From a bacterium (lineage in GTDB: Bacteria > UBA8248): a stretch of 64,000 nucleotides of DNA. Shown here piece after piece: positions 1-64,000 of this stretch. Both the position numbers and the translations under genes were made by a program. The stretch lies in assembly GCA_965207065.1 (NCBI GenBank), contig OZ242260.1, forward strand, positions 1,482,551 to 1,546,550, given 5' to 3'. Within the stretch, counting starts at the first letter, position 1, and the number at the start of each line of letters is the position of its first letter. The notes below the pieces were generated by a model that saw only the letters and a program-made list of their open reading frames with translations, was not told the DNA's origin and did not search any database.

Positions 1-468
1 TCAACGCAGACGTCCACGGAAGCGGGGTCGCGATCATGGACCCGTGCGCAGAACCAGTCGACGGCGCACCGGTAATCATCGACCGTCTTGGCGGCGTAAC
101 CGAGGCTGCGTAACTCTGCCAGGAACGCGTCGCGATGAGGCGCCAGCCGGCCGGGGCCGCCCGGCGCCGAAGATGTTTCACGATTGAGGCTGGAAGACAT
201 GTGCCGCTCCTTTCCCTGTAAGGTGGATGGAGCGAACGAGCATCGGCCAATCCGGCGTCCGCTTCCAGATCGTCGATTGGGAAATCGCCCGGGTATCGCC
301 GTGCGAGCGAACTCTCCGCGTGCTAAAAACAGGTTCAGGGATGCTCCCGATTATGCCGACAAAGCGAGAGCGCAAGTGAGCGGAATCAAGGGGTTCGAAG
401 ACGAACGCGGCATAATCCGGTTAGCGGCATTAATGGCATTATGCCGATATCGGCATAACGCCAGGGAA

Positions 469-723
469 CGGGCGATCCGCGGGCCGGCCATCGGGCGCCG
501 ATTGAGCTTCGGTTCCAACAGCGAGGACGGCGCGAAGTTCACCGCCACCATGTACTCCGTCATCGGCACGCTCTCGATGAACGGCATCGACGTGCCGCGC
601 TGGCTGGAGGCATGGTTGGACGCCTGCGCGAAGAATGGCGGCAAACCGCCGGACGACCTGTCCCCTTGGCTGCCCTGGACGATGAGCGACGCGCGCAGGC
701 GCAAGTTCACGGCGCAGGAATGA
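469..723 (+). pseudogene. IS66-family transposase (TnpC) C-terminal remnant
   Basis: Translation ...AIGRRLSFGSNSEDGAKFTATMYSVIGTLSMNGIDVPRWLEAWL... matches the conserved C-terminal block of IS66 TnpC proteins; only ~85 aa remain; the frame is open from nt 100 but the upstream part is non-homologous. Confidence 0.55.
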
Positions 724-1601
724 CCGGCGCCATCGAGTGCCGGTACCACGGGCGCGACTTCACCACCGATGAGATGGCGCTGCTGCGCGCCCTGATCGCC
801 GCCGATCCACAGCCGACCCGCGCCGCCCTGTCCAGAGAGTTCTGCCGGCGTATCGGCTGGCTCAAGCCCGACGGCGGCCTCAAGGACATGATGGCCAAGG
901 TGACCATGCTCGCCATGCACCGCGACGGCGTGATCGCCCTGCCGCCGCCGAGGGGCAGGCAGGGCCGGCCCAAGCCCATCGTCTTCGGGCCTGACACCGA
1001 GCAGCCGCTGTTCCCCGCGCCGAGGACACTCGACGAGGTTCGCCCGCTCGACTTCCGCACCGTCGTGCGCAATACCCGGGAAGGCAGGCTCTGGAACGAG
1101 TTCGTCGCCCGCTACCACTACCTCGGCTACAAACGCCTGGTCGGCGCCCAGATGCGCTACGCCGTCCATGACCGAAACGGCTGGCCCGTCGCCATGCTCG
1201 GCTTCTCCACCGCCGCATGGAAGCTCGCCCCGCGCGACCGCTTCATCGGATGGACGCCCGAGATGCGCGAGAAGAATCTGCTGCTGGTGGTGGACAACCC
1301 GCGCTTCCTGATCCTGCCATGGATCAAGATCCCCAACCTCGGCTCCCACCTCCTCGCCATCGTGCGCCGTCGCCTGCCCCGCGACTGGACCGCGCGCTAA
1401 AACGTCACCCCGGTGATCATCGAGACTTTCGTCGAGACCCCGCGCTACACCGGCGCGGTCTACCGCGCCTCGGGCTGGACCCGCGTCGGGACCACCCAGG
1501 GGCGCGGGCGCTACGACACCCACATGAAGCGGGCGGAGCCCAGGAAGGACATCTGGCTGCGGCCGCTGAGACGAGACTGGAAGCGAACGCTCAATCGCTG
1601 A
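720..1601 (+). pseudogene. DUF4338-like protein, interrupted by an in-frame TAA (1398-1400)
   Basis: ATG at 720 overlaps the stop of the upstream ORF (ATGA); conserved block WNEFVARYHYLGYKRLVGAQMRYAV...FLILPW...; the same frame continues after the TAA as ...VIIETFVETPRYTGAVYRASGW... Confidence 0.5.
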
Positions 1602-1754
1602 AATCACCATCCATCACCTGAGAACGGAAGCATTACCCTCCTCGCCATGGCCACACCGCTCATGGGCCGCGACCACCACGTCACGTGCGTGCATCGTCTT
1701 CAGCCCGTTCGCCTTCTCGATCGGCAACGCATCGGGGGCGGGGAAGTTGGTCAT

Positions 1755-2930
1755 TTAGGCCCGGATCGCGTAGGCGGGCCTGCCGTTTGCGGCCGCGAGT
1801 TCTCCCTCACCCAGGCCCAGCGACCCGGGGATGACGCGCCGGGTCACCACGTAGCGGATCACGTGATGCGGCAGCGAGCGGCGACACTCCGACGAGACGT
1901 AGGGAAGCTCGGCGCATTCGAGTTTCGGCTTGTCCGGCCCCGCCGCACCGACCCCCGTCTCGGCCGGCGCCGCCACCGGCTGCCAGGCATCGTCCGTGAG
2001 CCGCGCCACCTCCGCCATCAGCTGCGCCGAGCGTGTCGCGCCGCAGATCAGCCCGATGGTCCCGAACCGACGGGTCCCCTCGCTACGGAAGCCAGGGTCG
2101 TTGCAGGTGCGGATCACGTCGTCCTGATAGCCCGCCCCGTCGGTGCGCAGCGTGACCCGGCGGACATCCCCGGGCGGCTGCAACAGGGTCTCCCGGAGTG
2201 CGCGCTCGTTGTCGAGCTTCGCCGGCACGTTGCCGTCACGGCTCTCCAGCCACGGCACCATCCCGATCTCGGGACAGAAGGCGACCAGCGGGTGGTAGCC
2301 CCGCTCGCCCGGAACCAGACCCTCCGCCGCGCGGTAGGTATACAGGCACTCGCGCTTGCCGGACGCGATGATCGTCGCATCGAGGTCGATGGTCAGCGCG
2401 ACCGCGCCCGCCTCGCGCACCCCTTCCGCCATTAGACGCCGGCCCACCTCGCGGAACAGTTCGTGGCGCTCGGTGTGCGCCGGGATGAAGGCCGTGCCCT
2501 TCTCGCGCTCGACGTCATGCACCCCCGCGATATGGAACCGGTCGAGCCAGTCGCGCAGCGAGCGCGCCGAGGGAAAGCAGCGCTCGCGTCCGCCCCGGAA
2601 CCGCCTGGCGATGGCGCGCCGCGACAGCCCCAGCAGCTTCGGCTCGAAGCGACCGAGCATCGCGCAAAGCCCCGCATCGACCTCCAGATGCTCGATGTCC
2701 GACACCCGGTCGAACCCGGTGACGTTGAGAACCAGTACCGCGAGGATCATCTGCGCGTCGCTCCAGCCTTGCGCCGGGCTGCCGCCTGTGCATGGGAGGC
2801 CAATCAGGATGCGCTTCGCCGCCAGCACTTCGAACAGCAACACCAGCCCGCCGCGTGCCGTCGCGGCCGCGCCCTCCCGAGACACTTCGAGCTTGCTCGG
2901 AGAGCGATAAGGCTGTACCATGGTCTTCAC
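1755..2930 (-). mobile_element. DDE transposase, IS1380/IS701-like, probably C-terminally truncated
   Basis: 391-aa ORF with a transposase-like composition (TIDLDATII..., YHPLVAF...); shorter than full-length family members; family assignment by recollection only. Confidence 0.45.
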
Positions 2931-3033
2931 TCGGCTGGTGACGCCCCAAGGGGCGGGTTAGAGGCACTAACCCATCGTAAGCAATGGCCCAGCCGGGCAC
3001 TCACCCTTTTCTGCTCGCCGATCGGGGCTTCGG

Positions 3034-3978
3034 TTGGTATATGTTAAAGATGGGCTAACCACGGGAGAAAGACGCATGGCATACCTAAATGGACAATCGG
3101 GGCGAGCCGCGATGCAGGCGGTTGTCGCCGCGTCCGCCCTGTTAATTCTTGCTTCCTGCGGAGGCGGTGGTGGGGACAGAAACAGCGGCCCTGCTTCCTT
3201 TCCAACTTCCAGCAGCATCCAAGTTCTGACCAACTCGCAACCTCCGCAAGAAACACCGGCCGATGTTTCGTCAAGGCTGGCGGAGGTTATTTCCCGAATG
3301 GACTCCTTGTTCGCCTCAACATGGTTCGAACAACCACGTGAACCGTCTGCTTCAACGCTCAGTGTCCCATCATCATGTGACGGGACAACATGCAGGTTTG
3401 AGCCACAAACCGGGGGTTCGGTCACTTACGACCAGAACAATATCGAGTACGACCCCACGACGAACAAAACCGTTCTCAGCAAGCATGGAATTACCATTAC
3501 TAGGGCCGGGGCAAGTTACGGATCCTTGATGAACCACAGCCTGTTTTCAATTTTAAGCGATGATAATGGGGAAGCCAATGCCTTGCGCCGTTTCTCTTAT
3601 GCTGGCGGGGACCTGACGGGATCACGGCCAAGCGCATCCGCCACTTGGCACGGAATCATGGTAGGAGTTCCGATTGCCGCTCCCGGGCGCAACGATTTCC
3701 TGCAAGGGGACGCAATCCTAACCTACGACTTCTCGGGAAGTTCTCTTGATGCGTCGTTCACCAACATCAAGGACATCACGAGGAATCGTGATCACTCTGT
3801 CCCCAGCGTCCGGTTCCCTGATGTTCCTGTAGCTTCGAGCGGGACATTTCAGTTTCAGGACGGGACAAAGGGGAACCGCATTCAGGGTGGGTTTTACGGC
3901 CCCGGACATACCGAGACGGCGGGCACCTTCGAGCGGTCGGGCATCGTCGGTTCTTTCGGAGCCAAACATCGGCCCTAA
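3034..3978 (+). CDS. Surface lipoprotein of the TbpB/fHbp-like (Slam-type SLP) family
   Basis: Lipobox LLILASCGGGGG; C-terminus ...GTFQFQDGTKGNRIQGGFYGPGHTETAGTFERSGIVGSFGAKHRP is the typical TbpB-like 'handle' barrel ending (GxFYG...E.GG.F...GAFGAK); the start may be the internal Met at 3076. Confidence 0.6.
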   Translation: MVYVKDGLTTGERRMAYLNGQSGRAAMQAVVAASALLILASCGGGGGDRNSGPASFPTSSSIQVLTNSQPPQETPADVSSRLAEVISRMDSLFASTWFEQPREPSASTLSVPSSCDGTTCRFEPQTGGSVTYDQNNIEYDPTTNKTVLSKHGITITRAGASYGSLMNHSLFSILSDDNGEANALRRFSYAGGDLTGSRPSASATWHGIMVGVPIAAPGRNDFLQGDAILTYDFSGSSLDASFTNIKDITRNRDHSVPSVRFPDVPVASSGTFQFQDGTKGNRIQGGFYGPGHTETAGTFERSGIVGSFGAKHRP

Positions 3979-4051
3979 ACCAACATAGATCTCCTATGAG
4001 GCGCGCAGAACTGGCGTTATCGCTCTGCATATGTTCCCTCTATAGGAGATA

Positions 4052-4248
4052 CGGATATCGAGGCCACCTTCCGCAGCCTCTAATCCGAGTTCGGCCTTCG
4101 CCCGATCTGGCACCAGTTCGACCGTCGCATCGCGGCCCACCTGCTGATCGCCGTGCTGGCCTATCACGCCGTGCATCTGATCCGCACCCGGCTGGCCGCG
4201 CGGGGCATCCACAGTGTTCCCCGCCCGCGCGGGGATGAACCTAGTTGA
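4052..4248 (+). pseudogene. IS4/IS1634-family transposase C-terminal remnant with in-frame stop
   Basis: Translation ...ATFRSL*SELGLRPIWHQFDRRIAAHLLIAVLAYHAVHLIRTRL... is the conserved extreme C-terminus of IS4-group transposases; TAA replaces a Lys codon. Confidence 0.5.
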
Positions 4249-4360
4249 AGCCCCATGGCAAAACTCGCTAAGTCCTTATCGAATAACTGATAAGCTGATC
4301 TATTCATCGTTTAGAGGGTTTGGATTCTGAAGTTCGTAAGACTGTAATTACAAGCTCGAC

Positions 4361-5263
4361 TCAGATTGTCGAGAGTGTGTCTCGAAGCTTTGTCCACAGT
4401 TGGCGTTCTTGCTGATAGCGGTCCCCCGCCAATTCCAACTCATCAGGGGACAGCTCCTTCAAGAATGCGAAACCCCGCGCGCAATCGGCAGTGATTTGTT
4501 CCTGCTCGATCGTCTGTGTTTTCCGGACCAGTTGCCTGAGGTCGTCCCAATCGAAGGCATCGGCCTCCTGAAATTTCGCCATGAGTGCGTCCGGGTCGAA
4601 GACGTCTCCTGCCTGCCAGAGCTTGAGCACGACGAGCCGACGAATTAGCGGTTTATCGAGCGGCCGGGTCGCAAACATAGCGAGGTCGTAAATGTCACGT
4701 GCCTTGTTTCGCTGGAAGCAAGCACGAAGCTTCTCGGCGATAATTTCGGGCAGTGCCAAGCATGTGATGTCGACTGGGTCGAAGGGTAAGTGTCGGAAGT
4801 AACTCTGTGAGCATTGCGATTTCCGTGACAAGGAAAGACTGGGTATCTCCCGCTGGCTGATCTGAATCCTGATCTCGCTTTCTCCGCCTGGATTCCATTC
4901 GTGTGCGTAAACCGGATTGACACCCCATGACAAACCATCCTGCGTTTCGTAGTAGCTGCCATCCGAAATGCTGAACTGGATTCCGTGAAACGGATGCTCG
5001 AACGCTTCCATTATGGCAAGGATGACGTCTTCGTGATCGTGCTCTTCGGTCCCCGTAAAATCAAGATCGGTCGAAAATCGCCCTCCACTTCCGATGAACA
5101 TCTTGCGCAGGCAGGTGCCACCTTTGAAGGCGAGCCTTTCTAGAATTCCGTGCTCTGCCATCAGCTGGAGCATGTAGGTGAGCACGACTTCGATTTCTGC
5201 GATCATGATGTTGCGCAGCCCGGCTTCTGCGGAGTAGCGCTGGACCTGTGGACGGGTAAGCAT
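4361..5263 (-). CDS. abiEii: AbiEii/AbiGii-family nucleotidyltransferase toxin (type IV toxin-antitoxin)
   Basis: Motif KGGTCLRKMFIGSGGRFSTDLDF typical of DUF1814/AbiEii; start overlaps the antitoxin stop. Confidence 0.75.
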   Translation of the reverse strand: MLTRPQVQRYSAEAGLRNIMIAEIEVVLTYMLQLMAEHGILERLAFKGGTCLRKMFIGSGGRFSTDLDFTGTEEHDHEDVILAIMEAFEHPFHGIQFSISDGSYYETQDGLSWGVNPVYAHEWNPGGESEIRIQISQREIPSLSLSRKSQCSQSYFRHLPFDPVDITCLALPEIIAEKLRACFQRNKARDIYDLAMFATRPLDKPLIRRLVVLKLWQAGDVFDPDALMAKFQEADAFDWDDLRQLVRKTQTIEQEQITADCARGFAFLKELSPDELELAGDRYQQERQLWTKLRDTLSTI

Positions 5264-5266
5264 GGC

Positions 5267-6136
5267 TCAACTTACCCGGTCGACCGTGTGCCGCCGTGCG
5301 AGACTGGCACTCTCGCGCAGTTCCTCTATCCCGACGTTGACGTTGAGCTGCCAGGCGTCCTGATAGCCGATGGCGCTGGGTTTGGGGTTTCTCGGGCCGA
5401 GGAATGCCTTGCTGTTTCCTTTCGATAAATCGAGAAGATGTGCGTAGACGTCGTTAGGGACGGTGGCACCGGCATGATCGGCCAGCCATCCGAAACGTCG
5501 CGTGAGGGTGCGGGAGGCAATCCGTTCCAGATAGTTGGTCGCCCTGTACCAGTCGATGCGACGGCATGCTGTTGCGAGAATAGTCGCGGCCTCTCCCTCA
5601 CCGCCGGCGAGGTCTGGGCGGTCGATGCAGTCGATGACGGTCTTCTCCCGGTCCGACATCATGACCGTGTAACCCAGCACCTCGACTGGCCCGAACCCGA
5701 AGAATTTGCATTGGACCGGATTGATGATACGGACATCGGTATCGAGCACACGCCGGTTGCGCGTACGCACTGGTGTGACGAGCTGAACTACATGGCGGTG
5801 CTGTGTTGTGAACCCGTAGTGCGTCGCGGCCGTGCCGTAGCCGAAGTAATAGGGGTCGGCGATGCGGCTGGCGAGTGCCAATACATTGCTTTCCCCTAGG
5901 GCGTCTGGGCCCATTTCAGGAGGTATGAGCAGATACCGGCCCCAACTCGCGCGTTCCAGCCAACCCTTCCGGCGCAGCGCCCGGATCACATGATCCGCAG
6001 CTTGCGGGCTGACGCCCAGCATGTCGATGATCTCCTGGCGCTCCACTTCCTTGCTGCCGTGCTCTGCCAGACTGAGGACGACACGGCTTTCCTGGGGCGA
6101 TAACGACCGAGTATTGAACGCCATAGTTCCATCCAA
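5267..6136 (-). CDS. abiEi: AbiEi-family antitoxin / transcriptional regulator
   Basis: 289 aa, N-terminal winged-HTH-like region; immediately upstream of and translationally coupled to abiEii; low-GC island. Confidence 0.65.
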   Translation of the reverse strand: MDGTMAFNTRSLSPQESRVVLSLAEHGSKEVERQEIIDMLGVSPQAADHVIRALRRKGWLERASWGRYLLIPPEMGPDALGESNVLALASRIADPYYFGYGTAATHYGFTTQHRHVVQLVTPVRTRNRRVLDTDVRIINPVQCKFFGFGPVEVLGYTVMMSDREKTVIDCIDRPDLAGGEGEAATILATACRRIDWYRATNYLERIASRTLTRRFGWLADHAGATVPNDVYAHLLDLSKGNSKAFLGPRNPKPSAIGYQDAWQLNVNVGIEELRESASLARRHTVDRVS

Positions 6137-6198
6137 TGCGAAACATCATCAAAACTGCGTTTTCGCGAAAAAAGTATCATGCACCAGAATAACAATCA

Positions 6199-6251
6199 AT
6201 ATAATATGTAACAAAACAAAGATATTATTCATGTTTTGTTACATATTATAT
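6199..6251. promoter_or_regulatory. Perfect 20-bp inverted repeat (ATATAATATGTAACAAAACA-N13-TGTTTTGTTACATATTATAT), candidate AbiEi operator
   Basis: Read directly from the sequence ~60 bp upstream of the abiEi start; AbiEi antitoxins autoregulate via inverted repeats in their promoter. Confidence 0.6.
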
Positions 6252-6838
6252 CATCGCTCACGGTCGGCACCCAAGACACTCCGGCATACTCCGCAAATTC
6301 GAGAATGGGCAAATACGTCGGCGGAAGACCGCCATCCCCTAGAGCAATGTCCCGCACCAGTAAGCATTATCTAATGCCATTTTCGGCATGATGCGTGTCG
6401 CTGACGTGCAGCGCTGGTTCGATTCCATGAGCGACACCCCATCAACTCCAATCGGACTTTGCCTGTGCTCTAATGATGTGACAGACGGGGCTTTGGGAGT
6501 TTCACCCTCAGCGTTCACACCTCAGTAGCAACATGCGCTGCTAAATGGCAAAGCCGCACGAGCAGTTCATGTCGCCGGACAAGCTGAAGCACTTAGGCTC
6601 CATGCTCGCTCACGCTGATGGCAATCAGGCTACAGTAGAACCCCGGCTCTACTACTCGCAGAGGTACGGTCCTCGGAAACCACCGGCCTCAGATGGAACT
6701 GGATATTCGGCACCAACGTGGTGCTGCCCGATAGCAAGACTGACCGAAGGCAGACCAGCTTCCACTGCCCGCGCGAGTTACCTCCCCACTGGGAAATCTA
6801 GATTCGACGGAGAGATGGGGCGTCTCTAACCCAGGCTA

Positions 6839-9679
6839 TTAGAGTCCCAGCGTTGCGCAAAGCTCTTTCAGTTTTTCTTTGGGAGATTCGGGAATGTCGG
6901 ATTCGATGAGCTTGTCGATGAGTTCTTTGCCCTTATACCACGCATGAGGGGGCGATTCACACCCGCCCAAATGGAGCAACAGCTTCGCAACCACCTCTGG
7001 ATACCGCCGCCACAAATCGGAGTGGTTGATCTTATGAATTGACAAACCACGTTGCATCGGCTCTTTCGGCATACGAACTGCCAAGACAATTGCTTCGGGA
7101 AATACGTCGCTCTTCAAATACGGCAGCCAATTAAGCATTTGCTCGATTTCACCGACGTTGAGCGGCTTTGGTACACCCTTTAATCGGTTTTGCCAATAGC
7201 GCTTGAGCCAGCGTTTCCACAATGCTTGTTGTTTTTCTTCATTCATTCTACGAAGAAGTTCGTGTATTCGTGATGCGAAATGACTCTGGTCCTCTTCATC
7301 AGAATTATTAAAGAATTCGGGAATCCAGTCCTGGATAGGATCATCGACATAGTACACTAGCATGAGGGTATAGGCTTCGATGAAGCTTGCTCGTCGAGGT
7401 CCATAAAAAATTTCATTTTTGATCTGCGAAACCGCTTCAAGAAAAGGAGCCTTCATAAGCTCGGCCACGGGCGGGCTGAGGGACACATACCGAAAACCAT
7501 CCCATACCGCCTGATAATCACTTATATTGTCATTTGCCATGAATAAAGCCAGCAAATTTTCTCTTGTCCATTTTTCATCGACTGTCAGCAAAAAGGGAAG
7601 TTGACTTACGAGAACAGAGCGCCCCAATCTTCCAGCCAACGATTTCTCTTGAACGATACGAGACAACGCGTCGAGATACTCACCACGGAGAGCATCAGGC
7701 TTAGAGTCTTGCGCTTTTCGCCGCAGAGAAAGACTCCCCAGCCAGAACTGGGCGAGCACGCCGCCGGGATGAACAATGGCTTGATTGTGCCAATTAGAAG
7801 AATTATCGGATGATGCGTCGCGGTCGAGATGTTCCCACAACCTCATGGCAACCTCGTGGGCTTTGGGGAGTAACCTAGGCGTATAAGGCGCGCCGCCGCT
7901 CCTTACGAGCGTGTAAAGCACATCGGCAACTAAACGAGCGCATTCCTGGTACAGTTCACCTCTACTCAGTCGGCAAAGCACTTCGCGGTGCTCGTCCTCA
8001 GTCAGTTCGTTCGACCACGAGCGGAGCAAGGGTTCCCAAAGATCGGAATCCCACACATCCCGCTTGGCTAATTCGTCTACCAAACCGATGCCCCACTCGA
8101 AATTCTGATTTGCCGCATCCTCGACAGCACGAACGAGTCCTCTGCGGTCAGGTCCGTCAAATCTCGACAAATCCGTTTCTTGAAAGGACAATAACTTGTT
8201 CACCCATTCCTCGGCTGGCCGAGACAGAAGTTCCTCGGTGCTCCAAGGGCTTTGAGAGCCAACCGACATCCTATGCCAGGATAATAGATCCGGATGTTCA
8301 TACGGTTGGAAATCAGGATATTGCTCCGATACATCGTCTAGAGCTTCCTTGGCAAAAGGACAGTCCTGGTCGGCGCTATGAAGCCAGTGGAGCAGGCGAA
8401 AATGATGATAGGCAGTCGATTCCTCTTTGTCCTCGTCCTTTTTTATGGGCCAATGGAAAGCGTGCACAGCCTTGATAATGGCCTTTCGCCGTTTCGAGTC
8501 GGCTTCGGGATATGTTTGTTTCAAAAACACAAACACTTCATGATGCGCGGGAGTATCGTGCAAATCCATTCGAGTCAGAAACCAGTCGATTTTCTCGTTT
8601 GGGGTCAAATCTTCGCGTTTAAGCAATGTATGTACCGCCAATCGACGCAAAAGCGGCGCATCCAAATTGACGAGTTGGTCGCACCATCGCGCTGCCGCCT
8701 CCGGCCGATGTGACACCAGCCATTCCAGACAATCACGCGCCACATTTATCAGCATACTGATCGGTTCGTAGTATTCATCTTGTTCATGAGGTTCAATGGC
8801 GCTGCGGCAAAAACTCGACGGATCATAATCACGTGTCGCCGCCTGCCATGCGCAAAGCCTGCGGTGTTGCGCCGCCAAGTGTTCGACGACAGGCGCCAAT
8901 AAAAGCTCTGCCACACGATCTATATTCGGCTTCAACCCCTTTTCCCAAAGTTCATTTAGCTCATACAAACTATGCGTCGACGACAACTCCACATAGATGG
9001 GCGGGTGTTGGTCGTCCGTATTTTCACCAGAAGAGGTAAAACCCGGTTTGATTTCAAGATGACTCGTTGCGCAAGCCACGAAGATTTCAATGAGACTATT
9101 CACCAACCCCGCCTCAATGCAGCGCTCTCCCAAACATTGCAACAGGTGCTCGTCAAGATGTGCAGGAGCAGTGAAAAGCAACAACGAAACCCAACGCGAT
9201 AAGGTATCCGCATCCAGAGGCGGATCATTTTGCAATCCAATCTTCCAGCCTAATCGAGACCAGAACTCTGGGTGCACACGCATTCCGTGTCGGCCAATCA
9301 AGAGAAAAAGTGCATCGGCATTTTCATATACGAATTTCTGCGCCAGCCACCATGCCAATAGCTTATCTCGTTCGCAGATTTCACCGACGCAGAAGAGTCC
9401 GTCCAGATGCTTGCGCTCATCAAGCCAGTCGACCCATTCAGGTGATGAAGCGGCTTCGACGAAGAAACGCGTTTTCACTACATCCGACAGGGCTTCTTCA
9501 ATGAGATCCATTTCTTCCTCGTTAAGGGAAGGCCGCTTCTCCGCTAGGTCAGTTATCTCGCGCTGCCAGTCCAGGATGCCGCGCGCCGCATAATCGGCAA
9601 AACCCTTAACGCCGTTGTAGAGATTTTTTTGTCGGTCGACGGTGGATAGATAATCGGCTCGATGCCGAGCAGTCGCCAC
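6839..9679 (-). CDS. Large alpha-helical C-terminal region (DUF4020-like) of a DSR-like SIR2 defence protein; separated from the SIR2 ORF by a frameshift at an A7 tract
   Basis: 946-aa Trp-rich helical ORF with no P-loop; it would be fused to the SIR2 ORF by a -1 shift in caaaaaaatc (plus-strand ttttttt ~9624-9630); low-GC island. Confidence 0.55.
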   Translation of the reverse strand: MATARHRADYLSTVDRQKNLYNGVKGFADYAARGILDWQREITDLAEKRPSLNEEEMDLIEEALSDVVKTRFFVEAASSPEWVDWLDERKHLDGLFCVGEICERDKLLAWWLAQKFVYENADALFLLIGRHGMRVHPEFWSRLGWKIGLQNDPPLDADTLSRWVSLLLFTAPAHLDEHLLQCLGERCIEAGLVNSLIEIFVACATSHLEIKPGFTSSGENTDDQHPPIYVELSSTHSLYELNELWEKGLKPNIDRVAELLLAPVVEHLAAQHRRLCAWQAATRDYDPSSFCRSAIEPHEQDEYYEPISMLINVARDCLEWLVSHRPEAAARWCDQLVNLDAPLLRRLAVHTLLKREDLTPNEKIDWFLTRMDLHDTPAHHEVFVFLKQTYPEADSKRRKAIIKAVHAFHWPIKKDEDKEESTAYHHFRLLHWLHSADQDCPFAKEALDDVSEQYPDFQPYEHPDLLSWHRMSVGSQSPWSTEELLSRPAEEWVNKLLSFQETDLSRFDGPDRRGLVRAVEDAANQNFEWGIGLVDELAKRDVWDSDLWEPLLRSWSNELTEDEHREVLCRLSRGELYQECARLVADVLYTLVRSGGAPYTPRLLPKAHEVAMRLWEHLDRDASSDNSSNWHNQAIVHPGGVLAQFWLGSLSLRRKAQDSKPDALRGEYLDALSRIVQEKSLAGRLGRSVLVSQLPFLLTVDEKWTRENLLALFMANDNISDYQAVWDGFRYVSLSPPVAELMKAPFLEAVSQIKNEIFYGPRRASFIEAYTLMLVYYVDDPIQDWIPEFFNNSDEEDQSHFASRIHELLRRMNEEKQQALWKRWLKRYWQNRLKGVPKPLNVGEIEQMLNWLPYLKSDVFPEAIVLAVRMPKEPMQRGLSIHKINHSDLWRRYPEVVAKLLLHLGGCESPPHAWYKGKELIDKLIESDIPESPKEKLKELCATLGL

Positions 9680-10374
9680 CGCGCCGCATCGGTCTCATCC
9701 GTGAGCGCGAAACGCCCTCCTGTTTCATCCACCGGCAACGCCCGAGCCAGATAATTCATAATCGTATCGTTGTGGCTATAGCCGACGAAGAGAACGGTGA
9801 ACGAACGGAACAAGTCGAGGAGAAAACGCCGCGCCCATCCCTCAGTCAGATATGCGCGACCGAAATCCGCGTCCGTAAGCACCATGTCCACAGGATGGGT
9901 GACCGCGCCATGAACGTGAACTATGCCATTAAAGTCATGACCCAGAGGAAGCGCCGGTGCCCGAAACACTTCGAGCTTAGAGTCGAATATGTCCTCCGCC
10001 GCCTGTTCGAACAGCAGGTCGAAGTTAGTGGTGATAACCCGAATCGGTCGTGGCGCCGAGTAGAGTCTTAGCAGAGCACGATGCAAGTCGGTCGGTTTCG
10101 GATCATTTCTGAAAAGTTCTTCTTTCACCCGTTCATGTACGTTAACGCCCTTTTGCCGGAGTTTACCCAGAAAGCGGTCCTCAGTCTCATGCTCTCCTAG
10201 TTTTTCCCCGGTCCCTTGCGCAACTGCCAGTACCAGATCCCTGAAGTTCGGAAGATTCGCCGGTTCACCCATCGAAACACCCGCGCCCGCAAAGACGACC
10301 AAAGTCCCGTCACGCAAGGCGTCCAACAGTGGTCCGGGAAAATCAATGCCTGAAATCTTCACGCTTGTCTCCAA
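9553..10374 (-). CDS. SIR2-family (SIR2_2/ThsA-like) NADase domain protein, N-terminal part of a DSR-like defence protein
   Basis: LVVFAGAGVSMG (Rossmann), ITTNFD (catalytic Asn), VHVHG (catalytic His), FVGYSHND; 3' end overlaps the next ORF by 127 nt. Confidence 0.7.
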   Translation of the reverse strand: METSVKISGIDFPGPLLDALRDGTLVVFAGAGVSMGEPANLPNFRDLVLAVAQGTGEKLGEHETEDRFLGKLRQKGVNVHERVKEELFRNDPKPTDLHRALLRLYSAPRPIRVITTNFDLLFEQAAEDIFDSKLEVFRAPALPLGHDFNGIVHVHGAVTHPVDMVLTDADFGRAYLTEGWARRFLLDLFRSFTVLFVGYSHNDTIMNYLARALPVDETGGRFALTDETDAARWRLLGIEPIIYPPSTDKKISTTALRVLPIMRRAASWTGSAR

Positions 10375-10548
10375 TGACTACCGGAGAACTATCGGCGGAG
10401 TTCCATGCCAAGATACTATGAGGGAATCATCAGTCTCACGCCAGTGACTAGTGCGGCCAATAATGATGGCTTTACCTTCCTGAACCACTCGGACCGGGGA
10501 ATCCGAGTCACGAGTTGTCATTCTCTGAATTCGCACGATCTCACATTT

Positions 10549-10770
10549 CTTTCGCCGATTTACCAGGTAATTCGGGCGCGACTTCGGAGATAGTCCGGCT
10601 GATTTGCTCGATCTCTTCCTCTCGTCCGGCCTTCTCCATGTCGCGGATGATGGCCTGCGCGGTGAACATGGCAGAGCGCAGGAGGTGAATTTCCGCCTCC
10701 GTGCGCGGCCATTCGCGGCGTTTCAGACCATCCATTGTGAACTCGACCACGAGCCGGTTCGGTGAAATGA
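10549..10770 (-). repeat. Copy A of a repeated element encoding a MobC/RHH-like small protein (ORF 10541..10888)
   Basis: Shares the left end AATTCGGGCGCGACTTCGGAGATA... and ~75-85% identity with copies at 22182, 25095, 27420 and 62436; encodes ...NRLVVEFTMDGLKRREWPRTEAEIHLLRSAMFTAQAIIRDMEKAGREEEIEQISRTISEVAPELPG. Confidence 0.6.
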
Positions 10771-10875
10771 CACCCTGAACACAATAGGCAACTTCCGGTT
10801 TGAGCGCCAGATTGTGGCGTGGCGGGATCGTTCGTAATTTGCTCTTCGCCGCAAGGGATAATATTATTATGACAA

Positions 10876-11073
10876 ATGACACGTTCAACGAAGTCCCAGA
10901 AAGCCGAGCGGATCAACGCAGCCTACACGCTGCTCGAGCAGGGCGTCACGGCGAACGAGGCTGTAGCGCTGCTATCGCAGCGTTTCGGCGTATCGCAGCG
11001 GCAGTCCTACCGCTACGTTCAGCAGGCGGTAGCCATGGGCCGGCCGAGCCGGTCGAATCCCGGATTCCCATGA
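10876..11073 (+). CDS. Small HTH protein (65 aa)
   Basis: ORF with ...TANEAVALLSQRFGVSQRQSYRYV (HTH-like); the stop overlaps the next start (ATGA). Confidence 0.4.
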   Translation: MTRSTKSQKAERINAAYTLLEQGVTANEAVALLSQRFGVSQRQSYRYVQQAVAMGRPSRSNPGFP

Positions 11074-11192
11074 CAATCAAGATTCCGGGCGCGTTGGCGC
11101 AAGCCCTGCGTATGCAGGCCAGAAGCAGCGGTCAGGCCATCGGGGACATCGTTGGACGGGCCCTGAGACGCTTTCTCCCGGATGTGGATTGA
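11070..11192 (+). CDS. Ribbon-helix-helix (Arc/CopG-like) protein, 41 aa
   Basis: MTIKIPGALAQALRMQARSSGQAIGDIVGRALRRFL fits a beta-strand/helix/helix RHH fold. Confidence 0.4.
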   Translation: MTIKIPGALAQALRMQARSSGQAIGDIVGRALRRFLPDVD

Positions 11193-11347
11193 AATGGCTG
11201 CGCGTCGCCCGGGTTCGCGGCCCGGCGTTGAACTTGATTATCGATTCGATCGCCTGTTCGCAGCCAGACTCCAGAATGCCTACGAGATACTGGTTCCTGA
11301 TCAGGTCCACAAAATCCCTGCCCGAAGACATGACACAGGAGACGAGG

Positions 11348-12585
11348 ATGAAAGTCGCAGCCCTTTATGCGTGGGTCTCGGGCGAGCAGCAGAGGGAGAG
11401 CAACACGATCGCCAGCCAGACCGAGGCGCTGGTCGAATACGCCAGGAACCACGGCTACAGCGTCGCGCCGGAGATGCTCGTCTAGGATGACGGCTACAGC
11501 GGCGCTGTTCTCGAGCGTCCGGGGCTGGAGCGGATCAGGGACCTCGCCGCGGAAGGGCGCTTCGATACATTGGTGGTTCATGCCCCGGACCGTTTGAGCC
11601 GCCGCTACGCCCACCAGATGCTGATCATCGAGGAGATGGCCCGCCAGGGCGTTGAGACCGTGTTCGTGAACGCGCCGTCGATGGAAACCCCGGAAGACAA
11701 CCTCCTCGTCCAGTTCCAGGGCATGATCGCGGAATACGAGCGCGCACAGATCCTGGAGCGTTCGCGTCGCGGCAAGCGTCATCGGGCGCAGCGTGGTGAA
11801 GTTGCGGTTCTCGGAGGCGCGCCTTATGGCTACCGCTACCACAAGAAAACCTTCGAGAGCGATGCCTATTATGAAGTGCTCGAACCTCAGGCGTCGGTGG
11901 TTCGCGAAGTCTATCACTACTATACTCATGACCACATGAGCATTGGCGAGATCACCCGCAAGCTCAACGAGCGGGCGGTGCCCACGTCCTCCGGTCGCGG
12001 ACGCTGGGAGCGTTCGGCCGTGTGGGCGATGCTGCGCAACCCGGCGTACAAGGGCAAGGCGTGTTTCGGCAAGACCCGCCAGATGCCGCGAAAAATCGTG
12101 ACCCGTCCCTTGCGATTGCGCGGCGGTGTGGCCGGCGCCACCACCGGCGGTCACGAGAAACCGCGTGAGGAATGGATCGAGATTCCAGTGCCGGCGATCG
12201 TCAGCGAGGAAACCTTCGCCCTGGCCGAAGAGCGGCTGGAGATGAACAAGGCCCGCGGGCCGCGCCGAACAAAGACGCCCAGCGTGGTGCAGGGGCTGGT
12301 CTCATGCGCCAAATGCGGCTATTCCCTGTATCGCACATCGACCCGGACGAGCGCCCGCACGATTTACTATTATCGCTGCCTGGGGCCCGATGCATGGCGG
12401 CATCTCAACGGGCCGGTATGCGACAATCGGCCGGTGCGCCAGGATCTACTTGACGAAGTTGTCTGGAGCGAAGTCGTCCGCCTTCTCGAGGATCCGAATC
12501 TGATCGGCGCCGAGATCGAGCGTCGGCTGGAGGCGGCCCGCGACTCCGACCCCTGTCGGCAGCGCGAGACCGACTTGCGGCGCCG
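11348..12585 (+). pseudogene. Large serine recombinase with in-frame TAG (11483-11485) and a degraded C-terminus
   Basis: Resolvase N-terminus MKVAALYAWVS...; LV*DDGYSGA (stop inside the conserved DDGYSG block); recombinase domain ...ITRKLNERAVPTSSGRGRWERSAVWAMLRNPAYKGK; zinc ribbon CAKCG...CLG; C-terminal coiled-coil replaced by junk. Confidence 0.7.
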
Positions 12586-12840
12586 GTGTTCGTCGTCGAG
12601 GGAGAGACGGCGGAGTTCAGGGTCAGGTTCCAGATACGGCCTTATTACCTTCGCTATTCGTACCGTACGGAAGATGAAACGGCGACGGGGGGTGAGGATT
12701 ACAGTCCTGTCGAGGGCACGGTGGAGTTTGCTCCGGGAGATACGTCCCGGACGGTTTCGGTAGCGACTCTTGCCGACGACGTTTCGGAGGGTCACGAGAC
12801 TTTCAGGTTGGTGTTTGATAATCTCAAGATCAAAAACAAG
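12586..12840 (+). pseudogene. Calx-beta domain gene fragment
   Basis: VFVVEGETAEFRVRF...GGEDYSPVEGTVEFAPGDTSRTVSVATLADDVSEGHETFRLVF matches the Calx-beta repeat; orphan fragment abutting the broken recombinase. Confidence 0.55.
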
Positions 12841-13735
12841 GCGACGATCTACGATGCCCTGCGCGGGAGCGGTCCGGAATGGCGTGACCCCGGCCCCGGC
12901 GAACTCGCTCTCTTCCCGGGGGAGTGGGCCCTGTACGCGGTGATCAGGGGGTCGAACTGATTCGATCGCTGCGTAATCCCCGAGGCGGCCCCCGGCGCCG
13001 CCCGCGCGGAGCAGGACGGGCTTGACCCGGGATCCGGTCCGGAGCATTTCGTCCCTTTTGAGCGTAGCGCGAAGGTATGCGTCGCGATAGATACGTTTGA
13101 TTTAGGCCGCGACTTCCGGCGGAAACTCCTTGAAAACGCTTGAGAGGCCACCCGCGAACCGGATACAAGTGTCAGCGATCCCGGGAAGATACTAGCACCC
13201 CCGCCGAGCGCAAAGGAGGGTCCGTTTGATGGAATAAGGTGAAACCAGAAATGGCTCATTGAGTCTGCTTCATGTGCTCCTGCAATTTACGTCCCTTGTC
13301 CGTCAGCTGATACCTCTGTTTACAGTTTTGAGGCTTGTCCGCGATTCCGTGAGGAAGACGTACGAAACCTTTTGAGGGAACGTACGACAGGTCAAAGTCG
13401 GATTACTTGGTCGTGAGGCACAGCCGCACTGTCGGACGCCGACTTTCTGGCCGGCCTATCCGGCACACAGGTCGGCCAAGATTGGTCGCCGGATGTTAGT
13501 GCGTGGAGACAAACCTTGGCCACATAGACGACCGCCTCGGTACGATACAGACTTCGTGGCGTTGGTGGGCCCTTGATCGACGGGTACCCAGCCGCCACAT
13601 TCTCGATGAGATCAACGAGGGAGTCGAACGGCTGTAGGATGGGGAGTCGGCCCGAGGAAGAAATTCTTAAACAACCGGGTTAGTGTCCTCGATATTGCAA
13701 AGATTTCGTTTCAGATAGCCAAAAGGAGAAAAAAC

Positions 13736-14194
13736 ATGGGGAAACGGGAAATATTATCAATGCTCCTGTTCGTCTTCCTGCTGACAGGCTGCGGCGCATC
13801 GTTGCGCGACCTGCAGAACATGTCGGCAGATGACAGAGCCGATTATGTTTGCGAAAGGCGCCCAAAGGTCAAAGCCCTGTACAATAAGGTCAACGGGTCC
13901 GTCGATGCCGTCCAGAGAATCGAGAAGGCGCTAAGTTCAGGTTATTGGGAGCGACAGAAGTGCACAACATACCAATACCGGGACAAGAAAGGGTATCTCC
14001 AATCCTATAGACACTGCGTGTCCTTGAAAGGCTCCCCTGTCGACCAGCTCAGAGCGAAGGCAGCCCTATCCAGAGAGGGGGAACGACTCGCAGGGTACAA
14101 GGCGGTGCATCAGAAGGCGTTGGCCAACTGCAAGACACGAGTGATGAACATGACCCCCGAGCGAGCATTCGACTACTACGAAGAGGGTAAATAA
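13736..14194 (+). CDS. Lipoprotein, unknown function
   Basis: Signal peptide with lipobox LLTGCGAS; SD-like AAAAGGAG upstream; low GC. Confidence 0.5.
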   Translation: MGKREILSMLLFVFLLTGCGASLRDLQNMSADDRADYVCERRPKVKALYNKVNGSVDAVQRIEKALSSGYWERQKCTTYQYRDKKGYLQSYRHCVSLKGSPVDQLRAKAALSREGERLAGYKAVHQKALANCKTRVMNMTPERAFDYYEEGK

Positions 14195-14286
14195 GAACGG
14201 GTATGTCCGATGATGAGCGGGCTATGGTAGGCTCCCTTACCGCTTTCGTGAATGGAGACGGACAGGTGAAAGGGGCAGTCACGGCG

Positions 14287-15111
14287 TCAGCGGAACCTCC
14301 ACGTCCTGCCATCGCTCTTTCGGCGCTTCAGTATCTCGGCCCTGCGCAACTGCAGTTCGGAGACCGCTGCTTTCTTCACTTTCTCGCTCAGTAGAATACC
14401 GACGAAGAGGTGCCTGAACGTTGCTCGCGTCACACCGTTTTCTTTCGCCAAGGCATACCAGATGTATGCCTCTTTCTTGTCGACCGACACCCCATCGCCA
14501 ATGTCATACATCTGGCCGAGCCTGTACTGTGCGGAACCTTGACCGCGCAAAGCCGCCGGACGCAGCCAGCGCAAAGCCTTCTTCTTGTCCTGAGAGACTC
14601 CTTTCCCCTCTAAATACATCATGCCCAAGGCGGTTTGCGCTTGAGGCACATCCTTTTCTGCCGCTTTCCGCATCCACTCAACCGCCTTCTTGAAGTCCCG
14701 TGGTAGAACGCCTTCCTCCCCGTTGTAGTACATGAAAGCGAGTTTTGCGTTCGCCAATCCGTCTCCTTTGTTCGCCGCTGAACGGAACAGCCTTAGTGCC
14801 TCGACCCTGTCCTGTCTTACCCCTTGGCCATTGTAATACATATTGCCTAGGTTGGCCTCCGCGCCAGGCCACCCCTGTGCGGCCGCTAGGCCGTACCATT
14901 TTAACGCCGCTTGCAGATCACGAGCGATTTCTTTGCCCTTGTGATACATTACACCGAGATTGAATTGTGCGACAGGATCGCCCTTCTTGGCGTCACTCAA
15001 TGTCGACTCGAAACGGGAGAGCTTGGCGGAACCAGCTGAGCATCCGCTCAGAAGAGTCGCTAACAACAGGGTCGCCGAAAGCGTACTCCAAAAGGCCTTT
15101 GCGTTTTTCAT
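14287..15111 (-). CDS. Sel1-repeat (TPR-like) lipoprotein
   Basis: Lipobox LLSGCS followed by repeated GxxxA..LGxMYxxGxGVxQD..A..W..KAA Sel1 units. Confidence 0.7.
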   Translation of the reverse strand: MKNAKAFWSTLSATLLLATLLSGCSAGSAKLSRFESTLSDAKKGDPVAQFNLGVMYHKGKEIARDLQAALKWYGLAAAQGWPGAEANLGNMYYNGQGVRQDRVEALRLFRSAANKGDGLANAKLAFMYYNGEEGVLPRDFKKAVEWMRKAAEKDVPQAQTALGMMYLEGKGVSQDKKKALRWLRPAALRGQGSAQYRLGQMYDIGDGVSVDKKEAYIWYALAKENGVTRATFRHLFVGILLSEKVKKAAVSELQLRRAEILKRRKSDGRTWRFR

Positions 15112-15191
15112 CTATACCACCCCGATTGCAAGAACAAACAATATCAAACTACTTCTATCAAATTAGTTGCGTGACATCCAGACACCCTCCG

Positions 15192-15617
15192 TCAATGATA
15201 TATATAGTCTGCTCCACATGGCAGGCAGCTATTACCTAGAGAAGGCAAACCGGTTGCGGACATATATCCGGTCTCTTGATGAGAGCGCTTCCACTTCCGG
15301 TCCCTGATGGATATCGCACACACCGGCCTCAAAAACCGAGCAGTCTTGATGACCTTGACACTGACTAAGCTTTGGACGTGTCGGGTCAATCTGCCTGCTA
15401 TCACTGAGATTATTTTTTTCTCATTCCAGAATTTATTCGCCACTTTGCGCCTATGCGTTGACGCTCTAATGGACCAAAAGACGGCGACCAATTCATCGTC
15501 TCGAACTGCGCTCTCATATTTGAAGAACCCGGCAAGTTCTTCATCGCAAGTTTTGCAACGGGGAAGGTTCGTCGCTTTGTCCTGGGAAATGATGCTCTTT
15601 GTAATTACGTCATTCAA
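15192..15617 (-). CDS. Hypothetical protein
   Basis: 141-aa ORF in low-GC DNA, no recognisable motifs. Confidence 0.25.
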   Translation of the reverse strand: MNDVITKSIISQDKATNLPRCKTCDEELAGFFKYESAVRDDELVAVFWSIRASTHRRKVANKFWNEKKIISVIAGRLTRHVQSLVSVKVIKTARFLRPVCAISIRDRKWKRSHQETGYMSATGLPSLGNSCLPCGADYIYH

Positions 15618-15682
15618 ATTCGATGATCAGACTATTTTGCTCTTCATTCAGGTGAAGTCCTAAACTTGCTGGAAACTATGGA

Positions 15683-17582
15683 GGGGGAGCGCTAGGCGAA
15701 TTGGTGACAGTGCAGCCGGTGAGAGTCCGGCAGGAGGGAGAAGGCCAGCCACCACCTCCACCCCGAGTCATGGGCCGCCACTCGCGAGGGTGGGGGCCAA
15801 GCGTTGACAGGGGCGCCGTGCGAGCGGGGCTATTGAGCACCGAAAGAATTATTGTCCGGGATGTCGAGGTTTTCCCCTCAGCCGAAGACAGCATCCGACC
15901 CGCCGATATGGCGAGGCGTGCCGGAATCCCGCGGTGTCAAAGAACGCACGTACGCCCTCTTCCGGGACCTGGGAGGTCTCCATGTCACCCCGCCGTCGTT
16001 GCGGGGTCGCAGAGGGAAGGGTGCAGCGAGACTAGCTGCTGTGCTTGCGGGTGAAAGTCCCGCCGGCGCAATTCTCAGTTTGGCGCCGTAGTCATATCCG
16101 GCAGGCATTCGGGGCGACCCGGTGACCTGATAGCCCGGAAGTAAAAGCCTCGGGAGGCCGGGGAACCTTCGGGAACTCCAGGCCTGGTCAGCCCGCTGAG
16201 GCGAGCGAACAGGAGGGCCGTAGCGAGAGCGAACGGACTAGACGCCGAAAACTGCGACCCGCGTGAAGCTGATTCGAGCGGAGTTATCGGAGTTGCCAAG
16301 GGTTTCTCCTTCCTACCTGATGGCCAGTGTCGATACGGAAGAACTGAGGCGCACGTATCGGAGCTCCCGGCGTAAGCTGAAGGCGGCAATCCTGGAAAGT
16401 ACAGCAGTGAAAGTCCGGAAGGTGTGGAGGTTGGACAGGATGACCCTGTGAATGTCGAAGACCGTCTCTATAACCGGGGGAGCCGGGAAGTGAGACGGAG
16501 ACCCCCACACTGGCGGATGAGGTCGCCAAGCGATGAAGGGTGGGACAACATAACCCACCCGGAGCGAGGACCTCTGGGCACAGGCGGCGGAGCCGTTATG
16601 AGCATCCCGCACACAGAGGCGGGTTAACCGCTCTCTCAAATGGTGACGCCTGAGGACGGAGTAAACGTTGGACTCGCCGAGGGGTATGATGGGGTCGGTC
16701 TTAACCCCGGCGGTTCCGCGGAAGGCTCCGCTCCAAACTGGGAGGTGCCTGTTGCTTGAAGCCGTACCCGGGAAAACCGGACGTACGGAATTTCAGGGGG
16801 GACGCTGGAAACGTGGTCTATGGTGGAATTGCGCACCCACCCGCAATCGAAAGAGCGGGGTCGGACAAGCCTCCACCTAAGGATGCGCGCGCCAGTGTCC
16901 TACCCGACAGGAATCCGTAACCGATGATGAACGGCATGGAGAAGTCAGACTTAAGTGTAGTAGCCGAGAAGCCGACGAACAAGGGGACGCGAGTTCTGGC
17001 GGAGTCGGTGGAGCGAAGGGCCGGGCCCGAGGGGAATCCGGGAAGCCAAAGCACGCGCCGGACACAGGGCCGGGAAAGCGTGTCACAAGCGGCCGACCGG
17101 ATACGGCAATTCGTTGTACAGGAACCACGGAGCGTCTGACGACGCTTCTCCACCATATCACGGTCGATGCGCTGCGCTGGGCGTTCTTCGAGTTGAAGAG
17201 GGACGCTGCGGCGGGTGCGGACGGGATGACGTGGCGGATGTACGAGGAAGGGCTGGAAGGCCGTCTAGCCGACCTGCACGAGCGCGTACACACGGGAGCG
17301 TACCGGGCGACGCCGTCACGGCGGGTGAACATTCCGAAGCCCGACGGCGGGACACGACCGCTCGGCGTCGCGGCCATCGAGGACAAGATAGTCCAGAAGG
17401 CGGTGACGGAGCGAAACATCGCCGTTCACAAGTTCCGAGATTGTCGCTTGGCGTACGCCGAGTATCCGCGCCGCCGCCGTAACGCTCAACCCGAATTCCT
17501 CAAGTATTTCCAGGCAGATGAAGGCTCTGGGGTGCGAGGGTGGCATCCCCATCTTGATGCCGCCGCTGTTCATCAGTGGTAG
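15683..17582 (+). mobile_element. Group II intron remnant (structured 5' domains plus a truncated intron-encoded reverse transcriptase); 5' boundary uncertain
   Basis: GC-rich structured RNA-like region followed by the IEP N-terminus ...TTLLHHITVDALRWAFFELKRDAAAGADGMTW...RRVNIPKPDGGTRPLGVAAIEDKIVQKAV (RT domain 0/1); the ORF stops at 17582, so ~300 aa of the RT, the maturase domain and domains V/VI are missing. Confidence 0.65.
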
Positions 17583-17733
17583 TCCTCCAGATTCAGACGC
17601 TCAATCTCGCTGTCTCGTGGAGGCCCCGATCGCCGAGCGGGCATACGGCTCGTATTTTCGGGAGAATTCGCGTTTCGCGGAGTTGCGCTCAGGCTTGGCG
17701 TGTGACTATTATGAGTCTAGGAGGCGTAACGCG

Positions 17734-18033
17734 ATGGCTCTAAAGACGATAGCGGCAGTGGTGGCCCTGGCGGCGACTTTCATGAGCGCACCGGCAACCG
17801 CGCACATACTGAAATCCTGCCATGCAAAATACAACCAACAAATAAAGGCAGCTCATTATGACGTGAAATCTGTGGAACGTGTCGTGAAGAAACATTTGAA
17901 AACAGAAGGATGGAGCGAAGACAAAGAAAAAATGAAAAAGATTGTACAATTGCTGCTCCTGGAAAGAAAAAGGATATCCAATCTTGCGAATTTGGTAATC
18001 AAACTCGCGGCGTGCGGCAATAAGAAAAAATAG
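17734..18033 (+). CDS. Small secreted protein
   Basis: AGGAGG 10 nt upstream of the ATG; signal peptide MALKTIAAVVALAATFMSAPATA; Lys-rich mature part. Confidence 0.45.
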   Translation: MALKTIAAVVALAATFMSAPATAHILKSCHAKYNQQIKAAHYDVKSVERVVKKHLKTEGWSEDKEKMKKIVQLLLLERKRISNLANLVIKLAACGNKKK

Positions 18034-18140
18034 AAACCACAGCTTTCGAACCAGTGGATTCCGATGAGTTGGATTGTCTGATCGGGAGATGGCCAAAGTT
18101 GAAAAATCTGAATTCATACCCATATAATAACCGCGCAAGT

Positions 18141-18160
18141 CCCCCCCCCCCCCCCCCCCC
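18141..18160. repeat. Homopolymeric C20 tract
   Basis: 20 consecutive C read directly; intergenic, ~310 bp upstream of the tandem SLP genes. Confidence 0.9.
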
Positions 18161-18468
18161 GAGAATCTCGGTACTAACTTTTTTCAGATCGGCATCGGAA
18201 AAGAACCACATGGAAATTCCGGCGCCGATACCTTTACAGGTTCCATTTCAAACCGTCCAGTCCACAGTTCGGCTTCGAACTTACGTCTCGGAAACCCTCT
18301 TGAGAACGGGCAACCATCAACCCTTGCGCCCAAGTTACGGGCAGAAAAATGCTTAAAGCTGTTGAAATCAGGGTCTGTTCCTGGTCATTCGAGTTCAAGT
18401 ATTCGGGAGCCTATCTTGTTCGTTCTTGCTGATGTGGTTGCCGAATTAACCACAACCAAGAGAATAAA

Positions 18469-19872
18469 ATGACGCGACACAATAAGAAAGTAAACCATAA
18501 AACCTTTTTTTCTTTCATGATGATTTTGATAACAATTGCTTGCGTTTACACATTATCGGGCTGTGGTGGAGGGGGTGGTGGTAGCGTGCCCGGCACTGGC
18601 CCAATGGTAATGCCGGAGCAGCCGGAAATGCCCGAGCAGCCGCCAATGGATACTGTCACGCTCCCGATGGATTTCGTCACCCACGCAAATCCTGGTGCGT
18701 TGGACCCGCTGCCGTCGTTCCGCGCCGCGTCAGATCCCGCGTCCAGCAGGTTCGATTACCAACGCGAAGCTCCCTCTGGTGCTCCCGCGCTCGAGATCAC
18801 CCGCTACACGGCACCCGGAACAATTGCGCCCGCTGATCTGACACCAATGTTAGAACGCGCGGCCAAGCTCTGGACCAGGCGCATCTCGGGTCTCCGAGCG
18901 CCTGGTGGGAAGCATCAATTCTTCCCGCATGCGGAACCAGGCGCCGATGTCCGGATTGAACTGGATTTCCTCGTCGGCTATGAACAACCACGCTGTCCAG
19001 ACACTGCTGCCTGTGGGAACCATTACGGTGATCGTCTGATGCTGCCCTCCGGGCGCGCAAATGACGGTGAGAATCCGCACGTTACCGTCATGCCTGCGTT
19101 TCTGACCCGGGATGTACGCGATGGAAAACTCACGATCGGCGGTTTTCGTACACTGGCGCACGAGTTCGGACATATTTTCGACCACGGCGACCAGTTAAAC
19201 GATGGTAATTACCATTCAGATTGCCGTGGCGGTGCTATCATGTGCGATATCTGGGACTCGAACGTACCTGCGGTCCCGGTAGAACAAGACTTCGACGGTA
19301 TTCGTCACCATTATGATTTGAGGCCCCACCTCGACTACGAACAGTTCGGCATCTGGGCCGAAGTTCCGGGAGAAAATTCTAACCTCGAGCGCTTCGGCGT
19401 GTATGTAAGGCGAATGCTGACGGTCAAGGATGCCATCGACATTTGGGATGTATCGGCCTCAGAATTCATCAGCGATCAGGTCTCGATCGAGACCATCGTC
19501 TTGGGTGTCGCGAGCAGCGGACCGCACCCTGGCATTGGAACAGTAACGTGGAGCGGCGACCTGATCGCGGTCGATACGACTCGTTTCCAACCGATCCTTG
19601 GCACGGCTCGCTTGGGTATGGACCTGACGTCTGTCGAATCACTTGATGTGTCGTTCACCGGCTTGCGCCGGACCGATGACGCTGGCGGGACCCACAATAT
19701 CCCGAATCTGGACTACACGCTTGTGCGAATCGGAACAACCTGGGTCGACGCACGTGGTACCGTAGCCGCCAACTTCTACGCCGTTGACTCGGACCCTGGC
19801 GGCGCTGTCGCTGGCAAGCTTCATGATGACACGCAGAACCTGATGGGGGCCTTTGGGGCGCTTCGCGATTAA
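18469..19872 (+). CDS. Surface lipoprotein (TbpB-like handle/barrel C-terminus) with an N-proximal HExxH zinc-metalloprotease motif
   Basis: Lipobox LSGCGGGGGGS; HEFGHIFDHGD; C-terminus ...GTVAANFYAVDSDPGGAVAGKLHDDTQNLMGAFGALRD. Confidence 0.6.
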   Translation: MTRHNKKVNHKTFFSFMMILITIACVYTLSGCGGGGGGSVPGTGPMVMPEQPEMPEQPPMDTVTLPMDFVTHANPGALDPLPSFRAASDPASSRFDYQREAPSGAPALEITRYTAPGTIAPADLTPMLERAAKLWTRRISGLRAPGGKHQFFPHAEPGADVRIELDFLVGYEQPRCPDTAACGNHYGDRLMLPSGRANDGENPHVTVMPAFLTRDVRDGKLTIGGFRTLAHEFGHIFDHGDQLNDGNYHSDCRGGAIMCDIWDSNVPAVPVEQDFDGIRHHYDLRPHLDYEQFGIWAEVPGENSNLERFGVYVRRMLTVKDAIDIWDVSASEFISDQVSIETIVLGVASSGPHPGIGTVTWSGDLIAVDTTRFQPILGTARLGMDLTSVESLDVSFTGLRRTDDAGGTHNIPNLDYTLVRIGTTWVDARGTVAANFYAVDSDPGGAVAGKLHDDTQNLMGAFGALRD

Positions 19873-20062
19873 TTGGTGGCTGAATTGGGGATGGATACAA
19901 CTCATTTATTGACTTGAGCGCACAGAACGGAGGATTGGTCACCCTATCAGGAAGAGAAAAAGATGGAATAGAAGCAGGGCTTGTCGAACTGATCAGTAGT
20001 GGCGTCTCCGATGAATCGCCCAACATAAATTTCCGCTCACCTGAATTGAGGAGGAATCGCCA

Positions 20063-21391
20063 ATGTCCGATTTGAAACACATTCTTGCTTTTACAGTTGC
20101 CGCATCCTTTGCACTACTCCTGGCCGGATGCGGCGGTGGCGACAACAACAAGGCACAGCCTCCTGCCCAAATGCCGCCGACAACCGGTACCGTAACCGAA
20201 TTCGCCGGTTTGAAACCCACAAACGCCGACTACGCGGCGACTGCCGCTAGCAGAGCCGCTGATGCCAGACCCCGCTCGGGCAGTGTCACACAGTCATCGA
20301 ACGTCAACAACGGCATCACGGTGGATCGCGTATCGGTGACGGCTCAGCATGGATCCGGCCGGAACAACTACTCGATTCACAACGGGTCATCGTGGTCCAT
20401 CAGCACAAGCGACGGCAATCCCGTAACGATTTACGCTAACGCACCATTCGATGGCCAGGAACTGTACAAGCGCATCAATGGGGGCACACTCTACGTCGAT
20501 ATTTATTCCGATATCGAGGCGCCCAAAACTACGACCATCACCACGACGATGCCCGGTCAGCCCCAGGATGTCGGGTCCGGAGACCGAATTGTAGGTCTTT
20601 CCTGCCTTGGGCCGAGATGTACGTCGGACTCTCAAGAAGGGACACTGAATGGCGTAAGCGGTACGTTCAGCTGCCCTTCCGGTTGCAGCATTCAATTCGG
20701 AGGACTGTCACTCTCTAGTGGCAGCAACATTTCCTTTCAGGGAGCCACATTCAATGGCCTGGTAGTCGGAGAGGACGAGTTTAGGGTCACTTCCGCGACA
20801 GGCATAACGTTCACGCCGGCACAATCGACACAGCCGTCTGAGCAGACGACTTCCGACACAGACTATCTGGCGGGTGGTGTCTGGCTGTTCGTACCCGACG
20901 ACGCGGCGAGCGCCGACGATGTAGTGATCGGAGCCTTCGGGGATGGCAACGACCCGTTCGACCAGAACAACCTGATGGCGGTGCAAGGCTCGGCGGACTA
21001 TGTCGGTTTGGCGACGGGCGTCTACGCGGACAAATCAGAAAATGAAGTCGGATATTGGGGCGGCAACGTGACCCTGACGGCCGACTTCGGGGGGCGAAGC
21101 GACCTGGGATCGATTAGCGGTAGGATCACTGGCATCGAAGCAGACGGCGAAAGCCAATCAGGCTCCGTGAGCCTGGATCGGGCCAATATCGGGTCTTCGA
21201 ACAGCGGTTTCTTTGAGGGGCAGTTGAGCGGCGCCGTCAACGGGGGCGGTTTGACCGGTCGATGGGGCGGACAGTTCTTCGGAAACAGCGAGACGGACGG
21301 CAAGCCCGGGTCCATCGGCGGGACGCTGGGCGGACGATCTCAAGACCGCAGCGTGAGCTTCGTGGGAGTCTTCGGCGCCTACAAGCAGTGA
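20063..21391 (+). CDS. Surface lipoprotein, TbpB/fHbp-like (SLP family)
   Basis: Lipobox LLLAGCGGGDNN; C-terminus ...GGQFFGNSETDGKPGSIGGTLGGRSQDRSVSFVGVFGAYKQ. Confidence 0.6.
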   Translation: MSDLKHILAFTVAASFALLLAGCGGGDNNKAQPPAQMPPTTGTVTEFAGLKPTNADYAATAASRAADARPRSGSVTQSSNVNNGITVDRVSVTAQHGSGRNNYSIHNGSSWSISTSDGNPVTIYANAPFDGQELYKRINGGTLYVDIYSDIEAPKTTTITTTMPGQPQDVGSGDRIVGLSCLGPRCTSDSQEGTLNGVSGTFSCPSGCSIQFGGLSLSSGSNISFQGATFNGLVVGEDEFRVTSATGITFTPAQSTQPSEQTTSDTDYLAGGVWLFVPDDAASADDVVIGAFGDGNDPFDQNNLMAVQGSADYVGLATGVYADKSENEVGYWGGNVTLTADFGGRSDLGSISGRITGIEADGESQSGSVSLDRANIGSSNSGFFEGQLSGAVNGGGLTGRWGGQFFGNSETDGKPGSIGGTLGGRSQDRSVSFVGVFGAYKQ

Positions 21392-21585
21392 TGGACTAGC
21401 ACGTTCGCCTTCTAGCGCACCCGGCAACGATCGTCACCGATTTCTGCGTTTGTGGAACGACTCACGACGCTGCACCGTGAGCGCAAGCGAATGGCGAGTT
21501 TGCTGATCAAGGACGTCACCCTCGCCAAGGGGCGAAGAGTTGCTCTTGGGAGTGCGTCTGCGTTCCGGCGCCGGAGCGGCCCGCG

Positions 21586-21999
21586 CATGAGGTTTATAAA
21601 ACCCCCGGCGAAGTCGTTGCCGAGATCGACAGATTGCTCGAAGCCCACACTGACCCCGAGATCGCGACAATCCTCAATGAGCGAGATTACCGGAGCGGAT
21701 ACGGCCACGCATTCCACAAGGGGATAGTCTGGAAGATCAGCACCAACCATGCCCTGAGGTCGCGCTATGAGCGCCTGCGGTTACGCGGGCTGTTGCCCAT
21801 CGAAGAGATCGCTGAGCTGCTCATCGTCTCGACATGGACAATCAAGAAATGGCGCGCAAGCGCGAGTTTTTTGCACGGACACGCCTATAACGATAAACCC
21901 TGCTGCTTGTACGAGCTTCCGGAGTATCCGCCGATCATACGAGTGGGGGCAGTATCTCGCGACAGCTTCTGCGAACGTCGGTGGTGTAACCATGTGTAA
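21586..21999 (+). pseudogene. Serine-recombinase-like fragment (recombinase-domain block plus HTH)
   Basis: ...EIATILNERDYRSGYGHAFHKGIVWKISTNHALRSRYE resembles the IA.LN..G..T..G..W....V..IL.NpaY.G block of large serine recombinases; no catalytic domain present. Confidence 0.3.
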
Positions 22000-22181
22000 C
22001 ATTCGGTAATAAGGTGATGGAGGTTGGCCAAGCGAAGAGTTGCGGGATGTTTCTATTCTTGCGCTGCCGCTGATATTAGTGGTCTTACCCGGCTGAAACA
22101 CCTAGATCAGGAAAGCCGACTCACTCCTTGCTATTCTGAAAATCGAATGATGGGATGTCCGGTTTCGAAAGTTTCTCTGGC

Positions 22182-22300
22182 AATTCGGGCGCGACTTCGG
22201 AGATATTCCGGCTGATTTGCTCGATTTCTTCCTCGCGGCCGGCCTTCTCCATGTCGCGGATGATTGCCTGAGCGGTGAACATTGCCGAGCGCAACAGGTG
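22182..22300 (-). repeat. Copy B (truncated) of the RHH-element repeat
   Basis: 119 bp sharing the common end AATTCGGGCGCGACTTCGGAGATATTCCGGCTGATTTGCTCGAT...; diverges after ...GCAACAGGTG. Confidence 0.6.
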
Positions 22301-22989
22301 GGTGCGACAGGCTGCTAGGTTAAATTATTCAGATAATCGGAATAATGCCGTCGCCCGCTCGTAGCCATGGACGTCACGCTTACCGATATTGTCCTTATTC
22401 TCGCGCCACAACTTCACCCCTTTCAAGAGGGACATTGAGGCGCGTGCGCAGCACCTCTTGCGCCTGCAGTTCATTCTGTATTGTTCAGTTTCCCGCCGCT
22501 TCGTTACGGCAGTCGCATCATCAGCCGCTTCGTTCGCCAAGTGGAGATGCGGGTCGAAGCAGCGTTCTCTATGAGGCGTACTGGATCGCCCTAGAAGTCA
22601 CCCTAGTTGTAGGAATTAGTGAAACTCGTGGCCGTGATGCGTGCACGCTTAGACAATGACCGCAACGCTTCGATGTCCCTGGTGCCAAGCGGGCGATCAA
22701 TCCGTTTGTATTGGTATTCGCTCACGACTCGCCCTACCGGTATTAGGCCATTGCGCTATTCACCAAGATTCGGATTCTGCAAGAAAAATGATCCCCGTGT
22801 TTATGCTTGATGGCAACCGTGTGCGGCGCATACCCGGCGAAGACGGCAGGAATTCCTTTACCTTGCCTGCAAATTTACTTCCACCTTCTCCAATCGAGTT
22901 GGCCGGGACAAGTTTATTTGCCCCGGTTTTGTGGCCGAAACTCTTGTGGCCAGATTTACCCACCTGTTATTATCTCAATATAGATAATT

Positions 22990-23290
22990 GCCGAAACTGG
23001 TCCGTGCCCAACTAGAAGAAGGCGGTCTCCGCTTCGAGCCGACGCGAACTCTTTGCCCGGTGCTGGTAGCCGTAAAGATACAGCTTCAGCAGCAGCGCCG
23101 GGTCGAACGCTGGCTAACCGGCGCCGCAGTTCCCTTCGGCATGCTCGAATCCCAGCGCCCGCAGATCCAGCGTACCGACGAACGCATCAATTGCGCGCAC
23201 CGCATTTTGCCCGGACATGTAGTCGTCCAGAGACGGCGGAAGCAGCATCATCTGGCTTCGGGACTGCACCTCCTGATAACGCCTCTCGGA
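22990..23290 (-). pseudogene. IS5/IS1182-family transposase N-terminal fragment (DUF772 region), frameshifted
   Basis: MMLLPPSLDDYMSGQNAVRAIDAFVGTLDLRALGF and, in another frame, FDPALLLKLYLYGYQHRAKSSRRLE. Confidence 0.55.
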
Positions 23291-23621
23291 CATGGAGGTG
23301 ATCCTTGATTGGTTGTCTCGCTCGCCGATAATGATAGCACCTACAGACAACTCAGACATCACTCGCCATCGTCTCATACCTGACTCGTTGAATATTCTGT
23401 CATAGTGTCGTTCGATATTTGTGAGAATACTTTCACAGTCTCCAACGCGGCGTATTTACCGCGATGCCGGGCGCTGAGGGCCACCGGCTTCGAACGAAGC
23501 CGGATAGACGCCCTGAGACAGGAAATGAACCACAACTACGAGGGGGGAAACGAACTCGGTCGCAAGTCCTTGGTCGATGTACGTCTAAAGGAATTTTCCA
23601 GCATTATTCGGACTTGATCAA

Positions 23622-24014
23622 TTACTTTAATTTAGGTGTTCTCAAGCAACTCAGCGTGACTGTGTAGCTATGCTCTCCGAATAGATTGAGAAGACCCCTA
23701 CCTTGCTCGGCGGTCTCTTTCACTTGTTTGAGAATCTCCGCTATATTTTCTGCAATATTCGGCCATTCAAAATACGAATATGACATAACTCCCGAGGTGC
23801 CGCTTTTACCGCTCCCAGTAGAATTTTCGCCGACCACCTTCTCTACAGTACATGCGTACACGGCAACAGTATTGGTATGATCTATGATAGAGGTGGCACT
23901 TTGCAGCACCGATCCAGTTCCGACGGCAATTACTTGATTATCCGAACGCGTAATCGTCACTTTTGAACACGCCGCAAGCGAAAGCGCCAGCACAGCCAAC
24001 ATGATTCTATACAT
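23622..24014 (-). CDS. Small lipoprotein
   Basis: MYRIMLAVLALSLAACSKV lipobox; ~130 aa. Confidence 0.4.
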   Translation of the reverse strand: MYRIMLAVLALSLAACSKVTITRSDNQVIAVGTGSVLQSATSIIDHTNTVAVYACTVEKVVGENSTGSGKSGTSGVMSYSYFEWPNIAENIAEILKQVKETAEQGRGLLNLFGEHSYTVTLSCLRTPKLK

Positions 24015-24313
24015 TGTCAAAACTCCTTGATACGGTCGTGAGATTACCTTGAACACGATACTAGAACTAGCAGCTCTCAGCAACGGTGCGACCGAGTCGA
24101 GGTTCGGGTTGGCACAAAGTCCTTGGGGCCCACTCCTGGGGCTTTGTCCATCCACCAGACAGGGATCCCGGTCGTCAGCCTCAGAAAGCCGGAGAACGAC
24201 ACGGATTTGTTCTTCTTGATGTTTTCATACTTCACAATGAGATAACTGTAGATCTGGCGTCTCGTGAGATGGGACACTGCCTATTCAATGCCGTTCTAGG
24301 AACTTTGCTGTCC

Positions 24314-24727
24314 TTATTTACATTCAAGTTTCCATTGATAGAAGCAACCGCCGGGCCGGTGATCCGTGTCGTCGCGAAACACCTTCGTCCAGTTTCCTGT
24401 GCGCAATGACGTGCTCCAACCACTGCATGTGTTCCGATTCCTCTGACATTGGTCAGAGCCTTCGGTTTCTCGGAAGCAGATTCTGCACTCCTTTATTCTC
24501 TTCGTCAGTTCGTTTGTCGCGCTCTTCAAGCCGCTCTCATTGGCCGACAAGCGGGCTTCCGCTGTTCTCATATCGTCGGTAGTTGCACCATTCATAGCCT
24601 TAATCAGCCAGCCATCAGTCACCTTTTCCAAAACGAGAATTCCGATCGCGAGCAATATGGCGGTTACCACCCCGCCGATGACCTGAGTCTTGATTACATT
24701 GAACATCTTGCGTTGATCGTCGGACAT
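24314..24727 (-). CDS. Membrane-anchored hypothetical protein
   Basis: N-terminal TM helix VIGGVVTAILLAIGILVL; Cys-rich C-terminus. Confidence 0.35.
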   Translation of the reverse strand: MSDDQRKMFNVIKTQVIGGVVTAILLAIGILVLEKVTDGWLIKAMNGATTDDMRTAEARLSANESGLKSATNELTKRIKECRICFRETEGSDQCQRNRNTCSGWSTSLRTGNWTKVFRDDTDHRPGGCFYQWKLECK

Positions 24728-25094
24728 TGTTGGTTCTCCCTGTCTATAAAGAAAAGATTCGGAGGCCCGCTCGGGCGCATCAACAGCGGCGAGATACCGG
24801 CACACTTGAACGGCGGCCCGGGTCTCTCGTCAGTGGCGGGCTTGATTGTTAAAGCGTTCGCATTTATGCTCGTAGCCATTCGGATATACTGAGGCGTTTT
24901 GGCCAAGGTTGAAGGGTCACTAATGTGCACAACATACCACAACCGGTTGCTGAGAAACCAAACTCTTTATCTTTACAAAAATGGTAGATATAGGCGGCTT
25001 TACTTGGCTGAAACTTATGAATTGTTACAGTCTGCCTGCTTCCCCTTTTCTCTGAACCTGCCTGCTTTTTGAATCTTTCCCTGATTTCCCCGGA

Positions 25095-25196
25095 AATTCC
25101 TGCGCGATTCGGGAGATAGTGCGGCTGATTTGCTCGATTTCCTCCTCGCGTCTGTCTTGTTCCATGTCGCGGTCTTGGGCTGCGAACATGGCCGAC
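25095..25196 (-). repeat. Copy C (truncated) of the RHH-element repeat
   Basis: ~100 bp homologous to the common end of copies A/B/D/E. Confidence 0.55.
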
Positions 25197-25439
25197 GAGG
25201 TGAACGATCCCTCCCGGCAATATCACACCATGACAAGGTGACGTCGTATATGGACGCGACCGAGCCCGGATGCGCGAAAGTTGCAATGAATCCGCTTATT
25301 GGTTGATTACATGTTGCGCAAGAGGGATCCTAGAGAAGATGGGAAAAATCATCCAATACAAGTAGTTTCAGCAGAATATGAGGATTTCACAACTGGTGGA
25401 AATTGTCGAATGTCTAGATTGATAAATTGAGCGAAATCT

Positions 25440-26120
25440 GGTGGAAATCCGCAAAAAATGTCTGTACGCGCTCACCGTCACGGTGTCCTCCTTCAAACCC
25501 GCCATCAGGTGCAGCAGGACCTTGGCACTGTTCGCCGTGAATCCCCAGGCCGCTAATACTGGTTCTCACCTACTTCCTGGGCGGATACGTACCACAATCC
25601 CGTCGGTGAACAGATAGACGTCCTCGTACGTGCCCAGATCCTGCAACGCGAACTTCTGATAGTCTTCCCAGAGTCGCTCCCCGAATTCCGAAACCGCCGT
25701 GCGCGAAAGTAGCAGACGATCGCTCTCGTCGGTGAAAACTTCTTCAACCTCGCGGACCGACAGACCGTGTGCCAGAAGCTCCACCGCCAACCCTTCGAGC
25801 GTCTCGGTGCGACCCTTGAGATTATCCCGGATATCCGAGTGAAACCCTTCCCCGTGCCCGGCAATCTGCGGGGACGCGTACTCGATAAACCCTTCCGCCG
25901 CTTTCAGACGACCAAGTCGGTGGCCCTAGCCGGGTTCCGGTCCGTGCTCGTAATATTCCCGGCCGAGAGCGTCGCGGCTTTCCGCCTCCAGCGCTTCTTC
26001 CACGATGAGGCGCGTGGCCGGCTTCACCAGGTTGGCTTGCGCATCGGGAGTCGACAGGCGAACTTCAATCAGGGCGGACAGGGCTTGGCAAGTGTGAATC
26101 GATACCTGTCATCACTTCTT
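25440..26120 (-). pseudogene. IS256-family transposase N-terminal half, with stop and frameshift
   Basis: ...LIEVRLSTPDAQANLVKPATRLIVEEALEAESRDALGREYYEH...GLSVREVEEVFTDESDRLLLSRTAVSEFGERLWEDYQKFALQDLGTYEDVYLFTDGIVVRIRPG; continues frameshifted as ...LAAWGFTANSAKVLLHLMAGLKEDTVTVSAY. Confidence 0.6.
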
Positions 26121-26423
26121 CATGGGTGCCTCCTCTGTTGGATGCTGGCACTCACCTGCACGGTTTTATGATGCCTCTGTCGAGGATACATCACTTTCGG
26201 AAATTTCCAGCAAGTTTAAGACTTAACAGTCTGTCGAACTTGGCTTGCTGAGAAGGTCGAAGCGCCGTCGTAGGAGCAATTCTCGGGGTTCCCTGTCATA
26301 GATTCGCGTTGGACAGCGATTCGGTGTCAGGAGTCATGCTCGACCTTCACTGGCCCGGTGGTGGTCGTATTGGCCGTAGGTAGGCCACGGGACGAGGCGT
26401 TTTATTGCCGGAGCACGCCAACG

Positions 26424-26990
26424 TCAGGTTGTGTAGGCGAATGCAGTGTAGGCTGGCATCACCAAAGACCCCCACTCACCCTGCACCTTGTCGAGACCGC
26501 GCAAGTGGAAGTGCCTGAAGAGCATCGCCTGCTTGACGATGCCGAACACCGGCTCCACCGTCTGTCGGCGCAGGAGATATCGGGCACGCTCTTCGGGCTG
26601 CGCCATCTTCGTGCGCATCGCAGCAATCCAGTCTGCCCGAACCGCCGGACATGGCCGGAAGTCGTGCCGACGGCGTTGTCCTTCGGATTCCGTGCCCACC
26701 AGAATCCGGCGCCGCGTCCCTTGAGTCGTTCCACATCCTTGACAGTCGCATAGCCGCTGGCCGCCAGCACCCGGGTCGGTGCGCCAATCCTTGGCGGAAT
26801 CGCGTCCACACCCGACACCAATTCCCGGTGGTCGCTCGCATTGTTGCTCACCAGCGCACCCAACACCAACCGGCTGCCCTCGGCATCTACCGCCGCCTAC
26901 GCGTTGTAGGCCTGACGGTACTCGTGCCTTTTGCTCTTGCGCATCAAGGCGTTGTCCCCATCCGTCAGGTTGATCTGCCGCCTTCTTCGG
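26424..26990 (-). pseudogene. IS5/IS1182-family transposase C-terminal part, frameshifted
   Basis: ...NLTDGDNALMRKSKRHEYRQAYNA..., ...VLAASGYATVKDVERL..., ...LLRRQTVEPVFGIVKQAMLFRHFHLRGLDKVQGEW... Confidence 0.6.
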
Positions 26991-27419
26991 GCCCCTCCCG
27001 CGCTTGCATCACATGGTTTCCGTGCCAAGTAAGCTTGCACCATCATCGTGCGCGACGTGAAATTAATAGAGATTTCCCACGCGCTTCTCGTCAAATTAAA
27101 TTCTAAGGAATGGTTCAGAGGAATGCGCAAGACCAAGAGATGTTGCGGCTATTGCCTGCAAATCTCTGCTTCATCATTTTGTATCAACGCAGTTCGGGCC
27201 GATGCACAGGTCTCGGTAATCACATCGTGCCCCGAACAAAGTGTCAGTTTGAACATGTAAAGCAACGATATCTCGCGGATACGGTCTGTCGAATGTCTAT
27301 GTGGCGTGAATTTTCGACTTTCATAACCATTTCTCAGATGATCCATGATCGCGCAGTTTATGGATTGACGCCGCTCGAGTCTGTCCAACCCCGCATAATC
27401 TTCTGCCGATTTACGCTGC

Positions 27420-27962
27420 AATTCCGGCGCGGCTTCGGAGACATTTCTGTTGATTCGCTTGATTTTCTCTTTGCTTCGGGTACTTTCCATGTGCGGATGA
27501 TGACCTGTGCGGAGAACATCACAGAACACAACAGGTGAATTCCCGCCTCAGTTTGCGACCACTTGCGACGCTCGATAGCCTCCATTGCGAGTTCGACCAC
27601 GAGTCTGTTCGGCGATTTTTCTCGCCTTTCGGCTTCTTTTTCGAGGCGCCTCCACTGCTCGGGCTTCACCCTGACGTTCTTTTGTATTGTCTGAAGCCTC
27701 GGTTTTGCAGCTTCTTTATTGAAGGTTTTCACTCTAATTGATCGCAAAACGGGTCGGAAAATCCCGTTTCCTTGCATCGGGCTCGCTACATTTTGGGCGC
27801 ATGCATCCTCAAAAAGCCCCGGTCGATGAGATACCAAACGGATAGCCATCATAGCGCAGCGCACGCCCATCCGTATTCTCATAGCATACGTGCAGGAAAC
27901 ACCCTGATACCAGATGTATGCCATCAGCATAGTGCGCCGTGGAAAGGCGCCATTCCCTAGCG
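27420..27962 (-). repeat. Copy D of the RHH-element repeat (most complete ORF, 27358..27777), interrupted at its right end by a group II intron
   Basis: Encodes MQGNGIFRPVLRSIRVKTFNKEAAKPRLQTIQKNVRVKPEQWRRLEKEAERREKSPNRLVVELAMEAIERRKWSQTEAGIHLL...; hairpin AAACGGGtcggaaaatCCCGTTT; ~80% identity to copy E over ~540 bp. Confidence 0.6.
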
Positions 27963-28850
27963 GGTGCGAATCCCGCCCGGCAACTGTCGCTCCAGCCGGT
28001 AGCAATCGGGGCGGGTGATGGAGGCAACGACATGGCCTGAAGCACTCCGATGGAAAAGGGCCGCCACGGGCGGCTCAGCGACCATGCGGGCCGCAACGCG
28101 AGTGAACGCCGAGCAGGCCTCGAAAATGCATGATGCGAGTGCCGACCCGCCTATGCAACGGGGAAGGCTGTCACCGGCCGGGAAGCGAGCGACATGAGCA
28201 CCGGCCGGGTCTCGCCGGGGTAGTGGCGGCGGCACGCATGGAAGATGGGAATGGCAGCAACACGGGAAGCCCTGCCGGTGGAGCGCACACTCCAACCGGA
28301 ACCCCGCGAGGGGCAGGCCGGGCCGGCAGGGTGGCGGATGGGCTCGTAGTACCTGAGAGGCCGGGTAACGCCGGCGGAGGAAAGGAGCCCTGGTTCGGGA
28401 GCGATGCGGAAAGGGAGGAAGGGCATGACCACTGGCGAGAGCCTATCAGGGTCGGAAAAGGCTCGGAAACTCCAGACCGTGTTACATGCGAAAGCCAAGG
28501 AAGAACCCGGACGGCGCTTCCACGCGCTGATAGACAAGGTGTGGCGCGAAGACTTTCTGGCCGAAGCCTGGAGGCGGGTCCGCCGCAATCGCGGGGCCGC
28601 CGGGGTGGACGGAGAGACGTTCGCGGACATCGAGGCGTACGGCGTGGGACGCTGGCTCGGGGAACTGGCGCGGGAACTGAAGGATGGGGTATACGCACCG
28701 AAGCCTGTGCGACAAGTGCTCATCCCGAAGAAACAGCCCGGCAAGTTCCGGCCTCTGGGCATCCCCTGCATAAGGGACCGGGTGGCGCAGACGTCGGCCC
28801 TGCTCGTGCTTGAGCCGATATTCGAAGCGGACCTGCAACCGGAGCAGTAG
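27963..28850 (+). mobile_element. Group II intron (5' end GTGCG, domains I-III, truncated intron-encoded RT 28404..28850)
   Basis: Starts GGGTGCGAATCCCGCC...; IEP ...AAGVDGETFADIEAYGVGRWLGELARELKDGVYAPKPVRQVLIPKKQPGKFRPLGIPCIRDRVAQTSALLVLEPIFEADLQPEQ; cut off by the IS110 end at 28851. Confidence 0.7.
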
Positions 28851-29931
28851 AGTTACTGTCAAATGTTGTGTATGGCCGTATGTGGACGGCCCCGTAAATG
28901 CAAACATGTTGTTTGAACGATTCAGGGTCTGTGGTCAGGTGCAGTCGTATGTCCGACCTCTTGGTGCGGCATATCTCTCACCGCGGGCCCGTATGGAGAT
29001 GCGCGGATCGGGTCCGAATCGTCCTGGCGAGCTCAAGGGCTCTCGGCCATACCCCGGTTTACCCGACCCTGTCTCATTGACCATTTACCCTTACCCGTCC
29101 TCCGACCTGCTCACATTCCTGGATAATCCGTTTGTCTGCCGCTCAGGCGACCGGCGCCGGTTCCTGGTAGACTTCTTTCTTCGTCATCAGCGCCCATGCG
29201 ATGCGCGCCATTCGATTCGCCAGCGCCACCGCGACCAGCATTCGTGGCTTGCGCGCCAGCATCCGGGCCAGCCATGAGCCCGCCGGCGCGCCGCGCCGGA
29301 CCGCGCTGCGCACCACCGTCATAGCACCTATGTTCAAGAGCCGCCTGATGTCGCGCTGTCCCATCTTCGACACTTTGCCCAGTCGGGACTTGCCTCCGGT
29401 CGAGTGCTGTCTGGGCACGAGGCCGAGCCAGGCGGAGAAGTCCCGTCCGCGTTTGAAGCTCTCCAAAGGCGGCGCGAAGGCCAGTATCGCCGACGCGGTG
29501 ATCGGACCGATTCCCGGGATGCTCATCAGACGCCTCGCCTCCGCATCCGCGTAAGCGCCCGCGTGGAGTTGCCTCTCCAACTCCCTGATCTTCTCGTTGA
29601 GTTCGGCAATTTGATCGAGAAGAACCCCGCCCAACTCGCGGACCACCGTCGGCAGCTCCGTAACCGGGTCTCCAAGAGCCGCCGCCAGGCGAGAGGTATT
29701 CACTAGTCCCTGCGGAGCGATGACCCCGAACTCCGCGAAGTGACCGCGCAACGCATTGACAGTCTGCGTGCGCTGGCGAACCAGGAGATCGCGCGTGCGG
29801 AACATCATCCCCTGGGCCTGCTGCGTTTCGCTCTTCACCGCCACGAAGCGCATGGTCGGGCGCGAGGCGGCCTCGCAGATCGCCTCCGCGTCCGCCGCGT
29901 CGTTCTTCTGACGCTTGACCAAAAGGGTCAC
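28851..29931 (-). mobile_element. IS110-family element, 3' noncoding end plus transposase C-terminal ~260 aa (ORF 29143..29931)
   Basis: ...VKRQKNDAADAEAICEAASRP...SIPGIGPITASAILAFAPPLESFKRGRDFSAWLGLVPRQHSTGGKSRLGKVSKMGQRDIRRLL...; the noncoding tail is homologous to 41610-41900. Confidence 0.7.
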
Positions 29932-29954
29932 ACACTGCCCGTTATCATGATGGG

Positions 29955-30395
29955 GTGAGGGTTTATTACCGCTACCATCCGCTGGCGGGCTGCCGCGTAA
30001 CTTGCCTTGGGCGTCGAAAGGCGTATGGGCAGAGGATGTTGATCATCCGGCATCCGGACGGAACACAGATGCATGTCCCGGAGTGGATGACCAGGCCGGA
30101 TGCGGCCCTGCTCGAGGTTCGCGACGTCCCGAGAATCTCCCTGCGGGCGCTTCGTGAATTGCGGAATCTCATCGATGCGTCTCTTCTTGTACCGGACCAG
30201 GCCCGGAGGGGAGGAGACGATGAACACCAGACGCCGAAATTCGAAACAGGGGGAACTGTTTCCCCCGGAACAACCGCCGCACCTGATAACGGACGAAAGA
30301 CGCGAGGCGCTGATACCGCTCCTGTCGATGACCATCGCAGTGGCCATGGAAGCTCCGGGACCGGAGAGCCCGACGAGTCGGGGGGCCGGCCATGA
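29955..30395 (+). CDS. Hypothetical small protein upstream of the serine recombinase
   Basis: ORF ending in ATGA overlap with the recombinase start; N-terminal ~80 aa look protein-like, the remainder is low complexity. Confidence 0.3.
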   Translation: MRVYYRYHPLAGCRVTCLGRRKAYGQRMLIIRHPDGTQMHVPEWMTRPDAALLEVRDVPRISLRALRELRNLIDASLLVPDQARRGGDDEHQTPKFETGGTVSPGTTAAPDNGRKTRGADTAPVDDHRSGHGSSGTGEPDESGGRP

Positions 30396-32467
30396 GGGGT
30401 GAGCAAACAAGGATCACCGCCGGCCATCTGGCGCGCGCGGCCTGTGTCTACGTTCGACAGTCCTCACTCGGCCAGGTTCGCAACAACCTGGAAAGCCAGC
30501 GCCTTCAGTACGGATTGCAGGCCCGCGCGAAGGAGCTGGGCTGGCGGGAAGTGATGACGATCGACGAGGACCTCGGCCGTTCGGGAGGTGGCGGCGTCGA
30601 GAGGCCCGGCTTCCAGAAACTCCTGAGCGCGGTCTGCGAGAACAGGGTCGGCATCGTGTTGTCCGTCGACGCCTCCCGCCTGTCCCGAAACGGCCGTGAG
30701 TGGCATACTCTTCTCGAGTTCTGCGCCGTGGTCGGCTGCCTCCTGGGAGACGGGCGCGGCATCTACGACCCCGGTCTGCCCGATGATCGCATGCTGCTCG
30801 GCATGAAGGGGAGCTTCAACGAAATGGAAAGCTCGCTCCTGCGCCAGCGCTCCCACGACGCCCGTCGCCAGAAGGCGGAGCGGGGCGAGTTGTTCCTGAA
30901 CCTGCCGGCCGGATACGTGAAGGTCGGGCGCGACGCCATCGCGCTCGACCCCGACCAGCGGGTGCGCGACGCGGTACGGCACGTATTCCGCAAGTTCACC
31001 GAGCTGCGGAGCATTCGCCAGGTGTTCCTGTGGTTCCGGCAGGAAGGAGTCGAGCTTCCGTATCGCTCTCTCGACACCGGCGTTCATGGATGGCGGGTCG
31101 CCTGGAAGCTGCCGGTGTACAATACCGTCCACCAGATCCTGACCAACCCGATCTACGCGGGCGCCTACGCCTACGGTCGCAGGAGGCGGCGGAGGGTGAT
31201 CGAGGAGGGGCGCCAACGCATCGTGAACGAGGTCAGGCGCAACCCGGAGGAGTGGGCGATATTGATTCGCGACAACCACGAGGGCTATATCTCCTGGGAG
31301 GAATATGAACGCAATCGCGGCCTGATCGCGGCCAATGAGCCGAAAATCAAGGGAGCGGTGCGCGAGGGCGGCGCGTTGCTGACCGGCTTGTTGCGATGCG
31401 GTCATTGCACCCACAAACTCCAGGTCGTCTATTCGGGGAACAGCGGGGTGGGCCGCTACCTCTGCCAGGGCAGGCGGTCGCACACGGATGGTACAACCTG
31501 CATCTCCTTTGGTGCGGGCGACGTCGACGAGGCCGTCGCCGCCGCCGTGTTGCGAGCGGTAGAGCCGCTGGGAGTGGAAGCCGCGCTCGGTGCGCTCAAA
31601 GAGCGCGGAAAGGAAGCAGCCGAACGCGCCCGTCTGGCGGAGCTGGCGCTCGAGGAAGCCCGGTTCCAGGCGGAGCAGGCGCGGGCGCGGTTCGAGGCGG
31701 TCGATCCCCGCAACCGCAACGTCATCGGCAATCTCTCGCGGGCATGGGAGGAGCGCCTCGAGGTCGTGCGGGAGCGGGAGGCCCGGTTGGAGGCGGCGCG
31801 CTCACAACTCCAGCTTCAGGAGCCGACACCCTGCGAGCGAGCCGCGTATCTCGCCCTCGGCGCCGATCTGGAGCAGGCCTGGAACCATGAGAACGTGACG
31901 ACCGCGATGCGCAAGCACATTCTGCGCGCGGTGCTCGTTGAGATCATCGTGACCGTCTCGGCCGAGCGGATCGATCTCGTCCTGCATTGGGAGGGCGGCG
32001 ATCATACGGGACTCTCCGTACGCAGGAGAAAGAGCGGACTAACGCGTATCGCGGCGGACGCCGACACCGGGACCATGATCCGGGAACTTGCCCGCCTCAT
32101 GCCGGACCGGGCCATCACCGCGTTCCTGAACCGGGCCGGGAAGCGGACCGGCAAGGGCAATGCCTGGACCGAGGCGCGCGTACGCGCCTGGCGTTCCCAT
32201 CACGGCATAGCGGTCTATCGTGATGGGGAGCGACAAGAGCGCAACGAACTGACACAGACCGAAGCCGCGGCGAGGCTGAAAGTCAGCGCCAGAACAATGA
32301 ACCGTCTGATCAAGCGCGGCGTTGTTCCGGCCCGCCAGGCCTGCAAGGGCGCGCCCTGGGTGATATCCGCAGATGCTCTCGAACTGCCGGATGTTGCCCG
32401 GGCGCTGAAAAAGGGAGTATACCCGCCGGCACCGGATGATGAACAGAAAACCTTTTGTTTTCAATAA
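30392..32467 (+). CDS. Large serine recombinase (intact, 691 aa)
   Basis: Resolvase domain (VYVRQSS...), recombinase domain, zinc ribbon CGHCTHKL...YLCQG, long Ala/Arg/Glu coiled-coil, C-terminal HTH. Confidence 0.75.
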   Translation: MRGEQTRITAGHLARAACVYVRQSSLGQVRNNLESQRLQYGLQARAKELGWREVMTIDEDLGRSGGGGVERPGFQKLLSAVCENRVGIVLSVDASRLSRNGREWHTLLEFCAVVGCLLGDGRGIYDPGLPDDRMLLGMKGSFNEMESSLLRQRSHDARRQKAERGELFLNLPAGYVKVGRDAIALDPDQRVRDAVRHVFRKFTELRSIRQVFLWFRQEGVELPYRSLDTGVHGWRVAWKLPVYNTVHQILTNPIYAGAYAYGRRRRRRVIEEGRQRIVNEVRRNPEEWAILIRDNHEGYISWEEYERNRGLIAANEPKIKGAVREGGALLTGLLRCGHCTHKLQVVYSGNSGVGRYLCQGRRSHTDGTTCISFGAGDVDEAVAAAVLRAVEPLGVEAALGALKERGKEAAERARLAELALEEARFQAEQARARFEAVDPRNRNVIGNLSRAWEERLEVVREREARLEAARSQLQLQEPTPCERAAYLALGADLEQAWNHENVTTAMRKHILRAVLVEIIVTVSAERIDLVLHWEGGDHTGLSVRRRKSGLTRIAADADTGTMIRELARLMPDRAITAFLNRAGKRTGKGNAWTEARVRAWRSHHGIAVYRDGERQERNELTQTEAAARLKVSARTMNRLIKRGVVPARQACKGAPWVISADALELPDVARALKKGVYPPAPDDEQKTFCFQ

Positions 32468-32481
32468 CGTAGAGGGGTGAC

Positions 32482-32751
32482 TTAGTATGACTGGCGTTTC
32501 ACGTAAGGCTTCACGTAGACCGGTGGCATGAGCTTCACCTCGTGACCGAGCCTGCCGATCTCGCGGCCCCAGTAGTGCGCGCTCGCGCACGCCTCCATCG
32601 CAATCAGGCAGCGCGGCTGCGAAGCCAGAAAACCCGGTACATTCCCCCGGGTCAACTTCTTGCGAAACGCGACCGAACCGTCTATGCGCGCGCCATGGAG
32701 TTGAAAACCATGTTTCACCAAGTCGATACCGATGATGTGAACCTGTTCCAT
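32482..32751 (-). mobile_element. IS110-family transposase N-terminal ~90 aa (separated from its C-terminal part by the 29932..32481 cassette)
   Basis: MEQVHIIGIDLVKHGFQLHGARIDGSVAFRKKLTRGNVPGFLASQPRCLIAMEACASAHYWGREIGRLGHEVKLMPPVYVKPYVKRQ; ends at the same VKRQ motif with which ORF 29143..29931 begins. Confidence 0.65.
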
Positions 32752-32870
32752 GGGGTCCTCCTTCCGGGCGGTATGAAGACGCCACCTCGCCACAGTGTGA
32801 TACCTGCCAGGAGGGGTCGTCCACCCCATCGTCCTGAGTTCAGCGGCCTCCCTGCCGGTTTCTTTTTCGT

Positions 32871-33420
32871 TCACCCCATCGATGAACCTCACGTCGGTGA
32901 TCACGTCGGCCAGATGACGCAAGCCGCTTAGCCGCCCCCATCGCTTCTCGGCGCTCATGGCGAGTTGATGCACCAGGCTCAGCGCCGTCTTCTCGCTCAG
33001 GCAGTTCCTCGTCTTCGCCGTTCGCAGCCGGATCGTGGCGAAGGTCGACTCGATGGGGTTCGTCGTCCGGATACTCCGCCAGTGCGCCGCCGGGAAGTCG
33101 TAGAAGGCGAACAACTCCTCGCGGTCCCGCGCCAGACACTCGGCGGCCTTGGGGTACTTCGCCTCCCAGGTGGCGAGAAAGCGTTCAAACGCCTTCTCCG
33201 CGCGCTCGCGGGCGTCGGCCCCCCACATCTCATACAGCATCGGCCTCGCTTCGCTCTGAACGCTTTTGGGCAGCTTGTCCAGAACGTTCGCCGTCTTGTG
33301 AACCCAGCAGCGCTGCGCCCGGGTCTCGGGATACACCTCGGCCAGCGCCGACCAGAACCCCAGCCCCCCGTCGCCCACCGCCAGCTTCGCCGCCTTCACC
33401 CCCCGCTCCCGCAGGCTCAA
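32871..33420 (-). mobile_element. IS256-family transposase C-terminal half
   Basis: ...ESKESWKAVLLSLRERGVKAAKLAVGDGGLGFWSALAEVYPETRAQRCWVHKTANVLDKLPK...FYDFPAAHWRSIRTTNPIESTFATIRLRT...; read through in frame into the IS110 5' region. Confidence 0.7.
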
Positions 33421-33426
33421 CAGAAC

Positions 33427-33446
33427 CGCCTTCCAGCTCTCCTTCG
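33427..33446. repeat. 20-bp perfect palindrome TTATGTAGAG|CTCTACATAA flanked by CCGG, resembling two abutted RIT termini
   Basis: Read directly; each half differs from the RIT terminus TTATGTGGAG by one base; sits between the IS256 C-half junction and the RIT left end. Confidence 0.6.
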
Positions 33447-33641
33447 ATTCCCGGTTATGTAGAGCTCTACATAACCGGGATTATGTGGAGTTCATGGTTA
33501 TGTGGAGTTCATCCTGGAGTTCGTTGTTTTTGTGTGGTTTGCGGGTAGCGAACTCCACATAACTTTTGCATCGTCTCTCCTGTCCGCGTCGTTTCGGAGA
33601 GCGGCGGCAAGACAGGCCTGCCGCCGCTCTCCGTTCCCTCA

Positions 33642-34652
33642 TCAGCACCTCGAGCGTTGTCCGTCTCCATTGCCTGCGAGCATGGCGAGCAGCTTGTCGG
33701 GCGCCCGGAAGCGACCCGGCCGGAGGTCCGGCAATCGGGCGCCGTCGAGCATCTCGAGTTTTTCTGTGGGGTCGGCGTGCAGATAGACCTCGGTGCTCTG
33801 GATGGTCGCATGTCCGAGCCAGAGGGAGACCTTGCGCATGTCCCCGGTTGCCTGAAGCGTATGCATCGCGCAACTGTGTCTCAGGGTGTGGGGCGTCACG
33901 TGTTTGCCGGCGAGGCCCGGCTCCGCCCTGGCCGCGTTCTTCAGATGTTTTGCGAGTATGACGTTGAACCCCCAGCGGCTCAGCCTTCGCCCGAGCCGGT
34001 TGTGGAACAGTTCCGGGTCGCCTTCGGGGTCGCGCAGGCGGAGCCATGCCTCGATGCCCGAGCGCGTCTCTTTCCAGAGCGGAAGTCTCCGCTCGCGGCG
34101 TCCCTTGCCCATGATCCGGACGCCGGCCGGCGCCCGGCGGTCGTAGTCGTCGAGCTTCAGGGCGGTCAGTTCACTGACGCGCAGTCCGCAGGCGTACGTC
34201 AGATGGAGCATGGCCCGGTCACGTATTCCGTCCCTTCGCCCCGGGTCGGGCGCGTCGAGCAGGGCCTTGATCTCGGCGCGGGTGAGCCAGGCCACCAAGG
34301 CCTTGTCTGCCTTCTTCTTCGGGATCAGGGCGATCCGGACGGCTTGCTCCAGGGTGCCGGGCTCGCGCCATTCGACGAAGCGGAAGAACGCCTTGACGGC
34401 CGCGAGGCGCGCGTTGCGCGTACTGACGGCCGCGCCCTTGCGCTCGACGTGCTCCAGGAAGGCGAGCACCATATCCGCGTCGATCTGCTCGAGAGCAAGC
34501 TGCGAAGGTCTCACCCCGAGCCTGCGGGCGACGAAGCGCAGCAGCAGCGACAGCGCTCGCGAGTAGGCGTCCACCGTGTTCGGGCCGGCGCCCTTCTCAA
34601 AGGGGAGATGCTCGGACACGAAGGCGCTTGCATGCCGGGCCAGCGGGGTCAT
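33642..34652 (-). CDS. ritC: Tyrosine recombinase RitC-like
   Basis: Start MTPLARH overlapping the ritB stop (ATGA); ...HTLRHSCAMHTLQATGDMRKVSLWLGHATIQSTEVYLH. Confidence 0.6.
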   Translation of the reverse strand: MTPLARHASAFVSEHLPFEKGAGPNTVDAYSRALSLLLRFVARRLGVRPSQLALEQIDADMVLAFLEHVERKGAAVSTRNARLAAVKAFFRFVEWREPGTLEQAVRIALIPKKKADKALVAWLTRAEIKALLDAPDPGRRDGIRDRAMLHLTYACGLRVSELTALKLDDYDRRAPAGVRIMGKGRRERRLPLWKETRSGIEAWLRLRDPEGDPELFHNRLGRRLSRWGFNVILAKHLKNAARAEPGLAGKHVTPHTLRHSCAMHTLQATGDMRKVSLWLGHATIQSTEVYLHADPTEKLEMLDGARLPDLRPGRFRAPDKLLAMLAGNGDGQRSRC

Positions 34653-35566
34653 GACGCGTCCTCCCCATGGAAGGCTTCCGTCCGCCGGGCGACTTCTCCC
34701 AGCAGCGCCTCGGTGCTCTCGTGATACCACCAGGTATGGGCGACGGAGGCATGGCCGAGCCAGGCGCTGAGAGCGACCATGTGCCGGGCGACCGCCCGCC
34801 GCCCGGAGCCGCAGGCTTCGAGCGAGCGCACCGCGAAGGTGTGGCGCAAGTCGTGGATACGCGGGTTGCGCCCGTCTTCCCGCGCACCTGCGAGACCTGT
34901 GCGCGAGCGCATCCGGCGGAACACGGCGCGGGCCGCGGAAGGACCCATGCGGCCGCGGCCGTCGGCCAGGAAGAGGGCTTCGGTATCCGCCGGCACGCGA
35001 ACCCGCGCCCGGAGGTGACGCGCGAGTTGCGTTTCGACCGTGGGATGGAAGGGCAGCAGGCGCCGTCCTCCACGCTTCGCCGTCCTGACCATCAGTCCCT
35101 CCGGGGTGACGTCATCCACGTCGATCGCCAGCGCCTCGCAGCCCCGCAGTCCGGTGGCGGCGATCAGCCCGAACAGGATCCGGTACTGGCCCGGGACCGG
35201 GCACCTGATCGTGGCGCACTCATCGGCCACGGCCAGGAGCGCGGCGATCTCGGAAGCAGAGTAGATGTAGGGCTTGGGCCGCACCCGGTGCGCGCGGGGC
35301 AGGACGTCCGCCGGAGGCGCCTCGTGCCGGGGGTCCTCCACGGCCATCGCCAGGGCGAAGCGGCGCACGAGCAACACCAGTCTGCGCCGCTGCAGGGCCG
35401 ATGAGGAACGGCGCGCCCATTCGAGGACGCTCTGCGTGTTGACGTGGCTATCGCCGCGGGCCTGCGCGAAGGCGGCGTAGTTCGCGAGACGCCGGGCGTC
35501 CTTGCGGAAGCTGCGCCCGGCGGCGCGGATGGAGGCGACGTATCGCTCGACGGCATCGACGATCAT
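34649..35566 (-). CDS. ritB: Tyrosine recombinase RitB-like
   Basis: Start MIVDAVERY; ATG overlaps the ritA stop (ATGA); ...HDLRHTFAVRSLE...LGHASVAHTWWY; the long upstream extension of the 640-aa ORF is antisense junk. Confidence 0.6.
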   Translation of the reverse strand: MIVDAVERYVASIRAAGRSFRKDARRLANYAAFAQARGDSHVNTQSVLEWARRSSSALQRRRLVLLVRRFALAMAVEDPRHEAPPADVLPRAHRVRPKPYIYSASEIAALLAVADECATIRCPVPGQYRILFGLIAATGLRGCEALAIDVDDVTPEGLMVRTAKRGGRRLLPFHPTVETQLARHLRARVRVPADTEALFLADGRGRMGPSAARAVFRRMRSRTGLAGAREDGRNPRIHDLRHTFAVRSLEACGSGRRAVARHMVALSAWLGHASVAHTWWYHESTEALLGEVARRTEAFHGEDAS

Positions 35567-36804
35567 GACGCGCCTCCCGGCCAGGGCTGCGCAATCTCGC
35601 GAAGCCGTATCGGGTCCGTTCTGGCGTAGATGGAAGTGGTCAGTATACTCCTGTGCCGCAGGAGCGTGGCGATGGTCTCCAGCGTGGCGCCGTCTTCGAG
35701 CAACCGGCAGGCCACCGAATGGCGAAGCAGGTTTACGCCTCCCGATGGAGTATCCTCCAATCCCGCGCGGCGCAGGGCGCTCGCGACGATTGAGCCGACG
35801 ACGGACGAGGAGGAGAAGGGACGCCAGGGCGGACGCATACAGAGGAACACGTGCGGGTCGTCCAACGGCGGCCGCCCGTCCTTCAGCCAGACGAGGATGG
35901 CGTCGCCGACCTCCTGGGGCAGGGGCAGCGTGGCCTCGCGACGCCCCTTGCCCGTGACGCGCAGACGTCCGCGCCGCCAGTCGATCTGCTCGAACGTCAG
36001 GCCGCCGGCGTCGCCCGCCCTGAGCCCCAGCCGGGCGACCAGGAGCAGGAAGGCGAGGTCCCGCCGTCCGATCGCCGTGCCCGTGTCGCAGGAGGCGAGG
36101 AGCCGCTCCACCTCCGCCGCCTTCAGGCCGCGCGGAACGTTGTCGCGCCGCGGCATGACGACGCACGGCACGGCTCTTGCCAATATCGCCGGACACCGGT
36201 CGAGCGCGGCGTTGTACCCGAGCCAGGAGCGTAGCGCCGTCGCTCTCGACTTCCGGGAGGGCAACTTCCCGGACAGACCCGCGTGGGAGAACGCCGCGCG
36301 AAGGTTCGCGGCGTCGTAGCGCGCCGGGTCCGTGCCGACCAGCGGCAGCAGTTGGCTCAGCGCGCACTCGTAGCGCCGCAGGCTCGAGGCGGCCAGCCCC
36401 TTGTGCCGCCCAAGCCAGTCGAGCCAGGCCGCGACCTCCGGCGCCCGTTCCGGCGTTCGCACCGCCGGAGCATCGGTCACCCCGCTCCCTGAGAGGAACC
36501 GCACGAACCTTCGCACCCCGTAGAGGTACCTCTTGCCGGGCGGACGGCGGCGCGCCCCGGGACAGCGGCACTCATGAGCGCCGAAGCGAGCCACATCGCT
36601 CTCGACGGCGTCATCCGGACATCTGCCCGTCAAGTGAAGCCAATGGCAAAAATGCCGGGCTGCCTGAACGTATCCCTCCACCGTCGAGCAAGTGTGATCG
36701 AGTTGGAACAGATGATGCCGGTAGGCGTCGACGTGCCGGGCGTGCGGCCCCATGTCCATCAACCAGCGTCGTGTGACAGGATCGAATCGTGTCGTATCGG
36801 GCAT
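35563..36804 (-). CDS. ritA: Tyrosine recombinase RitA-like
   Basis: 413 aa; C-terminal catalytic region ...LRHSVACRLLEDGATLETIATLLRHRSILTTSIYAR (HxxR...Y). Confidence 0.65.
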   Translation of the reverse strand: MPDTTRFDPVTRRWLMDMGPHARHVDAYRHHLFQLDHTCSTVEGYVQAARHFCHWLHLTGRCPDDAVESDVARFGAHECRCPGARRRPPGKRYLYGVRRFVRFLSGSGVTDAPAVRTPERAPEVAAWLDWLGRHKGLAASSLRRYECALSQLLPLVGTDPARYDAANLRAAFSHAGLSGKLPSRKSRATALRSWLGYNAALDRCPAILARAVPCVVMPRRDNVPRGLKAAEVERLLASCDTGTAIGRRDLAFLLLVARLGLRAGDAGGLTFEQIDWRRGRLRVTGKGRREATLPLPQEVGDAILVWLKDGRPPLDDPHVFLCMRPPWRPFSSSSVVGSIVASALRRAGLEDTPSGGVNLLRHSVACRLLEDGATLETIATLLRHRSILTTSIYARTDPIRLREIAQPWPGGAS

Positions 36805-36952
36805 CGTAACCTCCTGTTGTGAATAGGCGCCCGAAGCGCGGGCGCGGACAGGAGAGACGATGCAAAAGTTATGTGGAGTTCGCTACCCGCAAACCACACA
36901 AAAACTACGAACTCCAGGATGAACTCCACATAACCATGAACTCCACATAATC

Positions 36953-37582
36953 CCGGAAGCCCGGCTCCAGGGCCAGGAAGCGCTTGCGGCCCCGCGCGTC
37001 GCAGCCCACAACCACCAGAAGACAGCGCCGCTCCCCGCTGCGCACGTTCACGTAGATGCCGTCCGCCCACAGATACGCGAACTCCTCGTCATCCCACGCC
37101 CGCTCGCGCCACTGCGCGTACTCGCGCTCCCAGCCCTCCTTGAGACGCGAGACCGTCGACGGGGACAAGCCCCCCACCGACTCGCCGAACAGCGCCCGGA
37201 GCGCCTCATCGAAGTCGTTCGTCGATACCCCCTTCAGGTACAGCCACGGTATCACCGCCTCCACGCGCCGCGTCTTGCGCAGATACGGCGGCAACAACTC
37301 CGAGCGGAAACGCCGCCCCGAACCCGACCTGTCCCGCGTCCGCGGGACACGGACACGCACCCGACCCACTCCCGTCAATACCTCCCGCGACGGCAGATAG
37401 CCGTTGCGCACCACCGCGCGACGACCCTGCGCGTCGTGTTCGCCCGCATGTTCTGCCAGATAGGCTTCCAACTCCGCTTCCACCGCCTGGCGGATGATTC
37501 GCTGCGCGCCCGCGCGTACCAGTTCGCTCAACTCGTCGCGATAGGCTGGATTCCGGAAGGGAATCGTCGTATCTTCTCTCAT
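36953..37582 (-). mobile_element. IS256-family transposase N-terminal half
   Basis: MREDTTIPFRNPAYRDELSELVRAGAQRIIRQAVEAELEAYLAEH...RNGYLPSREVLTGVGRVRVRVPRTRDR...LKGVSTNDFDEALRALFG...YLWADGIYVNVR...LVVVGCDARGRKRFLALEPGFR. Confidence 0.7.
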
Positions 37583-37772
37583 GGTGGCGCATCTCCTTGT
37601 GCTGAATGACCGGGCTTCTGACAACCCTATTTCAGCAGGATGCGCCGCCTTCTTCAATTCAGCCCATACACAAGTTCTGAGAGTAACTCCAGTATATACG
37701 ATGATTTTTGCAAAAGGAAAAATTGGTGATTGGTCGTAATTGCATAAGGCATATACTCACTTGACTAACCCA

Positions 37773-38741
37773 CTATCTATCAGGCCATATTTCAGCATCC
37801 TCGCCCGGTTCTTGATTTGGCCTGAAATCCAGCAGGTAGGTTTCGGGGTCGATTTTCGAGAACGTAACATCTGTCCGGCCATACTCGATGAGGTGATGCC
37901 TCGTCACATACACGCCAGAACCAACACGTAGACGCGCCCTCAAGTAAGCACCGAGCAAACTGTTGTCCTGTGTAGTGTGCAATCCCTTTCCGGCATCTTG
38001 AGCGCGAACACATATGAAGCTGTCGCCATCATCCGTAAGAACCGTGAATTGCTCAAACCTGTCAGGGAAGAATCCACTACGCCCCACGCTTGCGGGAATG
38101 TTGATGTAGGCTTGGTTCGGGTTTCTCCCAGACCTTTGCCCCCAGTTAATGCCCGATCTGGTAGGCGTCTCACCTTCTCTCGAAAGAAGAGTGAGGGTAA
38201 CGCTTTCAAGTGGGCTTCCCGTCTCAAAACCCTTCCGGCTTTGCAGCAAGGTGATCTGAGTGTCGATATGGGGCTGAATGCAGTCCGATGCGTTCCTGAG
38301 AATGAGGTTGTGGAAGTCGTTTGCATCGCATGAATCGGCTGGGGACATGACCTCTATTTGCGCCCTTCCGAATCCCGTCATAGTATAGTTGGCGGAGCCG
38401 CAGAAAGCCTTTATCGGCTCTCCTTTGGCATTCAACCACACATACGATTTAGCATGAACTGGATTGCCTCGAACCACGTATCGGCAAATGAAGTCCGTAT
38501 CCCAGGACGGATGATCCATCATTTTGCAGAATGCGGAATGCTGGGCTTCCTCTATCCCGTGTTGTATCGTCATGCCGATTATGAGTTCTATCGAGATGTT
38601 GAGGTCTAGTTCCTTCAGGTGCTCCATATGCCTGTCGGCCATATTCGCGGTAGCGAATCCGCTGACAATACGCAGGCGCCCTCCGTTCACGTCATACGCG
38701 GGCGATAGCAGGACTTCACGGAAGAGGTCTTCGTGGATCAT
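37773..38741 (-). CDS. Type II restriction endonuclease, PLD (HKD) family with B3-like C-terminal domain (NgoFVII/BfiI-like)
   Basis: HAKSYVWLNAKGEPIKAFCGSANYT = HxK(x4)N(x6)GSxN PLD motif; start overlaps the methylase stop (ATGA). Confidence 0.6.
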   Translation of the reverse strand: MIHEDLFREVLLSPAYDVNGGRLRIVSGFATANMADRHMEHLKELDLNISIELIIGMTIQHGIEEAQHSAFCKMMDHPSWDTDFICRYVVRGNPVHAKSYVWLNAKGEPIKAFCGSANYTMTGFGRAQIEVMSPADSCDANDFHNLILRNASDCIQPHIDTQITLLQSRKGFETGSPLESVTLTLLSREGETPTRSGINWGQRSGRNPNQAYINIPASVGRSGFFPDRFEQFTVLTDDGDSFICVRAQDAGKGLHTTQDNSLLGAYLRARLRVGSGVYVTRHHLIEYGRTDVTFSKIDPETYLLDFRPNQEPGEDAEIWPDR

Positions 38742-39841
38742 ATTGTGAGTTCATAAGCAGGGACGTCATGCTTGACGAGTGAATTCAGGACGGCGCGATA
38801 AACGACCTCCGCGCCCTTCGGTGGAACGGCCATGCCGATTTGCTTTCGCACGGATTCTTTCCCGCCCTCAAAGACAAAGCTGTCGGGAAATGTTTGGAGT
38901 CTCGCCCTTTCTCTATTCGTCAAGGCGCGATTTTCTTCCCAATGATATAGATGCGTTCCACCGCCACCGGAACCAGTAACCGTATAGCTTGGCGCATCCG
39001 GCTTGAGTCTTCTGTAAATTTGGCTGATGGTTGCGCCGCTCTTGAGGTTCAATTTTAGATGCTTGGGCAAATCAGCCGTGAAGGCGTTCTCTCCCGGCTT
39101 GATATGTTTCAACCTCTCGACAACATTTCCAGACTGGTTTGTGCGCTCGTTGTTGGTCGCATCATCCGGTATGTCGCTCAATGCTTCTTTAGCCGTATTG
39201 AAATTATCCATGTGTGTGGGCGCAGGATGCTCGAAAGAATCAATGCCCAGGTCTTTGCGAAAACCGACCACGAACAATCTGTGGCGCGCTTGAGGCACTC
39301 CGTATTCCTCTAGGCGATAGGTGTGCGGGAAAATCGCATATCCGGCTTTTCGCAGGGAAGACAGGATGATGGCAAAGTCTTTATTATCACCGCTCGACTT
39401 GATGCCGCTCACATTCTCGGCTACGAAAAATGCAGGTTTCTTCGCCTTGAGCGCACGCACTCCCCAGATGTAAAGGCCACCATGCTGGCCAGATATACCC
39501 CGTCGCTCTCCTATTACGCTGAAATCATTGCATGGGAACCCGAAGGCCAGCCCGTCAATATCCGCCAGTTCCTTGAAGTCCAAGTCCTTCACATCCCCGC
39601 ACATGACACCGCCTTCCGGCAACGGGATATTATTTTCGAGCGTCTTGCAAGCATCCGCGTCCCTGTCGTTTACCCACACGTGAACGAAACCATGCCCGCC
39701 CACCTTCGCGTTGTGCGCGCCCAGCGTCATGCCTCCTGCACCAGCAAATAATTCACCTATCCGATAGGTCTTGTGATCCGGAGATGGAGCCATAGCGAGC
39801 GCAAGCTGATTGTCGAAGCTCATCCGGTAAGCTCCCGCCAA
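38738..39841 (-). CDS. DNA cytosine-5 methyltransferase
   Basis: Motif I FAGAGG, motif IV GFPCNDFS, ENV, PQARHRLF; 367 aa. Confidence 0.75.
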   Translation of the reverse strand: MAGAYRMSFDNQLALAMAPSPDHKTYRIGELFAGAGGMTLGAHNAKVGGHGFVHVWVNDRDADACKTLENNIPLPEGGVMCGDVKDLDFKELADIDGLAFGFPCNDFSVIGERRGISGQHGGLYIWGVRALKAKKPAFFVAENVSGIKSSGDNKDFAIILSSLRKAGYAIFPHTYRLEEYGVPQARHRLFVVGFRKDLGIDSFEHPAPTHMDNFNTAKEALSDIPDDATNNERTNQSGNVVERLKHIKPGENAFTADLPKHLKLNLKSGATISQIYRRLKPDAPSYTVTGSGGGGTHLYHWEENRALTNRERARLQTFPDSFVFEGGKESVRKQIGMAVPPKGAEVVYRAVLNSLVKHDVPAYELTI

Positions 39842-40746
39842 GAGAGTTTCCCGCAGGTGATGCGGCTGATGATGTTTTCACATCGGATGCCTGAGCTTCG
39901 CTCTTTCCTCATGTTGAATCGAGCGGAGTATTCGTCCACATAGCGATGCAAATGCTTCGCGCTCATCTTGTAATAGACGCCGATATAACCGCGCTTGAGC
40001 AAGCTCCAAAAGCTTTCCACGCCATTCGTATGCGCCATGCCCTTCACATACTGGCCTACGCGGTGGTTCACCATGACATGATGATAGAGACGGCCTAGAT
40101 GCCGATAGGAGAGAAACTCATCCGTTGAAATGACCGACCCGGATGCGACCGACTTGAGGACTTCCCTTGCTATGGTGCGCTTCTTGGTGTTCTCGACTGG
40201 ACGGGCCACAATATCTCCGCCTCGTTGTAACATCGCCAGGACGGGTTTCTTCGTTTTTAGACTGCGCCCCTTGGTTCCTCCGGTGCGCTTGTGTTTATGC
40301 TTGTTGGCCTCTCGACCCCCGATATAACTTTCATCGACCTCAATCGTTCCCGAGAGCTTGGGAGCCTTTTCGGTTGCGCCAAAGGCTTTTCTGATTCTGT
40401 GTTCCATGAACCATGCCGTATTGTATGCAACGCCAAGCTCACGCTGCAACTGCGTAGCGGGAATGCCTCTGCGATTCGAGGACATGAGCCATATCGCCAC
40501 GATCCATTTTCGGAGAGGAACTGGAGAATCCTGAAATATCGTGCCGATTCTCACAGTGAATTGATCACGGCAATCAGCGCACTTATACCGCTTCCCATCG
40601 CTGAAAGCATAGACCTTGCCCGTGCTTCCACACTTAGGGCAATACATCCCATGCCGCCACCTGATTTGCGCGATGTACTTGTGAGCCGCTTCCTCGTTCG
40701 GTATGTTTTCGTATAGCTGATTCAGGCTGTCAAAACTTATTTCCAT
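39820..40746 (-). CDS. IS1595-family transposase
   Basis: N-terminal zinc ribbon CPKCGS...CADC, then a DDE_Tnp_IS1595-like core (IEVDESYIGG..., HTNGVESFWSLLKRG...). Confidence 0.7.
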   Translation of the reverse strand: MEISFDSLNQLYENIPNEEAAHKYIAQIRWRHGMYCPKCGSTGKVYAFSDGKRYKCADCRDQFTVRIGTIFQDSPVPLRKWIVAIWLMSSNRRGIPATQLQRELGVAYNTAWFMEHRIRKAFGATEKAPKLSGTIEVDESYIGGREANKHKHKRTGGTKGRSLKTKKPVLAMLQRGGDIVARPVENTKKRTIAREVLKSVASGSVISTDEFLSYRHLGRLYHHVMVNHRVGQYVKGMAHTNGVESFWSLLKRGYIGVYYKMSAKHLHRYVDEYSARFNMRKERSSGIRCENIISRITCGKLSWRELTG

Positions 40747-40999
40747 GACCTTCCCTCCCTATGATGATAACAATATACATCATTTAATTGGGTTAGTCAA
40801 GTGAGTATATGCCTTGCATAAAGGTACACTCTACGTTACGTCTGTTCGGTATTTCTTTTTTGCTCCTTATTCCCTATGTCCAAATCTTCGATCCACACGG
40901 AACTAACTGCGCCGTCAATATTATTATGTTCAGCTTACCACGGAATGATCTCGCAGCTGACTAGATACTGAGATAATCACTATCATTGGCACCAGAAGG

Positions 41000-41900
41000 C
41001 TGCGGTGCCATCTGGCGGAGTTCGGGCTCATCGCTCCAAAAGGGGCCGGTTCATCTCACATGGTTGCTGTTGGCAGTGAAAGGTCTGGACTCGGGTCTGC
41101 CGGAGGCGGTGCACGAACTGGGCGGGGTTCTGCTCGCGTAGATTGCCAGCCTGAAGGAGAAGATACAGGAGTTGGAGGGGCAACTGCGCGCGAGCGCGCG
41201 CGAAGACGAGGAGGCGAGACACCTGATGAACATCCCGGGGGTCGGGTCGCTCTGCGCGTCGGTGATACAGGCCTTCGCGCCGCCGATGGAAAGCTTCCGA
41301 CACGGGAGGGATTTCTCCGCCTAGATCGGCCTCGTGCCCCGACAACACTCCACGGGCGGCAAAACGCGGGTGGGCAGAATATCAAAGATGGGCCAGCGCG
41401 ACATCAGGCGGCTTTTGATCATAGGGGCCATGGCGGTAGTGGGTTGGGCGGTCCGGCGCGGCGCGCCGGCGGGTTCATGGTTGGCCCGGATGTTGGCGCG
41501 CAAACCTCTTATGCTGGTCGCGGTGGCGCTGGCGAATCGAATGGCGCGCATCGCTTGGGTGTTGATGACGAACAGGGAATTCCACAAGGAGCCTGTGCCG
41601 GTCATCTGAGCGGCAGGCGAGTGAATATAGCCGGGAGGAATGTAAGCAGGTCGGAGGACGGGTAAGGGAAAATGGTCGACGAGACGGGATCGGGAAAACC
41701 AGGGTACATTCGAGAGTTAACAAGCTCGCGAGGCCGATTCGGACCCGGTCCGCGCATCTCCATACGGGCCCGCGGTAAGAGTTAAACGCCGCAAACGAGA
41801 GGTCGGACATACGACTGCACCTGACCACGGACCCTGAATCGTTGAAATAACATGCTTGTATTCACGGGGTCGTCCACATACGAATGTACGACAGAGCCTG
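41000..41900 (+). pseudogene. Second IS110-family copy, degraded (stops and frameshifts), with homologous 3' noncoding end
   Basis: ...LKEKIQELEGQLRASAREDEEARHLMNIPGVGSLCASVIQAFAPPMESFRHGRDFSA*IGLVPRQHSTGGKTRVGRISKMGQRDIRRLL... Confidence 0.6.
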
Positions 41901-42068
41901 ACCGTATTGCGACGAACCCTCCGAAGAAAACGCTTGCATTCTAGTGGGCGTCCATGTTCATAAATATACGATTGGGTGAACGCGACCTCCCATCGACAGC
42001 GACTCGTTTGCTTTTGTTGCCAAGTCAGCGCATGCCACTTAACGAGATGTATCAGTGGGAGTGAGGAA

Positions 42069-42420
42069 ATGAACATCGCAGAACTCAAACAAATTAGCCG
42101 GACTGGACCGGTTCTCGACATAACTAATTACACAGATCATTTCATAAGGTCACTTGTTAAGTTGATCCGAAGCACGAAACGTCACGGCGTTATGTTTGAG
42201 ACGGAATCGTCGACTTCCGCAGCCGCATGGCTACTGTGTATAGCGGATGCCAATGCTTTCGGAACCCTCAGCACCGACGCTCAGTTGGAATGTACATTTC
42301 CCGAGATGGCTCCAAACCAACTCCTAGGATTTCGGGGGCAGAAGGCCAAATATGAGAGTATTGTGACTAGACTGCATCGATTATTGCGCCAGGCTAAGCC
42401 CTGGAGAGGAGGATGCCATG
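42069..42420 (+). CDS. Hypothetical protein (low-GC)
   Basis: MNIAELKQISRTGPVLDITNYTDHFIRSLVKLIRSTKRHGVMFE...; the ORF continuation beyond ~42420 enters GC-rich DNA and is probably not coding. Confidence 0.3.
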
Positions 42421-43288
42421 ACCTGAAACCTCTCGTAGCGACCCAGAGGGTTCGACTCCCGCCCGGCAAAGGCGAAGCCGGCCAGCCGGAAGCGAGTCTT
42501 GCATGGCGTGCGGCAACGCCCGTCGTGAAGCGTAGACAGCAGGTGATGAAGCGGCGGGGTAAGCCTCGAAATCGGTCAATCGACGACGCCTTCATTGTTA
42601 ATCGTGTGGGGGCAGCACCGGGAGCGCCGCCAATGGCGAGGCGCAACGGGTCGTCCGGGGTCGTGGGCCGGCGCAAAGTCACGGGACGGGTCGCCAGGGA
42701 ACCTGGGAGATCCTGCTCTTGCCCGTGGGCAAGAACGCTGGAAAGGGGACGGCCAGCGTGAACAATCCAGACCCCGGCCCGTCGCCGGACCTGCACGGCG
42801 GCGGGAGCGCCCCAGGGCGGACACGAACCCGGCAGGCGCCCGCGGAACCGGCTGGCCAAAACAATAAGCCGAAGGACATGCGAGGGTAGGAAGTCGTAGC
42901 GCCCTGATAGTACCGCTGAAGGCGGGGAACCGTGGCCATCGGGACCCGCTGGAGGGAAGCGGGGCGTCATCTGTACAGAACCACTGATGGGAAACGATGG
43001 AGGAAACTCTGAGTTCCACCAACACGTACACGAAACAGCAGTGGATAGCCGAACAGGCGAGGAATGCCTCGACCTGCGGACCAAGGGTGACAACCCCTTG
43101 AGCGAACCTGTCAGGTGAGGAACCGAGTGCGTCAATCGCGCACGCTCGGGTCTGCGGGGGGAGGGGCGCAGCAATGCCCCCTCCTACCCGGCCCTCAAGA
43201 AAAGCGTGTCGAGGCAGACAAAGCTTTCAGTTGGTTTCGTGCTGCAATTTCAGCTTGGCACAATACAAACTTCCGCTACCTTAATGAC

Positions 43289-44227
43289 ATGTTCGACAAT
43301 GGTGGGGTTGAGCATGAGTCCGCCATGGGTGTCGCGCAACATTACCAACTCCCCACTTTTTTAGTGGACTGGACATGGAATCCTTTCGTGGCCTTGGCGT
43401 TCGCCATGTCCGATCTAAGGGATGGTGAAGAGGGCGTGGTCTTTCTTCGAGATTTTGGCGACGGAACTAACCCAACATCCGACTATAACGTTCTTTTGCC
43501 GCCGTCGTTTGCCAAGAGAGCTTGGCGTCAAAGGGCGTTCTTTTCCTGGCATCCAGTTGCTCCTGAGGATTGGGACAATCCGGTCGTGCAGAGAATTGCA
43601 GGGGATATTCCGCGGCATAATGCAATGCCCAACAATTATTATCACATCAAATTTCGTGCGACTGAGAGTGACATAAAATGGGCGAAACAGAGTTATGCTG
43701 GATTGATGAAGGAGGATCTGCCCGGCTTGGGTTGCTTGGCGAAATGGTGTTTAGAAGCCGCACGAAAGGGCGCGAATGGGCCTTTACATCCCAATGTTCT
43801 CTCGTTGGATGATTTCCAGAAATGGTGTAATCGTTGCAACTTGAATTTACCTGAGTTTGTGGTGACGAATCGAGAAGTGGAAGTAACAGAGAACTTTGCT
43901 CTCATGATGGATTATATAGATGAAATGAGCGTTAGGCGTAATCCAAGTAATGGCACAATCGGTTACTTCATTCCGAGTGTGTTAACGGCCTGTGTGGGAA
44001 TGCCATGGAACAGTTGTATGAAGTATCCCGCCCGCGGACTTAAGAACCTGAATGATCCAAGAGCAGATGTTTTCTTTGACGATGATGGGCAACCCTGTAT
44101 GGATCACTGGCATAAAAAGCTGAGCTATATGAAGTCGTTGGTTGACATAAGACGTATACAGAACGACGATTTTTTTCGATCAATGTTTGTAGAACGCCCG
44201 CGGGGAAAGAGGCAACAAATCGGTTAA
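43289..44227 (+). CDS. FRG-domain protein
   Basis: HESAMGVAQHYQLPTFLVDWTWNPFVALAFAM matches the FRG core (QHYGLPTRLLDWT.NPLVALYFA); ~46% GC. Confidence 0.55.
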   Translation: MFDNGGVEHESAMGVAQHYQLPTFLVDWTWNPFVALAFAMSDLRDGEEGVVFLRDFGDGTNPTSDYNVLLPPSFAKRAWRQRAFFSWHPVAPEDWDNPVVQRIAGDIPRHNAMPNNYYHIKFRATESDIKWAKQSYAGLMKEDLPGLGCLAKWCLEAARKGANGPLHPNVLSLDDFQKWCNRCNLNLPEFVVTNREVEVTENFALMMDYIDEMSVRRNPSNGTIGYFIPSVLTACVGMPWNSCMKYPARGLKNLNDPRADVFFDDDGQPCMDHWHKKLSYMKSLVDIRRIQNDDFFRSMFVERPRGKRQQIG

Positions 44228-44584
44228 ATGTGGACACAATGATTGTACGACTAAAACTTTTGCTTTGTTCGGGTGAGCTACTGTCGATGGGATGGACACA
44301 GAATCTATCTTGCAAACTGGGCCCGATCATTGTTTGCAGCAAGTGGAAAGGGGTTCCAATGAGAAGAAGAGCGGAGATGAGGGATTGAGTGTCAAATGAA
44401 CCACGTGCCAAAATCGCTACATGAAACCGAAAATTATTGGTGTTTGGGTCCAGGTGTGGATGCGGGAAGATCGCGGCATATTTTCACATTGCTGAGGAAT
44501 TCATGGAATTGGGGATAGGGCGATTGGATGCATCGTCGTTTTCCCAGATAGGGTTTTATCGTTACAGCGTCGGCGTATTTTGTC

Positions 44585-44911
44585 TTGGCCATGCGTTTGA
44601 ATTATTGTAAAAAGGCATTATTAAAAGAAAATGTTACAGGGCATAAATTTGGAACCTTATACAAGGCAATAAACGATTCGCGAAGGAGCGAGCTTGAAGA
44701 TATCATTGTTGGTGAAGGATGGTCGTCAGTGGACGAGTTCCACAAATTCCTGCTTAAAACAATTAACCCCGTGAATAGAAAGTATTTTGATGAGAGTAGT
44801 GGGTGGGATATTTGGAGTCATGATGGCATTGGAAATGTAAACCATAAGTTGTGGCCGGGCTTAGTTCAATTGTGGAAACGAGTACACGATTACGCCGCGT
44901 CTAAAATTTGA
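44585..44911 (+). CDS. Hypothetical protein
   Basis: 108-aa ORF in low-GC DNA. Confidence 0.25.
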   Translation: MAMRLNYCKKALLKENVTGHKFGTLYKAINDSRRSELEDIIVGEGWSSVDEFHKFLLKTINPVNRKYFDESSGWDIWSHDGIGNVNHKLWPGLVQLWKRVHDYAASKI

Positions 44912-44958
44912 AAAAATCCCAATCTTTCGAACTGATCCTTCGCCCGTTTTCAGACGGC

Positions 44959-44968
44959 GGGGGGGGGG
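44959..44968. repeat. Homopolymeric G10 tract
   Basis: Read directly. Confidence 0.85.
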
Positions 44969-45440
44969 TCAGACTGGCGGGGAATCTTTGTAGTTTGTTG
45001 ATAGTATTTTGGATGTTAGTTTTTTCGAGCTTCGTTGAGGATTTGCTTATCTGCAATACGTAATCAAAACGAAAGCGGATGAATTATAATTTGTGCGTAT
45101 CCTAGCGGGCCCGTGTCGGTGTAACCGCGCAGCCGTTCGTCCAGCGGTATATCGGTATTGTCGTTAAACGCGGTCATGGCGCGCGAACATAAGGAAAGAA
45201 CGAGTGTCCGTTCAATCGTTATTTCTAGCGCGGAATATACACCAGTGAAGAGCCCGCGCCCGCGCCGGCGAGTGGGTCGCTCATCGATTCGACCTGAAAT
45301 CAAGGGGATTTTGCAGAGAAAAAATGACGCCGGAAGATACAGGAACAGGCGCTACGGAAAAAACCGATAAATCCGAAAGCCCGGGATCGAACCCTCAAAA
45401 GACTCTTTCGTTCACGCCCCTGTACCCGCCGCGCCCGGCC

Positions 45441-46280
45441 TCACTTGCCGTAGCGCAGCCTTGCCACGGCGCCCTGTTGCGCGAGTTGCCCCTGCGCGTA
45501 GCGCCCAGGCATGGTCGGCGATTGCCAGCGCCCGGCGAGCTGCATCTCGACCAGGGAAGCCCCCGCCGTGGCCAGGCTCTGCGCGCTGCCCACCCGGAGG
45601 CTGTGCCCACTGATCCGCCCCTCCACTCCTGCGTCGCGCGCGCGATGGATGATTATGCGGCGGATGCTCCCCTCGGTTAGACGACCTTTCCGCAAGCAGC
45701 CCGATCTGTGAACGGGCCGGAAAAGCGCCCCCTCCGAGATTGAGGCAATCTCGAGCCAGGTACTGATGCGCACGATGGTGGGTTCTCCCAGAAACTGCAC
45801 GACGCCCGCACCTTCCTGGTCCGTCTTCGAGCGCCGGATGAGCACAGTCTGCTCGTCCAGGTTCACGTCGGAGACGTCCAAAGCTTCCATCTCCGACACC
45901 CGGAGCAACGCGTCGCTCGCCACAGAGATGATCGCGGCGTCGCGTAGTCCGGCCAGATCCCCGAACCTTTCGGCCAGTTCCGCGGCATGGTCCGCTTGCT
46001 CCCAGCGCACCCCGGCCACCTGACCGCGACCGCGCTCATAGGCCAAGCGCCTAAAGCCGGCCAGCACCCGCTCCGTCGCAGGTCCCACGGGCGAGTCCCG
46101 CCCCGCAAGTCTCACCCGGAAGCGAAGCGCCGCCACCGTCAGCGAGGCGGTAGCAGCCGAGCGGCCCTCCTCGTAGAGATCTCCCAGATACGCCGCCACA
46201 CCGACGTCGGTTTCGGGGTGCCCCGAGCGATCAAATCCCCGCAGAGCCGCCCCGTACACCCGACGGGTGTTCTCAGACAT
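45441..46280 (-). CDS. Tyrosine-type site-specific recombinase/integrase
   Basis: ...RRSKTDQEGAGVVQFLGEPT...GHSLRVGSAQSLATAGASLVEMQLAGRWQSPTMPGRY (R...HxxR...Y). Confidence 0.65.
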   Translation of the reverse strand: MSENTRRVYGAALRGFDRSGHPETDVGVAAYLGDLYEEGRSAATASLTVAALRFRVRLAGRDSPVGPATERVLAGFRRLAYERGRGQVAGVRWEQADHAAELAERFGDLAGLRDAAIISVASDALLRVSEMEALDVSDVNLDEQTVLIRRSKTDQEGAGVVQFLGEPTIVRISTWLEIASISEGALFRPVHRSGCLRKGRLTEGSIRRIIIHRARDAGVEGRISGHSLRVGSAQSLATAGASLVEMQLAGRWQSPTMPGRYAQGQLAQQGAVARLRYGK

Positions 46281-46555
46281 CGAGGCCCTCGCCAAGTTTG
46301 CTGCCAGCGGAGCTTGAACCGCTTCCTTGGCCCCGGCGTCTTCGTCAAAGCGAAGTTTCGTGTCGGGCCGGATGGTGATGCTCCCGTCGCCATGATGAGA
46401 GGCCAACCCCCAGGATCGGCGGCTGATTCCTTTACACGAAGCCGTTCGAGCGCCTCGTGTACTAACAAATATAGACAGTTGCGGGGAAATGCCAAGGAAA
46501 AAACGTCGTTCGACGGCACGAAGTCAGGCTCCAAGGCAATGAATTTTCTAAAGAT

Positions 46556-46578
46556 TGATAATTATCATTATCAATTTT
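46556..46578. promoter_or_regulatory. Fur-box-like palindrome ATTGATAATTATCATTATCAAT (a second partial site is at ~46728)
   Basis: Resembles GATAATGATAATCATTATC; intergenic between the integrase and the Tat-lipoprotein gene. Confidence 0.3.
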
Positions 46579-47000
46579 TTCTACAAGCATTCTGGAGGCA
46601 CGTCAAGCGTAATTCCGGGGCCTTGAAGGGGTTTTGAGGGCCGTTTCGGACCGTATTGCGTCCTTTTGCGCAAGTTTGCGCCTCGAAACAGGGGTTCAGG
46701 AAAGATAATGGAACTACTGGCATCCCGCAATGATAATTATCGATGGATACGCAGGAATCGAGACGCCCAAGACGGTCAGCGTCGTCGTCCTGGACAACTT
46801 GGTTGATGTCAGCGGTTAAACCTTCAAATTGCGGCTCAGCAACGCCTTCAGTGTACAGATTGCCGACTCATAGTCGACTGGCACAAACGAGCCTTTAAAA
46901 GCTGTGCCATAAGGCCGACGGAGACCGAAGAGAAAAAGATATATCAGGTGATAGCAAGGCTGGAAAAATCATTAATTCTATTTACTGAAAGGACTCGACT

Positions 47001-47768
47001 ATGAACTACACGAGAAGGCAGTTTCTGAAGAACTCAGCAACAGCCTCCGCCCTCCTCGCGACCGGGTGCGTCAGCTCCCATGGAGAAAAAGCATCCTACA
47101 CCACCCAGATTCTAAAACCCCAAAACCAAAACACCGTCTTCCACTGGATCGACGTGGCCTTACAGCAGGTTCGGAACCAGCGGCTCCTCGTTCCCCGGGC
47201 GGCATACAATTACGGGCTGACCATGGCCACCGGCTTTCTCGCCGCGAATGGAATCCTACAAACTTATGATGAACCTTTCGGCATCGGCCCCGGCCCGCAC
47301 GGCGCGGATCCGGAAGTTGCCTACGGCGTTGCCTTCGCAGAGTCGGCGGAAGAAGCGTTCCAGCAGCCTTTTTCGTTCGAGCGCGCCAGATTCCTGAGAC
47401 GCTTTCCCGGAAGCGAGGCAAAATCCTTGGGCGTTAAGTGGGGCCGCACAGTCGCCCGCAAGGTGCTCAGGATGCGGACGAACGACGGCTCCGAACCCAG
47501 CGAAGCCAACTATTATCTAGGGCGTTACGAGCGACGTACAGACTCACTGCGGTGGCGCCCCACCGGCCCGTTTTACGGCGCGACACCGGGACCGGCGTTC
47601 GCCTCTTTCGACCGCGGCCTCTTTCCGGGCCATGGACAAATCAAGCCTTGGACGATGAGGAGTGGTTCGCAGTTTCGAGTAGGCGATTTCTACGATCCGG
47701 CGAGCCCCGAGTTTGCCGAAGAATTCGATAACATCCGGCGCATCGGGGATATGCGCCATTATGTTTAA
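47001..47768 (+). pseudogene. Tat-exported lipoprotein, vanadium-haloperoxidase/PAP2-like N-terminal region, 3'-truncated by an IS
   Basis: MNYTRRQFLKNSATASALLATGC (twin-arginine plus lipobox); the ORF ends where the IS4-like fragment begins. Confidence 0.4.
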
Positions 47769-47769
47769 T

Positions 47770-48586
47770 TGCACATAACGGCGCGCATCTGCTGTGCGCG
47801 CGGTTGCGCCGCTTGAACGTCGACGCCTCGGCCGGCAGCGAGGAGGAGTTGGCGCGGATCGTGGCGCAGGTCCGCAGGCGCTGGCCGCGTACGCGGGTCG
47901 TGGTCCGCGGCGACTCGGGGTTTTGCCGCGAACCGTTGATGCGCTGGTGCGAGGAGAACGGCGTCGACTACGTGTTCGGCATGGCGCGTAACGCGCGGTT
48001 GGTCCGGGCGATTGGCCGGGACCTCTACCGGGCCGGGGTCGTGTGCCACCGCAGCAGTGAACCGGCGCGCCGGTATCGCGACTTCCGCTATCGCACACGC
48101 AAGAGCTGGTCCCGAACCCGGCGGGTGGTGGGCAAGGCGCAGCACCTGCCCAGGGGGGCGAACCCCCGGTTCGTAGTCACCAGCCTCCGCCCCCGGCGGG
48201 CCGACGCCAGGCGCCTCTACGAAGAACTCTACTGCGCCCGGGGAGAGATGGAGAACCGCATCAAGGAACAGCAACTCGGCCTGTTCGCCGACCGCACCAG
48301 CAGCGCCACCCTGAAGGCCAATCAGTTGCGACTCTACTTCGCCTCCTTCGCCTACGTCCTGATGCACGGATTGCGACGCCTGGGGCTGGCCGGCACGACA
48401 TACGCCAGGGCCCAGTGCGCCACGCTCCGGCTGAAGCTGCTCAAGCTCGGCGCCCGCGTGAGGGTCACCGTGCGCAAGGTCCGGCTGTCAATCTCCGGAG
48501 CCTACCCCCATGCGGCGACCTTCGAAAAGGTGCTGAACAACCTGCGTACGCACCCGCCCTGGCCGGCGGCGGGGGAGAGAAGCTGA
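47770..48586 (+). pseudogene. IS4-family transposase, 5'-truncated
   Basis: ...RGDSGFC...YCARGEMENRIKEQQLGLFADRTSSATLKANQLRLYFASFAYVLM... Confidence 0.55.
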
Positions 48587-48810
48587 ACGTACAATCGCAG
48601 CGACGCTAATCCTTGCAGGGGGAAACCTGCGCCTGCGCGTCGGCCGACACTCCGAAAAAGCATTCGTAAGGGCCGGGGAAACGCCTCTCGGGCACCGTGC
48701 GTCATCGTATCATGCCAGCGAAGAAGGCTGCCTCCCGAATAAAGCCGTCCACAACTTCAAATCAGGCCGATCCGCAGCCTCGGTGAAATATCCGGGCTAA
48801 TCATGTCGGC

Positions 48811-49518
48811 ATGAAGATTTGCACAGAAGATATTCAGGCGGAAGTTTCGTTAGTCGAGAGGTCGGATGTCCCACGGCCTCATCCCCCCGGGTTGCCCGCA
48901 ACCGCAGAGGCGTACTGGCGTTCGCTGTACGAGCGCGAGCGTGCGCGCGCGGAGGCGGCGGAGGCGCGCTGCGAGGGGTTGCGGCTCAAGGAGGTGGCTT
49001 CGCGCGCGCGGGCGGGTTCGCTGAAGTGGCATCTCGACAACAGCCGGAGGAAGCTTGCCGCGCGCGTCAAGAAGTTGAAGGAAGTCCGCCGCGCCGCGAA
49101 GCAGGACGTCCTGGCGCTCGAGGCGGAAGTGGCTCGACAGGAGAAGCTTCTCCGCAAAGCCGATGTCGAACCGGGGGAGCGCAGCCCGCTCGAGTCGCTG
49201 CGCAAGGAGATTGAGCGGTGGAAGGAGGCGCACGCCCGGCTGAAGAACCGGCTGGCCTGGGAGAAGCGGGAGACGCTCAGGCGAACGTTGAAGTCGTCCG
49301 AACCCGTCAAGTCACCGACCGAGACCGCCGTCCCGTCCCGAGCGACGCAGCGCGCGCCCGCGCAATCGAACGTCTCCCCGACGAGCGTCGCGCCCCCGCC
49401 TTCAAGCAAATCGCGGGCATGGGTACTGGTGAGGAGCAGCGCGTCGGCGCGCCCGATGTGGGACGACTGGATCTTCGTCACAGAACCGCCGATCCGTCGT
49501 CTCGACGGAGTTGTCTGA
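48811..49518 (+). CDS. Coiled-coil hypothetical protein
   Basis: Arg/Glu/Ala-rich heptad-like region; no motifs. Confidence 0.25.
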   Translation: MKICTEDIQAEVSLVERSDVPRPHPPGLPATAEAYWRSLYERERARAEAAEARCEGLRLKEVASRARAGSLKWHLDNSRRKLAARVKKLKEVRRAAKQDVLALEAEVARQEKLLRKADVEPGERSPLESLRKEIERWKEAHARLKNRLAWEKRETLRRTLKSSEPVKSPTETAVPSRATQRAPAQSNVSPTSVAPPPSSKSRAWVLVRSSASARPMWDDWIFVTEPPIRRLDGVV

Positions 49519-49666
49519 TGGTCTGCACCGGCGAGAAGCCAACCTGTCATAAAAAAGTGGCGGCCATGGACATGAAGCCATACAATAGAAGGCAGATATC
49601 ATAGAGGTATGGGGAAAAAGATTACCGGAAGCTGCACGAGTCGGCATCGCGAGAAGGAATCAAATC

Positions 49667-52006
49667 ATGCGGGAAAGCGCACAGAACATGACATCCAAGT
49701 CGAAGTCCGGTTTTTTCGATCTGGTAGTGGGTCGATACTTCTGGACGATAGCCGTCACATTCCTGGTGACCGCGGTTCTCGCCGCGGGAGTGCAGCACCT
49801 GATTACCGTCAATGTAGGCATCCGAAATCACTTCGATGAAGATGATCCGCATTTGATCAAACTCGACGATTTCGAAAAGACCTACGCAGTGTCGGACAGC
49901 GTGCTCGTCATTGTCGCCCCGCCGAACGACACCGTTTTCACGCGCAAAGCACTCGATGCGATTGAGCAACTGACGGAGGTGTTGTGGCAAACGCCTTATT
50001 CTGTCCGTGTCGATTCGATAACCAATTACCTGCACACCGAGGGAATCGAGGACACCCTGATTGTCGAGCAGCTGGTCGACGATGCGGCTTCGCTGGACGA
50101 GGTCAAACTCGCCCGCATTCGAGAGATTGCGCTCACCACACAGGAAACGGCCGGCCGTTTCGTCTCTCGCGATGGTCGTGTGGCCGGGCTGATCGTGAGC
50201 CTGGCAATTCCCGATGAGAAACGGAAACAGCGCAAAATCGAAGTGGTCGACGGTCTCTACGGTCTCGTCAACAAACAGCGCGCGGCCAACCCCGACATCG
50301 AATATCACATCTATGGTGAACTGTTGTTGAATCGGGCGGTTCGCGAGGCGCTGAATGAAGATATGTCCTTTTTGGCGCCAATCGCGTTTGCGATGATGGT
50401 TCTGGTGGCCATTCTATTGCTGCGTTCGGTTTGGAGCGTTTGTGGAATTTTTGCGATGATAATTGCGGTGATGGCATCGAGTTTCGGTTTAACCGGCTGG
50501 TTCGGATTGAAATTCTATGCGGAAAGCGGCGCCGCGGTATTCGTTCTGATGGCGATTGCCATCGCACACTCTGTCCACCTGATCGAAGGAATGACCGATG
50601 GAATGCTTCGTGGAATAGAACGTAAAGCCGCTGTTGTTCATTCCCTGCAAATCAATGCCCATCCGATATTCCTCACTTCGCTCACCACCATGGTCGGTTT
50701 TCTGAGCCTGAATTTCTCGGAAATGCCCCCGTTTCGAGTGATGGGAAATATCGTTGCGTTCGGCGCCATGTGCGCATTCGTTTACGCGGTCACGCTTTTG
50801 CCCGCATTGTTGGCGATGATGCCCATGCGGGCGCCCGCCGAAAAGAGAAACGGAACGAAAACATTCAAGCGTTTGGGAGATTTCGTCGTTTCCAAAAGCA
50901 CCTTGTTGCTTTGGGCTTTCGTCATACTCGTTCTGGTGAGCGCATATGGCGTCTCGAGAATTAAACTGAATGACAACAACAACGCCAAGCTGCTTAATGA
51001 AAGCTACGAGTTGCGCCGATCGGGGGATTTCATAAACGAGAACTTTTCCGGGCTGGATTCCTTTGAATATTCCCTGATCTCCGGGCGTGCAGGGGGAATC
51101 ACCGACATTGAGTACCTGCATCGGGTGGATTCGTTCGCCAATTGGCTTCGCGAACAGCCTGAAGTTTCTCACGTCACCTCGATTGCCGATATCATGAAGC
51201 GGATTAATCAGAATCTGCACAATGACGCAAAAGGCTCCTATGCCCTGCCGGCAAACTCCGACCTTGCGGCGCAATACCTGCTTTTATACGAGTTCTCTCT
51301 ACCGGTCGGCCGCGACATAAACAATCTCATCAACTTTGAGCGTTCGGCGACCCGGATGACCGTCGTGATCGGGGGAATGTCGGTCAAAGAGCAAATCGAG
51401 CTGGACAATCGCGCTTCTGCCTGGCTGGGAAAAAATGCGCCGCAAATGCGAACCGGAGCGACCGGCGTCACCATTGTCGGCGCTTACTCGGTGATGAGAA
51501 ACATCGTGAACATGTTACTCGGCACCTTCATCGCAATCTCGATCGTCTCGCTGCTGTTGATTTTTGCATTCAAAAGCCTTCGTTTGGGGCTTCTGAGCTT
51601 AATACCTAATTTCGTTCCGGCAATCATGTCCCTGGGGGCTTGGGGTTACGCCGTGGGAACCGTGAATATTGCGGCGTCAATCGTTACCGCGATAGCGTTT
51701 GCCATCGTTGTGGACGATACCATCCATCTCCTGTCCAAATACCTAAAATCACGCGCAGAGGGCAAATCACCTTCCGAAGCTATCGCGCCGACTTTCGAAC
51801 TCGTTGGAAAACCACTACTAAGCACAACCTTGATTTTTGCGGTGGCGTTTTTCGTCTTTGGCGCATCGGGGCTAGTGACCAATCAGACGCTCGGGTTGCT
51901 GGTCGGAATGACGGTCATCATTGCGCTCGTTGCGGACCTCTTTTTACTACCGCCGCTTCTGCTGGCGCTCGACAGGACGAAACACGGGCAAGCGCTCGGC
52001 GACTAG
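49667..52006 (+). CDS. RND-superfamily (MMPL/HpnN-like) lipid exporter
   Basis: 779 aa with 12 predicted TM segments in a 1+5/1+5 arrangement and two large periplasmic loops. Confidence 0.65.
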   Translation: MRESAQNMTSKSKSGFFDLVVGRYFWTIAVTFLVTAVLAAGVQHLITVNVGIRNHFDEDDPHLIKLDDFEKTYAVSDSVLVIVAPPNDTVFTRKALDAIEQLTEVLWQTPYSVRVDSITNYLHTEGIEDTLIVEQLVDDAASLDEVKLARIREIALTTQETAGRFVSRDGRVAGLIVSLAIPDEKRKQRKIEVVDGLYGLVNKQRAANPDIEYHIYGELLLNRAVREALNEDMSFLAPIAFAMMVLVAILLLRSVWSVCGIFAMIIAVMASSFGLTGWFGLKFYAESGAAVFVLMAIAIAHSVHLIEGMTDGMLRGIERKAAVVHSLQINAHPIFLTSLTTMVGFLSLNFSEMPPFRVMGNIVAFGAMCAFVYAVTLLPALLAMMPMRAPAEKRNGTKTFKRLGDFVVSKSTLLLWAFVILVLVSAYGVSRIKLNDNNNAKLLNESYELRRSGDFINENFSGLDSFEYSLISGRAGGITDIEYLHRVDSFANWLREQPEVSHVTSIADIMKRINQNLHNDAKGSYALPANSDLAAQYLLLYEFSLPVGRDINNLINFERSATRMTVVIGGMSVKEQIELDNRASAWLGKNAPQMRTGATGVTIVGAYSVMRNIVNMLLGTFIAISIVSLLLIFAFKSLRLGLLSLIPNFVPAIMSLGAWGYAVGTVNIAASIVTAIAFAIVVDDTIHLLSKYLKSRAEGKSPSEAIAPTFELVGKPLLSTTLIFAVAFFVFGASGLVTNQTLGLLVGMTVIIALVADLFLLPPLLLALDRTKHGQALGD

Positions 52007-52185
52007 CTTCCGGGACGTTTCGTGATGGCGTAGGTCGAAGGCATGAGGCCGTCGAAGCGCCGATCAGGCCGGGGTAGTTCCGCCGGTGTCTCGCGAGCAA
52101 ACTTCCGCCCGTCCGCGTCCACGTTTGCGGCATGCCTTCATTCTCGATAGCGTCCGTATTGCCGGTCAGGCCTGCAGGAGCACCT

Positions 52186-54216
52186 TCAAGCCGAAATTTC
52201 GCGCAACTGGCTTGCGATGCGCAGCCGAAGTTTCTTCGTAACCGACAATGCCGGGAACGGGTTGATTTTCAGCTTATAGTCTTTAGGCGGCAGCGCGAAC
52301 TCGAAATGATGCGCTATAACCAACACGGTAACCGTCAACTGCAAATGCATCCATGCCCATCCTGCGCACGAGTGGGTATCCAAGCCGTTCGGAGCGTATC
52401 CAGGACCTTGATGCTCATTGCGCGGCGGCAGGTAACGGTCGATATCGAATTCGTAGGGGTCTGCGAAGCAATCACTCATGTAGTGCGCCGCGGTTTGCAC
52501 AATGTACAACCGTTCCCTGAGCGGCAGTGAATAATTTTCCACGACGCAAGAACTTGCGACATCGCGAAGATGTATGCAGATAATCGGATACATTCGTAAA
52601 CATTCCATGAGAAAACGTCTGGTAACGTCATACTTGTCCGGCGAAAACTCGTCTTTATCCGGGTCGCCGCCATCGAAAAGCGCGTTTGCCTCTTCACGAA
52701 TTCTCGCCGTAATTTCCGGCTGTCTGGCCATTTCATAAAGCACGAATCCCAACATGTCCCCTAGATAAATACTTTGAAACACAGGCGTTACCGCCAGCAT
52801 GAACAGCAGGTTTTGCTCCGGGATAAACTGCGGGTCGCTGTTGTGCAGAGAAATCAGTTCGTCCGCCAGATCCTCGGCAACACCTGCGCGGTGAATGGGT
52901 ATATGGTTCTGCTCGATGCGCCGCAGGAGTTTCTCGTAAAGCTGAAAGCGATACTTCATGCCGGGAGTGCGCGTCAGGAATTTCGGCAGAAAATCCGCAA
53001 CGTAGCAAAGGATTGCTCTTTCATTCCATTTGACCAGATCTTCAAATACATCTTGCGAATCCGTACTAATAAGAACCTGAGACATTTGAAAATTGGTCAT
53101 CAACCGGGTATCTCGCTGTACTTCTAGTCTCGAGCCCGCCTGCCACTCTTGACTTATCATGAATTGGCGGCTCAGTCGGAACATATCATCCAGCCTCTCA
53201 TAGAAACTGGCTTTCGAGTAAATTCTCCCCATCAGCTTGCGCAATCGAAAATGATCGGCTCCGTCCATCGACGGCAGTAAATTGTTTGCGCCGCAAACCA
53301 TCTCCATCTTGCGAAAAAAATTGCCGGAAGTTAAAAACCTTCGGGAATTTCGACGCACCCAATGATTGATATCAGGTCCAGCCAAAAATGTTCGCGGCTC
53401 TTGAAACGGCGCACAGATTTGAAAGACCGGACCATATCGGTCGGCCAGATTTCCGAACAGCGCCGGCAGGTTGCCGTCCCACAAATGCCGATTTGCAAGC
53501 AAGCTCTTTAGGGGAATCTTCGGAATTGGTTTTGTGAGGGGTGAGTGTTGCAATGCAGGCGTAATGGCGACTTGCTTGACGGCAGTGGAAATGACCCGGT
53601 TGAGCAGTTCCGTTTTACAAACCAGGTCAATTCGCTTTTTCTCTTCCTCATCCAGCTCGAAAATAAATTTAATGATATCGCACGCATCCAAAAGACCGAT
53701 TATCAGGGAATCCCTCGGGTCCGGAATGATATCCGTGAAAATCACCTCCTCGATTCTCGATTTGATGTACCTTCCGACGCTCTCGCTTCGGGGATAACGT
53801 TCCAATTCCGCATGCCAGGCGCAGTGGTTCGTTGTGTAAAACTCACCATCATGGCGCGTCAGAATTTCGGACTTGAGCAAGTGCTTCAGCGTAGCATCGA
53901 TGATGTCTTCCGAATGAACTGCAAGCCGCTCAATCCAGTATCGCGGTTCTTCCAGATTGGGATGGGATGCGATCTCTTCCAGGCATAAATCCAGTGCCAG
54001 GTCGCCTGTTTTGGTTGAATCCAGGAGAAAAAGCGATTCTTCATCTGTATCAACGCGTGATTTCAAGGAGAGATCGGCCAGAACAGCGCCGATGGTGGCG
54101 CAGTTCAACGTCCAGCCCTCCACTTGGTGGAAATAACCGTTCTGCTCGTTGAGAATCGTCAGGATGAATTCTTGCGGGATATTCAACGATTGCTTCGTTA
54201 TCATGTTACACTCCAT
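52186..54216 (-). CDS. GPP34 (GOLPH3-like) domain fused to a cytochrome P450 domain
   Basis: N-terminus ...LNCATIGAVLADLSLKSRV...; C-terminus ExxR (ECLRMYP), PERF-like DRYL, haem loop NGLDTHSCAGWAWMHLQL; the in-window start is probably MECNM/MITKQ (the upstream extension is junk). Confidence 0.6.
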   Translation of the reverse strand: MECNMITKQSLNIPQEFILTILNEQNGYFHQVEGWTLNCATIGAVLADLSLKSRVDTDEESLFLLDSTKTGDLALDLCLEEIASHPNLEEPRYWIERLAVHSEDIIDATLKHLLKSEILTRHDGEFYTTNHCAWHAELERYPRSESVGRYIKSRIEEVIFTDIIPDPRDSLIIGLLDACDIIKFIFELDEEEKKRIDLVCKTELLNRVISTAVKQVAITPALQHSPLTKPIPKIPLKSLLANRHLWDGNLPALFGNLADRYGPVFQICAPFQEPRTFLAGPDINHWVRRNSRRFLTSGNFFRKMEMVCGANNLLPSMDGADHFRLRKLMGRIYSKASFYERLDDMFRLSRQFMISQEWQAGSRLEVQRDTRLMTNFQMSQVLISTDSQDVFEDLVKWNERAILCYVADFLPKFLTRTPGMKYRFQLYEKLLRRIEQNHIPIHRAGVAEDLADELISLHNSDPQFIPEQNLLFMLAVTPVFQSIYLGDMLGFVLYEMARQPEITARIREEANALFDGGDPDKDEFSPDKYDVTRRFLMECLRMYPIICIHLRDVASSCVVENYSLPLRERLYIVQTAAHYMSDCFADPYEFDIDRYLPPRNEHQGPGYAPNGLDTHSCAGWAWMHLQLTVTVLVIAHHFEFALPPKDYKLKINPFPALSVTKKLRLRIASQLREISA

Positions 54217-54284
54217 TCCTCGTGATTTGATTCTTTCTCGTGATGCCGATTCCTGCGGCTTCCGGTCCCCTTTTTTCCATCCCT

Positions 54285-57200
54285 CTACGAGATCTTCTTT
54301 GCCGTTCCGGTTCCGCCGTCCGGCTTCATGTCCACAGCCGCCACTCTTCCAGCCATGACGCGTTGACTTCTCGCCGGTAATATCATGCTCTTTCGTCGCT
54401 TCCGGCGACGCTGCTCGTAGAGACCAAGCGCGTGCAGGGGGAAATACTGGCGGTAGAGCACGTAATCCAGGAGCGCCGTCCGAAAAAAAACGCCGGGCAT
54501 GTCCTGCTTGGGCCAAGTCCCGTCTGCTTCCTGCGTATTAAGCAGGAAGCCAGCGCCCCGGGAAATCGCGGCCCAGTCTGTTTCGTCCGCCTTGAGGAGT
54601 GCTATCAGCGCCCACGCGGTCTGTATGACCTGGCTTTCCTGATGCGGGACGTAGCAACCGCTTAGGCAGCCGCTGTGGTGTTCGCCCCATCCCCCGTCTG
54701 GCTGCTGGCGCTCCAGCAGCCAGCGGCAAGACGCGCGCAGCGCCGGATCGCTTGGACCGGCCCGGTCCGAAACAAGGCCCCAGATGCCGAAAAGGGTGCC
54801 GTAGATGTACTGGACCCCCCATACGCCGCGCCAACTGCCGTCAGCCATCTGGTTCCGTCGCAACCACAAGGCGCCCCGGGCGATGGAGTCGGCAACCACT
54901 GACCTGTCGCCAATTTCAGGAAATCGATCCCGGCAGACAGCCAGCGCCGCGATACAAGACGCGGTACATTCGACAAAAGAATGCTCGGTCATCGATTCGC
55001 CGAACATCTCTGCAGGATTCAAGCGCTCCAGATCAATTGCCGAGCGCCTGGCCTCATAACTGCCGAAGCCGCCGTCGGGGTTCTGGCTTCGCAACATAAA
55101 GCCAATCGCTTCGCTGAGCACGGACGAGTCCGTGTCGTCTCCGTGGGCGGCGACGAGTCCAAGCACCGCCTGCGCCGTGCAGTCACTCACCGGCCAGCCA
55201 TGCCACCCACCGGCGAAGCACCAGCCGCCTTTGGGGTCAGCGCGGTAGGCTTCACGAAACCGTTCAAAGCTGATCTTGATCTGTTCGCCGAGCAGAAAAT
55301 CGGCGCCGCGCCGGAGCGCATCCCGAACACGGTCCGTCTCAGGCATGGTAGCCAGAGCCTGCAGCGCGAACCCGGTATCCCACGAAGCGCTTCTTGCTCC
55401 GGTGACCCGCAAGCCGTCGTCTTCGTCTTCCCATATCCAGGAATCCATTTTCGATAGCGCCCTTCGGCAATCGGTATCGTCCGGATCGTGCAGCCACAGC
55501 GCCAGAATGTTGAGAATGCCGCTGACTGGAGAGATGCTCGTATGGCTGGTGGTCTGCAGTTCCCATCTGATCTGCCCGAGAATTGCATCCATGCACCGTG
55601 TGCGCAGGTGTTTGCTGTGGAACCGCTCGACCAGCCGTGCAAATCTATATCCGAGCCTGAGCCAGACGGACGGCCTTGCAAAAAGATCGGCATCCCGAAG
55701 CCGGTTCCTAGCGGCGAGAAAATCGGCCCTGGCAAAACCTTGCGGATAAAGCTCTTCCCGCAACGCAGCGATAACTGGTGTGACGGGCGCCTGGTACCGG
55801 CGGGCATAAATCGACGCCATCGCCATATAGATGAGCCGTGTATGGCAGTACCAGTTGGAGGGATGCAGCGGTATCTTCCGCGGCAGGCTCCACAATTCCG
55901 GCAGAACAGCGTTCACGCCGTTCCAATCATAAAGATTAAGGAGCGCCAGCCAGAATTTTCCCCAGCTCGGAATGCCGAGAATCCCCTCGGCCTGAATGAA
56001 CCGCCGGGCCGGCGCGATCAGGGGGTCATCCGGCTCTACACCGAGCAGCCGCGCCGCGACATAAACGAGGGCGGTGACGAACAGATGGGGCGACGAATGC
56101 TCGTGCAGGCCCCATGAACCGTCTTGGAGACGGGTCCTCTCAAACGAGTGCAGCACCCGGCGCCGCTTTCCCGGATCGAGCGGCTGGCCGATGATGTGGT
56201 GGAGCAGTACGTATTGCGCCGTGAGCATGGGACACCAGACCATCTCGCCTTCCCAGTCGCCGTCCTCTCTCTGCAGTTGCACGAGGCATTGGGCGGCGCT
56301 TTCCAGCGCCGGACCGGCATCGGGCGAATCGACCTCTCCGGCGCGGGCGGGCCGCTCCGATTCGGTTTTCGAAGGGATGGTATAGGGGAATGCCCGTCGT
56401 AGGTGCTCTCGCGCTTTCGCGCTTTCCTCCCTTCCTTCCCTGGCCGCCTCCCTCAACTGGCGGATGCCGAGCAGCAACCACCAAAGGCGAGCAGCCAACG
56501 CGCGAAAGTTCACCAATATCCGACGCCATAGAAACCTGCGGATGGAGAAGGTTGTCTCCCGGCTCATTGCCCGCGCGACAGTTTCGCAAAAGGAGAAAAC
56601 CGTCATTGGCATGGACAACTCTTGGCAGGCAAGTATCCGCATGGTCCGGTCCCGATACCCCGAATTCGCTCGCCAGCCCTGGTAAACGGCCTTTCTGAGC
56701 ATAACCGATTCGGTGCGGTAATCGGTCAACACCTCATAAAGCCCCATGGCAAGGAACTCGGGAATACGGGTCGCCTGGAACCGCTTTGCGGTGAATTGCT
56801 GGAAGTCCTCGCTTTCGGAGAGCGCCAGCGCATCGCCGAAGCCGAGAGTCATGCCGACTGCCGTCATGGGATGATAGTGTCCGGCCGCATCGCCGATAAG
56901 CACCCGGTGCGGGTTCCCGTACGTGACACGCGGTCTCAACTGGTTGGCGGCGGCATAGAATCGCCTGACGTGCAGCGCTTCGACGAAGGCCGGCCCGAGA
57001 TTTCCTGGAAGCAGCCTGCCATAGGATTCAGACAAGAAACTTATCCGGTCCTTGGAATTCCAACAATCCAATGGGACATCCAGGTTGACCCGGACGGAGC
57101 CGTTCGCAAGTCCGTAAATGAAAATTGGACCCGGCCCACCCAGAACCAGATGGCCGTATCCTTCAAACAGCAGGTCGGCGTCGTGTAACGTCACCCCGAG

Positions 57201-57718
57201 CATCCGCGAACAGAGCATCGGGTCCATGGAATATCCCAAGGATCTGCGCACGATCGAAGCGCGGCCGTCGGCGCCGATAATTCGGTCGACATTTATGGCG
57301 CATTCCAAGCCATTTCTCGAGAAGGTAATCCGTTCGTCTTCAACGACATTGACCCGCGCGTGGGAAATGAAATCGACATTGGCCTCGTTCTCAATGACCT
57401 CGCGGAGGCTTGAAACGAGCAGCGCGTGGTCGCATACCAGACCCCGTGAACCGTCTGGATAAGGAAGCAGGATCGGGTCGGAGTCGTCGTCGGGCAGCAC
57501 CACGAAACCGACGCCCGACTTGCTGCCGGACAGCGTGTCGACATCAATCCCGATGTCACGCAACAACTTCACTCCCGGCGGATGCAACCATTCGCCTGCA
57601 AGGCGTTTAGACGCTTTCGGATTCGCTTCGAGCAGGGCCACCTTAACGCCCTTGCGCGCAAGGACAATTGCGCATACGCTTCCCACCGGTCCCGCGCCGA
57701 TAATGGCGGCATCATACT
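54285..57718 (-). CDS. Bifunctional squalene monooxygenase (FAD) - oxidosqualene cyclase fusion protein
   Basis: N-terminal domain: YDAAIIGAGPVGSV (FAD GxGxxG), GEWLHPPG (cf. GELLQPGG), IIGADGRASIVRRSL, IGDAAGHYHPMTAVGMTLGFGD (squalene-epoxidase GD motif). C-terminal domain: QW-type repeats, GWPVSDCTAQAV (OSC catalytic VxDCTAE motif), GGWGEH. Single frame with no stop; the likely start is GTG at ~57718 (the track Met at 57839 adds an Arg/Ser-rich junk extension). Confidence 0.7.
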
Positions 57719-57729
57719 TCGGCACCGAG

Positions 57730-59016
57730 TCAGCGCTCCTCAAAGGGCGCTGAGTACAGCGCGGCGGCGGTTGTGAAGGGCAGGTCGCCGTCCTGGATCG
57801 AGAGCAGGAACGTTTCCGGACCCTCGATCTCGTCATCATGCTCGGTGGGAATAGAGAAGCGGTACCGGGGCCACCCCGCCGGGATAGTCAAATTGTAGGG
57901 GCCGCCCGTGTAGTCCCCTTGTTCCGACGCGGTCTGGTCCGTGTTCACCAATGTAACAGTTGTATTCGTGAACCGAGGCCACGAGAACATCAGTTTCCAT
58001 CTCGAGCACCTCGCCTTTGGCCACCGAGTTGGCGTTGTCCAGATACTCAACACGCTTGTCAGGTCGCTGTGCGTCACGGTCTGCTGGCCGGCGTGCCCAC
58101 GGGCAGGCCGCAGGCGACGTTGGTGTTGCTTGCCCTCGCTCCCGAAAACGACGTTCAGCGTCCCTTCGTAGGCGTTGCCTTCTTCTAGGTTCGCCACTGG
58201 GGTGAGCATGATGAGCGCCTACTGCACCACGTTCGTGGCGAGGCCGGTGAAGGTCAGAGTCAGGTCACTTCCCGTACCGGACACCGTAACGCTGGTTCCG
58301 GTGGTGGCGTAGGAGTAGTCCGAGGTCACGTGATTGGTGTTGCGGACGGTGGTCGAGTTAGTGCCTATGCCGATGGAGAAGTGCGCCACGTCGTCCGTCA
58401 GCAGCCGCTGGCCGAGCTTGACCCTGACCTGCGCCGTGTCGGTCGCGTCGCCTTCGGTCATCCACGTATCCATCGCCTCGAAGGAGACCGTGACCTGCGC
58501 GGTGGCCTCGTCGGCAAAACCCGCCGACAGCAGGACAGGCAACAGCAAGGACAGGAAGAGACGGTGCGGGGAAAAGGTGGTCCGTTTCCAGGGCGTGCGT
58601 CCCGGGGCGCCGATTCTTTTGCGGAGTCCGGAAGCCGCGCCGCGCGGACCGGAGCGGCGGGAAAACTCAGGCGGTGAGGCTGGAAGGCAAAGGCAGCGCC
58701 GCCATGCGGTAACGCTCATGGCCGACGTTCGGTTCGGTTCGGTTCGGTTCGGTTCGGTTCGGTTCGGTTCGGTTCGGTTCGGTTCGGTTCGGTTCGGTTC
58801 GGAGAACATGGTGAAGAACGCTCTCGTCCGGCTTGTCAAGCCCTGATATGAAGCTTTTCTGCTATTGAAGAAGGCCCGAAAAACCAAGGGGAATGTTGCA
58901 AGGCGGCGCGCATCTTCGGTCTCCTTAAAGAATGGGAATAATTCAGCAAAGTTAACAAAGATTTTAGAGATTAACTTCATCATTGAGTTCATCGAATCTT
59001 GATCCTGAATGGTCAA
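57730..59016 (-). pseudogene. Secreted Calx-beta domain protein with in-frame stop (58219-58221), preceded in frame by a (TEPNR)n repeat
   Basis: Signal peptide ...HRLFLSLLLPVLLSAGFADEATAQ, then Calx-beta-like VTVSFEAMDTW...; the second half MLTPVANLEEG...GEGDYTGGPYNLTIPAG... is in the same frame after a stop. Confidence 0.45.
58726..58802. repeat. Pentanucleotide microsatellite (GGTTC)14-15, i.e. (GAACC)n on the coding strand
   Basis: Read directly; lies between an upstream ATG (MFSEPNRT...) and the signal peptide of the Calx-beta gene. Confidence 0.9.
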
Positions 59017-59334
59017 ATTAAGCGTTTATGTTTGCAAATGCTTCTTTCATATCTTGAGCCGTTATCCGGTTCCTTGCATAGATTCATACTATTCATTTTT
59101 GTATTGGCGTCAGCCGGAACGGATCGGGCCGAATGCCGCTTAACCTATGAGTTTTGGAGTGGGCTCCTGCGTATTCACTCGAGAATGAGGGCTTGTATTT
59201 CGAAAGCGATCCCATTATCGGGTCAACCCGCAAACCATGTTGCATTGAATACCTTGGCTATGTCAACGAAATTTGTCAAGAAAAATTGATTTGAAATATT
59301 TGGCATCATGAGCGCCCAGAAGCGATGGCGCCGG

Positions 59335-59871
59335 CTACGCGGCTTCCGTCAATGACGCGGACGCTGCTCCCCAAGTCCTCATGCCTGCGGATGCGCCCGG
59401 CGTCTGCGGCACGCACCAGAAGCAACTGGCGGAACGCGATGTGCCCCGACGTAAAGACGACGGCCTCCTCCCAGCCGCATCGAGAGTTCGCGAATCGAGG
59501 ATCGTGATGCCCCCGCCCACCATGTCGAACTGCGATCCGGCCGCGCGAAGCCAGATGTTCTTCCAAGACGCGATGCCGCGGCGGGAAAAAGAGAGGCCCG
59601 CGCCCTTCATCGCTTCGAGGGCGCTCAACAGATTCGACTCGTAGCCTAGATGGACGTGGGAGCCGGCGGAATTTGGAGCGGGGTCGGCGCTGTAGCTCAC
59701 CGGTTTGAAGAAGGCATAGTATCCGAATATCAGAGGACGTCCATCACTCGTGCAAGCCACCGAAGGTGTGGCGAACGCGCCGACAGCGAGAACGAGACAA
59801 ACCATCGAGGCGCAGGCGGCGAGTGATGTCCGTCCGGGCAGGCGGGAAAACAGCGCAAGCATGCCTTTCAT
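59335..59871 (-). pseudogene. Periplasmic solute-binding protein family 3 (PBPb-like) N-terminal part, apparently frameshifted or truncated
   Basis: Signal peptide; ...LIFGYYAFFKPVSYSADPAPNSAGSHVHLGYESNLLSALEAMKGAGLSFSRRGIASWKNIWLRAAGSQFDMVGGGITILDSR. Confidence 0.4.
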
Positions 59872-60120
59872 CCTTTCGGACGTAATGGAGTGGCGGCGAA
59901 TTCGTGATGGAATCCTGCGCCTGAGAACGGCATTCTCGTATCATCCGCGCAATCGCCCAAGCGTCGAACCCGTACCATCTTTCGAATTCACCGGTTTCTC
60001 GACGTCATATCCGTCCCTCACATCCATTTCTTCACGTCGCTTGGTTTTGAGAGCGAATGAGAGTTTGGCCTTTTTCCAGAATGGTTTCGAATACTCTTCG
60101 AACCCAATTGTAACCCCGCT

Positions 60121-60381
60121 GTGATAAAATGCGGCGTACGCGGACGACGGATGGATCCCACAACAGCAGAAGGAAACGCAAGCCATGAAGCTGGGCGTAT
60201 TGACGGGGACGGCGACTGCCCCGGCCTGAACGCGGTCATCCGCGCGGCGACGGCATCGAACTTCCACCGGGGAAGCCATACGCTGGGTATCCGCCCGGGC
60301 TGGCACGGCCTGGTGGACGGCGATTTCACCGAGATTACGGGCCCGGTGATCTCCGGTATCAGTGACAATACCATCGCTTAA
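60121..60381 (+). pseudogene. (PPi-)phosphofructokinase N-terminal fragment, frameshifted
   Basis: MKLGVLTGTATAPA* and, in the next frame, ...GDGDCPGLNAVIRAAT...GIRPGWHGLVDGDFTEITGPVISGIS (cf. MK.IGVLTSGGD.PGLNAVIRAVV). Confidence 0.5.
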
Positions 60382-60552
60382 CCGAAAAACTATAAGGGGC
60401 CGACGAGGCAGCTGCAAAGTTGCTTTTCTTCACGATTCGTAACGCAGAGGTCCTTAGGGGCGCCGCGTTGACTGGAGCGCTGCGAAGGGGCAGTTTGCCA
60501 TTGTGTTTGGGGAATACCCAGATGTTCGGACAGCCCCTTCAGGAGGTTTCGA

Positions 60553-62310
60553 ATGATGTCCGTTTTTACCTCCAGGATTGTTGGACTCGTCGCCATGATC
60601 GCAATCATGTCCGGCTGCAGCAGCGCAACCAGACAAGGCCACGGCGTCCCGCCTGCAGGAGAATTGTTCCACGGGCAGAAAGCATTGATGGAAAAAGTCG
60701 AAGCCGGAGGTCCCCTCGAGGGTGTTCTGACGATTATCGATACGGAGTGCCGGGTTGCGGAATCCCACTGCGCCGTGGTCACTGAAACCGCCGCGGCGTT
60801 CGGAACACCTCGGGGAAACATACTCCACACGGAAAAAGGGCGCTTCGGCGATGCCGACTATGAGTCCGTGCTTACTCACCCTGAAACGCTCGAAGAACTC
60901 ATTGCATCCGGCGGATTGGAGGCCATAATCGAGGAGTTGAAACTTCTTGGGACGGCTCCGGGGACTTTCCTGACCCGGGCAACGTGGGAGGCGCACAGAG
61001 AACGGACGAAAGTCGTGGTCATGCCGTTCGGTCCGGTTTTCAACCGGCCGGGAGACGGTTCCCTGATCGCAAGTCGCAACATGCTGTTTGTCGCGTCAAT
61101 CGGAAACGTCATCACCGATGAGAGCCAGCCGTTCGACAAGGATAGCTTCGTGCGCAACTGGTACACGCCCGGCTGGTGCAGCGATCGGGAATCGGTGGAG
61201 CGGCGCACGGGCAGCGGCAACTTCTATTGCGATCTCCTGAACGACGCACAGCTCGCCAGCATCTTCAGGAACCTGAAGGAGGCGCAGGGAAAGGCTCTGT
61301 ATGCGACCTGGGGAGACATCAAGGACGGAGAAGTCACGCCCTATCCTTTTGCGGTGAGCTGCGGGGAAGCGAAGAACGATTGCTTCACGGTCATCCTGCC
61401 GCCTGAGCATCGGGGCCGGAAGATCGAGAGTTTCGATGATATGGCGCAATACGCCGTCGGCACCTCGTTTGCGTCGCCGGCTCTCGGCAGCTATCTCTTT
61501 TATCTTTCCCAACTCTGGGACGATGCGGGAGAGGTGCGCAGGATTCTCAACGAATGCGCCATCGACGTTGGAGAACCCGGAATCGACAGGGAATTCGGCC
61601 GGGGCGTTGCGAGCGCCGACTGTCCGCAGGTGGCGAAGAGGGAAAGGACCACCGCGCGGGCGAGCGTCTCACTTGACATGCGCTCGCCGCTGATGAATGC
61701 GCGGGATGCGGTGGTGTCTGCTGCCGCGGCGAGGGGCTACGAGGGGTCCAGGTCTTCGCGGCGGGAATCCGAATCCGGCGCGAGGGGGCCGCTTTCGTTC
61801 CACACCGCCCGGCCGCGGGGCGGGGCGAGAGCGCCGCTTCGGTTTTCGTTCGCCTCCTCGGCGCGGCAGCGTGTCGTTCCGGAGATTTACCTGGCGGAGG
61901 GCATTCTGGGCGCCGGGGTGACGAAACGCTTCACCACCGGCGAGAGCATCTCCTTATCGTTCGGGCATGGGTACGACACCCTTGCGGCGTCTTCCTTCCT
62001 GGCCGGCCCCGGACGCCGGGAATCGTTCATGGAGGTCGGCGTGCGTAAGCCGCTACTTCTAGGCCGAAACACGCTCGTCGAACTGTCGGGTTCATACGGG
62101 CGGGTGAACGATGAAATGCGACTCCAGGTATTCAGGGCGGGACTGAGGTCGGTGCATCGGGAAGGCAACCATAGCGTTGCATTCGACCTCGCGTATGCGC
62201 GGGCGGCCGGTTCTCTCGGCATCCCCGGCTATAGAGACGTGGGCAGGAACAAGGTCCCCTTCATGAAGGAGTCGTTTGACACCGCCGTTTCCTGGCGCCT
62301 GGAATTTTGA
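60553..62310 (+). CDS. Lipoprotein with S8/subtilisin-like serine motif and autotransporter-type C-terminal beta-barrel (NalP/SphB1-like architecture, tentative)
   Basis: Lipobox IMSGCSS; GTSFASPALGS (GTSxAxP Ser-site motif); C-terminus ends ...VSWRLEF (aromatic-x-aromatic barrel terminus); Asp/His catalytic motifs not confidently identified. Confidence 0.35.
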   Translation: MMSVFTSRIVGLVAMIAIMSGCSSATRQGHGVPPAGELFHGQKALMEKVEAGGPLEGVLTIIDTECRVAESHCAVVTETAAAFGTPRGNILHTEKGRFGDADYESVLTHPETLEELIASGGLEAIIEELKLLGTAPGTFLTRATWEAHRERTKVVVMPFGPVFNRPGDGSLIASRNMLFVASIGNVITDESQPFDKDSFVRNWYTPGWCSDRESVERRTGSGNFYCDLLNDAQLASIFRNLKEAQGKALYATWGDIKDGEVTPYPFAVSCGEAKNDCFTVILPPEHRGRKIESFDDMAQYAVGTSFASPALGSYLFYLSQLWDDAGEVRRILNECAIDVGEPGIDREFGRGVASADCPQVAKRERTTARASVSLDMRSPLMNARDAVVSAAAARGYEGSRSSRRESESGARGPLSFHTARPRGGARAPLRFSFASSARQRVVPEIYLAEGILGAGVTKRFTTGESISLSFGHGYDTLAASSFLAGPGRRESFMEVGVRKPLLLGRNTLVELSGSYGRVNDEMRLQVFRAGLRSVHREGNHSVAFDLAYARAAGSLGIPGYRDVGRNKVPFMKESFDTAVSWRLEF

Positions 62311-62435
62311 ATTCATCGGTACGCATCGTTTACGGGTGAACCGTTATCGAGGCGGCTCTGCATAATGGCGCGCATTGTCCGGACGCCGATGCCGTAAGAG
62401 TTTTTTATAAAACAATTCATTCCAATAATCCCGGC

Positions 62436-62935
62436 AATTCGGGCGCGACTTCTGAGATATTCCGGTTGATTTGTACGATTTCCTCCTCTCGTCCGTCCCG
62501 ATCCATTTTGCGTATGATGGCCTGCGCCGCGAACATCGCGGAGCGAAGCAGGTGGATTTCCGCCTCGGTTCGCGGCCATTCGCGACGCTCCAGGGCCTCC
62601 ATCGCGAGTTCGACCACGAGTCTGTCGGGTGAATTTTCCCGCCATTCGGCTTCTTTTCGAGGCGCTTCCACTGATCTGATTTCACCATGACGTTGATTTG
62701 TATCGTCCGGAGCACCGGTTTTGCTGCTTCTTCATGAAATTTTTCACCCTGATCGATCGCAAAACGGGCCGGAAAAATCCCGTTTTCTGCATCGGGTGCA
62801 CTACATTTTGAGCGCGTGCACCTTCAAATTGCCCCGGCCCATGAGATACCAGACTGGTATCCATCATAGCGCAGCGCAGGCCTGCTCGATACCAATTCAG
62901 TATCTCCGCAGGGGAAAGGCCATTCGCTGCTACCG
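62436..62935 (-). repeat. Copy E of the RHH-element repeat (ORF broken by frameshifts)
   Basis: Same AATTCGGGCGCGACTTC end; ...SPDRLVVELAMEALERREWPRTEAEIHLLRSAMFAAQAIIRKMDRDGREEEIVQINRNISEVAPELPG; hairpin AAAACGGGccggaaaaatCCCGTTTT. Confidence 0.6.
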
Positions 62936-63388
62936 CCGGTCACTCGATCCATCCATATGAGGGGCAAGCGGAGCGCAGGCATTCGCATCATGGGCGACCC
63001 GCCACCTGAAAGATATCAGGATGGTATTACATTTTCCGGCGCGACGGGAGCACTCAGGAATACGAATTTTCACGGCATACTGCACGCAGTCGTATCACTG
63101 TAACACCAGCATCAGCGATGCGTCGGGTGTACTGAAAGAAACGCCGAAGGGCGGCTAGCGCAGGGATTCTTAGGAACGCGAGTCGAGGGGAATCATGCCG
63201 GTGAGAATGGCGAGCGGGAGCCGTCGCGGCGATTGAGCGCGAGGAGCAATGCGGGGAGTTGTTCCTGCGGCAAGACCAGTGGAGTCTTCATCGTTGCCGG
63301 CGCAAGCGGCGCGAGCGTTGGTCGACGAGACGCAAAGGGCCGCGCCGCCGCCGGGCGGGGTGGCGACGCGACCCGAGGTGTTTTCGCG

Positions 63389-64000
63389 TCAGGCTGCAAC
63401 GCGCTGGACGGGGATACCGAGGGTTTTAGCTTTGTCGACGAGGTTGTCGGTGATGCCCGAACCCGGGAACGCGATCACGCCCTTGGGCAGGAGTGCGAGG
63501 AGTTCGTCGTTCCTGCGGAAGGGAGCGGCCCTGCCGTGGGCGTCCCAATCCGGTTTGCAGACGACCTGGTGGACGCCGTTCCGCTCGGCCCATCCCGCCG
63601 CTATCTTCTCCGCACCGGGGCCGCCGCCGTGGACGAGAACGACGTCGGCGTACTTGGCCTTGACCTTGTCGAGGTGGCCGATGATTTTGCCCGCATCGCT
63701 CGCCTCCTTGCCTCCCGCGACGGCGACGAGGGTTCCCTGGGGCAAGTGGGCCGTGTTCTCGCGGTCCTTTCTGGCTCGCTGGAAGTCGCGCGCCTCGATG
63801 ACAGCGGAGGTGAGCTTGCCGGTCTGGCTGACGTGGGAACCTCGCCTCGGCCGCCATACCTCGCCGGTCTCGATGCGGTAGGCTTCTGCTGCCGTGTCCC
63901 TGAGTCCCTCGAAGGCGTCCCTGCGCTCCGTGAGGTTGTTGGCCCGGTCGGTCTTGAGTTCGAGTTCACGCGACCTGATCTCGGAGCCGTCCTGCTCACG
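63389..64000 (-). CDS. DUF2493/SLOG-like protein (partial, runs off the window end)
   Basis: ...LVAVAGGKEASDAGKIIGHLDKVKAKYADVVLVHGGGPGAEKIAAGWAERNGV...; the frame is open beyond 63745 to the window edge. Confidence 0.45.
   Translation of the reverse strand, partial: REQDGSEIRSRELELKTDRANNLTERRDAFEGLRDTAAEAYRIETGEVWRPRRGSHVSQTGKLTSAVIEARDFQRARKDRENTAHLPQGTLVAVAGGKEASDAGKIIGHLDKVKAKYADVVLVHGGGPGAEKIAAGWAERNGVHQVVCKPDWDAHGRAAPFRRNDELLALLPKGVIAFPGSGITDNLVDKAKTLGIPVQRVAA

Follow-up and report, generated by a model that had tools for sequence, protein, structure and literature searches.

A DSR1-family SIR2 defense gene split by a frameshift at an A7 tract, most likely a recent pseudogene

The window, by which we mean the whole 64,000-nucleotide stretch of bacterial DNA that was analyzed, contains a gene of the DSR1 type (SIR2 plus DUF4020 alpha-solenoid), which is a single-chain defense gene in its relatives. 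In the window, this gene is divided between two overlapping reading frames. The probable cause is a genuine and recent frameshift that inactivated the gene, and the locus is most likely an ordinary recent pseudogene rather than a regulated slippage switch.

One gene in two reading frames

The gene and its parts are located as follows.

6839 to 10362, minus strand: whole DSR1-family gene (SIR2 plus alpha-solenoid sensor) with a 1-nt deletion inside; 1,174 aa with the frame restored; both halves are collinear on Dsr1 profiles
9553 to 10362, minus strand: N-terminal fragment ORF, with the SIR2 NADase domain (SIR2_2, PF13289, E = 2e-21) and then a 23-aa out-of-frame tail, ISTTALRVLPIMRRAASWTGSAR
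6839 to 9679, minus strand: C-terminal fragment ORF, a mechanical ORF of 946 aa; all-alpha solenoid sensor region including DUF4020 (PF13212, E = 3e-7)
9624 to 9632, minus strand: the lesion, comprising the A7 run (9624–9630) and the change of CAC (His) to AA, with one base deleted and a C-to-A substitution at 9629/9632, as placed by DNA alignments with intact alleles

Read from a TTG, the SIR2 ORF extends from 10374 to 9553 and encodes 273 aa. Its true start is likely the GTG at 10362, giving 269 aa; this GTG, with a GGAG 7 nt upstream, is the start that relatives use. The second ORF, from 9679 to 6839, overlaps the first by 127 nt. The A7 run (T7 on the plus strand) lies within CGACAAAAAAATC, and the window reads GACAAAAAAAT at 9621–9634. 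One added base at the tract has the same effect as a -1 shift and produces a stop-free protein of 1,174–1,178 aa. As the window stands, effector and sensor are not on one polypeptide but in two overlapping ORFs of different frames. When the 3.5-kb gene is aligned to four intact alleles, its sole internal indel falls at 9629–9632, on the 5' edge of the A7 run. Given the two overlapping ORFs and the position of this indel, the split is real in the sequence as given. The public record calls the C-terminal fragment as an 890-aa protein from the ATG at 9511. A protein of this length on a 4,476,866-bp contig (P0270, in NCBI and ENA), found through the cluster table only, is 100% identical to window positions 9511 to 6839; it appears to be the same record, and thus provides no independent confirmation of the split. 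The contig index held no exact match to the 946-, 890-, 273-, and 269-aa products of the window or to its AbiEii.

The two halves match successive parts of the same family profiles. On the PADLOC Dsr1 profile (PDLC04167) they align to positions 7–231 and 577–1206 of 1248 (E = 9e-41 and 1e-31), and on the NCBIfam Dsr1 profile (NF041818) to positions 7–273 and 602–1223 of 1263 (E = 2e-47 and 8e-36); an intact relative matches the Dsr1 profiles with E = 8.6e-89. The NCBIfam equivalog cut-off of 1,400 bits was reached neither by the intact relative P0001 (298.7 bits) nor by the pieces in the window (161 and 123 bits). To judge from these profile matches, the gene is a divergent member of the DSR1 family and not an equivalog of the prototype. 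Residues T111, T112, N113, and F114, as well as H149, H151, and G152 (P0001 numbering), are invariant in 38 homologs, and N113, H149, and H151 are present in the window. The preliminary description had proposed a SIR2 ORF running 127 nt into a 946-aa ORF, a catalytic Asn in ITTNFD and His in VHVHG, and a -1 shift at the A7 that would give a ~1,200-aa single chain of the DSR or SIR2-DUF4020 type. The minus-strand ORFs, the invariant residues, and the 1,178-aa ORF without an internal stop bear out these proposals, the type being that of DSR1.

In the AlphaFold model (AF2) of an intact relative with 93% identity, the region of the second ORF is almost wholly helical and forms an all-alpha solenoid. 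The frameshift maps just past the last Rossmann strand (E235–238), in the loop before helix 246–259. When the same model was searched with Foldseek, the best matches were cryo-EM structures of DSR2 from Bacillus subtilis 29R (8w56, 8wyd, 8wks, 8wya, and 8wyb; ~1,200 aligned columns, E = 1e-7), followed by HEAT/ARM solenoids. DSR2 has the same architecture, SIR2 and then a long alpha-solenoid, but the similarity is at the fold level only, with a sequence identity of only 12–13%. The PADLOC and NCBIfam Dsr2 profiles match residues 79–169 only, inside SIR2 (E ~1e-4), and not the full length. DSR2 senses the tail tube protein and has no DUF4020.

The closer comparison is with the characterized DSR1/Dsr1 proteins (Gao et al. 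2020; Garb et al. 2022), which have in common with the gene an N-terminal SIR2 with catalytic Asn and His and then a ~900-aa sensor. The relatives of the window gene are likewise single polypeptides, of ~1,175 aa; the window gene differs in being split by a frameshift and in having lost, where SIR2 and sensor join, the aromatic residue that is otherwise conserved. Expression of DSR1 in Bacillus led to transient NAD+ depletion (Garb et al., bioRxiv 10.1101/2021.12.14.472415). EcDsr1 responds to the major capsid protein of phages, the same protein that is bound by the Avs7 sensor, a homolog of the Dsr1 sensor (Nature 2026, PMC13581612). Avs7 is a STAND NTPase with a Dsr1-type sensor, whereas the window gene has no STAND NTPase module. 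By homology with the characterized proteins, the sensor of an intact protein would recognize a phage protein, upon which the SIR2 domain would be released and NAD+ depleted; phage-triggered NAD+ depletion and phage resistance are results for the prototype proteins only.

The fused chain is the ancestral state

All of the best 120 homologs are single chains, ~1,130–1,220 aa long. Coverage of the fused query is 96–100% for 119 of them and no lower than 82% for any. At 13 of 13 genome loci the junction is read through in one frame, and the four close alleles are single-chain as well. The nucleotide identity of the gene to its intact counterparts is 98.7% (98.72%) for L017, 95.7% for L001, and 85.2% for L002. 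The comparison with intact homologs, which the preliminary description had put forward as a check, thus gives the fused form as the rule, and the fused single chain is the ancestral state.

Approximately 100 of the best 150 representatives at 50% identity are fused and the remainder are fragments. Representatives of ~920–970 aa were considered as natural two-gene variants and rejected: they start at varied positions or with V, and are therefore partial sequences. Only one split homolog was verified (L016). It has a 1-nt deletion (GG to G) on a 5x contig, the identity jumping from 100% to 83% at the site of the loss, and it looks like an artifact. Two scans of metagenomes with junction patterns returned 0 hits. 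In another family member (L015), an antisense group II intron has inactivated the gene.

These homologs bear on the possibility of a functional system with two products, the SIR2 stub and a sensor reinitiated at ATG 9511, which would assemble non-covalently. The ATG lies 41 nt past the SIR2 ORF stop with a Shine-Dalgarno-like GAGGA upstream, and it is the start of the 890-aa protein in the public annotation. However, fused relatives also have this ATG and GAGGA, which simply encode part of the protein (NEEEM), and four confidently modeled helices (residues 246–304) would be missing from both products. Furthermore, no natural case of two separate genes was found: the shorter hits among the 150 representatives are fragments that differ in extent, and the only split to be verified, that of L016, is a 1-nt deletion. 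We regard a working two-gene version as the least probable of the explanations considered.

The lesion creates the A7 tract

At the junction, the closest intact allele (L017) reads GACCACAAAAAT, with A5 only, and this allele and three further intact relatives have GAY-CAY-AAA-AAT (Asp-His-Lys-Asn). In the DNA alignment at the lesion, the window has GA-CAAAAAAATCTC, L017, L002, and L003 have GACCACAAAAATCTC, and L001 has GATCATAAAAATCTC. The His codon CAC has become AA in the window, through one deletion and one substitution within 3 nt. The alleles differ by a substitution and a deletion rather than by run length, and the lesion is compound, unlike a simple homopolymer-length miscall. The A7 tract is missing from the four close intact alleles, where a pyrimidine interrupts the run (A5), and from 13 more distant loci. 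Since none of the four close intact alleles has it, the tract was produced by the lesion itself and does not represent a conserved slippery site. In 38 homologs the lesion column holds His (27), Tyr (10), or Phe (1), and never Gln or Lys; frame restoration in the window yields Gln or Lys at this position. Over the 200 nt flanking the lesion on each side, only five other differences from L001 occur. The lesion was also considered as the breakpoint of a recombination or a chimera, and this was rejected, the identity to L001 being 97–99% on both sides.

Nevertheless, expression might be regulated through the A7 run, either by ribosomal or transcriptional -1 slippage or by phase variation of the tract, so that a toxic NADase would stay silent or scarce while some full-length protein is made. 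Runs of this kind allow low-level slippage of RNA polymerase and of tRNA-Lys. Slipping by -1 in the P site, on AAA AAA, would lead to ...DKKNLYNG... in the correct downstream frame, and the downstream ORF is still intact. Programmed -1 sites, such as those of dnaX and the IS1/IS3 transposases, consist of A AAA AAG or A AAA AAA plus a stimulator. The window resembles them in having seven A's where the frame must shift by -1, but its tract was born of a disrupting mutation, and neither the tract nor the split frame is conserved among the orthologs L017, L001, L002, and L003, all of which have A5 and an intact frame. Moreover, the zero-frame context, C AAA AAA, is an incomplete X XXY YYZ heptamer. 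There is no stimulatory hairpin or pseudoknot in the 64–84 nt 3' of the tract (z of +1.8 to +1.9, with a minimum free energy weaker than in 197–199 of 200 shuffles), and no Rfam match over 4000–13000. Any slipped product would be without the conserved aromatic residue, and seven A residues are short for contingency loci. We therefore consider slippage a very improbable explanation. It is highly improbable that the A7 left by loss of the His codon now serves as a reversible on/off switch or leaky -1 site, with a costly NADase silent in most symbiont cells and a minority regaining full-length DSR1. If reads showed heterogeneity in tract length, the locus would offer a modest case of an NADase effector under contingency control.

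Assembly error, relaxed constraint, and inactivation

The position of the lesion at the edge of an A7 run is also what could be expected if the gene were intact in the organism (e.g., as GAC CAA AAA AAT or GAC CAC AAA AAT) and a base had been lost beside the homopolymer in long-read assembly or polishing. Long-read consensus errors concentrate at homopolymers. The source is a 4.48-Mb contig, and thus probably a long-read assembly, and the relatives come from long-read MAG projects. The 2.8-kb downstream frame is stop-free, the overall dN/dS against L001 is 0.30, akin to that of intact pairs, and the loss in L016 is comparable. In contrast, the window differs from every intact allele by a substitution and a deletion, with no pure change in run length. 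An error consisting of a deletion only would need a real His-to-Gln replacement next to it, at an always-aromatic position, by a coincidence of ~8% given the local divergence. Apart from the lesion, the coding sequence of the 6.5-kb cassette of DSR1 and AbiE described below has no indels. In 11 long ORFs, 46 of the 47 homopolymers of at least 5 nt are in frame, including one A8 and another A7, and the rest of the assembly looks clean. The only A8 of the window, at 54483–54490, was considered as a second homopolymer break and rejected. Two long minus-strand ORFs overlap there as a result of ORF over-extension, and the A8 itself keeps the frame, as part of the GVFFR codons of a cyclase. The YAcAr gene at the end of the window has one reading frame throughout.

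Substitutions elsewhere in the gene also weigh against an assembly error. The columns hit by amino acid changes are more conserved on the window branch than on the intact sister branch, with a mean ancestral frequency of 0.54 vs. 0.25 (Mann-Whitney one-sided p = 0.011, for 14 vs. 11 changes and a test chosen after seeing the data). The window-specific S84F, D96A, G325C, R491P, and L1161P occur in 0 of 36 homologs. Such radical substitutions at conserved sites suggest that constraint on the gene may already have been relaxed. The crude N:S counts, which are small with L017 and L001, are 14:7 on the window branch and 12:8 on the sister branch, with no significant difference between them or from neutrality. 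With L002 as the outgroup, the branch dN/dS is identical on the window and L001 branches. Recent inactivation, programmed or phase-variable slippage, and sequencing error had all been offered in the preliminary description; the first is best supported, the second finds no support, and the third is a less likely alternative.

Under a recent inactivating frameshift, a gene encoding an N-terminal SIR2 NADase and a ~900-aa alpha-solenoid sensor, traveling with AbiEi/AbiEii on a 6.5-kb mobile cassette, would have suffered a small complex mutation. The change of CAC to AA would have shifted the frame directly past the last SIR2 beta-strand and would incidentally have created the A7 run. The outcome would be a pseudogene consisting of a SIR2 stub of 246 residues followed by 23 aa of nonsense sequence, and the sensor remnant downstream would be either untranslated or independently initiated. 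The event was probably recent, as an intact allele differs by no more than 1.3% in nucleotide sequence, and it took place in a lineage that may already have been under relaxed constraint. For annotation, the two ORFs, one of them public as an 890-aa protein, are better described as one frameshifted DSR1-family pseudogene than as two genes; beyond annotation, the case has little significance.

A mobile cassette with AbiE

The neighborhood of the gene includes the following features.

4214 to 10769, no strand assigned: mobile DSR1 plus AbiE cassette, common to other metagenomic contigs, with flanks that differ between hosts
4361 to 5263, minus strand: AbiEii nucleotidyltransferase toxin, intact (PF08843, E = 8e-28; PADLOC AbiEii, E = 1.3e-77)
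5267 to 6136, minus strand: AbiEi antitoxin/regulator, intact (PADLOC AbiEi, E = 1.6e-62; AbiEi_4 and AbiEi_1 of Pfam sub-threshold)
11342 to 12763, plus strand: large serine recombinase pseudogene (Resolvase, Recombinase, and Zn_ribbon_recom domains), with an in-frame TAG at 11483–11485 (...EMLV*DDGYSG...) and a scrambled C-terminus

Both members of the AbiE pair (type IV toxin-antitoxin / abortive infection) are adjacent and intact, and AbiEi/AbiEii are syntenic in L001, L002, and L017. The GC content is 0.49–0.55 over 6–11 kb, compared with 0.65–0.69 at 1–3 kb and 0.62–0.64 at 11–13 kb, in agreement with the low-GC island that had been noted beside the AbiE pair. No tRNA genes were found at the island boundaries, and scans for promoters and terminators gave results no better than chance. 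The cassette is 97.2% identical to L017 5152–11710, 93.3% identical to L001 1382–7765, and 85% identical to L002. The locus adds to the evidence that defense cassettes, here one of DSR1 and AbiE, are exchanged among uncultured marine and symbiont lineages, where small lesions subsequently abolish them. A Mutator transposase in the region is truncated, and this truncation, together with the TAG nonsense codon in the recombinase, points to genuine decay in the region.

A DSR1-family gene in two reading frames

The SIR2 gene lies in two ORFs that overlap by 127 nt:

10374..9553, minus strand: SIR2 ORF, 273 aa from TTG
9679..6839, minus strand: C-terminal ORF, 946 aa
9624–9630, minus strand: A7 run
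5267–6136 and 4361–5263: intact AbiEi/AbiEii pair neighbouring the split gene

The SIR2 ORF contains a SIR2_2 domain (E 2e-21) and the 946-aa ORF a DUF4020 domain (E 3e-7). The true start of the former is likely the GTG at 10362, as used in relatives; a GGAG lies 7 nt before it. The GC content of the locus is 0.49–0.55, against 0.62–0.69 in its flanks. The preliminary description was accurate on the overlapping ORFs, the A7 run, the SIR2 identity, the AbiE neighbours and the low GC, and also on a one-base frame repair yielding a single long chain: one base added at A7 gives an ORF of 1,178 aa with no internal stops.

Its assignment to a DSR-type gene with SIR2 and C-terminal sensor was borne out by collinear Dsr1 profile matches. 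The SIR2 and C-terminal ORFs matched positions 7–231 and 577–1206 of the 1248 in PADLOC PDLC04167, and 7–273 and 602–1223 of the 1263 in NCBIfam NF041818. For the proposed comparison with intact homologs, the hypothetical fusion was searched against ~5.8 billion proteins. All of the best 120 matches were single chains (999–1,220 aa), nearly all covering 97–100% of the query, and the closest of those listed was 93% identical. This intact relative reached only 299 bits against the NCBIfam equivalog cut-off of 1,400, so the window gene is a divergent DSR1-family member. For the 93% relative, the AlphaFold model (mean pLDDT 82.5) has a Rossmann-type SIR2 domain extending up to strand 235–238, then an unbroken alpha-solenoid. 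The solved structures matching this model best were five DSR2 cryo-EM entries, followed by HEAT/ARM solenoids; a sequence search of solved structures found none of DSR1.

DSR1 is a one-protein system in which NAD+ depletion is transient, and phi29 is blocked while the culture does not collapse (10.1101/2021.12.14.472415). The Dsr1 sensor is homologous to that of Avs7, and the trigger of E. coli Dsr1 is the phage major capsid protein (PMC13581612). By analogy, the window protein likely acts as described for DSR1, and we infer its trigger in the same way.

The SIR2 stub and the sensor might instead work as separate pieces, since an ATG at 9511, 41 nt past the stop of the SIR2 ORF, is preceded by GAGGA. 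However, this stretch is ordinary coding sequence (NEEEM) common to fused relatives, and four confidently modelled helices (residues 246–304) would be missing from both products. When the C-terminal ORF alone was searched against 50%-identity representatives, no natural two-gene relative was found among the best 150 of 2,200 matches: about 100 were chains of 1,130–1,250 aa whose match started near residue 288, and are thus fused, and the rest were fragments of varied extent. We consider separate function extremely improbable.

The lesion at the SIR2/sensor junction

We compared the window with four close intact alleles: L017, the nearest (98.72% nucleotide identity), L001 (95.7%), L003/L011 (~90%) and L002 (85.2%). 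Over 3.5 kb, the window differs from these alleles by no internal indel other than a single-base gap at the junction:

Window: GA-CAAAAAAATCTC
L017, L002, L003: GACCACAAAAATCTC
L001: GATCATAAAAATCTC

Judging from the intact alleles, the ancestral junction encoded Asp-His-Lys-Asn with a run of only five A. In the window (9624–9632, minus strand), AA stands in place of the His codon CAC. One base was lost and one C replaced by A; the alignment is ambiguous as to the order and exact positions of the two events. The lesion both breaks the frame and makes A7; the tract is thus its product and not an older slippery site. Of 38 homologs, 27 have His in the lesion column, 10 Tyr and one Phe; restoring the frame either way gives Gln or Lys. 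On the AlphaFold model, the break maps to the loop that links the final SIR2 strand to helix 246–259.

Regulated slippage or phase variation at A7, as raised in the preliminary description, is accordingly very unlikely. None of the four close intact alleles has an A7 tract or a frame break, and at all 13 genome loci the frame continues unbroken across the junction; only L015, disrupted by an intron, is broken elsewhere. The zero-frame C AAA AAA is an incomplete X XXY YYZ heptamer. As to a stimulatory fold, the 64–84 nt downstream of A7 were less stable than 197–199 of 200 shuffles, and an Rfam search of window 4000–13000 gave no matches.

The cassette and adjacent sequences

The DSR1 and AbiE block (window 4214–10769) is 85–97% identical to contigs with different flanks, and is thus a mobile cassette. 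Relatives were found in MAGs of Nitrospinota, Latescibacterota, Dadabacteria, Gemmatimonadota, Acidobacteriota and Dehalococcoidia. Adjoining the DSR1 region is a broken gene:

11342–12763: large serine recombinase with an in-frame TAG (11483–11485; ...EMLV*DDGYSG...) and a scrambled C-terminus

It borders on a Calx-beta fragment ORF (12586–12960) read in a different frame, and probably represents the defunct integrase of the element that delivered the cassette.

At least five copies of the 3' portion of a small gene occur in the window (10363–10769, 62434–62679, 27386–27731, 22180–22301 and 25074–25195). Its product (...SPNRLVVELVMEAL...EWPRTEAEIHLLRSAMF..AQAIIRDMEKAGR...) looks ribbon-helix-helix-like; a Pfam search of it gave no matches. 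One of the copies sits immediately upstream of DSR1; the same arrangement is seen in L017, where the small gene encodes 177 aa, and in L001, where it is frameshifted.

Mutation or assembly error

Among the explanations first offered, we favour recent inactivation, which we consider probable: a lineage-specific small frameshift would have broken a divergent DSR1-family gene, most likely leaving an ordinary pseudogene. A compound change, substitution plus deletion inside 3 nt, argues for a real lesion. The 200 nt flanking the lesion on either side hold just five other differences from L001 in all, so the chance of an independent neighbouring substitution is roughly 8%. The assembly is clean elsewhere, which argues likewise: the 6.5-kb cassette has no further coding indels, 46 of 47 homopolymers of at least 5 nt in 11 long ORFs keep the frame, an A8 and a second A7 among them, and the YAcAr gene keeps one reading frame throughout.

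Differences between the window and L017 were polarised with L001 as the outgroup. Window-specific replacements hit better-conserved columns (mean ancestral frequency 0.54) than did L017-specific ones (0.25; one-sided Mann-Whitney p = 0.011), and the window-specific S84F, D96A, G325C, R491P and L1161P each occur in 0/36 homologs. Constraint thus appears relaxed on the window branch, a further argument for a real lesion, as is the genuine decay near the locus, namely the recombinase TAG and a Mutator transposase retaining only profile positions 21–201 of 379.

It is less likely, though a minority reading of some weight, that an assembly error removed one base and the gene is intact in the organism. 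The lesion adjoins a homopolymer and the assembly probably comes from long reads; the 2.8 kb downstream has no stops, and crude N:S counts (14:7 for the window vs 12:8 for L017) do not discriminate. Moreover, another split homolog, L016, shows an artefact-like GG-to-G loss on a 5x contig. The compound lesion, the clean assembly, the relaxed constraint and the nearby decay stand against such an error, and the window has no identity breakpoint at its lesion as L016 does. A public 890-aa protein (P0270), encoded on an NCBI/ENA contig of 4,476,866 bp, is 100% identical to window 9511..6839; its record has the same split, presumably from the same assembly.

The L016 homolog (1269–4807; ENA ERZ25069191 ctg484009_5x_l) lost 1 nt (CTTGGTATA to CTTGTATA), 10 codons before the site of the lesion in the window. 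Its identity to the fused homolog P0044 drops from 100% before the break to 83% after, which, on a 5x contig, suggests a chimeric or low-coverage artefact.

Other features of the window

Mobile and defence functions are abundant in the window, which also carries a group II intron. A second low-GC mobile block (36905–46406) holds:

NgoFVII-type restriction endonuclease and C5 cytosine methylase
IS1595 transposase, the Mutator transposase fragment and a tyrosine integrase
FRG-domain protein matching PADLOC candidate system PDC-S15

In L015 (7974–8698), a group II intron of ~720 bp that lacks an ORF (Rfam RF02003, 102 bits; RF00029, 45 bits) cuts a Latescibacterota DSR1 homolog. The intron is antisense to the gene and so cannot splice out of its mRNA. 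A related intron 5' region lies at window 27958–28221 (RF02003, 87 bits; 76% identical over 434 nt to the L015 intron). Two long ORFs (467 and 442 aa) in the low-GC stretch 18469–21391 had no Pfam or PADLOC matches. A C20 run (18141–18160) and a G10 run (44959–44968), apparently intergenic, may be genuine simple-sequence tracts or quirks of the assembly.

Window 49667–57839 looks like a sterol-synthesis cluster:

57839..54285: squalene epoxidase (PF08491, FAD_binding_3) fused to squalene/oxidosqualene cyclase N and C domains, 1,184 aa
54516..52186: GPP34 and cytochrome P450 C-terminal ORF, adjoining the epoxidase-cyclase ORF
49667–52006: MMPL/sterol-sensing-domain transporter, adjoining the epoxidase-cyclase ORF

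A fused epoxidase-cyclase in a bacterium may be worth separate study.

Follow-up and report, generated by a model that had tools for sequence, protein, structure and literature searches.

A compact large serine recombinase element within an IS110 transposase gene, and its relatives in other mobile DNA

The interval between positions 27420 and 37745 of the window, the 64,000-nucleotide stretch of bacterial DNA analysed here, is a pile of broken mobile DNA whose innermost unit is a small element encoding a large serine recombinase (LSR). The nesting is real: the depth of five levels reported in an earlier note holds (RHH region, group II intron, IS256, IS110 and LSR element, from the outside inwards), but the order of the layers differs from that described and several junctions had been misread. 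At the left edge lies a decayed copy of a repeated unit with an RHH-like regulator ORF (27397–27867, minus strand), which by blastn matches over 10 further genomic locations at 72–82%. A truncated 5′ fragment of a group II intron follows on the plus strand (27958–28849). It comprises ribozyme domains D1–D4 (27958–28221; Rfam RF02003 at 86.7 bits, RF02005 partial) and an ORF for the reverse transcriptase (RT) N-terminus (28404–28850), the motifs of which end in ...EPIFEADLQPEQ* with the stop at 28848–28850, whereas in intact introns on other contigs the stretch QYAYRPGRS continues past the equivalent of position 28849. A complete group II intron has D1–D6 and a full RT/maturase: here D1–D4 and approximately 150 aa of RT are present, and an Rfam search of 26–43 kb detected neither D5 nor D6. 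The intron had been said to split an RHH copy at 27963; its 5′ end is indeed present, at 27958, but RHH similarity stops at 27867, about 90 bp earlier. As no right-hand half was found of either the RHH repeat or the intron, splitting is not shown and the right side of the stack lacks closure: the two outer levels are truncations, not demonstrable nested insertions.

The RT gene is cut at 28850 as the earlier note stated, but the cutter is the tip of an IS256-family element rather than IS110, which is preceded by 30 bp of IS256 end (28850–28879). The tips of this element, on the minus strand, lie at 28850 and 37689 and bear the terminal inverted repeats GAGTTACTGTCAAATG / GAGTTACTCTCAGAAC; other copies have uninterrupted ends. 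Its Mutator-type transposase (Pfam Transposase_mut, PF00872) is in two parts, the C-terminal at approximately 32938–33420 and the N-terminal at 36905–37657. An 8–9-bp target duplication was not found, the two flanks sharing CAGTA only. The transposase is split, as previously proposed, by a RIT (recombinase in trio) element at 33471–36956 on the minus strand, with residues 21–201 and 217–376 of the Pfam profile on either side. The RIT element has 114-bp terminal inverted repeats, three tyrosine recombinase genes (33642–34730, 34649–36571 and 35563–36804; Phage_integrase, PF00589, in each product) and a second, 99.9% identical copy at genome positions 2333902–2337387. It represents a side branch within the same IS256 that holds IS110, not an additional level of nesting. 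To the right lies an IS1595-family element (37746–40815, minus strand) with perfect 27-bp inverted repeats, an NgoFVII-like restriction endonuclease and a C5 cytosine methyltransferase (Pfam RE_NgoFVII, DNA_methylase and DDE_Tnp_IS1595); this unit had been described as abutting IS256, from whose tip it is separated by 56 bp.

The IS110-family element (28877–32829, minus strand) sits 27–30 bp inside the terminal end of IS256, with a 3-bp ambiguity, CGT, at the junction. Contigs of IS256 lacking IS110 join 28876 to 32830, skipping 3953 bp with three shared letters, and intact IS256 copies read straight through. Since this end of IS256 is non-coding, the reported in-frame run of the IS110 N-terminus out of the IS256 transposase is a mere read-through ORF. 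In line with the IS110 family, whose members lack terminal inverted repeats and use a specific target that shares a short core, the flanks of four IS110 insertions are alike: GT(A/C)TGGCCGT and TACCGCCGT. The transposase (Pfam DEDD_Tnp_IS110 and Transposase_20; PF01548 and PF02371) is divided into a C-terminal part at 29143–29919 and an N-terminal part at 32503–32751. Both Pfam and three intact IS110 copies elsewhere in the genome, 91–95% identical, confirm the two halves, previously placed at 29143–29931 and 32482–32751.

Between these halves lies the LSR element, which occupies 29920–32502 on the plus strand and measures 2583 bp including an AC core at 32501–32502. The cassette had been delimited as 29932–32481: the small ORF and the intact 691-aa LSR do lie inside it, and the true limits are somewhat wider. 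Alignment of both junctions with the intact IS110 copies shows that the interruption is precise. The element sits in the V-KRQKND codons of the transposase, with a putative 2-bp AC crossover (29918–29919 at attL) and no target duplication, and its removal in silico restores an uninterrupted transposase of 341 aa, 326 of which are identical in an intact copy. The empty attB site is itself represented: contigs of sequencing runs X5 and X11 join 29917 to 32501, skipping exactly 2583 bp, and the two letters of the AC core fit either side. Taken together, the aligned junctions, the empty-site joint and the restored ORF match the exchange expected of the LSR family, with its 2-bp core, absence of duplication and exact restoration.

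The region is built of repeats also present elsewhere in the genome, a setting in which repeated IS copies might generate false junctions during assembly. This explanation appears very improbable for the LSR element. A 2644-nt Logan contig of run X1 spans both LSR/IS110 junctions with 0 differences, although X1 is not fully independent as it may share its sample with the genome; another Logan contig spans 28820–28960, and the same element junctions recur in the independent assemblies L001 and L006 and in the X5 contigs. For the RIT junctions and the right-side junction of IS256, no bridging contig was present among those examined.

The earlier note drew attention to 12 nt encoding VKRQ at both junctions and offered, as a second alternative, that two different IS110 copies had recombined there; in that reading the copies flanked an unrelated LSR gene and left complementary halves. 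The two 12-mers are present and differ at three positions, not four; this difference, as well as the unequal identity of the two transposase parts to intact copies (N-part 91–93%, C-part 95%), would be in keeping with two parental copies. However, the halves complement each other exactly to give a single ORF, one uninterrupted 430-nt X11 contig matches both across the joint, and the same architecture recurs in other genomes. The right-hand 12-mer, moreover, is 8/12 like IS110 and in locus L007 reads AKGQ, not AKRQ, which identifies it as element sequence. Recombination between two IS110 copies is thus unsupported and hardly credible. The repeat is not a target duplication: its right-hand copy is the attP arm of the element, and VKRQ is seen twice because of the likeness between the crossover-proximal arm of the element and that of the target. 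The same right-hand 12-mer additionally codes for the N-terminal residues of the small protein described below. GGGGTGA does occur near both ends of the cassette, as had been noticed.

The element carries two genes and no cargo. The LSR (30392–32467, plus strand) shows the Pfam domains Resolvase (PF00239, E = 8.6e-23), Recombinase (PF07508, 2.5e-17) and Zn_ribbon_recom (PF13408, 1.3e-8), followed by a C-terminal HTH_17, and keeps every invariant column of a 20-sequence family alignment, including R22-Q23-S24; the protein is presumably active in recombination. Upstream lies a gene for a small DUF5372-like protein, 157 codons as integrated (29922–30395, plus strand; Pfam DUF5372, E = 0.0024). 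Its match to PF17342 scores 18.3 bits against a gathering cut-off of 25, and 15 of 27 relatives reach E ≤ 0.01, the best being 2.4e-9. This gene is kept in 83 of 85 family loci. In its integrated form it lacks both a ribosome-binding site and an ATG, and the LSR start overlaps its stop codon (ATGA).

The missing start signals are found at the opposite end of the element, where a Shine–Dalgarno-like GAGGGG (32472–32477) and an ATG (32487–32489) face outwards on the plus strand (32472–32489). Joined ends would read MTGVSPKGSHTARYHDGVRVYYRYHP..., and only in this configuration is the right-end ATG in frame with the small gene. The same arrangement, in frame after circularisation, is observed in 31 of 32 evaluable loci against one third expected by chance, a proportion that is not a statistical test because the loci are related. 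No sigma-70-type promoter was found on the plus strand at the right end.

Modelling predicts a small beta-barrel plus helix with an SH3/Tudor-like fold for the small protein; no significant structural match to this fold was found. A complex of the LSR with the small protein is predicted with an ipSAE of 0.67, against 0.01 for the best control, three runs agreeing in at least 83% of contacts with a partner pLDDT of at least 69. Of 80 solved complexes, 58 attained this value, as did 2 of 110 mismatched pairs; these counts are approximate here because the authors' own alignments were used. The predicted interface joins LSR residues 337–340, 388–402 and 478–540 to residues 64–88 of the small protein, placing the latter at the base of the zinc ribbon and coiled coil. 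As this is where directionality factors bind, the small protein is probably a regulatory partner of the LSR.

The element belongs to a large and apparently undescribed family of approximately 2.55-kb elements, the relatives showing 51–98% recombinase identity. The most frequent target is istB of IS21: the P-loop-proximal half lies at the left junction in 51 of 85 loci, and both istB halves are recognizable in 33 of those 51. Other members split IS110 at an IPGVG motif, a second site in this gene besides V-KRQKND, LSR genes at SRLARNGR(D/E)WH, tyrosine recombinase genes at LLGH, IS6 and tnpB of IS66. Target classes correspond to clades of the LSR tree, each of which keeps one target motif. The clade specific for V-KRQKND (SH-aLRT 100) includes four further elements (L007, L092/93, L094/95 and L012) at the homologous position of IS110 with AC or GC as the core; the three that retain both ends preserve the reading frame across the junctions, the left end of L012 being lost. 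In five MAGs, element copies 99.8–100% alike lie in diverged targets: the flanks are 66–82% alike for L054/L058, L082/L083, L087/L088 and L032/L035 and cannot be aligned for L078/L080. Such near-identical copies indicate independent movement of the element. Passenger spread is seen as well: composite IS::LSR units have multiplied with near-identical flanks in some genomes (L054/57/63/70 and L002-5).

These patterns bear on the proposal that an enlarged IS110 carries the cassette as passive cargo, or that the cassette is part of a composite moved only by an IS110 transposase in trans. IS110::LSR units with the same ORF layout do occupy four to six neighbourhoods of single genomes (P0009 and P0019), and the unit 28855–32939 is common to a related strain at 97% in a different context. 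Cargo status is nonetheless unlikely: the cassette interrupts the transposase ORF in catalytic-motif codons, close relatives reside in unrelated genes (istB, IS6, IS66 and recombinases), the LSR phylogeny follows the target, identical elements occur in targets 66–82% alike, and the empty site is defined to within 2 bp. The idea of a minimal LSR transposon without cargo and aimed at IS110, raised in the earlier note, is strongly supported. Interval 29920–32502 is thus best read, with a probability of about 0.85, as an intact member of an autonomous integrative family of approximately 2.55 kb, composed of a DUF5372-like protein and an LSR with a C-terminal excisionase-type HTH, and integrated conservatively into IS110.

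In the mechanism proposed for this autonomous element, the LSR would recombine the element attP with an attB at the V-KRQKND codons of the IS110 transposase gene. The exchange would be conservative, presumably with the dinucleotide AC as the exact point of crossover, so that nothing is duplicated and nothing lost, and the IS110 gene would be reversibly switched off. In the integrated state the small gene lacks its own start signals, with the LSR gene coupled to it via the overlapping ATGA. In the excised circle, the joined ends would put the right-end Shine–Dalgarno sequence and ATG in frame with the small gene and presumably raise both proteins for re-integration, by analogy with the circle junction promoter of Tn4451.

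Whether the copy in this genome still moves is a separate matter. A quiescent or fossil state is a serious possibility, if one at somewhat less than even odds: the cassette is single-copy in the genome, it has been common to the 97%-related strain since before their divergence, and compatible-looking and near-compatible IS110 sites stand unoccupied, among them the AC-core site of a divergent IS110 copy (genome 2260541–2261557). In addition, no circle junction (attP) was seen in four assemblies, which consist of contigs and drop rare forms. Against this, both ORFs, the Shine–Dalgarno sequence with its ATG and all family-invariant LSR residues are intact, in contrast with L032, L079, L088 and L089, where the ATG is mutated to ATA.

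The closest functional parallels are TnpX of Tn4451/Tn4453 and TndX of Tn5397, large serine recombinases that reportedly act as transposases. As in these systems, the LSR would excise and insert the element through a circle, crossing over at 2 bp and leaving no duplication, as deduced here from sequence. The TnpX/TndX elements, from Firmicutes, are 6–20-kb transposons that carry cargo, choose their targets loosely and encode DUF4368, whereas the element in the window has two genes, no cargo, a C-terminal HTH_17 and long, specific targets. In Tn4451, end joining in the circle creates the expression signal of the recombinase; here end joining would complete a start codon instead of a promoter. 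Transposing LSRs of the TnpX/TndX type are characterized by DUF4368 and by recombinase clusters that each use many unrelated targets (Durrant et al. 2022, PMC10083194). Membership of this class was rejected, as Pfam yields no DUF4368 match in the window LSR and each clade is confined to a single motif.

Serine integrases of phages and islands (PhiC31, Bxb1, A118/LI, and SPbeta SprA with its directionality factor SprB) share with the LSR the Resolvase, Recombinase and zinc-ribbon domains with a coiled coil, the attP × attB reaction at a central dinucleotide and a small partner, here predicted, near the coiled-coil base. Similarity to known integrases is marginal (SPbeta YokA, E = 5e-4; XisF, 86 bits against a cut-off of 375). 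Unlike these systems, the element spans 2.6 kb without phage or island genes, targets genes of other mobile elements and has a partner with a modelled SH3/Tudor-like fold. IS607, too, is a small element mobilized by a serine recombinase alone, and it lacks inverted repeats and duplication; its TnpA, however, has approximately 200 aa, an N-terminal HTH and little target specificity. Assignment to IS607 was rejected on a 16-bit match to NF033518 (cut-off 110) and a length of 691 aa. In circles of IS911, IS30 and IS110/IS1111, junction promoters turn expression on after end joining; the window element would share this logic, with a coding start completed in place of a promoter. Group II introns and inteins home into conserved motifs, and highly conserved codons would likewise offer a safe, ever-present target to the LSR element, whose homing enzyme is instead a serine recombinase.

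A broader interpretation, given slightly better than even odds, sees in the family a class of minimal insertion elements, hitherto undescribed, that rely on a serine recombinase and are hyperparasites of other mobile DNA. Such a class would combine clade-specific homing into the most conserved codons of transposases, helper ATPases and recombinases (including LSR genes, at the SRLARNGR(D/E)WH motif conserved in the family itself) with reversible silencing, a start codon existing only in the circle and a new SH3-like, DUF5372-like partner that docks at the site of the integrase used by directionality factors. It would clearly exemplify mobile DNA that lives on other mobile DNA and could reversibly dampen IS activity, with a bearing on the stability of genomes in symbionts rich in IS elements. 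Each clade would provide a natural LSR with readable attP and attB of defined sequence and a candidate partner, useful for integrase engineering, and the start codon across the joint represents a compact regulatory design that is directly testable. A single element family would also account for many transposase genes, of IS110, IS21 and others, that appear 'split' in genomes and metagenomes: relatives of the recombinase are found in at least 580 stretches in species-representative genomes.

The cassette lodged in the IS110 transposase gene spans 2583 bp (29920–32502) and occurs once in its genome, a single contig of 4.48 Mb with 59.5% GC; parts of the window stretch are also present in sponge metagenome runs. 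It harbours a small ORF (29922–30395) with a weak Pfam match to DUF5372, the stop of which overlaps the start (ATGA) of a large serine recombinase (LSR) gene at 30392–32467. The 691-aa product comprises Resolvase, Recombinase, Zn-ribbon and C-terminal HTH_17 domains according to Pfam. Of 40 related genomes searched, 38 lack the element and two contain distant matches only (36–55% identity), and a sequence search of the PDB with the LSR retrieved only SPbeta YokA, at an E-value of about 5e-4.

Intact IS110 copies elsewhere in the genome, which the earlier note had proposed as a means of defining true ends, proved informative: three of them establish the site as CTGACGCTTGAG|GTAAGGCTT. The left junction in the window reads CTGACGCTTG-AC-CAAAAGGGTCAC and the right one GACTGGCGTTTC-AC-GTAAGGCTT, and the two have only AC in common. 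The earlier note had observed VKRQ-encoding 12-mers at both junctions, differing at four positions, and had considered either an LSR transposon that targets IS110 or recombination between two IS110 copies. The 12-mers are present, with three differences counted; the left one shares 11 of its 12 positions with IS110 and the right one only 8 of 12, so the latter is element sequence. Excision of 29920–32502 in silico yields an uninterrupted 341-aa transposase, 326 residues of which are identical to an intact copy. Furthermore, two public sequencing runs, X5 and X11, each contain one assembled contig that joins 29917 to 32501, skipping 2583 bp and leaving two letters assignable to both sides; these contigs are the empty target, attB, its core being AC. 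The joint in X1 and X3, runs from the organism itself, carries a G between the two sides and is that of the intact copies with an AG core. One X1 contig of 2644 nt crosses both cassette junctions with zero differences, and identical junctions are found in a 97%-related assembly (L001) and in a Logan contig (L006). Judged from the sequence, the junctions bear the mark of conservative serine recombination with a 2-bp core, which excludes both an exchange between IS110 copies and an assembly artefact at these two points. An LSR transposon targeting IS110 is the correct reading of the cassette, borne out by the 2-bp-core junctions, the restored ORF and the empty-site contigs. The joint of an excised circle was not encountered among the contigs of X1, X3, X5 and X11, a type of data that is silent on its absence.

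The ends of the element suggest how its genes may be expressed. The right end reads outward GAGGGG-N9-ATG (32472–32489) and, when the ends are joined in silico at the core (right end ...ATGACTGGCGTTTC-AC-CAAAAGGGTCAC... left end), the resulting attP contains MTGVSPKGSHTARYHDGVRVYYRYHP..., in frame with the DUF5372 ORF. An in-frame ATG across the joined ends is also found in four family loci from other genomes or contigs (L002, L007, L092 and L094). A frame criterion independent of the crossover position, namely element length modulo 3 as obtained from the frames in which the two target halves are read, holds in 31 of 32 evaluable loci, which amounts to a pattern rather than a statistic as the loci are related. 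In four further loci the ATG has decayed or the SD-like motif is unrecognised, and three read ATA. Copies L032, L079, L088 and L089 display ATA as outward start codon in otherwise conserved right ends and may be immobilised. As the right-end SD and ATG meet the small gene only in the circle, the integrated copy lacks the ribosome-binding site and start codon that precede this gene there; in the window an internal GTG is left at 29955. Translation of the LSR is coupled to the small gene by the overlapping ATGA. Efficient production of both proteins would be confined to the excised circle, by analogy with Tn4451, whose circle is characterized by a junction promoter. At the right end, a sigma-70 promoter scan of 29800–32650 detected no + strand promoter; a hand-picked candidate, TTCAAT-17-TAGTAT, agrees at 7 of 12 positions only, and no promoter is claimed. 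RNA runs contained only 5–16% of the sampled window words, and no claim on expression is made. The left end (29920–29931 and the same position in L007, L092, L094 and L002) provides an in-frame GTG or ATG on the target strand, reading M-T-L-L/F-V/A-KRQ..., or MQQYVV-GSVGTGKT in istB. From codons and frame, an N-terminally truncated target protein could still be translated from this start, which may equally be a mere by-product of the conserved attP arm.

The small protein is predicted with confidence as a small beta-barrel plus helix (residues 11–90, pLDDT about 84–97) followed by a disordered tail. Foldseek retrieved no PDB structure similar to this model at E ≤ 0.001, the top hits being Tudor/KOW-like barrels (E about 0.06–0.15). 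When co-folded with the LSR, the small protein gave an ipSAE of 0.67, against 0.01 for the best control; 58 of 80 solved complexes attained this value, as did 2 of 110 mismatched pairs, counts that are only rough because own alignments were used. At least 83% of contacts agree among three runs, with a partner pLDDT of at least 69, and the predicted contacts connect LSR residues 337–340, 388–402 and 478–540 with residues 18–20, 50 and 64–88 of the small protein. The models support binding between the two. Directionality factors bind serine integrases at a site that matches the predicted interface.

A search for other occurrences of the cassette and their flanks, also suggested by the earlier note, uncovered a large family. 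Thousands of LSR relatives share length and architecture, many on contigs of only 2.5–2.9 kb. Gene context placed copies between two IS110 transposase halves (P0001, P0009, P0019, P0008 and P0014) and between two IS21 istB halves (P0038). The 85 loci analysed comprise 80 among the matches listed in species-representative genomes of Pseudomonadota, Acidobacteriota and Actinomycetota, cultured strains included, and others from gene-context look-ups. Cultivated carriers of family members include Paracoccus rhizosphaerae CCM 7904, Microvirga lupini Lut6, Bradyrhizobium sp. ARR65, Acidiphilium iwatense KCTC 23505 and Nitrospirillum viridazoti BR 11140. A DUF5372-like ORF of 350–680 nt (mostly 410–460) lies upstream of the LSR in 83 of them. 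The P-loop-proximal half of istB is found at the left junction in 51 of the 85, 33 of which have both halves. Targets were assigned by tblastx clustering with Pfam on representatives; calling flanking genes by longest open frame was discarded as too noisy in high-GC DNA. Further targets are IS110 at an IPGVG motif, co-oriented with the LSR; LSR genes at SRLARNGR(D/E)WH; tyrosine recombinases at LLGH; an IS6 transposase; IS66 tnpB at an F.NRR motif; and a different ATPase at its P-loop. A maximum-likelihood tree of 74 LSRs resolves the target classes as clades. The clade inserted at the V-KRQKND codons of IS110 (window, L001, L006, L007 and L012) has an SH-aLRT of 100 and stands apart from the istB-targeting majority. 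Five distinct elements of the IS110 clade share one aligned crossover position, bases 1 and 2 of the Val/Ala codon preceding KRQ, with a core of AC in four and GC in L007.

One clade (L013, L017, L019 and L020; about 2100–2570 and 4615–5100 in each locus) is inserted in LSR genes exactly at the SRLARN|GR(D/E)WH codons. The motif is conserved in the family's own recombinase, and the elements may thus parasitise their relatives. In L026, L029, L033 and L059 the P-loop (LVGPPG|..GVGKT) is split in an ATPase with no match to the IstB query and a weak AAA_11 hit, which may represent a second ATPase family targeted via the same Walker A codons. Locus L003 harbours two elements close together in one IS21-rich region, the second LSR gene (1–654; 686 aa, cut by the locus end) lying ∼2.3 kb upstream of the first.

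Within single metagenome-assembled genomes, element copies are 99.8–100% identical in flanks that are only 66–82% identical (L054/L058, L082/L083, L087/L088 and L032/L035) or not alignable (L078/L080). These pairs lie outside the IS110 clade, the multi-copy IS110-clade genomes (P0008, P0009 and P0019) being left out. Near-identical elements in diverged flanks indicate that the 2.55-kb unit moves by itself into diverged members of the target family. Other copies share near-identical flanks, and therefore the composite also multiplies as a passenger. In the window genome, Leu (CTN, core AG) occupies the site in the three close IS110 copies. The idea that intact copies are unoccupied solely because of this core was dropped, since a fourth copy (genome 2260541), 81% identical, with an AC core and a different right arm, is empty too. 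We interpret this as pointing to low current activity or to arm specificity; it does not prove immunity.

Among characterised systems, TnpX/TndX transposons and phage serine integrases come closest. In contrast to these, the family is of minimal size and without cargo, lacks the DUF4368 domain, has a C-terminal HTH, targets conserved motifs of other mobile elements and completes a start codon across the joint. In the literature consulted, including Durrant 2022 and a 2026 preprint on IS110 cargo, with sparse coverage of subscription journals, the family is undescribed and nothing was found on DUF5372.

The surrounding pile, mapped by Pfam, Rfam and blastn against the whole genome, is an ordinary graveyard of mobile DNA, of which the innermost cassette is the valuable part. 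The five-level nested stack of the earlier note is real as a pile, with some of its junctions misread. A decayed RHH-regulator repeat (27397–27867, blastn against the genome) is followed by a group II intron 5′ fragment with D1–D4 (27958–28221, Rfam) and the N-terminus of the intron RT, which ends ...EPIFEADLQPEQ* at 28850. Comparison with other genome copies positions the tips of an IS256-family element at 28850 and 37689, enclosing the IS110 element (28877/80–32829/32) and the RIT element, a trio of tyrosine recombinase genes with inverted repeats (33471–36956). IS256 ends free of insertion elsewhere in the genome read GAGTTACTGTCAAATGTTGTGTATGGCCGT|CCTGAGTTCAGC, with the window IS110 exactly at the bar, and contigs of three runs join 28876 to 32830 with three shared letters. 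The RT gene was thus cut by the IS256 tip and not, as initially proposed, by an IS110 end; in contigs of intact introns QYAYRPGRS follows 28849. Likewise, the IS110 N-terminus was thought to run in frame out of the IS256 transposase: the open frame (32482–33420) exists, and is read-through only, as IS110 sits in a non-coding IS256 end. To the right of 37689 there is neither intron nor RHH repeat sequence and the two IS256 flanks share only CAGTA, so the outer two levels are truncations without right halves and not demonstrable clean insertions.

Other IS110 copies are flanked by GTCTGGCCGT and TACCGCCGT, similar to the window target GTATGGCCGT, as would be expected from the target specificity known for IS110-family elements. 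The short sequence adjoining the copies (28870–28879 and the flanks at genome 1933139 and 354643) is GT(A/C)TGGCCGT for three of them and TACCGCCGT for the other. One such sequence falls within the IS256 terminal repeat, and IS256 ends are a ready-made target for the window-type IS110. The IS256 copy at genome 178934–180140 was rejected as intact reference for the residues at the RIT joint, having no full ORF. Immediately beyond the left tip of the window RIT copy there is a perfect 30-bp palindrome, CCCGGTTATGTAGAGCTCTACATAACCGGG (33441–33470), which recurs immediately beyond the right tip of a second RIT copy (genome 2337388–2337417).

The IS1595-family element (37746–40815), described as abutting IS256, is separated from its tip by 56 bp. 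It has perfect 27-bp inverted repeats and a complete cargo of NgoFVII-like endonuclease and C5 methyltransferase; the genome holds no second copy of this cargo, the only match being 100 bp at 77% within the transposase gene. Further along, an IS110-like fragment in opposite orientation (41015–41890; 80–81% identical to other copies) precedes another group II intron 5′ region (42378–43193), copies of which, 99.1–99.9% identical, occur at three other genome sites.

Follow-up and report, generated by a model that had tools for sequence, protein, structure and literature searches.

RIT elements are widespread across many phyla and on plasmids, and a 2013 paper by Ricker is reportedly devoted to them; to our knowledge, no work since 2009 has established their mode of movement or the reason for having three recombinases. 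An element that interrupts an IS256-family transposase gene and has a 20-bp palindrome beside it raises the question of whether that palindrome is left from an earlier event or belongs to the element, and what it says about movement. We addressed this in 64,000 nucleotides of bacterial DNA (GCA_965207065.1 OZ242260.1:1482551-1546550), hereafter the window, with positions counted from its first letter, and in relatives of the element. Previously described elements have the order ritA-ritB-ritC with ATGA overlaps, a length of ~3.5 kb and terminal inverted repeats (Van Houdt 2009; PMC3414803, PMC2864759). Insertions were found in an IS66 tnpA, a Tn6049-like transposase gene and radC, and the mechanism is stated as unknown in this literature (PMC3414803, PMC2864759). 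The element in the window is no different in kind.

A complete RIT element interrupts an IS256 transposase gene

The initial annotation had recognized a complete RIT element within an IS256 transposase gene, with three tyrosine recombinase genes linked by ATGA overlaps, and this was borne out. All three genes lie on the minus strand and match PF00589: ritA (35563-36804; 413 aa with an extended N-terminal region; 1.3e-24, residues 227-397), ritB (34649-35566; 305 aa; 4.9e-14), and the XerD-like ritC (33642-34652; 336 aa; 1.4e-31, plus SAM_1). ATGA overlaps are present at both the ritA/ritB and ritB/ritC junctions. Catalytic R...HxxR...Y motifs were recognized in RitA, RitB and RitC by sequence pattern only, as were GLRVSE, HTLRH, and LGHx9Y in RitC and GLRAGD, NLLRH, and a C-terminal SIY in RitA. 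The closest solved structure to RitC is E. coli XerD (1a0p), which covers residues 16-302; the same structure aligns to residues 127-405 only of RitA. Against the 330-bit cutoff of the XerC/XerD models, RitC scored 185 (XerD model, its best), RitA 101, and RitB 54, so that all fall below it. The three genes fill the space between the inverted repeats, leaving no room there for a fourth gene (ginD/srap) or cargo; other open reading frames in this space are antisense or out of frame and overlap the rit genes in GC-rich sequence. The protein sizes suit the described subfamilies, a long RitA with an additional N-terminal DNA-binding region, a RitB, and a RitC extended at its C-terminus, and relatives retrieved with RitA have B- and C-like genes in unchanged order.

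The transposase gene, also on the minus strand, is split into a C-terminal part on the left (32938-33454; PF00872 profile positions 206-376, NCBIfam IS256 166-336), read from 33450 downward with its final six nucleotides, to 33454, forming the target 6-mer, and an N-terminal part on the right (36953-37582; PF00872 22-201, NCBIfam IS256 2-163). When joined, the two parts meet at LALEPGFR/ESKESW and give one NCBIfam IS256 match (residues 39-374; profile 2-335); the restored protein shares 99% identity with an intact one (P0001) on contig L149. The unbroken gene on that contig is an empty site, GGGCTTC-CGGGAA-TCGAAGG, in which the 6-mer is present once and the palindrome is absent; thus, the 6-mer of the window, TCCCGG, is the target's own. 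Comparison with this site shows that the target is restored by deleting the RIT element, the palindrome, and one 6-mer, which sets the insertion at 33451-36952 (equivalently 33455-36956), or 3502 bp. The earlier left edge at 33423/33427 was ~28 bp off; it had predicted the correct protein junction, albeit by removing DNA from 33427 onward. In two relatives, L021 and L024, deleting the palindrome, the adjoining inner 6-mer, the element, and one 6-mer likewise regains the open reading frame. Homology to the IS256 sequence of L001, a relative also discussed below, runs from position 32918 of the window. As judged from the empty site, which places the element boundary outside the palindrome, the outer palindrome arm is the actual terminus of the element.

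Anatomy of the element ends

The inverted repeats, previously given as 127 and 110 bp, proved to be symmetric: 114 nt on the ritC side (33475-33588) and 114 nt on the ritA side (36843-36956), in plus-strand coordinates, with 113 of 114 positions complementary. Instead of three 17-bp repeats on the left and two on the right, each repeat holds two direct 17-mers, one exact and one with two mismatches, and one inverted copy of the 10-mer TTATGTGGAG. The 10-mers lie at 33481-33490 (b1), 33498-33507 (b2), and, inverted, 33553-33562 (b3) on the ritC side, and at 36869-36878 (b3'), 36924-36933 (b2'), and 36941-36950 (b1') on the ritA side. Identity between the two repeats of one element is 112-113/114, versus 105-107/114 between the window and L001, a pattern that suggests recombination between element ends.

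The palindrome (33455-33474) consists of two back-to-back 10-bp arms, a (TTATGTAGAG) and a' (CTCTACATAA), which are putative recombinase arms. It is bounded on the plus strand by an outer 6-bp spacer X, TCCCGG (33449-33454), and an inner spacer Y, CCGGGA (33475-33480), the reverse complement of X, and with both included it is a perfect 32-mer (33449-33480) without a loop. A second X copy (36951-36956) stands at the far end. The flanking CCGG duplication reported initially is thus real as a repeat, except that it is six rather than four bp long and has an inverted third copy. At the occupied site, the order is target-TCCCGG-TTATGTAGAG-CTCTACATAA-CCGGGA, followed by the body (114-bp repeat, ritC<ritB<ritA, 114-bp repeat) and then TCCCGG-target. 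We propose X as the crossover, or overlap, of the left junction s1 (target arm-X-a), matched on the right by s3 (b1'-X-target arm); within the element, a'-Y-b1 forms a dif-like core, s2 (CTCTACATAA-CCGGGA-TTATGTGGAG; 33465-33490). Allowing up to three mismatches, the window has a single match to the 20-mer (0 expected). The palindrome arms had been taken for two copies of the element's terminus with one mismatch each; they are terminus-like, but differ from the element's own terminus by A instead of G at position 7, a variant common to L001. In other lineages, the terminus diverges as far as TCATGTTGAG.

The one-sided layout is conserved among relatives

Approximately 90 RIT elements among the matches listed carry a 6-mer, two back-to-back 10-mers, a second 6-mer, and the repeat terminus at one end only. 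Their RitA proteins are 27-90% identical to that of the window, their sizes range from 3359 to 3525 bp, and they come from genomes, the finished plasmids pSymA, pAK2, and pPR19E03, phage contigs, and metagenomes. L001-L004, L015, L017, L018, and L020-L024 have the layout. The metagenome sample is biased by the search pattern, and its counts refer to the matches listed; among these, 57 of 59 one-sided cases have 6 nt between palindrome and repeat terminus. The palindrome side is about evenly split (ritA ~19, ritC ~17). We conclude from sequence comparison that the palindrome is inherited within the mobile unit and belongs to the regular make-up of RIT elements, because it is present family-wide, its arms are unlike the element's own terminus, and the target is restored by joint removal. 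Mobility of this unit is indicated by the empty site in a 99%-identical IS256 gene and by one lineage found at four different sites.

The flanks of other elements depart from the CCGG type and follow the same 6-mer rule. All six positions agree between the outer and the far-end 6-mer in the window, L001, L004, L015, L017, L018, L155, L154, and L157/L168; in a further comparison, 8 of 17 agreed at 6/6 (two of them being both strands of the fold-back contig L119) and three more at 5/6. There are exceptions: the far-end 6-mer agrees with the inner rather than the outer spacer in L064 and L082, and L087, L094, and L173 match poorly. When the outer 6-mer is compared with the inner one read as its reverse complement, 30 of the 59 cases agree at 6/6 positions and 14 at 5/6, among the matches listed, where ~1.5/6 is expected by chance. 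At four unrelated sites (L088, L107, L116, and L147), RIT ends that are almost identical all carry TCGGCC, a constancy from which we judge that spacer identity is selected.

Palindromes also occur alone. About 40% of the palindrome-pattern hits in metagenomes have no RIT end next to them, among the matches listed, and 23 of 54 such solo palindromes have perfectly symmetric 6-mers. Of the two conditions that the initial annotation named as refuting, palindromes at RIT-free loci and different flanks at other copies, the outcome is mixed, since the flanks differ in sequence but keep to one rule. An element in a finished plasmid (L153) lacks the palindrome; L009, L014, and L167 have it on both sides. 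Fold-back structures were seen in L075, L119, and pHG1, the last with a 3119-bp inverted duplication.

Flipped and swapped variants

In five cases, the body of the element is flipped while target and palindrome side stay the same: the window versus L001, L110 versus L127, and three more pairs, namely L020 versus L021/L024, pSymA versus pAK2 (in an IS66 tnpB), and L160/L170 versus L161, from phage. Flipped bodies could alternatively stem from homologous recombination between the 114-bp repeats. The phage pair L160/L161 differs further in that the spacers are exchanged as reverse complements (TCCTCG-PAL-CATCGA versus TCGATG-PAL-CGAGGA), a swap predicted by re-entry of a circle through its other core site and not by simple inversion in place.

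A model for RIT movement

From these sequences, we consider it somewhat more probable than its alternatives taken together that RIT elements move by conservative tyrosine recombination with a 6-bp overlap, through a circular form in which two core sites stand back to back and either one could be used. This model is favored because of the empty site, the conserved layout, the far-end repeat, spacer constancy and symmetry, the flipped bodies and swapped spacers, the even split of palindrome sides, the Xer-like proteins, the dif-like arms, and the pattern of repeat identity. The anatomy, empty site, family-wide conservation, 6-mer rules, and flipped and swapped variants are read directly from the DNA.

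The 10-mers (TTATGTRGAG) would act as recombinase-binding arms, and two inverted arms around a 6-bp spacer would form a dif-like core (ACATAA-N6-TTATGT). The 20-bp palindrome would then be two half-sites back to back and not a site by itself: its outer arm a would serve the left junction (target-X-a) and its inner arm a' the complete internal core (a'-Y-b1), making the mobile unit asymmetric (a, a', Y, b1...repeat, ritC ritB ritA, repeat...b1'). Joining its ends would yield a circle with b1'-X-a-a'-Y-b1, a 52-bp dyad containing two equivalent core sites, either of which could recombine with a target carrying the matching 6-mer; the choice would fix the target side of the palindrome and leave body orientation free. 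In the window, entry into the IS256 gene would have occurred by exchange across TCCCGG, six bp common to target and element. Once integrated, the element would keep one complete site able to react with the far junction or with another copy. Such reactions could produce inversions and fold-back duplications and leave palindromes without an element or elements without a palindrome. We infer the circle, the positions of cleavage, and which Rit protein binds which arm. Solo palindromes and palindrome-less elements are accounted for only partly, via these extra reactions. The 6-mer beside the phage flank in L161 is not the phage's own, and the model must allow mismatched exchange. None of the 122 metagenome palindromes among the matches listed has RIT ends on both sides, as a circle junction would, and a search of viral contigs for the circle-junction pattern gave no match.

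A broader reading joins two back-to-back dif-like cores, a locus undescribed for any transposon, with insertion in either orientation, lasting recombinogenicity, and parasitism of insertion sequences; we offer this combination tentatively, as possible. Under it, one core would stay intact in the integrated copy, and insertion would occur at any matching 6-mer in either orientation. Later events would include flipped bodies, swapped spacers, fold-back duplications, isolated palindromes, and copies that lack one. The element would come to rest preferentially in the transposase genes of other IS elements (IS256, IS21, IS66, and Y1/HUH), as a parasite of other mobile elements.

The initial annotation had read the palindrome as a preserved circle junction or an excision footprint. 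On such a reading it would be a relic of a previous RIT visit, lying outside the element and peculiar to this site. Two terminus-like 10-mers head to head next to an insertion site would fit such a scar, as would the solo palindromes elsewhere. The same structure, however, stands exactly 6 nt from one terminus in ~90 diverse elements with different targets (among the matches listed), including L001-L004, the 59 metagenome cases, plasmids, and phage contigs; its arms carry the variant shared with L001, the 6-bp direct repeat encloses palindrome and element as a single unit, and all four sites of one lineage have it. A one-off scar, largely refuted by this family-wide, unit-like palindrome, is very improbable; the annotation's broader point, that the palindrome bears on movement, is supported. 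It is also rather unlikely that insertion took two steps, with a palindromic unit (6-mer, palindrome, 6-mer) arriving first in the IS256 gene as a landing pad that attracted the element (b1...b1') through its putative perfect binding arms. Among the matches listed, metagenomes often contain solo palindromes flanked by symmetric 6-mers, palindromes on both sides fit insertion beside a pre-existing one, and the palindrome-less L153 agrees as well; but the far-end 6-mer repeats the outer 6-mer and not that between palindrome and element, two possibilities that L004, L015, L017, L156, and L166 separate. Moreover, a 26-bp unit has no known means of independent movement, an IS256 copy with the palindrome alone was not seen, and deleting 20, 26, or 32 bp at solo palindromes leaves the open reading frames unrestored.

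That the palindrome is a regulatory or accessory binding site, for instance one where two molecules of a single Rit protein bind to control expression or synapsis, without strand exchange there, seems improbable. It would still travel with the element. Crossovers would then lie at the repeat termini and flips would arise by homologous recombination, for which the long repeats, near-identical within an element, would suffice as RecA substrates; strong conservation of the arms across lineages also suits this role. Against it, the empty-site boundary makes the outer arm the true terminus, the even split between ritA and ritC sides leaves no fixed relation to a promoter, the constant 6-nt spacing and 6-mer symmetry suit core sites, and the L160/L161 swap is not a product of recombination between the repeats. 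We also judge it unlikely that the palindrome is extruded as a cruciform or folded as a hairpin and processed by the Xer-like enzymes, with a hairpin-ended or single-stranded intermediate rather than a double-stranded circle, as in telomere resolution or the attP of CTX phage, which is a folded single strand. The loopless palindrome, 32 bp long here, favors this, as do the fold-backs, and the joined form, a 52-bp dyad, could extrude a cruciform with Holliday-junction geometry between two core sites. In a mobilome study, RIT DNA was exonuclease-protected yet gave no circular junction reads, and hairpins were proposed (PMC5737581). A palindrome at one end only would, however, leave a linear form with one open end; exchange between two copies suffices for the fold-backs, and the 6-bp direct repeats, lineage-constant spacers, and swapped-spacer pair all fit ordinary double-strand exchange.

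Significance and comparison with known systems

The window and its relatives replace "imperfect inverted repeats" by an exact map of the arms, the 6-bp spacers, and the double core at one end, and supply true boundaries, an empty site, and natural before-and-after variants. The result is a concrete, testable model for a poorly understood family. The site map is sufficient for direct design of mini-elements, spacer mutants, and junction PCRs, and annotation pipelines could delimit RIT elements to the base and recognize solo palindromes and rearrangements. Neither the double core at one end nor the rules for the 6-bp spacers nor the flips and swaps are described in the RIT papers PMC3414803 and PMC2864759.

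Among known systems, the sites resemble those of XerC/XerD, as sites only, in having inverted arms (...CATAA / TTATG...) around a 6-bp center; dif reads GGTGCGCATAA-TGTATA-TTATGTTAAAT, and the RIT arms match the inner arms TTATGT/CATAA of E. coli dif. XerD is also the closest solved relative, and exchange is governed by identity of the central region in dif and, under our model, in RIT elements. Unlike XerC/XerD-dif and elements that integrate at dif (IMEX such as CTX phage), RIT elements encode their own enzymes, far under the XerC/XerD cutoffs; they also have many targets set mainly by the 6-mer, back-to-back cores, and subterminal arm repeats, without FtsK or a dif context. Tn554 and the GInt/SE elements similarly use several tyrosine recombinases jointly, are site-selective, and have a circular intermediate shown or proposed, and in SE elements the 6-bp junction sequence matters (PMC10214605). 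However, both lack long terminal inverted repeats and a one-sided palindrome, Tn554 has two recombinases plus TnpC, and GInt/SE elements have an essential fourth gene and cargo, neither of which is present in the RIT element here. Tn916-type elements share 6-bp staggered exchange, and a tolerance of non-identical 6-mers like theirs would explain L161, L064, and L082; Tn916, however, inserts without overlap identity and has no matching 6-mers on both sides, whereas in RIT elements matching 6-mers are the rule.

An IS256 transposase gene carries the RIT and its palindrome

The sequences flanking the element are the two halves of one IS256-family transposase gene. Joined in silico, they give a single unbroken IS256 match, and an unbroken 422-aa transposase (P0001), encoded on contig L149, matches the entire rejoined transposase at 99% identity. 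At the site itself L149 reads ...GGGCTTC CGGGAA TCGAAGG...; therefore, the empty target holds one TCCCGG (plus strand), without the palindrome. The insertion spans 33451-36952 (3502 bp), and the plus strand of the occupied site reads CTCCTTCGAT-TCCCGG-TTATGTAGAG|CTCTACATAA-CCGGGA-TTATGTGGAG ... CTCCACATAA-TCCCGG-AAGCCCGGCT. Here TCCCGG (X) is a 6-bp direct repeat and CCGGGA (Y) its reverse complement, and X, the two palindrome arms (a and a') and Y form a perfect 32-bp palindrome. The central 20-mer has one copy in the window with up to three mismatches allowed, and none is expected. The initial annotation had described a RIT (recombinase in trio) element within an IS256 gene, bounded by a CCGG duplication and a 20-bp palindrome. 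That insertion is real; the left coordinate, placed about 28 bp too far left, and the repeat counts are corrected here. The palindrome centre was rejected as the crossover point of this element, because the empty-site boundary lies 10 bp outside it.

Three genes on the minus strand, ritA (35563-36804, 413 aa), ritB (34649-35566, 305 aa) and ritC (33642-34652, 336 aa), encode proteins that match PF00589 and are joined by an ATGA overlap at both the ritA/ritB and ritB/ritC junctions. The inverted repeats (IRs; 33475-33588 and 36843-36956) are symmetric, 114 nt each and 113/114 complementary, and each carries the 10-mer TTATGTGGAG as two direct copies 17 bp apart at the tip and one inverted copy ~70 bp deeper. 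The three genes with their overlaps, the element size, the IRs and the signs of mobility agree with the working definition of a RIT, the gene order would fit it as well, and the element is a new member of this family. Exact-protein look-ups with RitA and RitC returned no match, and megablast of the element against plasmids gave nothing beyond one 54-bp match. Between the ritC stop and the IR lies a perfect 15-bp stem with a 9-nt loop (CGGAGAGCGGCGGCA...TGCCGCCGCTCTCCG, 33595-33633), with no T-run after it on the coding strand.

The palindrome recurs across RIT relatives

Scanning one genome per species with RitA yielded 28 loci. The four closest relatives, L001 (90% RitA identity to the window) and L002-L004 (64-66%), all have a 20-bp palindrome of two terminus-like 10-mers placed 6 nt from one IR terminus, apart from the inner gap of L002, which is 7 nt (TGCGGC+A). 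More distant RITs, at 35-40% RitA identity, share this layout; they come from genomes or MAGs of alpha- and gammaproteobacteria, Acidobacteriota, Pirellulales and Polyangiaceae. It is also present in three finished plasmids (pSymA, Paracoccus pAK2 and R. hidalgonense pPR19E03) and in one RIT lineage carried by phage contigs. A metagenome scan with a degenerate palindrome pattern found at least 120 loci; among the matches listed, 59 are one-sided cases in which the palindrome is followed by two arm repeats, with a 6-nt palindrome-to-terminus spacer in 57. The window arms have A at position 7 where the adjacent terminus has G, a variant common to the window and L001, and the terminus in other lineages, among the metagenome matches listed, is for example TCATGTTGAG or GTATGTCCCG beside TTATGTGGAG arms. 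Because the arms do not simply repeat the terminus beside them, the palindrome is inherited with the element. By this comparative evidence it is a feature of the RIT family and not a scar. Thus, the earlier reading of the palindrome as a circle junction or excision footprint particular to this site was mistaken, yet its intuition that the palindrome informs on RIT mechanism was right.

The closest relative, L001 (Nitrospinaceae MAG CAYTSP010000041.1), is 93-94% identical to the window element at the DNA level; its copy is probably defective, from a deletion of ~417 bp at ~3999-4008 across the ritA 3' end and the ritB 5' part. In the IMG/VR viral contigs L157-L174 (e.g. L160, L161, L165, L167, L170 and L172) a RIT lineage occupies one conserved site beside a gene start, and one 158-kb viral contig has two RIT copies with opposite body orientation (L165, L172).

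A target 6-mer matches the element's own spacer

The outer 6-mer is directly repeated at the far end, 6/6, in the window, L001, L004, L015, L017, L018, L154, L155 and L157/L168. Of 17 metagenome rows among the matches listed, 8 show a 6/6 repeat (the two strands of fold-back contig L119 account for two of these) and three others a 5/6 repeat. In L004, L015, L017, L156 and L166, whose inner and outer spacers differ, the far end follows the outer 6-mer; therefore, the repeat encloses palindrome and RIT together as a single unit. Inner and outer spacers are usually reverse complements: of 59 listed cases, 30 agree at 6/6 positions and 14 at 5/6 (chance, ~1.5/6). Spacers are lineage-specific, in that four near-identical RIT ends at unrelated sites (L088, L107, L116, L147, among the matches listed) all have TCGGCC. 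Since the window 6-mer is demonstrably the target's own sequence, these rules suggest that the element inserts where a target 6-mer equals its own spacer, which would be the overlap-identity rule of tyrosine recombinases. Comparison of target with element arms gave no convincing likeness (right target arm tR vs a, 0-3/10; left target arm tL vs b', 2-7/10), so targets seem to be defined mainly by the 6-mer. Exceptions are L064 and L082, where the inner spacer recurs at the far end in reverse complement, and L087, L094 and L173, with a poor 6-mer match.

A proposed circular form with two core sites

In the accessible literature the mechanism of RITs is called unknown, and we found no later mechanistic work there. 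RIT ends are only loosely described in the same literature, as '34 bp terminal inverted repeats' (PMC10214605) or 47/51-bp imperfect palindromic repeats (PMC5737581). In the RITs compared here, arms end ...CATAA or start TTATG... beside the 6-bp spacer. The dif site is GGTGCGCATAA-TGTATA-TTATGTTAAAT; arms plus 6-bp spacer have this layout, which suits Xer-like enzymes. The best solved relative of both RitC and RitA is E. coli XerD (1a0p), and all three Rit proteins score well under the XerC/XerD model cutoffs (RitC comes nearest, at 185 bits vs 330). The Rit proteins would work in a Xer-like manner on dif-like sites, but they are not XerC/D. Three recombinases, the lack of a fourth gene, long IRs and a one-sided double site set the RIT apart from Tn554 and GInt/SE.

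The most likely reading of the palindrome is a back-to-back pair of half-sites. Arm a would complete the left junction s1 (tL-X-a), arm a' would complete a full internal site s2 (a'-Y-b1, b being the IR arms), and the right junction s3 would be b1'-X-tR. Exchange between s1 and s3 would release a circle with its ends joined as b1'-X-a-a'-Y-b1, a junction with two core sites made equivalent by dyad symmetry. Because the asymmetric 6-mer would fix the side, the model predicts one constant palindrome side for each target, with the element body free to point either way.

We favor this double-core circle with a 6-bp overlap as the probable, if far from certain, mechanism. No palindrome with RIT ends on both sides, as in a circle junction or tandem copies, occurs among the 122 metagenome matches listed or in the viral contigs, and a mobilome study that recovered exonuclease-protected RIT DNA without junction reads suggested hairpins (PMC5737581); for these reasons a hairpin, cruciform or single-strand route keeps some weight, though we think it unlikely. 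A two-step 'landing pad' history is fractionally less probable than that, and a purely accessory role for the palindrome is more doubtful still. A one-off footprint, given the recurrence of the palindrome across relatives, is very improbable.

Natural variants differ in body orientation

Five independent cases fit the prediction of the double-core model that the palindrome keeps its side while the body points either way. At the same IS256 site, the palindrome lies at the ritC end in the window and at the ritA end in L001. The body is likewise flipped between L110 and L127, between L020 and L021/L024 (one gene family, motif GFWSQGDGA), between pSymA and pAK2 (IS66 tnpB, at TDMR|K) and between phage contigs L160/L170 and L161. 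Overall, the palindrome is at the ritA end in ~19 and at the ritC end in ~17 of the matches listed.

The L160/L161 pair is the most informative. These phages (IMG samples 3300044559 and 3300044558) share 91.6% identity overall and do not differ over ~130 nt beside the site, where L160 has tL-TCCTCG-PAL-CATCGA (PAL, palindrome) before one IR type and L161 has tL-TCGATG-PAL-CGAGGA before the other. Thus, besides the reversal of the body, each spacer stands in the place of the other in reverse-complement form, exactly as re-entry of the circle through its other core site would predict. Simple in-place inversion, whether through s2 x s3 or through homologous IR recombination, does not predict the spacer swap. 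Re-entry in L161 would mean that a mismatched 6-mer can be tolerated, given that TCGATG is foreign to the phage. The window and L001 co-vary at all three 6-mers (TCCCGG three times vs TCCCTG/TCCCTA/TCCCTG), with the altered base silent in an Arg codon of the transposase gene, and their IRs are more alike within an element (112-113/114) than between the two (105-107/114). Both of these patterns indicate continuing exchange between ends.

Solo palindromes and fold-backs

Approximately 40% of the palindrome-pattern matches listed have no adjacent RIT end, a fraction that includes a few ends overlooked by the pattern. Among those listed, 23 of 54 solos have perfectly symmetric 6-mers and eight have inverted homologous flanks of >50 nt, for example a head-to-head pair of 3' parts of IS21 istB or istA, or of 5' parts of a Y1-transposase gene. 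Removal of 20, 26 or 32 bp at solo palindromes gave no consistent signal of ORF restoration, and in the ORF restoration test at L002, L003, L004, L015, L017 and L018 the spanning ORFs, in GC-rich DNA, looked spurious and were given no weight. The finished plasmid L153 has a palindrome-less RIT with unmatched flanks. Palindromes stand at both RIT ends as direct 32-bp or 3502-bp repeats in L009, L014 and L167, and as fold-backs with exactly inverted flanks in L075 and L119. We dropped assembly artefact as an explanation for these fold-backs, because finished plasmid pHG1 (L175, NC_005241.1, 128215-137807; locus 13215-22808) has a comparable structure: there, a second complete RIT with a different end type is flanked by an inverted duplication (3119 bp, 99.9%) of ritA-ritB-ritC'.

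On paper, all of these forms can be derived from the retained full site s2 meeting another site. Exchange of s2 with s1 of another copy would leave a solo whose flanks are inverted. Exchange with s3 on a sister molecule would yield fold-backs with or without palindromes, and exchange with a secondary site of the same 6-mer a solo plus a palindrome-less RIT; insertion beside a solo would be an alternative source. Separately, human-gut contigs L051, L058, L086, L102, L108, L134, L138, L059 and L174 share a palindrome, TTATGTAGAGCTCCACATAA, at one conserved, apparently RIT-free locus with flank symmetry of only 3-6 nt; this palindrome could be either an old solo or a binding site that has nothing to do with RITs.

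Target genes and neighborhood

RITs have been reported in genes of other mobile elements, namely IS66 tnpA, a Tn6049-like transposase and radC (PMC2864759, PMC3414803). Here, RIT ends or palindromes recur at conserved motifs of IS transposase genes: DELGY (IstB), LMxNHY (Y1) and TDMRK (IS66 TnpB). The sites lie in istB (L009, L031, L063, L120), istA (L098), Y1/HUH transposases (L040, L046, L067, L068, L093, L113, L123, L125, L142, L145), IS66 tnpB (L154-L156) and an IS66 transposase (L175). This recurrence reflects either a real preference or survivorship bias.

At 32482-32917 the ORF of the IS256 C-terminal part reads on into the N-terminal portion of an IS110-family transposase (residues 239-320 match NCBIfam IS110 profile positions 1-89), and homology to the L001 IS256 ends at 32918. 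Thus, the IS256 3' end is itself disrupted, and the locus is a nest of mobile elements. Directly left of the IS cluster is a large serine recombinase gene (30392-32467, plus strand; 691 aa; Resolvase, Recombinase, Zn_ribbon_recom and HTH_17 domains). To the right of IS256, an NgoFVII-type restriction endonuclease gene (PLD and B3-like domains) adjoins that of a C-5 cytosine methyltransferase, the two forming a type II restriction-modification pair (37773-39841, minus strand).

Follow-up and report, generated by a model that had tools for sequence, protein, structure and literature searches.

A GPP34–cytochrome P450 fusion of sponge-symbiont bacteria is linked to sterol genes and sterol-type RND pumps across many phyla

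The gene for a GPP34–cytochrome P450 fusion protein (GPP34-P450) in the 64-kb stretch of bacterial DNA analysed here (the window) belongs to a family that is linked to sterol genes and sterol-type RND pumps across many phyla. This linkage is the new part of our results, the architecture itself being known: 656 proteins combining GPP34 and P450 were described as GPP34_L and as exclusive to sponge symbionts in a 2025 Microbiome paper (PMC11706023), and the window protein is a member of that group, sharing its architecture, domain order, size class and setting in MAGs of the sponge type. The initial annotation had regarded the domain combination as remarkable in itself, a view which this publication had already overtaken. 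The word "sterol" is absent from PMC11706023, and our analysis adds to it the linkage to sterol and RND genes, a PI4P pocket that is not conserved and a derived I-helix in the clade of the window protein. We consider it fairly probable that the protein is a sterol- or triterpenoid-tailoring haem enzyme, coupled to and inherited with a sterol-type exporter, in which the GPP34 domain acts as a docking module. The gene and the parts of its product are:

52186..54204, minus strand: GPP34-P450 fusion gene (672 aa plus stop; open reading frame, translation, both Pfam domains and more than 120 full-length homologues)
53560..54183, minus strand: GPP34/GOLPH3-fold domain (aa ~8-215; Pfam PF05719 and fold matches)
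53509..53559, minus strand: interdomain linker (aa ~216-232; pLDDT 69-75, below 50 at aa 219-221)
52189..53508, minus strand: cytochrome P450 domain (aa ~233-672; Pfam PF00067, Foldseek and phmmer)
52756..52779, minus strand: I-helix segment FQSIYLGD (aa 476-483), in the place of the oxygen-activation motif [AG]Gx[DE]T[TS]
52594..52605, minus strand: K-helix ExxR motif, here ECLR (E534 and R537 do not vary among the 28 close and 43 distant relatives)
52360..52395, minus strand: haem-thiolate loop APNGLDTHSCAG (Cys613, His611 and Gly615 conserved)

The fusion is encoded by a single minus-strand ORF, the stop of which ends at 52186. There are two candidate starts, ATG at 54204 (MITKQ) and ATG at 54216 (MECNM), which adds four residues. 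The former is likelier since GGAG is located 6 nt upstream of it and the homologue P0002 (92% identical) begins with MITKQ at the equivalent position; the earlier start adopted in the initial annotation is possible but less probable. An in-frame extension to TTG at 54516 is not credible, as it would overlap the 3′ end of the gene upstream. Both domains are present together in more than 120 homologues of 658–703 aa (50–94% identity), which confirms that they are fused in one protein and rules out a sequencing artefact. Two of the checks proposed with the initial annotation confirmed both domains. In the Pfam scan, PF05719 matched aa 13-199 (E=5e-22, 79.3 bits vs a cutoff of 29.1, 182 of the 201 profile positions) and PF00067 matched aa 489-661 (E=2e-21, 77 bits vs a cutoff of 23), and structure prediction yielded both a GOLPH3/Vps74 fold and a P450 fold. 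No NCBIfam family scored above its cutoff for the fusion.

The neighbouring genes in the window are:

54285..57839, minus strand: squalene monooxygenase–oxidosqualene cyclase (SQMO-OSC) fusion (1184 aa), directly upstream of the P450 gene
49667..52006, plus strand: RND/MMPL (HAE3/HpnN-like) transporter with a sterol-sensing domain (SSD), convergently oriented to the P450 gene and separated from it by 179 nt
45441..48586, no single strand: remnants of mobile elements bordering the conserved block (Pfam)
45441-46406, minus strand: phage-type integrase (Pfam)
47804-48586, plus strand: DDE transposase fragment (Pfam)

The position of the fusion gene between an RND/MMPL exporter and an SQMO-OSC gene, already noted in the initial annotation, was thus confirmed by Pfam. 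The SQMO-OSC protein contains SE/FAD_binding_3 and SQHop_cyclase_N/C domains (Pfam), was classified as a 2,3-oxidosqualene cyclase by NCBIfam and matched human lanosterol synthase with E=3e-134. It is a bifunctional squalene epoxidase/cyclase like MsbE, the SQMO-OSC fusion reported in 2020 from the msb locus, whose flanking genes were said to show no resemblance to sterol genes (PMC7074536). The stop of SQMO-OSC lies 80 nt upstream of the GPP34-P450 start on the same strand. No promoter or terminator consensus was found in this 80-nt gap and, because the scan of 51.8–58.4 kb never rose above shuffled expectation, co-transcription of GPP34-P450 with the cyclase is weakly suggested. The transporter matched MMPL, Sterol-sensing and Patched in Pfam, its NCBIfam HAE3/HpnN-like matches being below the cutoffs. 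The cyclase and the pump are the sole sterol-type companions, with no CYP51, ERG24, sterol C-24 methyltransferase (SMT) or Rieske gene within the 64-kb window. Nucleotide synteny with the two closest genomes was limited to about 49.3–59.3 kb; the nearest genome, a MAG, showed 97% protein identity and 96.8% nucleotide identity over 10 kb. Relatives were found in metagenomes of Aplysina aerophoba and P. ficiformis and among MAGs assigned to Candidatus Poriferihabitaceae. Methylococcales and Myxococcota, previously suggested as comparison taxa, did not contain them; all relatives come from sponge-type MAGs.

To define the neighbourhood, ORFs within ±10 kb of the gene were clustered for 80 species-representative loci and the window, covering at least nine higher-level bacterial groups; the gene calls were simple longest-ORF calls, the identities of which were confirmed by Pfam and NCBIfam. 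At least one sterol-specific gene (SMT, OSC or ERG24) was present within 10 kb in 51 of the 81 loci. SMT genes occurred in 37 loci, in 29 of them no more than 500 bp away, and genes for an SdmA-like Rieske oxygenase in 44, for a flavin amine-oxidase-family protein in 25–26, for the SQMO-OSC fusion in 17 and for ERG4/ERG24 in 11 of the 81. An RND pump was located within 3 kb of GPP34-P450 in 61 of the 79 scorable loci; within 10 kb, SSD-type RND pumps, the family of the window pump, were found in 52 and AcrB-type RND pumps in 11 of the 81 loci. The linkage persists despite differing gene orders in Alpha- and Gammaproteobacteria, Nitrospirales, Chloroflexota, Gemmatimonadota, Latescibacterota and Verrucomicrobiota, in loci which are not phylogenetically independent and in which horizontal transfer of the whole cassette could keep the genes linked without strict functional coupling. 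The sterol link proposed in the initial annotation has been borne out, and far more strongly than a single sequence could have shown, by the recurrence of this neighbourhood in dozens of species belonging to many phyla. GPP34-P450 is probably part of the sterol chemistry of the symbionts. No OSC was encoded within 10 kb in 28 Chloroflexota loci, and the substrate there may therefore be a host sterol or another compound. No ferredoxin or reductase gene recurred near GPP34-P450 across the surveyed loci.

Within the neighbourhood, the P450 and the pump are the most closely associated pair, since they are the most constant neighbours, diverged in parallel and, in the window, both have a lower G+C content than the cyclase gene. 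The identity of the RND proteins to that of the window followed P450 identity closely (Spearman 0.91, n=26), whereas the corresponding value for the OSC was 0.34 (n=15); G+C in the window was 0.50 (P450), 0.53 (RND) and 0.61 (OSC). Such a pair might also serve detoxification, with the P450 oxidising a toxic metabolite of the host or of neighbours (a terpenoid, saponin, sterol sulfate or other lipophile), the RND pump expelling it and the link to sterol genes being secondary. The constancy of the pump within 3 kb is compatible with such a function, and so are the AcrB-type, drug-efflux-like pumps of Latescibacterota, Gemmatimonadota and Verrucomicrobiota (11/11), the low G+C and cross-phylum spread, which resemble those of a horizontally traded resistance trait, and a distant fusion flanked by AcrB and OEP genes. 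However, the close proximity of SMT in 29 loci, the recurrence of SdmA-like Rieske, ERG24, CYP51 and OSC genes and the type of the commonest pump, which is an HpnN/MMPL lipid exporter with a sterol-sensing domain and not a drug pump, make detoxification unlikely. The window pump resembles BstA of the M. capsulatus BstABC system (PMC10942540), likewise an HpnN-like RND protein of the MMPL family beside sterol synthesis genes, although a P450 partner was not described for BstA. In Proteobacteria, the pump of the family has periplasmic or outer-membrane partners as well, but these are DUF1329/LolA-like and DUF1302 proteins and not BstB and BstC.

Sterol gene clusters are known to be enriched in sponge symbionts, including the ERG24-CYP51-LSS "CSGs" (PMC9531527) and SMT clusters with sdmAB (PMC10070321). 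CYP51, ERG24, SdmA/SdmB-like proteins and SMT are common to these published steroid clusters and to the loci of the GPP34-P450 family, whereas the window has the cyclase, the P450 and the pump only. Neither GPP34-P450 nor the RND pump was listed as a cluster member in PMC7074536, PMC9531527 or PMC10070321. Two metagenome contigs, L089 from A. aerophoba and L094 (MKWU01000439.1), share the order GPP34-P450, SMT, SMT, SQMO-OSC, CYP51 and ERG24, followed in L094 by a Rieske gene. This is the order of genes 9–16 of the A. aerophoba cluster which was tested for SMT activity and holds functional sterol methyltransferases (Brown et al. 2023); gene 8 of that cluster (JGIcombinedJ30088_10000835) is predicted to encode a GPP34-P450. 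Both "cytochrome" and "GPP34" are absent from the text and the accessible supplements of Brown et al., and literature searches combining GPP34 or GOLPH3 with sterol or sponge returned no paper that drew a GPP34–sterol link. Two lines of work, one on sterol clusters and SMTs and the other on GPP34-P450 as a hallmark of symbiosis, thus converge on the same gene, each unaware of the other. The side-chain methyltransferases of symbiont sterol clusters are relevant to the debate over 24-isopropylcholestane as a "sponge biomarker". The conserved neighbourhoods give the fusion a concrete candidate role in sterol tailoring and export and point to a candidate oxygenase and a candidate exporter for the symbiont sterol pathway.

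The P450 fold of the C-terminal part was evident from the AF2 model (pLDDT 85), with target-normalised TM values of 0.72–0.82 to CYP51, CYP184A1, BM3, CYP46A1, CYP3A4 and other P450s. The best Foldseek match was Methylococcus capsulatus CYP51 (6mcw; target-normalised TM 0.82, 19% identity), and a phmmer search against the PDB gave E=2e-14 for the same protein. In most family members the P450 domain is basic, with a pI of about 9, against 7.7 in the window. The ExxR motif, the PERF-like region and the Cys haem loop, all claimed in the initial annotation, were found in place. Cys613, His611 and Gly615 of the loop are conserved in the 28 close relatives and in 42, 41 and 37, respectively, of the 43 distant ones; the leading Phe/Tyr of the loop is replaced by Asn in the window protein and P0002. 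Like E534 and R537, the PERF-region arginine R590 (FDIDRY) and the C-helix residues H318 and R322 are invariant in close and distant relatives. This retention of the haem-binding residues in close as well as distant relatives argues for GPP34-P450 being a working haem enzyme.

A P450 in a sterol locus could be a divergent CYP51 (sterol 14-alpha-demethylase) which replaces the canonical enzyme where none is nearby, as in this genome. In line with this assignment, M. capsulatus CYP51 is the top PDB match by both sequence and fold, and the 64-kb window has no CYP51 gene. However, the identity to M. capsulatus CYP51 is 19–20% over the domain and that to a sponge-symbiont CYP51 28% over the C-terminal 198 aa; members of one P450 family share at least about 40% identity. 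Moreover, FQSIYLG stands where CYP51 has FAGQHTS, so the AGQHTS signature is missing. A separate CYP51-sized P450 co-occurs with the fusion in seven loci and the two metagenome contigs, by which this assignment is largely refuted, and we consider it highly improbable. The separate P450 of the seven loci (L004, L010, L017, L025, L059, L064 and L075) has about 470–520 aa and is encoded beside the cyclase or ERG24; the only copy read, that of L010, carries the CYP51 signatures FAGQHTS and FGGGKHRCMG. Because a CYP51-sized P450 is present separately in these seven loci, the fusion is predicted to have an additional function and not that of the 14-demethylase. The closest solved structure and sequence is the M. 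capsulatus CYP51–ferredoxin fusion (PDB 6mcw/7snm), which is also a natural P450 fusion from a bacterial sterol context. In the window protein, by contrast, a non-redox partner domain is placed at the N-terminus and the I-helix signature is a different one, and the family coexists with a CYP51-type P450.

The I-helix distinguishes the window clade from the other GPP34-P450 fusions. S478, Y480, G482 and D483 are invariant in its 28 close relatives, the pattern being [QAV]-S-[IMLV]-Y-[LV]-G-D, whereas the distant fusions keep the canonical A-G-[D/E/H]-T. Tyr480 occupies the Thr position in the MAFFT alignment with the distant fusions and the acid position in the BLASTP alignment with CYP51, and neither register gives an acid plus Thr pair in the window protein. 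The absence of the acid–alcohol pair, recognised already from the single sequence, is therefore real and invariant in the clade. With this pair replaced by Ile/Tyr/Leu, the oxygen chemistry of the clade is probably not ordinary proton-assisted hydroxylation. The initial annotation suggested a P450 of the peroxygenase or isomerase type; no CYP74, peroxygenase or isomerase structure was among the top 50 fold matches, of which M. capsulatus CYP51 was the best. The clade provides a natural example of a P450 in which the proton-relay residues were lost inside an otherwise canonical lineage.

The GPP34 domain modelled alone reached a pLDDT of 88, and GOLPH3 and Vps74 made up all of its 8 top PDB fold matches (E 1.5e-8 to 6.6e-5; query-normalised TM 0.61–0.71), the next match having E=0.2. 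Although the domain shares the fold of eukaryotic GOLPH3/Vps74 (PDB 3kn1, 2zih, 9qpq), it is only 13–18% identical to them, fused to an enzyme, strongly acidic (net charge −17, pI 4.75; net charge −9 to −23 across the family) and devoid of the pocket arginines. The PI4P pocket of Vps74 is formed by residues which we take to be W88, R97, K178 and R181 (positions checked against the printed chain numbering). In a weak profile alignment to Vps74 (E about 3e-6), R97 corresponds to Ile38 (I/V/T/A in the family), R181 to a gap, K178 to K107, which is variable in the family, and W88 to Val28, an invariant Trp31 being three residues off. The phosphoinositide-type lipid-recruiting module assumed in the initial annotation does not agree with hydrophobic or gapped arginine positions, a variable lone lysine and an acidic domain. 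A built-in iron-sulfur redox partner was also considered for GPP34, as C35, C175 and C196 are invariant, but only in the close clade; it was rejected because the cysteines are not conserved in the 43 distant fusions (C35 in 10/43, C196 in 4/43).

These features bear on the published model, PI4P-based evasion of phagocytosis (PMC11706023), according to which the protein, once released by the symbiont, would bind PI4P at the phagosome or Golgi of the sponge and block phagosome maturation, the P450 being accessory. The fold is truly GOLPH3-like, the fusion has been reported solely from sponge symbionts, which belong to many phyla, and a P450 that lacks the proton-relay pair might work independently of a bacterial redox chain. 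On the other hand, no signal peptide or hydrophobic N-terminus was found and the GPP34 fold begins at about residue 8; the strongly acidic domain has no basic residues at the arginine positions of the PI4P pocket (weak alignment); and in most loci the gene is surrounded by genes for sterol enzymes of the cytoplasm and inner membrane and for RND pumps. The sponge-restricted distribution is explained equally well by the enrichment of sterol gene clusters in sponge symbionts (PMC9531527). The neighbourhoods thus weaken the evidence for phagosome evasion, and we consider a host-directed effector quite unlikely.

According to the preferred reading, sterol or triterpenoid tailoring, GPP34-P450 would be a haem-thiolate enzyme of the cytoplasm that belongs to the GPP34_L proteins of sponge symbionts and acts within a sterol/triterpenoid module. 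In this genome, the upstream SQMO-OSC would supply a lanosterol-type triterpenol, the P450 domain would then act on a sterol or triterpenoid, and the adjoining RND pump with its sterol-sensing domain is predicted to take the lipid from the inner membrane outward. The N-terminal GPP34 domain would be less a phosphoinositide reader than a docking or positioning module, tethering the enzyme to the membrane or to a partner protein, for example the pump or a sterol enzyme bound to the membrane. GOLPH3 binds the basic tails of Golgi enzymes. In a bolder form, which we put forward as tentative and rather unlikely in all its parts, GPP34-P450 and the RND pump would be a horizontally spreading two-gene module by which symbionts of many phyla tailor their own or host sterols and export them. 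The Thr-less, Tyr-bearing site would serve a reaction other than hydroxylation, for example C–C cleavage, desaturation or rearrangement, by which an oxygenated sterol is turned into sterols of the sponge type. The acidic GPP34 domain would bring the enzyme to the pump or to a sterol enzyme of the membrane, much as GOLPH3 docks on Golgi enzymes. If this were true, some "sponge" sterol chemistry, including side-chain-alkylated biomarker precursors from the adjacent SMTs, would be routed via a bacterial enzyme overlooked by the sterol literature.

Outside the window clade, the contexts of four distant fusions were mixed, and the sterol link has therefore been shown for the clade of the window protein only: P0127 has a neighbourhood without sterol-related genes, P0123 is accompanied by AcrB, OEP and a KshA-like Rieske protein, P0143 has two sulfotransferases and one methyltransferase nearby, and the context of P0136 is of no recognised type. 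The stand-alone P450 relatives P0146 and P0148 are uninformative as to context, being located on contigs of only 1.6 and 3.5 kb, respectively.

A single minus-strand ORF ending at 52186, found by ORF scan and translation, matched both the GPP34 and the P450 profile of Pfam far over their curated cutoffs, and the two domains predicted by the initial annotation thus reside in one protein. The motifs it had named were located at verified coordinates, and both neighbours were identified by Pfam as the squalene monooxygenase-oxidosqualene cyclase (SQMO-OSC) and the MMPL/RND exporter that it had assigned:

49667-52006, plus strand, MMPL/RND transporter with sterol-sensing domain, 779 aa, convergent with the fusion gene
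52186-54204, minus strand, GPP34-P450 fusion, 672 aa
fusion residues 13-199, GPP34 domain (PF05719, E=5e-22)
fusion residues 489-661, p450 domain (PF00067, E=2e-21)
52360-52395, minus strand, haem Cys loop APNGLDTHSCAG
52594-52605, minus strand, ExxR motif ECLR
52756-52779, minus strand, I-helix segment FQSIYLGD
54285-57839, minus strand like the P450 gene, SQMO-OSC fusion, 1184 aa, its stop 80 nt upstream

The more likely start is ATG 54204 (MITKQ...), since GGAG lies six bases upstream and the 92%-identical homologous protein P0002 opens with identical residues. The previously proposed ATG 54216 gives a protein four residues longer. The longest ORF form, from TTG 54516, was rejected, as its added stretch looks low-complexity and runs into the 3' end of the upstream gene.

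Judging from its relatives, the fusion is real and common. A large protein collection contained more than 120 full-length relatives (658-703 aa, 50-94% identity), all with both Pfam domains. Across 28 aligned relatives, the haem ligand Cys613, His611, Gly615, E534 and R537 of ExxR, R590 of the PERF region and the C-helix pair H318/R322 were invariant. The window protein and P0002 carry Asn606 (codon 52378-52380; APNGLDTH vs APY/FGL.TH) where almost every P450, like 26 of the 28 family members, has Phe or Tyr. A one-genome-per-species scan gave at least 547 matching stretches, and the best 80 loci, all from metagenome-assembled genomes, were analysed. Their carriers were Alpha- and Gammaproteobacteria (including Candidatus Poriferihabitaceae and Arenicellales), Nitrospirales, Chloroflexota, Latescibacterota, Gemmatimonadota, Acidobacteriota, Verrucomicrobiota and Rhodothermaceae. 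Two full-length copies lie less than 10 kb apart in L017 (1943-3961 and 10001-12019) and in L066 (3089-5251 and 9980-12025), loci from other genomes; in L017, each copy adjoins its own RND gene.

ORFs within 10 kb on either side of the fusion gene in these best 80 loci and in the window were clustered, and the recurring clusters were identified by Pfam and NCBIfam.

Recurring neighbours of the fusion gene (number of 81 loci)
MMPL-type RND with sterol-sensing domain: 52
SdmA-like Rieske oxygenase (Methylococcus C-4 sterol demethylase; E=1e-117, under the equivalog cutoff): 44
Sterol C-24 methyltransferase (SMT) with Sterol_MT_C domain: 37
Flavin amine-oxidase-family protein: 25-26
SQMO-OSC fusion: 17
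ERG4/ERG24 reductase: 11
AcrB-type RND: 11
LolA-like/DUF1329: 10
SdmB-like NAD epimerase/3-beta-HSD: 9
DUF1302: 8

At least one recurring partner gene was present within this distance in 69 of the 81 loci, and at least one sterol-specific gene (SMT, OSC or ERG24) in 51. Of 79 scorable loci, 61 had an RND pump no more than 3 kb from the fusion, and 29 loci had an SMT gene no more than 500 bp away. The chance of a sterol gene within 10 kb of a random gene is about 1-2%, an estimate rather than a computed control, which assumes a handful of sterol genes per genome of several thousand genes. This recurrence supports the sterol link proposed initially. A P450 and a pump could also form a pair for xenobiotic oxidation and efflux, an explanation weakened by the tight SMT adjacency and by the sterol-sensing type of the pump.

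The partners recur although gene order varies by lineage. The order in Chloroflexota is flavoprotein, Rieske, fusion, SMT and RND (RND in 26, SMT in 26 and Rieske in 25 of 28 loci), and no cyclase was found within 10 kb of the fusion in these 28 loci. In Nitrospirales and some Gammaproteobacteria, the fusion and SMT are followed by the cyclase, CYP51, ERG24, SdmA-like and SdmB-like genes. An AcrB-type pump was present in 11/11 Latescibacterota, Gemmatimonadota and Verrucomicrobiota loci. Many Alphaproteobacteria have a minimal triad of cyclase, fusion and sterol-sensing RND pump, as does the window, whose 64 kb contain no CYP51, ERG24, SMT or Rieske genes.

Scanning JGI metagenomes with a Nitrospirales family member as query matched contigs of the Aplysina aerophoba metagenome (Ga0209021) and the Petrosia ficiformis metagenome (LXNJ01), both assigned from the supplement of Brown et al. 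2023 (PMC10070321). Two contigs, L089 and L094, share the order GPP34-P450, SMT, SMT, SQMO-OSC, CYP51 and ERG24, with a Rieske gene next in L094. In the A. aerophoba scaffold JGIcombinedJ30088_10000835, genes 9-16 follow this order, and Brown et al. showed the SMTs of the scaffold to be functional; by synteny, its gene 8 is predicted to be GPP34-P450. The two SMT genes directly after GPP34-P450 (L094 12032-14955, L089 likewise) are in divergent orientation and match the SMTs '1 of 2' and '2 of 2' of the published cluster. Those of L094 differ in similarity to the reference SMT (42% and 75%) and are separated by ~860 bp without an ORF of at least 120 aa.

The AlphaFold model of the fusion (pLDDT 85, pTM 0.73) contains a complete P450 fold. 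Among solved structures, the Methylococcus CYP51-ferredoxin fusion matched best, through its P450 domain (target-normalised TM 0.82, 19% identity), followed by CYP184A1, BM3, CYP46A1 and CYP3A4; no CYP74-type enzyme was among the top 50 fold matches. Assignment to CYP51 itself was rejected because of the much too low identity, a different I-helix signature and the co-occurrence of a separate P450. This separate P450 (~470-520 aa) lies beside a cyclase or ERG24 gene in seven loci, and the one copy examined (L010) has the CYP51 signatures FAGQHTS and FGGGKHRCMG.

A full search of 1.8 billion cluster representatives, with the P450 domain as query, gave 163 clusters at E<=1e-30, among them many 650-690-aa fusions, down to ~24% identity, and some stand-alone P450s of ~450 aa. 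The I-helix of 43 distant fusions is mostly A-G-[D/E/H]-T (A in 34, G in 32, T in 32), and that of the window clade is [Q/A/V]-S-[I/M/L/V]-Y-[L/V]-G-D with invariant Ser, Tyr, Gly and Asp. Tyr480 falls on the Thr position in alignment with the distant fusions; in alignment with CYP51, it falls on the acid position and Leu481 on the Thr position. The I-helix therefore lacks the acid-alcohol pair in either register, as had been noticed initially. On this comparison the loss is derived, inside an otherwise canonical lineage, and it would fit unusual oxygen chemistry without defining which. Ordinary monooxygenases occur among Thr-less P450s. Two distant fusions with a canonical or intermediate I-helix have other lipid-like contexts: one (L085 7106-11362) is followed by two sulfotransferase genes and has a methyltransferase gene upstream, the other (L083 5993-17066) lies between AcrB/OEP efflux genes with a KshA-like Rieske oxygenase nearby.

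The GPP34 domain modelled alone (pLDDT 88) had significant structural matches to GOLPH3 and Vps74 only (query-normalised TM 0.61-0.71). In Vps74, we take R97, K178 and R181, whose positions are consistent with the printed chain numbering, to form the PI4P pocket. A profile alignment (E=3e-6) placed Ile38 opposite R97, a gap opposite R181 and a non-conserved Lys opposite K178. The domain is acidic in 28/28 family members (net charge -9 to -23, pI 4.3-5.2), and the P450 domain is basic in most of them (pI ~9). With these pocket positions and this charge, the phosphoinositide-type lipid recruitment suggested at first is unsupported. Eukaryotic GOLPH3 holds the basic tails of Golgi enzymes via an acidic surface, and because the domain has such a surface, we favour by analogy a putative role in docking the enzyme to the pump or to a membrane sterol enzyme, or in positioning it there, rather than phosphoinositide binding. 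Three invariant Cys were considered as an iron-sulfur site and dismissed, since they are not conserved in the 43 distant fusions.

The fusion adds a member to the 'GPP34_L' family, which was described in 2025 (PMC11706023; 656 proteins, from sponge-symbiont bacteria only). There, GPP34 was proposed to bind host PI4P and so block phagosome maturation, the presence of the P450 was left without explanation, and the paper nowhere uses the word 'sterol'. This host-effector model is weakened by the missing pocket residues, by the acidic charge, by the sterol-gene and pump neighbourhoods and by the lack of a signal peptide; the fusion has no membrane-spanning segment either. SQMO-OSC fusions are known from MsbE of a Melophlus symbiont, a bifunctional squalene epoxidase/sterol cyclase with CYP51, sterol reductase, Rieske oxygenase, NAD(P) oxidoreductase and sterol methyltransferase neighbours, and with flanking genes that reportedly do not resemble sterol genes (PMC7074536). 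GPP34-P450 is mentioned neither in the accessible text and supplements of Brown et al. 2023 nor in Kelly et al. 2022 (PMC9531527), which described ERG24-CYP51-LSS clusters in sponge Dehalococcoidia. No paper connecting the fusion with sterol genes came up in literature searches that paired either GPP34 or GOLPH3 with sterols or sponges. In the searchable literature, the conserved association of the fusion with sterol genes and exporters thus seems not to have been described before, and it lends itself to direct testing.

In the most likely mechanism, the SQMO-OSC would yield a lanosterol-type product; the P450 would act at the cytoplasmic face to modify a sterol or triterpenoid, which the sterol-sensing pump would then export. 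The cyclase product is uncertain (lanosterol, parkeol or other), because the positions of human lanosterol synthase 381, 449 and 453 hold Ala, His (cycloartenol-synthase-like) and Val (lanosterol-type), and the catalytic Asp motif is DCTAQ, not DCTAE. The fusion enzyme would be one among several tailoring steps in those lineages whose loci also have SMT, SdmA-like and flavoprotein genes; at loci without a nearby cyclase, it may act on a host sterol or on the product of a cyclase encoded at another site in the genome.

By sequence identity, the RND pump is the closest partner of the fusion. Identities of the two to the window copies were correlated (Spearman 0.91, n=26 loci with both genes) and those of cyclase and fusion did not track (0.34, n=15), identity to one reference being a crude proxy for co-phylogeny. 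The G+C content is 0.50 in the fusion gene, 0.53 in the pump gene, 0.61 in the cyclase gene and 0.58 in the window on average. The fusion gene was below its flanks in 59/64 full-length loci; the mean difference was 5 points and the largest 21 (0.44 vs 0.65 in L018 and L016). At the nucleotide level, the nearest genome resembles the window (96.8%) only over 49.3-59.3 kb and the second nearest (94.2%) only over 49.5-57.8 kb. Just beyond the RND gene lie:

43115-44227, FRG-domain protein
45441-46406, minus strand, phage-type integrase (Pfam)
47804-48586, plus strand, truncated DDE transposase (Pfam)

Taken together, the identity tracking, low G+C, bounded similarity and integrase and transposase genes suggest that the block is exchanged horizontally and that the P450-pump pair forms its core. 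Upstream of the cyclase gene, the long ORFs 58219-59016 (minus), 59335-59871 (minus) and 60553-62310 (plus) had no Pfam match, and a weak Calx-beta match at 57730-58209 was under the gathering score. At the position matching 43115-48586, the related genome L082 instead has a second MMPL, a BNR protein, DUF1329 and DUF1302, likely the envelope partners of the pump. Four stretches scattered over the window (10548-10768, 22179-22301, 27399-27712 and 62430-64000) all match 2538-4069 of the nearest genome, L001, with 74-88% identity, and this repeat is probably mobile.
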